Part shown: one piece after another, positions 1 through 14,115 of the stretch | How positions within the stretch are numbered: position 1 is the first letter of the stretch | Layout of the letters: each line of letters starts with the position of its first letter | Origin: a virus | Length of the DNA stretch: 14,115 nucleotides | UHGV virus genome: UHGV-0305805 | Strand: one strand, 5' to 3' | The notes under the pieces: model-generated | The model's input: the letters and a program-made list of their open reading frames with translations, nothing else | Told to the model about the DNA's origin: nothing | Database searches by the model: none | Program-made: the position numbers and the translations under genes

Positions 1-133
1 AACAGCATACAGAAGGGGCTTAAAAGCCCCTTTAGTGTTTTATGGGTGAAAAAATTATGAAGAGTATGGAAATCCGGTCATCGGAAATCACTACCAGCGG
101 AGCCGGTACGCTGACGGGCTACGTTGTTCGCTG
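1..133. repeat. Inverted repeat, left copy: exact reverse complement of 3003-3135
   Basis: Base-by-base comparison: 1-133 equals the reverse complement of 3003-3135, and identity stops at 134 (g versus t). It contains the palindromic hairpin GGGGCTTAAAAGCCCC (14-29) plus T-rich tract, and the first ~30 codons of the protease gene. Confidence 0.9.
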
Positions 134-614
134 GGATAAGCTTTCAGAACTGCTATGGGGGGAGTTTTACGAAAAATTCCAGCGGGGGGCGTTTACTGAG
201 TGGCTTGCGGCGGGTAATGACGTTCGCGGCCTGTATGAGCATGACCACAGCATGTTACTGGGGCGCACCCGTTCCGGCACGCTGAAACTGGAAGAGGACG
301 AAACAGGGTTACGCTTTGAACTGACCCCACCGGATACCAGTACAGGGCGCGACGTTATCGAACTGGTTAAGCGTGGGGACATCTCGGGGATGAGCTTTGG
401 CTTTCGCTCCCGTAAGGATGTATGGGATACCACAACAGATCCATGCGTGCGCACCGTGCTGGTGGCGGAACTGTACGAAATTACCGTTACATCGGTACCG
501 GCTTACCCCGATTCCGGCGTGGAGCTGGCCCGCCGTTCCCTGTATGAGCAGCACCCCGAAAAAATGCCGCGTGCGGATAATCGCCGCTGGTGGGTGGATT
601 TAGCGGGGGTGTGA
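42..614 (+). CDS. Prohead maturation protease, HK97 / S78 family
   Basis: 190-aa ORF with the conserved histidine context LYEHDHSMLLGRT and serine context DISGMSFGF typical of this protease family. Stop overlaps the portal start region. A likelier start is ATG at 57, preceded by GGGTGA. Confidence 0.85.
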   Translation: MGEKIMKSMEIRSSEITTSGAGTLTGYVVRWDKLSELLWGEFYEKFQRGAFTEWLAAGNDVRGLYEHDHSMLLGRTRSGTLKLEEDETGLRFELTPPDTSTGRDVIELVKRGDISGMSFGFRSRKDVWDTTTDPCVRTVLVAELYEITVTSVPAYPDSGVELARRSLYEQHPEKMPRADNRRWWVDLAGV

Positions 615-615
615 T

Positions 616-1827
616 ATGTGGCCTTTCAGAAGAAAAAAAGAGCAGCGCAGCATGACGCTGGATGAATTTATGGCGCTGGCTGGCACATCGAACACGGGGG
701 CGGGTGAGTACGTATCATCGGGGACAGCGGAATCACTGCCCGCCGTCATGAACGCCGTGACGGTCATCTCTGAGGCGGTGGCTACCATGCCGTGTTACCT
801 GTACCTGGTACGCAATGAGAAGGGGAAGGAGGCCCGCGAGTGGCTTGATTCTCATCCGGTCGATCACATCCTCAACGAGCGCCCGAACGCATGGCAAACC
901 CCCTACCAGTTTAAGCGAATGATGATCCGCCACTGCCTGTTAAACGGTAATGCTTATGCGGTGATTCAGTGGGGGCGTGATGGTTTTCCGGCGGCTTTAC
1001 ATCCTTACCCGCCGCAGTCGGTGAACGTGGAGCAGACAGGCGAACACAACTGGCGCTACTGCATCACTGACGCCTACACCGGAAACACCCGCAACTATTT
1101 ACCGTGGGAAGTACTTCACCTTCGTTACTCCACGGATGACGGCTTTATGGGGCGCTCACCTGTAACCATCTGCCGCGAATCGCTGGGGCTTGGGCTGGCC
1201 CAACAACGCCACGGCGCGAGCGTGATGCGTGATGGCATGATGGCGGCAGGGGTTATCACGTCAGGCGAATGGCTGGACGGCGTGAAGGGCAAACAGGCAT
1301 TAGCCGCACTGGAACGCTACAAAGGGGCCAGAAACGCCGGAAAAACGCCCATCCTTGAAGGGGGTATGAGCTATCAGCAGCTGGGCATGAGTAATCAGGA
1401 TGCTGAATGGCTGGCCTCCCGTCGCTTCACCATTGAAGACATCGCCCGAATGTTCAACGTCTCGCCGATTTTTTTGCAGGAATACAGCAACAGCACCTAC
1501 AGCAATTTCAGCGAGGCAAGCCGCGCATTTCTCACCATGACGATGCGCCCGTGGCTGGCGAACTTTGAGCAGCAGATAAAAAACGCCCTGCTGGTGGCCT
1601 CGCCTGTACCTGGTATCCGGTATCAGGTGGAGTTTGACAGCGCGGACCTGTTACGGGCCACACCTGGCGAACGCTTTGCCACCTATGAGCGCGGCATCAA
1701 ATCCGGCGTTATGTGTCCGAACGAAGCCCGCGAACGTGAAGGTCTGTCACCGCGTGATGGTGGTGATGAGTTCAGCCAGGCATGGAAACAGGAAGTAAAA
1801 ATCAGCGAGGGAGAAAAACCGGAATGA
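616..1827 (+). CDS. Phage portal protein (HK97-family-like)
   Basis: 403-aa ORF immediately after the protease and followed by head-completion genes; size and position fit a portal. Its stop overlaps the next start (ATGA). Confidence 0.75.
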   Translation: MWPFRRKKEQRSMTLDEFMALAGTSNTGAGEYVSSGTAESLPAVMNAVTVISEAVATMPCYLYLVRNEKGKEAREWLDSHPVDHILNERPNAWQTPYQFKRMMIRHCLLNGNAYAVIQWGRDGFPAALHPYPPQSVNVEQTGEHNWRYCITDAYTGNTRNYLPWEVLHLRYSTDDGFMGRSPVTICRESLGLGLAQQRHGASVMRDGMMAAGVITSGEWLDGVKGKQALAALERYKGARNAGKTPILEGGMSYQQLGMSNQDAEWLASRRFTIEDIARMFNVSPIFLQEYSNSTYSNFSEASRAFLTMTMRPWLANFEQQIKNALLVASPVPGIRYQVEFDSADLLRATPGERFATYERGIKSGVMCPNEAREREGLSPRDGGDEFSQAWKQEVKISEGEKPE

Positions 1828-2162
1828 ACATAGGGCGACTGCGTGACAGGATAACGATTCAGACCCTGAAACAGACCAGGGATATAACCGGCGAAATACT
1901 CGAAACGTGGGAGGACGGTCACACACTCTGGGCAAGCGTGAACATGGTCAGCAGCAAGGAGGCCATTTCATCGGGCGCAGAGCTGGCGATTGGTACCGTA
2001 AGGATCTGGATACGGTACCGGAAGGACATCAACGCCACCAGCCGGATAAAGGTCAGTACGGGGCCGCTGGCGGGGCGTGTACTGAATATCATCGGGCAGC
2101 CGCTGCCGGATGCCGCCAGGACACGCCTTGAAATTCTTTGTCGTGAGGGCGCGGAAAAATGA
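1824..2162 (+). CDS. Head closure / head-tail joining protein
   Basis: About 112 aa starting MNIGRLRDRITIQ at an ATGA overlap with the portal stop; contains an IRYRKDI-type motif common in head-tail joining proteins. The ORF track extends it to 1782. Confidence 0.6.
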   Translation: MNIGRLRDRITIQTLKQTRDITGEILETWEDGHTLWASVNMVSSKEAISSGAELAIGTVRIWIRYRKDINATSRIKVSTGPLAGRVLNIIGQPLPDAARTRLEILCREGAEK

Positions 2163-2455
2163 CAGAAGAACTTATCACCCTGGAAGAAGTGAAACTCCAT
2201 TGCCGCATCGATGGCGACGATGAAGACCAGTTAATCAGCGGATACATTGCCGCATCGCTTGAGGCGTGCCAGATACACATAGGCAGGCGCTTTGATGACG
2301 GGCTGGAGTTCACGCCAGCCATAAAGATTGGCTGCATGATGTTTATCGCTCACCTGTATGAAAATCGCCAGATTGTCGCGGATAACGCAAAAACACGCGT
2401 ACCCATGACGATAGGCGCACTCTGGACGGCTTACCGTGATGTGGGGGTGTACTGA
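2159..2455 (+). CDS. Head-tail connector (gp6-like DNA-packaging / connector protein)
   Basis: 98 aa; N-terminal ITLEEVKLHCRIDGDDEDQLI resembles the conserved N-terminus of gp6-type connectors. Translationally coupled on both sides. Confidence 0.65.
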   Translation: MTEELITLEEVKLHCRIDGDDEDQLISGYIAASLEACQIHIGRRFDDGLEFTPAIKIGCMMFIAHLYENRQIVADNAKTRVPMTIGALWTAYRDVGVY

Positions 2456-2895
2456 TGCCGTGGCAACCATTAAGACGATGCACAGAACCAGGCTGTAACA
2501 GGCGCGTTAAATCCGGCAAGTGTGAGGAGCACAGGCGGGCGGCATGGCGTGCAGAGGATGCCAGACGAGGACACCGCCGCGCGCGTGGATATTCCAGACA
2601 GTGGGACAAATACCGCGCCATGTATCTGAGTAAAAACCCGTTATGCGTGCGATGCCTTGAGAAGGGGATATATACGCCCGCCGTGGTGGTGGATCACATT
2701 ATCCCGATTAATGGCGGTGATGATGTTCTCTTCTGGCCCGAATGGAACCATCAACCATTGTGCCAGGCGTGTCATAACCAGAAAACGAAATGGCTTGATC
2801 CGGCAACAAAAAGCAAGCGTGCCGCAGGTGGATTTCGTGAAGAGGAAGAACGGGCCGCTAACCGCAATAACTGGATGTATGACGCTGATGAATGA
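2455..2895 (+). CDS. HNH endonuclease (packaging-associated)
   Basis: 146 aa with paired cysteine motifs (CTEPGCNRRV, CVRCLEKG) and the catalytic-type region VVDHIIPINGGDD...NHQPLCQACHNQKT. Confidence 0.85.
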   Translation: MPWQPLRRCTEPGCNRRVKSGKCEEHRRAAWRAEDARRGHRRARGYSRQWDKYRAMYLSKNPLCVRCLEKGIYTPAVVVDHIIPINGGDDVLFWPEWNHQPLCQACHNQKTKWLDPATKSKRAAGGFREEEERAANRNNWMYDADE

Positions 2896-3058
2896 GCGGG
2901 AACAAAACCGCCTTATCCGTGGACTTATAAGGCAGCGTGACGCATGGAAGACACAGGAAACAGGGCATAAAGATAAAGCGTCAGGACGCGCAGAACGCAT
3001 CACAGCGAACAACGTAGCCCGTCAGCGTACCGGCTCCGCTGGTAGTGATTTCCGATGA
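2888..3058 (+). CDS. Short ORF (56 aa) whose last 18 codons lie inside the inverted repeat; possible 5' remnant of a disrupted gene downstream of HNH
   Basis: ATG at 2888 overlaps the HNH stop. Codons 1-38 are unique sequence; the remainder is antisense of the protease 5' end supplied by the repeat. The longer 2657-3058 version in the ORF track overlaps HNH out of frame. Confidence 0.2.
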   Translation: MNEREQNRLIRGLIRQRDAWKTQETGHKDKASGRAERITANNVARQRTGSAGSDFR

Positions 3059-3135
3059 CCGGATTTCCATACTCTTCATAATTTTTTCACCCATAAAACA
3101 CTAAAGGGGCTTTTAAGCCCCTTCTGTATGCTGTT
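3003..3135. repeat. Inverted repeat, right copy: exact reverse complement of 1-133
   Basis: Same comparison as the left copy. The repeat ends one base short of the last capsid codon position (capsid stop is the complement of 3134-3136). Confidence 0.9.
3091..3121 (-). terminator. Intrinsic terminator after the capsid gene
   Basis: GC hairpin GGGGCTTTTAAGCCCC at 3106-3121; on the minus strand it is followed by TTTAGTGTTTT. A second copy sits at 14-39 inside the left repeat. Confidence 0.6.
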
Positions 3136-4291
3136 AATCGTCGTCCTGTGGCAGTTCCAGAATCTTGATCGCGTTCGAATCCACCACGCCACCGCCTAAA
3201 TATTTCTGCGTGAAAATTTTGATGAAGCCCGGCTCTGTGAGGTTGTCCGGTCTGGTGCGAACACCTGTTTCGTGATCAACAATGTAGTAACCGCGTTTGA
3301 AGTCACCCAGGGCAATAACGTTATCCGGCATAAACTCCAGATATTCGACCGGAAGGCCCAGTAACGTATCAGGATCACCCGCCTGTAAACGGTCGCGCCA
3401 GATGTAATCACCGTTCGCGTTCTTCACCTTCTGAAGTTTTGCCGCCGTCGTGGAGTTAACCACCCAGACCGCGTTTTTGCGGTATTTTTTACGTAATGCA
3501 AATTTCAGGTCGATCAGCGGGTCCGCAGATGTCCACGCCAGAGATTCGGAAGGTTTAATTACCTGCAACGTACCAAAATCACGCTCTTTGTCGTTCTTCT
3601 CTGCACGGGGTACGGATAAAAAGCCTTTTGCTTTTTTGTCACCGTCGCCCACAACCAGATCGCTTTCTTCGGTTTCCGTGAAGTTGTCGCCAATCTCGCC
3701 CGTCAGCCATGAAAGGATGTCCACATCGGAAAAATCCACGATTTCCTGCGTGGTGCGCGGGTACGCATAGACCGGATACAGCTTAATGCTCACCTCGTTA
3801 ATCTGCGGGGTGCTGGTCTGTTCGCGTGCCTTACCCTCTTCACCGTGGTTAACGGTCGCACCGCCAGCGGAAACAAGCTGCTTAAACTCGTTGCTGCTGA
3901 TTTTCTTCACGGTACAGATGCGGCGCATGGTGGATTCATCCGTCAGCATTCGCATGATTTCGGTGTTCAGTTCGGGGATAACGGTATAACCACCATCAGC
4001 GGGAACGCCTGTACTTAATGCGCGGGTTTCACCTGTCAGAATGTAGTGACGTAGTTCGGCTGGGTCAGTGGTCTGACTGCTTTTACCTGGCTTGCTGCGC
4101 TCTTCGTCTGCAATGGCTTCAAGGCGGGAAATGTCTTTATCGAGGGATTCAGCTTTAGCGCGTAATTCGTCAAATTTTGCGCCCTCAGCATCGTTAAGAC
4201 TGCGGTTTTCTTTTTCCGCGTTCTCCAGCATGTCGCGCATCTGATTTTTAATGGCGGTTTTCTGCTGGCGTAATTCGATTATTCTCGGCAT
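3134..4291 (-). CDS. Major capsid protein, HK97 fold, with an N-terminal coiled-coil (scaffold-like) domain
   Basis: 385 aa. The first ~70 residues are charged and heptad-like (ELRQQKTAIKNQMRDMLENAEKENRSL...), followed by a capsid-like body. Confidence 0.85.
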   Translation of the reverse strand: MPRIIELRQQKTAIKNQMRDMLENAEKENRSLNDAEGAKFDELRAKAESLDKDISRLEAIADEERSKPGKSSQTTDPAELRHYILTGETRALSTGVPADGGYTVIPELNTEIMRMLTDESTMRRICTVKKISSNEFKQLVSAGGATVNHGEEGKAREQTSTPQINEVSIKLYPVYAYPRTTQEIVDFSDVDILSWLTGEIGDNFTETEESDLVVGDGDKKAKGFLSVPRAEKNDKERDFGTLQVIKPSESLAWTSADPLIDLKFALRKKYRKNAVWVVNSTTAAKLQKVKNANGDYIWRDRLQAGDPDTLLGLPVEYLEFMPDNVIALGDFKRGYYIVDHETGVRTRPDNLTEPGFIKIFTQKYLGGGVVDSNAIKILELPQDDD

Positions 4292-4328
4292 AAAAAAAGT
4301 CCTGGGGTTAAGTAAGGAACTCCAGGAC
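4292..4328 (-). terminator. Leader hairpin plus U7 tract directly abutting the capsid start codon; the Shine-Dalgarno lies in the 3' arm
   Basis: Minus-strand RNA reads GUCCUGG...CCAGGAC then UUUUUUU then AUG. Stem 4299-4305 pairs with 4322-4328 and can extend by about 3 more pairs; AGGA is inside the 3' arm. Confidence 0.5.
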
Positions 4329-4503
4329 GCGGCAAAAACTCAACCGTTTTTCATAAGGAAATCAGCAATCGCACCGATCGTTTTCCCGCCTGGTAATGAA
4401 TATTGGCGAGAACATTAACAGGCGGAAAAGTGGCCCCAGCGTCCTGGCACCACGGGCGAGAATAATCATGATTCAGTTCGGGTAAAATATGCCGATCCGC
4501 TCA

Positions 4504-4532
4504 GTGAACAACGTGGAACAACCACGAACAAA
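4504..4532. promoter_or_regulatory. Phased GAACAA hexamers (x3, 10-bp spacing) including CAACGTGGAACAA; upstream of the capsid gene
   Basis: GAACAA at 4506, 4516 and 4526; the 13-mer CAACGTGGAACAA at 4509-4521. Confidence 0.4.
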
Positions 4533-4540
4533 TAATTTAC

Positions 4541-4572
4541 AAAACATGACAAAAAGCCGGATTGCTCCGGCT
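4541..4572 (-). terminator. Intrinsic terminator after the PerC-like gene
   Basis: Minus strand: AGCCGG-agcaat-CCGGCT followed by TTTTTGTCATGTTTT. Confidence 0.6.
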
Positions 4573-4578
4573 GTGTGA

Positions 4579-4860
4579 TTATCTGTCCTGGTAATTTCGC
4601 CATATTTCATTACCAGCACCATCCATACCCATTTCGGCATAAGTGCGATCGACCGCCTTTTTCAGGTCTCCGTAGTTATCCGGCGGCTCCGGTGGCCTCT
4701 GTGCCTTCCTGGAACATTCCAGCCGTCGCATCGTGATGTGATGCCGTTCCTTGTCTGTCTCCACCAGTTGCATGACTTCACCCCATCGCGCCGACGCTCT
4801 CCGGTAAAAGCCTTTCGCCTCCAGTTCTTCCGCTATGCGGTCATGTACCATCGTCCCCAC
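4579..4860 (-). CDS. Small regulator, PerC / ANR-like (tentative)
   Basis: 93 aa; the segment AEELEAKGFYRRASARWGEVM resembles the motif I recall for PerC/ANR-family small regulators. This is from memory and was not searched. Confidence 0.5.
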   Translation of the reverse strand: MGTMVHDRIAEELEAKGFYRRASARWGEVMQLVETDKERHHITMRRLECSRKAQRPPEPPDNYGDLKKAVDRTYAEMGMDGAGNEIWRNYQDR

Positions 4861-4863
4861 CCC

Positions 4864-5274
4864 TCAGAACGGAATATCATCACCGTAAGGGTCATCGCCT
4901 CCCGCTGGTGGCTGATTACCCTGTGTGCCTGTGGTCTTGCGTCGGCTCCCACCAGGACGTGCCGCACGGGCACTGATTACGCTGTCTGCAATAACCTGAT
5001 AACCCTGCCGCGTTTCCCCGTTCTGTCCGGTCCACTGGCTGACCTGCATCGTGCCGGATACGCTGGCAACGTCGCCTTTTTGATGTTTAGCCAGGAAGTC
5101 GGCCTGCTTACCAAATGCGATGACCGATAGCCATAACGTCGCCTGTCCATCCTGTGCCTGGCTGCATGGCAGCGATACCGCCATACGCGCCAGCGTCATC
5201 GGTGTACCCTTGCTGGTCTGTTTTACCTGCGGGTCGTCCACCAGCCGCCCGTAAGCTGCTATCTGTGCTGTCAT
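4864..5274 (-). CDS. ssb: Single-stranded DNA-binding protein
   Basis: 136 aa; Gly/Pro/Gln-rich linker and an acidic C-terminal tail ending DDIPF, the hallmark SSB tip. Confidence 0.8.
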   Translation of the reverse strand: MTAQIAAYGRLVDDPQVKQTSKGTPMTLARMAVSLPCSQAQDGQATLWLSVIAFGKQADFLAKHQKGDVASVSGTMQVSQWTGQNGETRQGYQVIADSVISARAARPGGSRRKTTGTQGNQPPAGGDDPYGDDIPF

Positions 5275-5549
5275 GATTCCACCTCTCCGGTTTTAACGTT
5301 GATGGTTGTTACCTGTTCCGCTTCGGCAATCTCCCGCTCTGTCAGCGTGGCAAAATTTGCCGCCGTCGTGGTCATGAATGCGCTTATCAGTTCGGGATGT
5401 GCTTTCGCGTATCCTTCCCCCGCGTGGCGGTCTATCGTTCTGATTGCCACCTTTAAAGCGTGCTCTGTCATGTCTAACGCGCGATATTTCGGTTCTGTTC
5501 TGTCTCTGCGTTTTTTGAGTGATTTATTAAATTTCCCTGAAGTGTGCAT
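5271..5549 (-). CDS. Hypothetical protein (92 aa)
   Basis: ORF between the origin iterons and ssb; its stop overlaps the ssb start (ATGA). Weak ribosome-binding site. Confidence 0.45.
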   Translation of the reverse strand: MHTSGKFNKSLKKRRDRTEPKYRALDMTEHALKVAIRTIDRHAGEGYAKAHPELISAFMTTTAANFATLTEREIAEAEQVTTINVKTGEVES

Positions 5550-5597
5550 ATTTATTTTTACCCCCTCGTTTAAAAAGTTTTGAGTTGTGCCTCCCCT

Positions 5598-5824
5598 TGT
5601 CTACCTTATCTACCTTAGTGGCCCTCATACCAGTAATGGCGCGGCTTTCAGCGGGGTAGAGTGCTTTTATCCACTATCTACCCCGTGTCTACCTCCCTGT
5701 CTGATTCAGGTAAAATCAGGTAGAGAGGGTAGATAGTGGGTAGACAGTAAAAAAAGGTTATCTACCTAACTTAATGCACTGAATTAAATGTATTTTTCTT
5801 TACTCAGGTAGACAGGGTAGACAG
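5598..5824. repeat. Iteron array, putative origin of replication (GGTAGACAG family, both orientations, with an AT-rich tract)
   Basis: At least 11 copies of GGTAGA[C/G/T]AG or its complement at 5598-5614, 5653-5661, 5674-5693, 5719-5747 (three in tandem), 5758-5766 and 5807-5824 (two in tandem). AT-rich stretch at 5770-5805. Immediately downstream of the primase gene. Confidence 0.75.
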
Positions 5825-5837
5825 CAATTACAAAAAA

Positions 5838-7592
5838 TTATAAAAACGCGTCGCACTCGTCTGTTGTTATTGCGTTAGTCTGCGTTACTCCCTTAACTTT
5901 CCGCGTAATATATTCATGTCCGTAAACTTTCGCGGCTGGCTTCATAGCCTTGCCAAAGTCATTTACGTTTAGCGGTTTGCTCCTGCCTGCGTACGCCATA
6001 AACGCCAGATAGACGCGGTAAAGGCTGTTTCTGGTCGTGTACTTCACTGAATCGCCACCGCCGCCCATCATCAGGCCGCGTGCTTCCTCCAGAAAATTCA
6101 GGAACTGGCAAAACTCAATAACCGGATCCGTCTGTTGCTTTATTGCCAGAGCTTCATCACCGTCACGCTGTTCCAGTAGTAAAGCCCGTGCCTTCTCAGG
6201 GTCGGTAAAGTTCGCCAGCAATCGGCGGATAATGACAGGGATTTCAGCCGCGATCTTTTCCGGTAGCTCCCTGTCTTTTTCGGCCTCACTGACGATATTG
6301 TCGAAACGGAAAATCACGCGACGACGTGCCACACCTCCGGCCCGTTCGGTGAATATCATCGGGTTATTGTTGGTCGCCAGCACCACCGCCCTGATTACCG
6401 CCGTGAAACGCTTTTCGTATTTCGGGTTAATTTCCACGGGGTCACCGCCCGTGATTTTCTTGATGCCCGTTCCTTCGCCTGTATATTTCGGCTGGTCAGC
6501 CAGGACGATAAGACGACTCCCGACAACCTGCGCACGTCCACCAGCATCATCAAGCGATGTCATTTCAGCGCTTACCGTGTTCTGTTTCCCTGCCAGAAGG
6601 CTGGCTATGTGTGTGAATGTACTTTTACCGCTCCCGCCGTCTCCGGTGGCCTCAATAAACATCTGCCAGTCGTACCGGTTCGCCATAATCATGTACAGCG
6701 CGGCACATATACGCATCATCTTGCGCGGGTCTTTTCCGGCTGCGTGCTCAAGCCATTTATGAAAGTTTGGCGCGTTATCGCGGATGTTCTCCCCTGGTGC
6801 TGGTGGCGTGTACTCAATGCCGTTGTGCGTGGTGATCCAGTTCTCCGGCGTGTGCGGGGAAAATTCCCCCGTTTTCAGGTCAAGCGCACCATTGGCGAAC
6901 GGCAACAAATCGCCGGACGGCTCGCCCATTGGTTCGGCAATAACTTTTAACGCTTCCACGGCGTTATTGATTACGCGCTTGCTGAAAGTGGCCCTGTGCT
7001 CTGAATAGATCGCCACCATTTCGCGGCTAAGTTCCATTGTGCTGACCGGACACCATACCCCGCCGCGCCATACGTGAACGATTTCACTTTCAGGATGTAC
7101 GCAAACGCCATCAAAGCGATCGGCAAGCAGCTGCGCGCGCTCACTGTCCGCCATCTGCGAAAGTTGCGCCTTTTGCTTTACCGGAAGCTCAATGACCAGA
7201 CCATCAGAAAGATTCTGGCGCTCACGGGCCAGATATTCGCGCCAGTTCTCCACCTTCTGACCGTGCATACCATCAGGGTAAAAATTTGCATCCTGTACGC
7301 CTGCCGCCGCCAGCTTCTGACCAATCGCCTTTATCATTACTGGCGCAAGATATCCGGCCCTGAATATGCGCACGGATTTTCTGCCTTCCGGCACAATTTG
7401 CAGCTTATCCAGTTCGGATAACTGCTGCTCCCCAAGCCACACAGGAGGCTCATTATCTCCGGCCATACGCGCGTCATGTTCCTGCCATTGTTTTGCGTGT
7501 GACCAGGCATCACTACCCGCAAAAATAATGACTTCTGTTTCTTTGTGTTTTATGCCGCGTGACTGCTGTTTTACGTTCGGTGCCAGTTTCAT
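5838..7592 (-). CDS. Primase / replicative helicase, P4-alpha-like
   Basis: 584 aa; Walker A GDGGSGKST and Walker B-like LIVLADQP in the C-terminal half, with a primase-like N-terminal half. Start overlaps the upstream ORF stop (ATGA). Confidence 0.85.
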   Translation of the reverse strand: MKLAPNVKQQSRGIKHKETEVIIFAGSDAWSHAKQWQEHDARMAGDNEPPVWLGEQQLSELDKLQIVPEGRKSVRIFRAGYLAPVMIKAIGQKLAAAGVQDANFYPDGMHGQKVENWREYLARERQNLSDGLVIELPVKQKAQLSQMADSERAQLLADRFDGVCVHPESEIVHVWRGGVWCPVSTMELSREMVAIYSEHRATFSKRVINNAVEALKVIAEPMGEPSGDLLPFANGALDLKTGEFSPHTPENWITTHNGIEYTPPAPGENIRDNAPNFHKWLEHAAGKDPRKMMRICAALYMIMANRYDWQMFIEATGDGGSGKSTFTHIASLLAGKQNTVSAEMTSLDDAGGRAQVVGSRLIVLADQPKYTGEGTGIKKITGGDPVEINPKYEKRFTAVIRAVVLATNNNPMIFTERAGGVARRRVIFRFDNIVSEAEKDRELPEKIAAEIPVIIRRLLANFTDPEKARALLLEQRDGDEALAIKQQTDPVIEFCQFLNFLEEARGLMMGGGGDSVKYTTRNSLYRVYLAFMAYAGRSKPLNVNDFGKAMKPAAKVYGHEYITRKVKGVTQTNAITTDECDAFL

Positions 7593-7888
7593 TTTTTACC
7601 CCTGAATCCGTTAATCATGGTTTTCAGCTTCTGGATGTTTGCCCGTGCCCTGGCGTTGCTGGTGGACACGTTATGCGGCGCGGTCTGTACCAGAGAAAAA
7701 TCACGCCGGAACTGATAAACAGGCATCACGCAATCATATTCGTAACCTTCACGGCGGTAGGTTACGCGCCGTTCTTCCACGCCCTTAATCATTACCGTGC
7801 CGCCGTACTGGTCGCGGTAAATATCGCCGCGCGTAAATTTAGGGTGAGTGTTGCCACTGGCAGTTAAGCCAGAATATTTAAGTTTCAT
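7589..7888 (-). CDS. Hypothetical protein (99 aa), translationally coupled to the primase
   Basis: ATG at 7886-7888; stop overlaps the primase start. Confidence 0.55.
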   Translation of the reverse strand: MKLKYSGLTASGNTHPKFTRGDIYRDQYGGTVMIKGVEERRVTYRREGYEYDCVMPVYQFRRDFSLVQTAPHNVSTSNARARANIQKLKTMINGFRGKK

Positions 7889-7893
7889 TATTT

Positions 7894-8127
7894 TTATTCT
7901 CCGGTGTGCTGTTCTTTATATCTGTCGTGCAATAGATCTATTTCTTGCAGTTCCATTATTACAGGCTCAAGAAGCGTTATTAATGCCGTGGCAATTCTTG
8001 ATTTTTGTTTGTCGCGTTCATTGTCGCCAAGTGTTTCAAGCCATATGCGCAATATTTCCAGCATGTTTTCACTGTGAGAAAGTGCAAGAAATGCGCGGTC
8101 TATTGTTTCGTGGTAAATATCACGCAT
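7894..8127 (-). CDS. Hypothetical protein (77 aa)
   Basis: ATG with GAGGA upstream; overlaps the stop of the upstream ORF by 8 nt. Confidence 0.55.
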   Translation of the reverse strand: MRDIYHETIDRAFLALSHSENMLEILRIWLETLGDNERDKQKSRIATALITLLEPVIMELQEIDLLHDRYKEQHTGE

Positions 8128-8353
8128 GGCTTACATCCTCAGGAAATTTTCTTCTATAACGCGCCTCTGCCACATATTCCGCATAATCGGCGGCGATATT
8201 CAGTACATCAAGCCCCGTTGATTTATATTCTCTCGTGGAAAGTAAGAAAAAAGCCGCTCTAATAAGTTCTGGCATTGACGAAAGCGCATCAGCCGCATCA
8301 TCAGGAACGCCGGAAAATTCCTGTTTCAGGGAATTAAAACGATCATCACGCAT
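8120..8353 (-). CDS. Hypothetical protein (77 aa)
   Basis: ATG with GGGGGG upstream; 8-nt overlap with the upstream ORF. Confidence 0.55.
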   Translation of the reverse strand: MRDDRFNSLKQEFSGVPDDAADALSSMPELIRAAFFLLSTREYKSTGLDVLNIAADYAEYVAEARYRRKFPEDVSHA

Positions 8354-8711
8354 GTTTACCCCCCTGAATGACCTGATAACCGCAACTGGTCAGCAACTCG
8401 ATAAATTCCGGCAGTGTGCCGAAACAGCAATCATCACGCAGCCGTTCACAGGATACCTCGACGCCGTTTTCGTAGTGACTCACCATACATCCGGTAAAAT
8501 GCAGATCATCATCGTGATGGCTCGTTGACGGCTTAATCAGTCGCGCACGTTCCGCCAGTTCCAGCAATGCTTCAACGCTTCCGGCAATTGCACCATCCGG
8601 CAGGTGATAATTACGCACTATGCGCCCGTTCTCCACATTGACCAGCAACTGCCCGGTAAATTTCTCATCAAACTGAATGCTGTTAAGGTCAGAAATTGAC
8701 AGATTATGCAT
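8346..8711 (-). CDS. Hypothetical protein (121 aa)
   Basis: ATG at 8709-8711 preceded by a perfect AGGAGG at about 6-nt spacing. The ORF track extends it to 8729. Confidence 0.6.
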   Translation of the reverse strand: MHNLSISDLNSIQFDEKFTGQLLVNVENGRIVRNYHLPDGAIAGSVEALLELAERARLIKPSTSHHDDDLHFTGCMVSHYENGVEVSCERLRDDCCFGTLPEFIELLTSCGYQVIQGGKHA

Positions 8712-8928
8712 GGTGCACCTCCTGCACATCAGCCATGATAATTTTTCCGGCCTTATCCAGTGCCTGATCGGCTTTTAGCTGCACAAATGCTAAATAATGG
8801 AAGATGCATTCTGATTCTCTGGCTGCGTGTTTATGCGCCCTGTCAGCAATAACAGAAATATCAATAAGCGCGTGCATCAGCGTAGTGAGCGCGGCGGCGG
8901 CTGCGTCCGGTGTGGTTTTATTGCACAT
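8704..8928 (-). CDS. Hypothetical protein (74 aa)
   Basis: ATG at 8926-8928 preceded by GGAGGGG. The ORF track extends it to 8982. Confidence 0.5.
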   Translation of the reverse strand: MCNKTTPDAAAAALTTLMHALIDISVIADRAHKHAARESECIFHYLAFVQLKADQALDKAGKIIMADVQEVHHA

Positions 8929-9148
8929 GTACCCCTCCGCATTTTTTTTCGTTAGAAATAAGCGTTCTTCTTTCCTGTTCATCGCTCAGGAATACGCAGA
9001 CCTCACCGCTAAGGCGTTTAAGTAAGCCGATGATTGCCCCTGATTCGCTGTCGGTCATCATGCCAGGGTAATCCTCTGCCAGTGCGCAAATAACTTCGAT
9101 TTGGTGGGCGCGTTCTGCTGCCTGTTGTAGTGTGATTTCCTGGCTCAT
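8918..9148 (-). CDS. Hypothetical protein (76 aa)
   Basis: ATG at 9146-9148 preceded by GGGGGTAGG; ATGA overlap with the upstream ORF. Confidence 0.55.
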   Translation of the reverse strand: MSQEITLQQAAERAHQIEVICALAEDYPGMMTDSESGAIIGLLKRLSGEVCVFLSDEQERRTLISNEKKCGGVHVQ

Positions 9149-9345
9149 AAGCCTACCCCCTGACGAATACGGGCAGCAAATACCATCACGCAGCCAGCCG
9201 GAGATTGCTGGCGTGCTTCCTGTTCGCTGGTGGCCTCAATGGTAATCACGCGCGGTTGTGCCGTGCTCAGGGCGATAAAACGCCAGATGTATTTATTCAG
9301 GTTGTGCGAGTCCCGCCCTTGCGGGTGTGTGGTATGATTTCTCAT
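9145..9345 (-). CDS. Hypothetical protein (66 aa), first gene of the leftward operon
   Basis: ATG at 9343-9345 preceded by GAGGTAG. It is the C-terminal part of a 340-aa ORF in the track that I regard as spurious upstream of this start. Confidence 0.5.
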   Translation of the reverse strand: MRNHTTHPQGRDSHNLNKYIWRFIALSTAQPRVITIEATSEQEARQQSPAGCVMVFAARIRQGVGL

Positions 9346-9441
9346 AGCTACCTCGATACTTTCGCTATCGTTGGTGGTTAGAAGCCCGGTTAGTGTTAGC
9401 GCACTGCCGGGTTTCGTCGTTTCTGCACCTTGCGCCAACAA

Positions 9442-9495
9442 GGTGTTGAACACCAATTTAAACCCAGGTGTTAAACACGTCAAGTGTTGAACACT
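9442..9495. promoter_or_regulatory. Three palindromic operator-like sites, GTGTT-N-AACAC, between divergent promoters
   Basis: GGTGTTGAACACC at 9442-9454, GTGTTAAACAC at 9468-9478, AGTGTTGAACACT at 9483-9495; centres 25 and 16 bp apart. The third overlaps a -35-like TTGAAC for the rightward gene. Confidence 0.6.
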
Positions 9496-9544
9496 TATTT
9501 TTTTTCCTGCATACTGCATTTGTTTTTTATGAGGGGTACACCAC

Positions 9545-9724
9545 ATGGCGACAAAAGCGGTAAACGCAAAATCACAAACCGTTGCGGCAAGGGTTCCGCA
9601 TGAAGTTATGAACAATGTTGAGGCGGTAAAAATGCCTGGCGAAAGTACGGGGCAATTTGTTACTGCGGCATTAAAACGAGAAGTTGAATATCGCCAGCGG
9701 CGCAAGGCCAAAGAACCAGAGTAA
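9545..9724 (+). CDS. Ribbon-helix-helix (Arc/CopG-like) DNA-binding protein, candidate repressor
   Basis: 59 aa, ATG preceded by GAGGGG at 8-nt spacing. Sequence fits a beta-strand (TVAARVPHEV) followed by two helices; basic C-terminus. Below the 60-aa cutoff of the ORF track. Confidence 0.55.
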   Translation: MATKAVNAKSQTVAARVPHEVMNNVEAVKMPGESTGQFVTAALKREVEYRQRRKAKEPE

Positions 9725-9781
9725 TCACCATCAGCGCCGTGGTGTAAGGTATTACGGCGCATTGCTATGCAGGACAACACA

Positions 9782-9955
9782 ATGACCGATAAAGAATTGA
9801 CCAAAACATTATCACCGGCACGGAAAAGACGGCGCAGAAAGATAGAGCATGAATCAGAAAGATTCGCGCCATGTGCTTTTGCCCTTGAGCAATTCCTTAA
9901 AGAGTACAGGGAAAAGCGCTCATTGCAGGTATGGCAACGAACTGAACCAGACTGA
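9782..9955 (+). CDS. Small basic protein (57 aa), possibly co-transcribed with the ribbon-helix-helix gene
   Basis: ATG at 9782 with AGGA about 9 nt upstream; arginine/lysine-rich (ARKRRRRKIEHE). Coding status uncertain. Confidence 0.3.
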   Translation: MTDKELTKTLSPARKRRRRKIEHESERFAPCAFALEQFLKEYREKRSLQVWQRTEPD

Positions 9956-10050
9956 TTGCATTGCCCACCAGCCTGATAACGGCTATCATCCCCGTGCTTA
10001 TGTTTGGGATCACACACACAAACGGCGCAGCGGGTTATCTGTTCAGAAAG

Positions 10051-10078
10051 GCGGCTCCATTTCGGGGCCGCTTTTTTT
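10051..10078 (+). terminator. Intrinsic terminator ending the rightward transcript
   Basis: GCGGCTCC-attc-GGGGCCGC followed by seven T. Confidence 0.65.
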
Positions 10079-10224
10079 ATACCTGAAAAACCCCAATTTT
10101 GTTGTTTTTCAGTTTCACCAGGGCGAACGAATCCCCGCCCACGTTCTGGCGTATATTCAATCTTCATGGTTATAGCTCTGTGTTCAGATGATTGATGTGT
10201 GGCGGCTGCGTGCCGCCAGCGTGA

Positions 10225-10413
10225 TTAATGAACTGCCTTGCAGCTATCCTTCCAGGCCAGAACCTCGGATAAAGACCAGCCAACGGAACGACCGCCAAGT
10301 TTACGACGTGATGGGAATTGTCCGGCCTTTTCCAGGCGGTAGCGACACGTACGGCTAAGGCCGGTTAGTTTTTCGCATTCTTTTTCACGTATAAACCGAT
10401 CAGTGCTTAACAC
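10225..10413 (-). CDS. alpA: AlpA-family phage regulatory protein (helix-turn-helix activator)
   Basis: Contains EKLTGLSRTCRYRLEKAGQFPSRRKLGGRSVGWSLSEVLAW, matching the AlpA helix-turn-helix signature. Likely start is GTG at 10411-10413 preceded by AGGGGGG; the ORF track extends it to 10494 with a TTG start. Confidence 0.8.
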   Translation of the reverse strand: MLSTDRFIREKECEKLTGLSRTCRYRLEKAGQFPSRRKLGGRSVGWSLSEVLAWKDSCKAVH

Positions 10414-10686
10414 TATTGCCCCCCTTTCGTTTCTTAAAGAGTCATCAGGTGTCTTATTGTGTCGTATTGTTCCCGCTAGAGTGATGAATGGCAAATACTG
10501 AGGATGTATGATTTACAGAAAATGAAACAGTAAGAATAAAATCTTTTAAATTCATGTTAATACAAAGGCATAAAATATTGTTCCATGCCTTTTTTCTCGC
10601 TCTTTAAAGAGTGATTCGCTAGTGTACAAAAAACCAGTAACGCATTAAAAATCAGCCACTTATAAATCCGTACGCTTTTTCGCCTC

Positions 10687-10730
10687 TTGTTCGTAGTTGT
10701 TCCACATTGTTGCTCATTGTTGCACGTTGT
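10687..10730. promoter_or_regulatory. Phased TTGTT[C/G] hexamers (x4, exactly 10-bp spacing) ending in the complement of CAACGTGCAACAA
   Basis: TTGTTC at 10687 and 10697, TTGTTG at 10707 and 10717; the 13-mer at 10717-10729. Located between the integrase stop and alpA, in opposite orientation to the other three clusters. Confidence 0.4.
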
Positions 10731-10778
10731 ATCTGTTCGCATATCCAGTATGCGCATACTGAAAAAACACGAAAAAAA

Positions 10779-12008
10779 TTATTTTCTTCTGGCTACGGGT
10801 AGCGTGGTTACGTTTTCATGTGTTCCCGCCAGTATCCCTAACCGCTCCGTCCACATATCCAGCGCATTGCGTTTCGCATCCAGATAACGGGAATGATTAT
10901 AAACTCGCTGCATTCCTGGCATCTGGTGGCCTGTAAGCTGCTCCACGACATGCGGATCAACGCCTAAATCGTTCAGCATGGTTGTAAAGGTGCGCCGGAT
11001 GTCATGCAGTGACCAGTGAGGGTGATTAAGCCTCCTGTACGCTAATCTTCCATACTGCGATACGCTGGCCTCCTGTTTCACTTCCCCCAGCAATAAGCCC
11101 GTGTGCCTGTTCTGCTCCACCAGCTGCGTGACGAACGGCAGGATCGCTTCCGGTATGGGCCGGAATATTGCGACCTTCGTTTTGCTGTGCTCCTTCGGAA
11201 CGGTCCATAGCATTTCCGTAAAATCCCACTCCCCGATCTCCGATAACCTCAGTTCTACCGTTCTGGCTCCGAAGACAATCAGGAGGCGGATTAACGCGAC
11301 GTAGTAAGGGGAGAATATTTTTTTGTCCAGTGCCTGCAATAATTCGCCAAGTTCTTTGTTACTTAAGACACGTTCGCTTATATCCGGTTTTTTCCCAACG
11401 TCCGCAACGTTCAGATCGTCCAGAACGTTGCTGATTGCATAGCGCCGCCTACGGCAGAACTTAAGCGCCTGTTTGCACGCCTGTAGCACGAATCCGGCAG
11501 TAACAGGCGTTCGCTTTGCCACCTGGTCAAAACAGGCCAGCCAGTGCCGTAGCTCGCATTTATCCAGCGGCATAGCACCAATCTGCTGTATTACGTGATT
11601 ATTAAGTCGCCTTTTCAGGGCGATATAATCCACGCGGTTTTCCTTTACGTAATACTCAAGCCAGTAGGTGAGCGCATCGCCAACCGTTACGGGCTTTAAC
11701 GCTTCCTGTACGGTGTAATTCATCTCATGACGTGGATTTTTCCCCTCAGCCAGCCATGTGCGACACTGTGCGGCTTTTTCCCTGGCTGCTTTCAGGCTCA
11801 GATCAGGATAACTTCCCAGCTTAATGCGTTCGGGTCGTGTCTCCCTTCCCGTTCCGGCCCTGTATGTGAAATACCAGGTCAATTTCCCTGATGTTAAATA
11901 TTTCACGCTCAGGTTTCCGCCATCACTATAAAACGTGTTTTTCTCCGCTGGCTTACCATGAAGTTTCCTTAGCAAGGTATCGCTCAGTTTGTTCATTGCT
12001 CTGCTCAC
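10779..12008 (-). CDS. int: Tyrosine recombinase / integrase, P4-like
   Basis: 409 aa with catalytic-region motifs ARTVELR, HDIRRTF and a C-terminal YNHSRYLD tyrosine context. Start could be GTG at 12008 or ATG at 11996. Confidence 0.9.
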   Translation of the reverse strand: MSRAMNKLSDTLLRKLHGKPAEKNTFYSDGGNLSVKYLTSGKLTWYFTYRAGTGRETRPERIKLGSYPDLSLKAAREKAAQCRTWLAEGKNPRHEMNYTVQEALKPVTVGDALTYWLEYYVKENRVDYIALKRRLNNHVIQQIGAMPLDKCELRHWLACFDQVAKRTPVTAGFVLQACKQALKFCRRRRYAISNVLDDLNVADVGKKPDISERVLSNKELGELLQALDKKIFSPYYVALIRLLIVFGARTVELRLSEIGEWDFTEMLWTVPKEHSKTKVAIFRPIPEAILPFVTQLVEQNRHTGLLLGEVKQEASVSQYGRLAYRRLNHPHWSLHDIRRTFTTMLNDLGVDPHVVEQLTGHQMPGMQRVYNHSRYLDAKRNALDMWTERLGILAGTHENVTTLPVARRK

Positions 12009-12033
12009 GTTTTACCCCCTCTTTACGAAAAAG

Positions 12034-12056
12034 TGACTACACCAGTGACTACACCG
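12034..12056. repeat. 23-bp direct repeat, copy 1: TGACTACACCAGTGACTACACCG (tandem decamers)
   Basis: Exact match to 12267-12289. Sits 26-48 bp upstream of the integrase start and is followed by CAACGTGAAACAA (12076-12088) and phased GAACAA-like hexamers to about 12109. Confidence 0.8.
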
Positions 12057-12266
12057 ATCGTTGCACAAAGGGCTACAACGTGAAACAAGCTGGAACAAGG
12101 AAAATCACAAATCTGTTGATAATCAAAAACATAATGCACAGCCTGAAACATTATGAAACAGCAAAAAACACTAAATGATAAAATGCTGTTATATATAACT
12201 TATTTCGCATAACACATTGATTTAATTAAATAATTAACACCGCAAAAAGTGCCAAAAATCGCAAAA

Positions 12267-12289
12267 TGACTACACCAGTGACTACACCG
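12267..12289. repeat. 23-bp direct repeat, copy 2, followed by CAACGTGGAACAA (12309-12321)
   Basis: Exact match to copy 1. The 210 bp between the two copies is strongly AT-rich. Confidence 0.8.
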
Positions 12290-12551
12290 TTCGGTGCACT
12301 GTATGAAACAACGTGGAACAAATAGACACAAGAAATATACAGGCGGATCATCTTTCCAGGGGGAAGCACACCAATTCATGAGGGGCGTTAATGTCGATAT
12401 GGGGATCCCCACCTACCGGAATTTTTTTCCGGTTAAACGTTAATCAGGCTGGTGGGCTTTACCTGTTCGGTAGGTGTTATGATTATCGTAATACCTTTCC
12501 CCCAATGGGGTAAAAGCATCAACCGTAACGAAAGTCGTTATGGTTGCCACT

Positions 12552-12662
12552 GATACCCCAAATTTGGGTATCACGAGTAAGCCCCAAAATCTGGGTGTTA
12601 CTCTTACTACCCAAACTACGGGTAGTTTCCGTAGTTTCATGGTCGAGTTGCAGATCTGCAAC
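12552..12662. repeat. Cluster of four palindromes/hairpins in a gene-free region
   Basis: GATACCCCAAATTTGGGTATC (12552-12572); a CCCAAA...GGG unit near 12582-12597; ACTACCC-aaactac-GGGTAGT (12606-12626); perfect palindrome GTTGCAGATCTGCAAC (12647-12662). The first three share a CCCAAA-N-GGG(T) core spaced about 26 bp. Confidence 0.5.
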
Positions 12663-12918
12663 TCCCCCATTAACCACAGGCGAATTTCCGCCTTCGGTCA
12701 TTCCTTAATCATCTGCGTAATCATAATGATTATTCAGCAAGCGCAATTTTGCGCTTTGCTTAAAGTTCAGCGAGTTACCGCGCCGACTTCCTCAAATTGA
12801 GGTTTCCGAAAATATCAGCGGGTTAGCGATTAAGCTGACCATTAATTAAACTGCGAAAATGTCGTAGTTGTGAGGGGTGTAGCCAACCCATTTTTGGGCC
12901 GTCGGGAATATCAACCAG

Positions 12919-13200
12919 TTACCGCCGCAACCGCTCCGGCTTCTTCCAGTGGTACGTTATTTTCTCCTTCTCCCGATACATCTCCACGCGGCGACGGTAG
13001 GCCAGCAACTCAAGAACTCTGGTTCGTATGTTGCGCATATCCACGCCATTAAGTTCTATACCATCACGGCGCATCACCTCAGCAACAACACGCGCATAGT
13101 TTTCGGCTGTCACGCTGTCCGGCTGCGTGGCCTGTTCGTCAGCCTGCTGGCTGATTCCGGCAACGCGGCGGATTAATCCCGTTATTTCGGCTTCTGTCAT
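12919..13200 (-). CDS. Hypothetical protein (93 aa) downstream of the terminase fragment
   Basis: ATG at 13198-13200 with GAGG 8 nt upstream; starts 11 nt after the terminase-fragment stop; composition is protein-like. Confidence 0.5.
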   Translation of the reverse strand: MTEAEITGLIRRVAGISQQADEQATQPDSVTAENYARVVAEVMRRDGIELNGVDMRNIRTRVLELLAYRRRVEMYREKEKITYHWKKPERLRR

Positions 13201-13213
13201 GCTGCTGACCTCA

Positions 13214-13963
13214 TTACACCCCGCTAAATTCTTCCAGTTTCTGGCGGTGGCTGTCGCTTATATCAAAAGCAAAATCCTCATGCTCTGCCTGGAATGTACC
13301 AAACGCCATCAGCGCCGCCACGCTCGGGTCTATCTTGTTCGGTGATTTTTTCTTGTTCGGCTTGATATTGGCGTTCGCGTCACTCTGCATCACGACGTTA
13401 CTCATCGACCAGGACAACACCGGATCGCCACGATGCACAATCACCCTGCGGTTAACAAAAACTTCGAACGATTTCGCCGCCGGACTGAATCTGAGGTAGG
13501 TTTGCGGGAACGGCTCCACCTCAAAACCTGCCCCCTGTAATTGCGTTCTGAGATGCGTGGCGTTCCACGTATCAAAGCCCACCAGCCTGATATTAAATTT
13601 CTCCGCGTCCTGCATGATGTCATCTCTGATCCGGTCGTAATCAATGCAGTCGCCAGGCGTTGTGCGTATCCAGCCTGCTTTAGCCCACTGACGATAGATG
13701 GCGCGGTTTTTATTGGCGGGGTTCTGTAGCTGAAATTCCGGCAGATAGTGACGGGAAACCAGCATAATGGTTTTACCGACCGGAAAGGCATAGCACACGC
13801 TGGAAATATCGCTGGTTGATGATAAGTCCAGCCCCGCGTAACACTCCTGGCCGTGTAAATCTTCCTCCGTGAACGTTCCGGCACACTCAGCCCATGCGCC
13901 GTTACCCATCCACGGGGTAGCCCCCTGGCACCAGATATTAAATCGCTTTGTCATCATCTCCAC
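13214..13963 (-). CDS. Terminase large subunit, C-terminal nuclease domain only (N-terminal ATPase absent; truncated or rearranged)
   Basis: 249 aa with acidic nuclease-type motifs YAGLDLSSTSD, LVGFDTWN and KIDPSVAALMAF. No Walker A. The reading frame upstream is closed by a stop about 12 codons before the start, and the start lies inside an inverted repeat. Confidence 0.65.
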   Translation of the reverse strand: MEMMTKRFNIWCQGATPWMGNGAWAECAGTFTEEDLHGQECYAGLDLSSTSDISSVCYAFPVGKTIMLVSRHYLPEFQLQNPANKNRAIYRQWAKAGWIRTTPGDCIDYDRIRDDIMQDAEKFNIRLVGFDTWNATHLRTQLQGAGFEVEPFPQTYLRFSPAAKSFEVFVNRRVIVHRGDPVLSWSMSNVVMQSDANANIKPNKKKSPNKIDPSVAALMAFGTFQAEHEDFAFDISDSHRQKLEEFSGV

Positions 13964-13979
13964 CCACTGCGACGGAATA
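13922..13979. repeat. Inverted repeat, inner copy: reverse complement of 14058-14115, the last bases of the window
   Basis: Exact 58-bp match separated by a 78-bp spacer (13980-14057). The outer copy runs off the window, so the repeat may be longer. Confidence 0.9.
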
Positions 13980-14057
13980 GTGGATAAAGGCGAACCCTAA
14001 TATTGATGTTTCCGTCGATCGTGAAAAACTGGCCTCAACCATCCAGAAAGCGCGGGG

Positions 14058-14115
14058 TATTCCGTCGCAGTGGGTGGAGATGATGACAAAGCGATTTAAT
14101 ATCTGGTGCCAGGGG
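14058..14115. repeat. Inverted repeat, outer copy; the plus strand here reads the sense start of the terminase fragment (…IPSQWVEMMTKRFNIWCQG)
   Basis: Reverse complement of 13922-13979; the reading frame continues off the window. Confidence 0.9.

What the first reader, a model, noticed from the sequence alone, without database searches (positions are those of the whole stretch)
12552..12662. Cluster of four hairpin-forming palindromes, three sharing a CCCAAA-N-GGG core
Four strong palindromes within 110 bp in a non-coding stretch is unlikely by chance. Three share a core at roughly 26-bp spacing and the fourth is a perfect 16-bp palindrome. Candidates are a packaging recognition site (cos or pac), an excision-factor array, or a structured non-coding RNA. 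The ORFs predicted across this region look non-coding.
Basis: seen in the sequence. Interest (0 to 1): 0.5.

Follow-up and report, generated by a model that had tools for sequence, protein, structure and literature searches.

The report
Optional hairpin cassette in satellite end
The palindrome cluster is real, but it is not a DNA-packaging or excision site: it is an optional, recombining ~120-bp non-coding hairpin block in the end region of an E. coli phage satellite (a capsid-forming PICI), and its function is still unknown.

Summary
Window 12552-12662 has 6 perfect hairpins against 0.8 expected (0 of 2000 shuffles) and is the most palindrome-dense 111 nt of the window. The last palindrome is 20 bp (12645-12664), not 16; the second is weak.

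The window is an E. coli capsid-forming PICI read across a tandem or circular junction. The cluster lies about 350 bp from the att core and 250 bp downstream of the last late gene (orf93, after terL). It sits inside a roughly 500-bp hairpin-rich, mosaic non-coding domain.

The cluster is a discrete block (12547-12669, core 12575-12664) found in 706 of 5426 E. coli genomes, always after an orf93 homologue. Its presence does not track att site or integrase, primase type, or packaging system. An O157:H7 cf-PICI with an identical TerS lacks it, so cos/pac and Int/Xis readings are rejected.

No Rfam family, tRNA, promoter or intrinsic terminator matches. Stems show a few compensatory changes and loops vary, so it probably acts as single-stranded secondary structure. 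My best guess, at low confidence, is stem-loops in the 3' trailer of the late transcript. A cargo small RNA, a BIME-like DNA element and neutral recombination debris remain open.

The parts
12547..12669 (.). Full conserved cassette, the 'module', as shared with most other islands. It contains P1, the S/P2 compound hairpin, P3/P3' and P4.
   Evidence: blastn matches many genomes only over query 208-330, which is window 12547-12669. A covariance model hits window 12545-12668 at 156 bits.
12575..12664 (.). Minimal core, kept in every mosaic variant (GAGTAAG...GCAACTC).
   Evidence: Variants L009, L028, L055 and L260 replace everything to the left of about 12575-12583 but keep this stretch. It is 96% identical on average between islands whose orf93 genes differ by up to 22%.
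12551..12573 (.). P1 hairpin (stem GATACCC/GGGTATC, variable loop). It is replaceable.
   Evidence: Compensatory changes T-A<->C-G and A-T->C-G are seen. Loops vary in sequence and in length from 5 to 9 nt. In L260 it is swapped for a different hairpin.
12575..12603 (.). Compound hairpin: outer stem GAGTAA/TTACTC enclosing P2 (CCCA-N5-TGGG).
   Evidence: P2 is broken in L007/L008 and extended to 5 bp in L260. It is the weakest of the four.
12606..12637 (.). P3 (ACTACCC/GGGTAGT) overlapping P3' (AAACTACGG/CCGTAGTTT). It also contains the direct repeat GTAGTTTC x2.
   Evidence: Variants with a 9-nt deletion keep an AAACTAC-NN-GTAGTTT palindrome.
12645..12664 (.). P4, a perfect 20-bp palindrome GAGTTGCAGATCTGCAACTC.
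   Evidence: The inner pair changes G-C -> A-T symmetrically in L007/L008.
12494..12546 (.). Flanking conserved hairpins: CCTTTCCCCCAATGGGGTAAAAG (12494-12516) and CAACCGTAACGA-AAG-TCGTTATGGTTG (12520-12546).
   Evidence: They are also present in islands that lack the module, with compensatory variants such as CCACCAATGGTGG in CFT073.
12376..12480 (.). Conserved palindromic stretch shared by nearly all related islands. It holds GGGGATCCCC, CCGGAATTTTTTTCCGG, the pair CACCTACCG...CGGTAGGTG, and a Chi site at 12448-12455 (+).
12679..12692 (.). Hairpin GGCG-AATTTC-CGCC just right of the module. The equivalent position in other islands holds quite different stems.
   Evidence: AACGCAA/TTGCGTT, AGTGCA/TGCACT, GGCGTAAA/TTTGCGTC and ACGCAA/TTGCGT occupy this position.
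12739..12921 (-). Repeated units, each made of a copy of the orf93 3' end (..CGGTAAC), a box TGATATTYYCGRAA that matches the IHF consensus, and a short variable hairpin. There are three copies here and up to seven in other islands.
   Evidence: (family D2). The first box overlaps the orf93 stop codon at 12919-12921.
12919..13200 (-). orf93, the last gene of the island and always the upstream neighbour of the module. Its function is unknown.
   Evidence: It matches phrog_1561 and no Pfam family. The AF2 model is a three-helix protein with pLDDT 73 and no PDB fold match. The module lies 45-523 nt after its stop codon in 35 unique contexts.
12184..12200 (.). att core (AGTTATATATAACAGCA on the - strand), marking the junction between two tandem or circularised copies.
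   Evidence: Identity with single-copy genomes starts at 12184, next to the tqsA 5' fragment. The divergence point is visible in L164 against the window.

Best explanation
**What it is (well supported).** The window is an E. coli capsid-forming phage-inducible chromosomal island (cf-PICI), read across a tandem or circular junction. The four palindromes form a discrete non-coding cassette: 12547-12669 in full, 12575-12664 as the core. The cassette lies in the satellite's terminal non-coding region, between the last late gene (orf93, downstream of terL) and the attachment site.

That whole region, about 12360-12920, is a mosaic of short hairpin-forming palindromes, repeated fossil copies of the orf93 3' end, and Chi sites.

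The cassette is optional. It is either present nearly intact or absent. It has been shuffled by recombination among PICIs that differ in integrase and att site, in primase, and in packaging machinery.

**How it most likely works (inferred, low confidence).** It probably acts as intramolecular stem-loops in single-stranded nucleic acid. The most parsimonious setting is the untranslated 3' trailer of the unidirectional late transcript that ends here. The palindromes fold equally well on a convergent read-in transcript from the host or cargo side.

In that role the stem-loops would block 3' exonucleases and impede read-through. In the excised circle or concatemer they would insulate attP and int from late transcription. 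In the integrated state they would insulate host DNA. They depend on host factors rather than on any island-specific protein.

It is not the cos/pac site and not an Int/Xis array.
For: **Identity and context**
- Annotation of identical genomes shows int, primase, MCP, protease, portal, HNH, P27-family TerS, TerL and orf93. This matches the published cf-PICI organisation.
- All genes are on one strand, so late transcription runs into this region.

**Discreteness and optionality**
- blastn boundaries fall at 12547 and 12669.
- The covariance model finds copies scoring at least 90 bits, or nothing, in the stretches after orf93 and terL of 88 loci. The weaker hits it did return lie on the opposite strand of, or beside, those same copies.
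- The cassette is present in 8 of 20 cf-PICI loci, 8 of 21 TerS180-type loci and 1 of 5 Rpp-type loci.
- Orientation relative to orf93 is constant, and the cassette starts 45-523 nt after the orf93 stop codon.

**Independence from island-specific proteins**
- Insertion sites differ: tqsA, thiM, hpt, phoQ, clpS and prophage genes.
- The window's primase is 99% identical to that of module-less EcCICFT073, but only 49% identical to the primase of module-bearing L004.
- An O157:H7 island with the identical TerS lacks the module.

**Structure**
- Folding z-scores are -9.8 and -8.3.
- The region is the longest structured run in the window.
- Stems are retained with compensatory changes at three pairs. 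P1 loops vary in sequence and length, and the hairpin position next to the module holds quite different stems in different islands. This pattern fits a folded nucleic acid better than a spaced protein-binding site.
- The P1, P3' and P4 motifs occur nowhere else in the island, so they are not repeated operators.

**Mosaic exchange**
- The core is 96% identical between islands whose orf93 third-codon positions are only 60-67% identical.
- Chi is highly enriched: 14 sites against 0.41 expected in the window, and 1.6 per kb in terminal regions.
Against: - No transcript data exist for this region.
- No sigma-70 promoter and no intrinsic terminator (hairpin plus U-tract) is detectable on either strand. 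A classical terminator role is therefore not supported.
- Covariation is thin: 3 pairs and 6 cells. The tested structure was derived from these same sequences.
- Hairpin mismatches show no G.U bias for either strand, 11 against 12. The RNA reading and its strand are therefore unproven.
- Symmetric changes in palindromes can also arise by template-switch 'quasipalindrome correction' without selection. This is established knowledge and was not tested here.
- A plain exonuclease barrier does not obviously need a block this conserved. By eye on the listing (no dedicated computation), variation within one mosaic type looks as dense inside the module as in its flanks. That points to recent spread rather than strong constraint and leaves neutrality possible.
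Confidence: 0.35

Rival explanations
1. The cassette is accessory cargo: a structured small RNA, processed from the late transcript or weakly self-transcribed. It would act in trans on the helper phage, the host or competing elements.
For: The block is cassette-like, either present or absent, and sits in the region where PICIs carry accessory genes; an Abi gene lies next to it in L007/L008. It has spread across unrelated PICI backbones with nearly every nucleotide retained. Its fold is very stable. P3 and P3' form mutually exclusive helices.
Against: No Rfam family matches, even at E<=10. No promoter and no Rho-independent terminator lies inside or next to the block. No strand preference was found. 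No paper in the searchable library contains the sequence.
Confidence: 0.15
2. It is a DNA-level element, analogous to REP/BIME clusters: palindromes and adjacent IHF-consensus boxes bound by host architectural or topological proteins such as IHF and gyrase. Alternatively, the hairpins form in single-stranded DNA during replication.
For: The neighbouring repeated boxes match the IHF consensus WATCAANNNNTTR, for example TATCAACCAGTTA at 12909-12921 and TATCAGCGGGTTA at 12813-12825. The palindromes are symmetric and show no strand bias. The block is independent of all island-specific proteins.
Against: The IHF-like boxes lie outside the four-palindrome block. Loop lengths vary, which is unfavourable for a spaced dimer site. 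There is no sequence similarity to REP/BIME, and there is only one copy per island. No binding data exist.
Confidence: 0.15
3. It has no function of its own. It is recombination debris, or a selfish palindromic mini-repeat, accumulating in a Chi-rich recombination hotspot at the satellite end.
For: The terminal region is a patchwork of shuffled segments and up to seven fossil copies of the orf93 3' end. Chi density is high. The block is dispensable in most islands of every type. By eye on the listing (no dedicated computation), variation within one mosaic type is similar inside and outside the block.
Against: The block is kept nearly intact in 706 genomes and, in the loci examined, in a fixed orientation and position. 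Stems are maintained through compensatory changes.
Confidence: 0.2
4. It is the packaging recognition site (cos or pac), an array of small-terminase binding palindromes.
For: Repeats spaced at about 26-27 bp recall terminase-binding arrays such as the R sites of lambda cosB. The block lies within 1 kb of terL.
Against: It is absent from 39 of 54 cf-PICI loci, while the terS-upstream GC-rich gap is conserved in 79 of 79. It is absent from an O157:H7 cf-PICI encoding the identical TerS, WP_000113645.1. It is present in classic PICIs whose lambda-type cosN lies upstream of rpp or terS. The window contains no lambda cosN.
Confidence: 0.03
5. It is an array of binding sites for integrase or an excision factor (Xis/AlpA) belonging to attP.
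For: The block lies in the non-coding arm between the last gene and the att core, and in a tandem or circular junction it belongs to the region around attP.
Against: It lies about 350 bp from the core. It is found at at least six different att sites and is absent from many islands at the same att site (phoQ: L005, L262 against L009, L260). The likely arm-type repeats are the GTGACTACACC pairs flanking the core. Palindromes are atypical for arm-type or Xis sites, which are usually direct repeats (established knowledge).
Confidence: 0.03
6. It encodes a small protein on the + strand (..KPQNLGVTLTTQTTGSFRSFMVELQICNS..).
For: The frame stays open in three diverged variants and the 9-nt indels are in frame. 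This rests on my reading of the sequences.
Against: The N- and C-termini differ between contexts, and by my hand translation of the and 51 sequence the L009 variant has no start codon. One variant has a 1-nt deletion. Substitutions fall 7/3/9 across codon positions, which is not significant. There is no PHROG hit. Only 20 sporadic ORF calls match, all from E. coli where a source names the organism, and there is no parent family. The 9-nt indel equals one copy of the GTAGTTTCC repeat.
Confidence: 0.05

Closest known systems
REP/BIME clusters of E. coli (including IHF-binding RIB/RIP elements)
   Same: Both are clusters of short imperfect palindromes in non-coding DNA just after the last gene of an operon. 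Both fold on either strand and lie next to IHF-consensus sites. Both depend on host factors and are thought to stabilise mRNA 3' ends and bind architectural proteins.
   Different: There is no sequence similarity to the REP consensus. The block occurs once per island and only inside PICIs, not hundreds of times in the chromosome. It behaves as one fixed 120-bp unit rather than as an array of one repeated unit.
Lambda sib and other 3' retroregulatory hairpins next to attP
   Same: Both are structured non-coding sequence beside the attachment site of an integrating element. In both, linkage to neighbouring genes changes between the integrated and the circular form.
   Different: sib lies downstream of int and is a single RNase III hairpin. 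Here the hairpins lie downstream of the late operon and upstream of int in the circle. They are multiple and optional, and no processing has been tested.
PICI cos sites (cos1/cos2 of EcCICFT073) and lambda cosB R-site arrays
   Same: Both are non-coding, repeat-containing DNA near packaging genes of the same satellite family. IHF-like sites are nearby.
   Different: The published cos sites carry the lambda cosN GGGCGGCGACCT and lie upstream of rpp or terS. This block has no cosN, lies after the last gene, and is absent from islands with the same terminase.
Satellite- and phage-borne regulatory small RNAs (for example P4 CI RNA)
   Same: Both are compact, stable multi-hairpin sequence carried by a phage satellite without an ORF. 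P4 CI RNA is processed from a longer transcript rather than made from its own promoter.
   Different: There is no homology (Rfam negative). The block sits at the 3' end of the operon rather than in the leader. No complementary target sequences were found in the island.

Membership tests
cos site of lambda-like / PICI type (cosQ-cosN-cosB) | A cosN nicking sequence (GGGCGGCGACCT or a close variant) | tested here: not met
   The window has no match with 0-1 mismatches. The single 2-mismatch hit lies at 6439 inside the primase gene, at chance level. EcCICFT073 and L003 carry cosN elsewhere.
cos site of lambda-like / PICI type (cosQ-cosN-cosB) | Position immediately upstream of the small-terminase or rpp gene | tested here: not met
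   The block lies downstream of terL and orf93, which is the far end of the operon.
cos/pac site of the cf-PICI HNH-TerS(P27)-TerL system | Present in every element packaged by the same terminase | tested here: not met
   The block is present in 15 of 54 cf-PICI loci, against 79 of 79 for the terS-upstream gap. The O157:H7 island with identical TerS WP_000113645.1 lacks it.
cos/pac site of the cf-PICI HNH-TerS(P27)-TerL system | Packaged DNA termini, or TerS binding, map to the site | not testable with these tools
   This needs terminus sequencing of particles or footprinting.
attP arm-type Int / Xis (RDF) binding array | Co-occurrence with one integrase and att specificity | tested here: not met
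   The same block is found at tqsA, thiM, hpt, phoQ, clpS and intra-prophage sites. It is both present and absent at phoQ.
attP arm-type Int / Xis (RDF) binding array | Short direct repeats within about 150 bp of the core | tested here: not met
   The block consists of palindromes about 350-480 bp from the core. The direct repeats GTGACTACACC x2 flank the core at 12033-12056 and 12266-12289.
Any Rfam RNA family (4227 covariance models) | Score at or above the family's gathering threshold | tested here: not met
   There were 0 hits at gathering thresholds over the whole window. At E<=10 only chance hits of 16 bits or less appeared. No tRNA or tmRNA was found.
Intrinsic (Rho-independent) terminator | GC-rich hairpin followed directly by a U-tract | tested here: not met
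   The scan of 12000-13250 finds none within 12547-12669 on either strand. No palindrome is followed by a T-run.
Independent sRNA gene | Its own promoter and a defined 3' end | tested here: inconclusive
   No sigma-70 consensus or terminator was found. Processing from a longer transcript cannot be excluded without RNA data.
Conserved RNA secondary structure (generic) | Covariation supporting the helices | tested here: inconclusive
   3 of 37 pairs change on both sides (6 cells), and 2 of 500 shuffles reach the observed score. Sequence diversity is low and the structure was derived from the same sequences. No G.U strand bias was seen.
REP/BIME elements | Many dispersed chromosomal copies of a roughly 35-nt consensus palindrome | tested here: not met
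   The median is 1 place per genome that has it, it occurs in only 706 of 5426 genomes, and in every locus examined it lies after an orf93 homologue.
PICI replication origin or P4-like crr site | Iterons matching, and co-varying with, the Pri-Rep protein | tested here: not met
   The ori-type iterons (TCTACC) lie 3' of the primase gene at about 5590-5830, as published. Module presence does not follow primase type.
Protein-coding small ORF | A conserved open frame with start and stop, and homologues | tested here: not met
   Termini are variable, and by hand translation of the and 51 sequence the L009 variant has no start codon. There is no PHROG hit, and only 20 sporadic ORF calls match, all from E. 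coli where a source names the organism.

The most novel reading that the evidence does not exclude
The cassette is a satellite-specific, horizontally sweeping, RNA-only accessory module. It would be a structured non-coding RNA, or a single-stranded DNA structure, that PICIs exchange by Chi-stimulated recombination because it gives an advantage in trans. Examples would be a decoy or regulator aimed at helper phages, host nucleases or competing satellites. If so, it would be the first non-coding 'cargo' described for enterobacterial PICIs.
Probability: 0.12. Interest if true: 0.7.

Novelty: new variant of a known kind. Interest (0 to 1): 0.35.

Why it matters
PICIs and cf-PICIs are widespread vehicles of gene transfer. 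Their proteins, cos sites, origins and att sites have been studied, but the non-coding end of the island has not been described in the literature I could search.

This work shows three things. First, that end is a hairpin-rich, Chi-rich recombination mosaic. Second, it contains at least one discrete cassette that moves between otherwise unrelated satellites. Third, the obvious guesses for the cassette (cos/pac and an excision array) are wrong.

If the cassette has a function, as an RNA barrier, an RNA cargo or a DNA architectural site, it would add a new cis or trans component to satellite biology. If it has none, the region still documents how satellites exchange modules.

For annotation, the practical lesson is that this palindrome cluster should not be labelled as a packaging site.

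Tried and rejected
**Rfam and tRNA searches.** Rfam at gathering and permissive thresholds, and ARAGORN, found nothing.

**Promoter and terminator scan.** Nothing was found in the block.

**Other collections.**
- The phage collection (blastn, distant mode) gave no match.
- A genome-contig scan with the 17-mer CTTACTACCCAAACTAC returned only chance hits in unrelated phyla.

**Lambda cos comparison.**
- The window has no cosN.
- A 22/25 match between 12431-12456 and the cosB part of EcCICFT073 cos1 scored 28, against a shuffle maximum of 32, so it is not significant.

**orf93 as a possible DNA-binding partner.** There is no Pfam match. The AF2 model is a three-helix protein (pLDDT 73). Foldseek against the PDB found nothing at E<=0.001. 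This was a dead end.

**crr-like or ori-related site.** Rejected: the iterons are elsewhere and the module does not follow primase type.

**Repeated operator sites.** Rejected: the P1, P3' and P4 motifs are unique in the island.

**Small ORF.** Rejected.

**Strand assignment by G.U against A.C mismatches.** Inconclusive, 11 against 12.

**Searching for diverged copies with a covariance model.** None were found; copies are either high-scoring or absent.

**Literature.** Full-text searches for the sequences and for PICI small RNAs turned up nothing relevant.

**Ideas checked by eye and dropped.**
- CsrA sponge: there are no GGA motifs in the loops.
- CRISPR-repeat mimic: no resemblance to E. coli I-E or I-F repeats as I recall them.
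- Type I toxin-antitoxin: no hydrophobic peptide.
- MITE or IS200-type miniature element: no terminal inverted repeats and no dispersed copies.

Full report
**1. The observation.**
The sequence at 12552-12662 contains the palindromes described.
- P1 is TGATACCCCAAATTTGGGTATCA (12551-12573).
- P2 is a weak CCCA-N5-TGGG (12583-12595), nested inside a GAGTAA/TTACTC stem.
- P3 is ACTACCC/GGGTAGT (12606-12626). It overlaps a mutually exclusive 9-bp hairpin, AAACTACGG/CCGTAGTTT (12613-12637).
- P4 is a perfect 20-bp palindrome, GAGTTGCAGATCTGCAACTC (12645-12664).

CCCAA(A) cores start at 12557, 12583 and 12610, with a fourth at 12501.

The stretch holds 6 perfect hairpins with 44 stem bp, against 0.8 hairpins and 4.3 bp in 2000 shuffles (none as high). 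It is the top-scoring 111-nt window of the 14 kb. As RNA, 12490-12720 folds with z = -9.8 on the + strand and -8.3 on the - strand.

A sliding scan shows that the cluster is the centre of a continuous structured domain, about 12360-12900. The only comparable spot lies at 5641-5760.

**2. Where it sits.**
The window is E. coli DNA. Annotated identical genomes show a 15.3-kb element with integrase, AlpA-like regulator, primase, SSB, PerC, major capsid protein, prohead protease, portal, connectors, HNH, P27-family TerS, TerL and a 93-aa ORF, all on one strand. This is the organisation published for capsid-forming PICIs.

In strain EC444 the element is tandemly duplicated. In most strains it is single and inserted in tqsA. 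The window reads from int (10779-12008, - strand) across a reconstituted attP-like junction into the other end of the element.
- The core is at 12184-12200.
- Probable Int arm repeats, GTGACTACACC x2, lie at 12033-12056 and 12266-12289.

The palindromes therefore lie about 350 bp from the core and 250 bp downstream of orf93 (12919-13200, - strand). orf93 follows terL and is the last gene of the element.

**3. It is a discrete, optional cassette.**
blastn against 5426 complete E. coli genomes shows many genomes matching only window 12547-12669, at 93-95% identity with non-homologous flanks. 706 genomes carry it, with a median of one copy.

In every context inspected it lies after an orf93 homologue, in the same orientation, 45-523 nt past the stop codon. 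Mosaic variants define a minimal core at 12575-12664. P1 can be replaced by unrelated sequence or by another hairpin.

A covariance model built from 18 variants finds either high-scoring copies (at least 90 bits) or nothing after orf93 or terL in 88 loci. Its weaker hits fall on the opposite strand of, or beside, the same copies. No diverged intermediates were seen.

Compared with module-less islands, the block is an insertion or deletion between "...AAGG" and "CAACC...".

**4. What it is independent of.**
- *Packaging type.* Among IMG/VR loci with enough sequence, the block is present in 8 of 20 cf-PICIs, 8 of 21 classic PICIs with a 180-aa TerS, and 1 of 5 Rpp-type PICIs. In a second set it is present in 15 of 54 cf-PICIs.
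- *Integrase and att site.* It occurs at tqsA, thiM, hpt, phoQ, clpS and inside prophage genes. At phoQ it is both present and absent.
- *Replication type.* The window's primase is 99% identical to that of EcCICFT073, which lacks the block, and only 49% identical to that of L004, which has it. The ori-type iterons (TCTACC) lie 3' of the primase gene at about 5590-5830, as published.

**5. Rejecting cos/pac and excision arrays.**
The published PICI cos sites carry the lambda cosN and lie upstream of rpp. In EcCICFT073 both copies lie upstream of orf93.

The window has no cosN. For the cf-PICI terminase the expected position of cos is the gap between the small ORF after HNH and terS. That 122-bp GC-rich gap lies outside this window. 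It is conserved in 79 of 79 cf-PICI loci at a mean identity of 89.5%.

An O157:H7 cf-PICI (strain FRIK804) encodes the identical TerS (WP_000113645.1) yet has no trace of the block. A site that this terminase must recognise cannot be missing there.

The att-site independence, the distance from the core and the palindromic rather than direct-repeat nature argue against an Int/Xis array.

**6. What kind of thing it is.**
No Rfam family, tRNA or tmRNA matches. No sigma-70 promoter or hairpin-plus-U-tract terminator is present. No paper in the library contains the sequence.

Evidence for secondary structure:
- P1 shows T-A<->C-G and A-T->C-G replacements, with the single-change intermediates also present.
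- P4 shows a symmetric G-C->A-T change in the 76%-identical L007/L008 variant.
- P1 loops vary in sequence and length from 5 to 9 nt.
- The hairpin position just right of the block holds quite different stems in different islands.

Limits of that evidence:
- Formally the signal is thin: 3 of 37 pairs, with 2 of 500 shuffles as high.
- P2 is not supported.
- Single mismatches in 79 distinct hairpins from 49 terminal regions are G.U-compatible on the sense strand 11 times and on the antisense strand 12 times, so no strand can be assigned.
- The motifs occur nowhere else in the island, so they are not repeated operators.
- An ORF through the block stays open in some variants, but it has variable ends, no homologues beyond 20 sporadic calls, and no codon-position signal.

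**7. The surrounding region.**
Downstream of orf93 every related island has a mosaic built from three kinds of element:
- one to seven diverged copies of a unit made of the orf93 3' end (..CGGTAAC), a box matching the IHF consensus, and a short variable hairpin;
- optional cassettes such as this one;
- a conserved palindromic stretch (12376-12546 here) that contains a Chi site.

Chi is strikingly enriched. The window has 14 sites against 0.41 expected. Terminal regions carry 1.6 per kb, against 0.41 per kb in the upstream genes.

The core of the block is about 96% identical between islands whose orf93 genes are only 78-80% identical, or 60-67% at third codon positions. By eye on the listing, without a dedicated computation, variation inside the block within one mosaic type looks no lower than in its flanks. 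The pattern therefore reflects recent recombinational spread rather than extreme constraint.

**8. Best explanation and rivals.**
*Shown:* a real, conserved, optional non-coding cassette of the PICI terminal region. It is not cos/pac, not an att array, not ori-linked and not coding.

*Inferred:* it acts as stem-loops in single-stranded nucleic acid, independently of island-specific proteins. All genes are co-directional and the block always follows the last gene in one orientation. The most parsimonious single-stranded context is therefore the 3' trailer of the late transcript. There, multiple hairpins would hinder exonucleases and read-through toward attP and int in the circle, or toward host DNA in the prophage. 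Because they are palindromes, they would also act on convergent read-in. I give this 0.35.

The rivals are:
- neutral or selfish debris of a Chi-driven hotspot (0.2);
- an RNA cargo acting in trans (0.15);
- a BIME-like DNA element bound by host proteins, or replication-associated ssDNA hairpins (0.15);
- a small ORF (0.05);
- cos/pac (0.03);
- an Int/Xis array (0.03).

**9. Comparison with known systems and novelty.**
Functionally the nearest analogues are REP/BIME clusters and 3' retroregulatory hairpins. The block is a member of neither: it has no consensus similarity, it occurs once per island, and it is restricted to PICIs.

I found no description of this block or of the mosaic PICI end in the searchable literature. 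I rate it a new variant of a known kind (an intergenic hairpin cluster) and of moderate interest. It also yields a testable cassette with clean natural plus and minus variants.

Noticed in passing
window 1-3135 and 13922-14115: The window is chimeric at both ends. Positions 1-3009 are inverted relative to all reference genomes. The junction at 2999-3009 carries an 11-nt overlap and lies inside a 137-nt inverted repeat (1-137 against 2999-3135). The last 58 nt (14058-14115) are the reverse complement of 13922-13979. This looks like fold-back assembly or amplification artefacts rather than biology.
   Followed up: partly
window 12009-12340: This is an attP-like junction of two element copies. 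The core is at 12184-12200, and paired GTGACTACACC repeats lie on both arms (12033-12056, 12266-12289). In EC444 the element is a tandem duplication; in most strains it is single and inserted in tqsA.
   Followed up: partly
window, 14 sites (e.g. 458, 586, 1590, 4904, 6799, 7658, 9226, 12448 on +; 2035, 5238, 6538, 9965, 11117, 13579 on -): The Chi sequence GCTGGTGG is extremely over-represented: 14 copies against 0.41 expected, with 0 of 200 shuffles as high. One copy, at 12448-12455, lies in a stretch shared by most related islands. Terminal non-coding regions of related islands carry 1.6 Chi per kb. This may protect the satellite's linear or concatemeric DNA from RecBCD and may drive the mosaicism.
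   Followed up: partly
window 12739-12921 (and L146, L145 downstream of orf93): There are tandem, diverged copies of a unit made of the orf93 3' end, a box matching the IHF consensus (WATCAANNNNTTR) and a short variable hairpin. The window has three copies and other islands up to seven. They look like fossil gene ends left by serial recombination.
   Followed up: partly
window 12376-12546: This palindromic stretch (GGGGATCCCC, CCGGAATTTTTTTCCGG, CCTTTCCCCCAATGGGGTAAAAG, and a 12-bp hairpin at 12520-12546) is conserved in nearly all related PICIs, including EcCICFT073. Positions 12431-12456 resemble the cosB part of EcCICFT073 cos1 (22/25), but the match is not above shuffles. Its function is unknown.
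   Followed up: partly
window 5590-5830: Two opposed sets of TCTACC/GGTAGA iterons lie in the non-coding stretch 3' of the primase gene. This fits the published PICI replication origin. It is the second most structured spot in the window.
   Followed up: partly
window 9430-9500: Three copies of the palindrome GTGTTGAACAC / GTGTTAAACAC lie within 70 bp, followed by a T-run. This is the second densest palindrome cluster in the window. They are probably operators in the regulatory region near the YlcI/Icd-like genes.
   Followed up: no
window 4507-4541, 12074-12108, 12307-12341: A motif AACAACGTGGAACAA... recurs on both att arms and once between the capsid and PerC genes (family D2). It could be a binding site for a regulator or recombination protein.
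   Followed up: no
L001 804-925 (outside the window; between the small ORF after HNH and terS): This GC-rich 122-bp gap (GACGGGGTGGGGGGCG...CCCGACCCCGCCGGGC) is conserved in 79 of 79 cf-PICI loci. It is the best candidate for the still unmapped cf-PICI cos site.
   Followed up: partly
window 11996-12178 (+): A small annotated ORF (WP_001332680.1 in EC444) reads outward from the int end across the att arm. In the single-copy prophage it might run into the remainder of the interrupted tqsA gene.
   Followed up: no
L029, L042, L055, L074 (IMG/VR loci near hpt): Two copies of the cassette lie about 434 bp apart, separated by sequence with AAATAACCCGCAA repeats. This looks like the remnant end of a second, decayed island integrated in tandem.
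   Followed up: partly

What the first reader, a model, noticed from the sequence alone, without database searches (positions are those of the whole stretch)
13214..14115. Terminase large subunit reduced to its nuclease domain, starting inside a second inverted repeat
The only terminase-like ORF has the nuclease motifs but no ATPase domain, and its start sits in a 58-bp inverted repeat (13922-13979 against 14058-14115) that runs off the window. The plus-strand copy reads the same N-terminal peptide in sense. Together with the truncated ORF after HNH, the packaging module looks disrupted at two fold-back junctions. If real, the element cannot package itself; if artefactual, the true genome has an intact small and large terminase.
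Basis: seen in the sequence. Interest (0 to 1): 0.6.

Follow-up and report, generated by a model that had tools for sequence, protein, structure and literature searches.

The report
Fold-back junction truncating a satellite terminase
The "nuclease-only terminase" comes from a point where this contig turns back on itself inside the large terminase gene of an ordinary, already known E. coli phage satellite (a capsid-forming PICI), whose natural copies all carry an intact small and large terminase.

Summary
A perfect 58-nt inverted repeat (13922-13979 / 14058-14115) runs off the window, and the only terminase ORF (13214-13963, minus strand) has a nuclease domain but no ATPase domain.

It is not a gene architecture. 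The window is 100% identical to a 15.3-kb capsid-forming PICI inserted in tqsA of many E. coli genomes. There terL is a continuous 553-aa ATPase+nuclease gene, preceded by a P27-family terS. The window follows that element up to TerL codon 300, which is about 48 residues inside the Pfam nuclease domain. It then jumps to the opposite strand 78 nt further on and reads back. The 78-nt "spacer" plus the outer arm is simply the reverse complement of the next 136 nt of normal terL.

A second junction of the same kind (7-nt microhomology) lies at 3002/3003. The 1,332 bases missing from the window (terL 5' part, terS, candidate cos region) lie exactly between the two junctions.

Neither junction occurs in 5,426 complete E. 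coli genomes, IMG/VR, JGI metagenome contigs or GTDB genomes. The normal join occurs in 67 IMG/VR contigs, and none of those has an internally truncated TerL.

The most likely cause is a template-switch or fold-back chimera carried into the assembly. Interest is low.

The parts
13214..13979 (-). 3' part of terL: codons 300-553 of the natural 553-aa large terminase. This is most of the nuclease domain; the listed ORF starts at the internal GTG at 13963 (V305).
   Evidence: tblastn of natural TerL: residues 300-553 = window 13978-13217, 100%. Pfam TerL_nuclease only, profile 59-284/286. blastn w12184-13979 = L001 6001-7796, 100%.
13979..13980 (.). Junction J2: blunt inversion (fold-back) junction joining L001 7796 (+) to L001 7874 (-), with no microhomology.
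   Evidence: The alignments abut exactly at 13979/13980. The normal continuation CCCCGCGC is replaced by GTGGATAA. The junction is absent from all collections searched.
13980..14115 (+). Reverse complement of the next 136 nt of normal terL (L001 7739-7874). It encodes TerL residues 274-318 in sense on the plus strand: a 78-nt 'spacer' (13980-14057) plus the outer arm (14058-14115).
   Evidence: blastn 100% over 136 nt on the minus strand of L001; tblastn residues 274-318 = 13981-14115.
13922..13979 (.). Inner arm of the 58-nt perfect inverted repeat; its partner is 14058-14115.
   Evidence: I2
12919..13200 (-). Conserved 93-aa gene downstream of terL, function unknown. It is intact and part of the natural island.
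   Evidence: phrog_1561, E 2.9e-56, full length; WP_000133423.1 in RefSeq.
12184..12192 (.). att core TGCTGTTAT in the attP-type (excised, concatemeric or tandem) configuration, joining the integrase end to the terL end of the island.
   Evidence: attL/attR/attP comparison. The join is contiguous only in the tandem copy of strain EC444, 1 of 212 genomes.
1..3009 (+). Inverted block: reverse complement of L001 9207-12215 (protease, portal, head closure, adaptor, HNH, and the first 43-46 codons of a 60-aa gene).
   Evidence: blastn 100% over 3009 nt, minus strand; PHROG assignments.
3003..3009 (.). Junction J1: second inversion junction, with 7-nt exact microhomology CAGCGAA (10 of 11 over 2999-3009), joining L001 9207-9213 (-) to L001 12083-12089 (+). 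It creates a 59-aa chimeric ORF at 2879-3058.
   Evidence: absent from all collections searched.

Best explanation
The window is a contig of the excised, concatemeric or tandem form of a known E. coli capsid-forming PICI (cf-PICI). It contains two fold-back (inverted-join) chimeric junctions. At J2 (13979/13980) the sequence leaves terL at codon 300, jumps 78 nt ahead onto the complementary strand and reads back. This produces the 58-nt inverted repeat and an apparent 'nuclease-only' ORF that starts at an internal GTG. At J1 (3003-3009) a 2.9-kb block is joined in inverted orientation through 7 nt of microhomology. The packaging genes between the junctions are simply not in the contig: the terL ATPase half, terS and the GC-rich terS-upstream intergenic region (candidate cos). 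What is shown: the collinear map, the intact natural gene, and the absence of both junctions from public data. What is inferred: the junctions arose when a 3' end mis-primed on a nearby strand of opposite polarity. That would have happened during in-vitro strand-displacement amplification or library preparation, or less likely as a dead-end replication by-product. The assembler then walked through them and stopped shortly after re-entering sequence it had already used, which is why both outer arms lie at the window ends. The natural element packages itself with its own HNH-TerS-TerL machinery.
For: The window consists of three blocks, each collinear with the natural island, and only two novel joins. 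It is 100% identical over 2999-13979 to islands in many complete E. coli genomes, where terL is 553 aa with TerL_ATPase + TerL_nuclease and terS lies upstream. The spacer plus outer arm is the exact reverse complement of the next 136 nt of normal terL. The break lies inside the nuclease domain, and the ORF start is internal codon V305. Zero of the 359 complete genomes carrying this stretch span J2 or J1. There are zero exact matches for either junction in IMG/VR, JGI metagenome contigs or GTDB genome contigs. The normal join is found in 67 IMG/VR contigs: 62 encode a full-length contiguous TerL, 5 are cut only by the contig end, and none is internally truncated. Both outer arms touch the window ends. 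The joined segments are 78 nt and 2.87 kb apart, inverted, with 0 and 7 nt of microhomology. This is the form reported for MDA chimeras: over 85% are inverted joins with an intervening deletion, mostly under 10 kb apart, and over 70% have 2-21 nt of complementarity (PMC1855051). The contig carries the attP-type join, so it comes from excised or packaged island DNA; such DNA is often low-input material (the low-input part is inference).
Against: No reads, coverage or library metadata are available, so the in-vitro origin is inferred rather than shown. The arm lengths (133 exact or 137 near-exact, and 58) fit no common k-mer overlap, so the way the assembler ended the contig is unexplained. J2 has no microhomology, which is the minority class for MDA chimeras. 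I could not find the source contig, so I cannot tell whether the arms continue beyond the window. Absence from databases does not exclude a private, sample-specific rearrangement.
Confidence: 0.85

Rival explanations
1. A real in-vivo rearranged molecule. A replication template switch or fold-back repair in the excised, replicating island produced an inverted-duplication (dumbbell or inverted-dimer) derivative lacking terS and the terL ATPase half. That derivative was abundant enough in the sample to be assembled. It would be a defective dead-end molecule, unable to package itself.
For: The junction anatomy (nearby inverted joins, 7-nt microhomology at J1) also fits in-vivo fork template switching. 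The contig is in the excised or tandem configuration, so it comes from a state in which the island may be replicating. The missing segment lies exactly between the two junctions, so a single closed structure with no normal copy is formally consistent.
Against: Neither junction is seen in any genome or contig collection. The rearrangement breaks the capsid-to-terminase operon (MCP on one strand; protease to HNH on the other) and removes terS, terL-N and the candidate cos region. It could not spread, so it should not reach high abundance. The closed inverted-dimer form would be about 24.9 kb (my arithmetic), more than one 15.3-kb island genome, which is the DNA the small T=4 cf-PICI capsid is described as accommodating (10.1101/2025.02.11.637232).
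Confidence: 0.08
2. A heritable natural variant: a cf-PICI lineage with a degenerate packaging module. Its TerL is reduced to a nuclease, and it relies on a helper phage's terminase.
For: The ORF keeps what look, on my own reading of the sequence, like the catalytic acidic motifs of the nuclease fold (GLDLS, FDTWN, DPSVAA). Classical PICIs do rely on helper terminase subunits (10.1101/2022.09.08.507074).
Against: The cut is inside the nuclease domain and the start is an internal codon with no upstream gene context. The flanking sequence is an inverted duplicate of the gene itself, not a deletion scar. Nucleotide identity to intact islands is 100%, so there has been no divergence that would indicate a lineage. 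There are zero instances among 67 IMG/VR loci or 359 complete genomes.
Confidence: 0.02
3. A purely computational misjoin: a de Bruijn graph false join, or mis-oriented contigs concatenated during scaffolding, with no chimeric DNA molecule behind it.
For: Both inverted repeats touch the window ends, as expected when an assembler stops at repeats. Block C is only 136 nt, about one short read.
Against: J2 has no shared sequence at all and J1 has only 7 nt, far below any assembly k, so a graph cannot create these joins without reads that contain them. Seven nucleotides of microhomology at a random concatenation point has a chance of about 6e-5 (4^-7, my arithmetic). The partners lie 78 nt and 2.9 kb away on the same 15-kb element, which points to an intramolecular event. 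There are no N gaps.
Confidence: 0.05

Closest known systems
[quoted passage not shown]
   Same: The natural element is 15.3 kb and carries int, an AlpA-type regulator, a primase, then capsid-protease-portal-head closure-adaptor followed by hnh-terS-terL. It has no tail or lysis genes. This is the proteobacterial cf-PICI gene order. The same stretch occurs at about 95-98% identity in O157:H7, O26 and O103 genomes.
   Different: The window copy lacks terS and the terL ATPase half, and a 2.9-kb block is inverted. All of this is attributable to the two chimeric junctions rather than to the element itself. I did not compare it directly with the EcCIEDL933 sequence.
The unnamed tqsA-inserted island of E. 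coli SCU-204 (NZ_CP053251.2 2387804-2403075) and many other strains; TerL WP_001560954.1
   Same: 100% nucleotide identity over window 1-3009, 12184-13979 and 13980-14115, and 2 mismatches over 2999-12192.
   Different: It is integrated (attL/attR) and collinear, with a complete terL and terS. The window is in the attP-type configuration with two inversion junctions.
Inverted chimeras from multiple displacement amplification (Lasken and Stockwell 2007, PMC1855051)
   Same: [quoted passage not shown] They are less than 10 kb apart, with short complementarity at one junction (7 nt, within the reported 2-21 nt range).
   Different: Use of MDA for this sample is unknown. J2 has no complementarity, which is the minority class in that study. 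Chimeras normally stay at low frequency and do not dominate an assembly.
HK97-type large terminases that need an HNH partner (Pfam PF03354 TerL_ATPase + PF20441 TerL_nuclease)
   Same: The natural protein has both domains, with an HNH gene and a P27-family TerS next to it.
   Different: The window ORF has only profile positions 59-284 of the nuclease domain.

Membership tests
cf-PICI (criteria of 10.1101/2025.02.11.637232, methods section 39) | Size about 10-18 kb | tested here: met
   The natural island is L001 6001-21272, 15,272 bp between TGCTGTTAT direct repeats in tqsA.
cf-PICI | Integrase plus regulation and replication modules | tested here: met
   Integrase phrog_1 (E 7e-72), excisionase/regulator phrog_2790 (E 8e-18), primase phrog_864 (E 1e-175) on the window's own ORFs.
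cf-PICI | Own capsid module: capsid, protease, portal, adaptor, connector | tested here: met
   phrog_10, phrog_80, phrog_12, phrog_40 (Ad1), phrog_25 (Hc1).
cf-PICI | Own packaging module: HNH, small terminase, large terminase | tested here: inconclusive
   Met in the natural island: HNH, PF05119 TerS, and PF03354+PF20441 TerL. Not met in the window: HNH is present, TerS is absent, and TerL covers only residues 300-553. The deficit coincides with the two chimeric junctions.
cf-PICI | No lysis genes and no complete tail module | tested here: met
   None of the 26 RefSeq-annotated CDS of the island is a tail or lysis gene, and the unassigned ones are all small, the largest being 366 nt. Ten window ORFs were scanned with PHROGs and none fell in a tail or lysis category. 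The other small ORFs were not scanned individually.
cf-PICI | Induced by a helper phage, forms small capsids and uses helper tails | not testable with these tools
   Requires experiments.
Functional large terminase (TerL) | N-terminal ATPase domain with Walker A and B motifs, continuous with the nuclease domain | tested here: not met
   The window ORF has no PF03354 match. The natural gene has one at residues 71-242, with PRKNAKST and LSIVDEYH as I read them in the translation.
Functional large terminase (TerL) | Complete C-terminal nuclease domain | tested here: not met
   The window ORF covers profile positions 59-284 of 286, against 4-284 in the natural protein. About 48 residues of the domain are lost.
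MDA-type inverted chimera (artefact class, PMC1855051) | [quoted passage not shown] | tested here: met
   J2 joins L001 7796(+) to 7874(-), 78 nt apart. J1 joins L001 9207(-) to 12083(+), 2.87 kb apart.
MDA-type inverted chimera | Short complementarity (2-21 nt) at the junction (over 70% of cases) | tested here: inconclusive
   J1 has 7 nt exact (10 of 11); J2 has 0 nt.
MDA-type inverted chimera | The sample was amplified by strand-displacement synthesis, and the junction is supported only by a minority of reads | not testable with these tools
   The source, reads and library metadata are unknown. The source contig was not found.

The most novel reading that the evidence does not exclude
The fold-back junctions are real in-vivo products. 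While the excised cf-PICI replicates, template switching near the packaging genes and candidate cos region generates inverted-duplication (dumbbell or inverted-dimer) molecules lacking terS and terL-N. These would be a defective by-product population of a phage satellite, abundant enough in the sample to be assembled.
Probability: 0.07. Interest if true: 0.35.

Novelty: not a real feature. Interest (0 to 1): 0.08.

Why it matters
It matters mainly as quality control. A gene caller or a satellite-finding pipeline run on this contig would report a cf-PICI with a missing TerS and a 'nuclease-only' TerL. It might then score the element as a degenerate or novel variant, when it is base-for-base identical to a common, intact E. 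coli cf-PICI. Two signs flag the problem without reads: a perfect inverted repeat that touches a contig end, and a 'spacer' that encodes the same gene in sense on the other strand. If the junctions did prove real in unamplified DNA, they would document defective inverted-repeat derivatives of a phage satellite. That would be of modest interest.

Tried and rejected
1. I looked for the source contig by exact protein look-up of the 249-aa ORF and of the 59-aa chimeric ORF across J1. Neither is on record.
2. I looked for either junction in IMG/VR, JGI metagenome contigs and GTDB genome contigs.
3. I tested whether the arm lengths reveal an assembler k. The single mismatch in the 137-nt arm lies inside the junction microhomology, not at a k-related distance. 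The exact arms are 133 and 58 nt, so there is no consistent k-1 signature, and I dropped the idea.
4. I considered a single simple inversion explaining both junctions. The four breakpoints (7796/7874 and 9207/12083) do not pair as one inversion, and both junctions carry duplications, so I rejected it.
5. I considered inversion of the block between J1's two breakpoints (about L001 9214-12082) by recombination across the imperfect 11-nt inverted repeat in a mixed population. J1 fits one expected junction, but the window start carries the normal configuration on the other side. It would have to be a walk through a mixed graph, which cannot be separated from a fold-back without reads.
6. I considered a break at the cos site. 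J1 lies 50-170 nt from the GC-rich terS-upstream intergenic region and inside a small ORF, and J2 is 1.2 kb away. Neither is a cos end. A promoter/terminator scan of that region was uninformative.
7. The attP-type join is not present in IMG/VR.
8. The phage collection holds only a 79%-identical Klebsiella phage segment.

Full report
**Observation.** The repeat scan finds a perfect 58-nt inverted repeat, 13922-13979 against 14058-14115, with 78 nt between the arms. The outer arm ends at the last base of the window. The same scan shows a second inverted repeat that touches the other end of the window: 1-137 against 2999-3135, 99% complementary. The only terminase-like ORF is 13214-13963 on the minus strand (249 aa, GTG start). 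It matches Pfam TerL_nuclease (PF20441, E 3.8e-35), but only over profile positions 59-284 of 286, and it has no ATPase match.

**What the window is.** A megablast of the whole window against 5,426 complete E. coli genomes gives 100% identity over 2999-13979 in many chromosomes. In strain SCU-204 (locus L001) the matching element is a 15,272-bp island inserted in tqsA. It carries:
- a tyrosine integrase, an HTH regulator, Icd-like genes, a primase, SSB and PerC;
- then major capsid protein, HK97-type prohead protease, portal, head closure and head-tail connector;
- then HNH endonuclease, a 60-aa gene, a P27-family small terminase, a 553-aa large terminase and a 93-aa gene.

PHROG scans of the window's own ORFs confirm integrase, excisionase/regulator, primase, capsid, protease, portal, Hc1, Ad1 and HNH. 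[quoted passage not shown] It also matches the proteobacterial gene order, with morphogenesis genes first and then hnh-terS-terL (10.1101/2022.09.08.507074). The element is a known kind of phage satellite.

**Base-level map.** The window consists of three blocks, each collinear with the natural island:
- **Block A:** w1-3009 is the reverse complement of L001 9207-12215 (100%).
- **Block B:** w2999-12192 is L001 12079-21272 (2 mismatches), continuing as w12184-13979 = L001 6001-7796 (100%).
- **Block C:** w13980-14115 is the reverse complement of L001 7739-7874 (100%).

The join at w12184-12192 is the 9-nt att core TGCTGTTAT in the attP-type configuration. Among 212 complete genomes with this stretch, only the tandem copy in strain EC444 has it. 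The contig therefore derives from excised, concatemeric, packaged or tandem island DNA.

Only two joins are novel:
- **J2 (13979|13980)** is blunt. It links L001 7796 on one strand to L001 7874 on the other.
- **J1** links L001 9207-9213 (minus) to L001 12083-12089 (plus) through 7 nt of exact microhomology, CAGCGAA (10 of 11). The single mismatch of the 137-nt arm lies inside this microhomology, so the exact arm is 133 nt.

The 1,332 bases of the island that are absent from the window (L001 7875-9206) lie exactly between J2 and J1. They hold the terL ATPase half, terS, the GC-rich terS-upstream intergenic region (my candidate for cos) and the 3' end of the 60-aa gene.

**Consequences for the 'nuclease-only terminase'.** The natural TerL reads ...KARGIPSQWVEMMTKRFNIWCQG.... 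It has TerL_ATPase at residues 71-242 and TerL_nuclease at 252-530. I read PRKNAKST as a Walker-A-like motif and LSIVDEYH as a Walker-B-like motif in that translation; this is my reading, not a motif scan. The window's minus-strand copy is collinear with residues 300-553 only. The listed GTG start is internal codon V305. The cut lies about 48 residues inside the Pfam nuclease domain, not at the ATPase/nuclease boundary. The plus strand of 13981-14115 encodes residues 274-318 in sense. The '78-nt spacer' is therefore terL coding sequence, and spacer plus outer arm is just the next piece of the normal gene flipped over. This is the anatomy of a fold-back (inverted) junction with a 78-nt loop, not of a deletion or a domain loss. 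J1 has the same anatomy with a 2.9-kb loop. It fuses the first 43-46 codons of the 60-aa gene after HNH to antisense protease sequence, which gives the 59-aa chimeric ORF at 2879-3058.

**Is either junction seen anywhere else?** No.
- A 101-nt query across J2 and a 111-nt query across J1 each hit 359 complete E. coli genomes, but no place covers 80% or more of either query. Each genome matches only one side.
- Exact 32-nt (J2) and 36-nt (J1) junction patterns have no match in IMG/VR, JGI metagenome contigs or GTDB genome contigs.
- As a positive control, the normal sequence across the J2 breakpoint occurs in 67 IMG/VR contigs.
- In 62 of those the TerL is full length and contiguous, in 5 it is cut only by the contig end, and in none is it internally truncated.

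**Mechanism.** Because J2 shares no bases and J1 shares only 7, neither can be a false join of a de Bruijn graph. The joins must exist in DNA molecules or reads. A random concatenation would show 7 nt of microhomology with probability about 6e-5 (4^-7, my arithmetic), and would not pick partners 78 nt and 2.9 kb away on the same 15-kb element. The events were therefore intramolecular, and at least J1 was annealing-primed. This is the form described for chimeras of multiple displacement amplification: more than 85% are inverted joins with an intervening deletion, they are favoured within 10 kb, and more than 70% have 2-21 nt of complementarity (PMC1855051). Low-input virion or excised-element DNA is the sort of material that gets amplified; that step is inference. 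An assembler that follows such a junction re-enters its own sequence on the other strand and stops, which explains why both outer arms lie at the window ends. The arm lengths (133 and 58 nt) do not fit a single k-1, so I cannot name the assembler behaviour. That point remains unexplained.

**Rivals.**
- **A real in-vivo template-switch product** (a defective inverted-duplication molecule) has the same junction anatomy and cannot be excluded without reads. However, it breaks the capsid-to-terminase operon and removes terS, terL-N and the candidate cos region. Its closed form would be about 24.9 kb (my arithmetic), more than one 15.3-kb island genome, which is what the small T=4 capsid is described as accommodating. 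It could not propagate. I give it about 8%.
- **A heritable lineage with a nuclease-only TerL** is contradicted by the intra-domain cut, the internal start codon, the 100% identity to intact islands and the absence of any second instance. I give it about 2%.
- **A purely computational misjoin** is unlikely for the reasons given under Mechanism. I give it about 5%.

[quoted passage not shown] The finding itself is not a real biological feature. A specialist would not be surprised. Its value is as a warning about inverted-repeat contig ends in satellite and virome catalogues.

**Limits.** I could not identify the source contig or sample. I have no reads and did not compare the island directly with the EcCIEDL933 sequence. 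The candidate cos position rests only on base composition and gene position.

Noticed in passing
window 1-137 / 2999-3135, junction at 3003-3009: The other inverted repeat is the same kind of junction (J1). A 3-kb block (protease to HNH) is joined in inverted orientation through 7 nt of microhomology, CAGCGAA. The one mismatch of the 137-nt arm lies inside the microhomology. The junction creates a 59-aa chimeric ORF (2879-3058) from the first 43-46 codons of a 60-aa gene plus antisense protease sequence.
   Followed up: yes
window 12184-12192: attP-type join with the 9-nt core TGCTGTTAT; the island's chromosomal site is tqsA. Of 212 complete E. coli genomes with this stretch, only strain EC444 (NZ_CM128674.1) has the join, because its assembly carries tandem copies of the island.
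   Followed up: partly
window 12033-12055 and 12266-12288: Tandem pairs of GTGACTACACC lie on each side of the att core, inside 76-nt direct repeats. There are 4 hits against 0.15 expected. They are likely integrase arm-type binding sites.
   Followed up: partly
window 4507, 10697(-), 10717(-), 12074, 12084, 12307: An AACAACGTGGAACAA-like motif gives 6 hits against 0.07 expected. The sites lie next to att, downstream of int and upstream of the capsid operon. It may be a regulator or recombination-factor site; its function is unknown.
   Followed up: no
window 12919-13200 (-): A conserved 93-aa gene lies immediately downstream of terL. It matches phrog_1561 over its full length (E 2.9e-56), has no known function and has no Pfam match.
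   Followed up: partly
L001 9033-9154 (absent from the window): The GC-rich intergenic stretch between the 60-aa gene and terS (ggtgcccggcggggtcgggtttgtcctgaaaacgccccccaccccg) is a candidate cos site of the island. It lies in the segment missing from the window.
   Followed up: no
PQ569648.1 91881-92611 (Klebsiella phage P12620-1, 106.5 kb): This is the only hit in the phage collection. It has 79% nucleotide identity to the terL nuclease part and is annotated as a hypothetical protein.
   Followed up: no
window 10657: A single C/T difference from SCU-204. It is the only mismatch to that genome outside the J1 microhomology.
   Followed up: no
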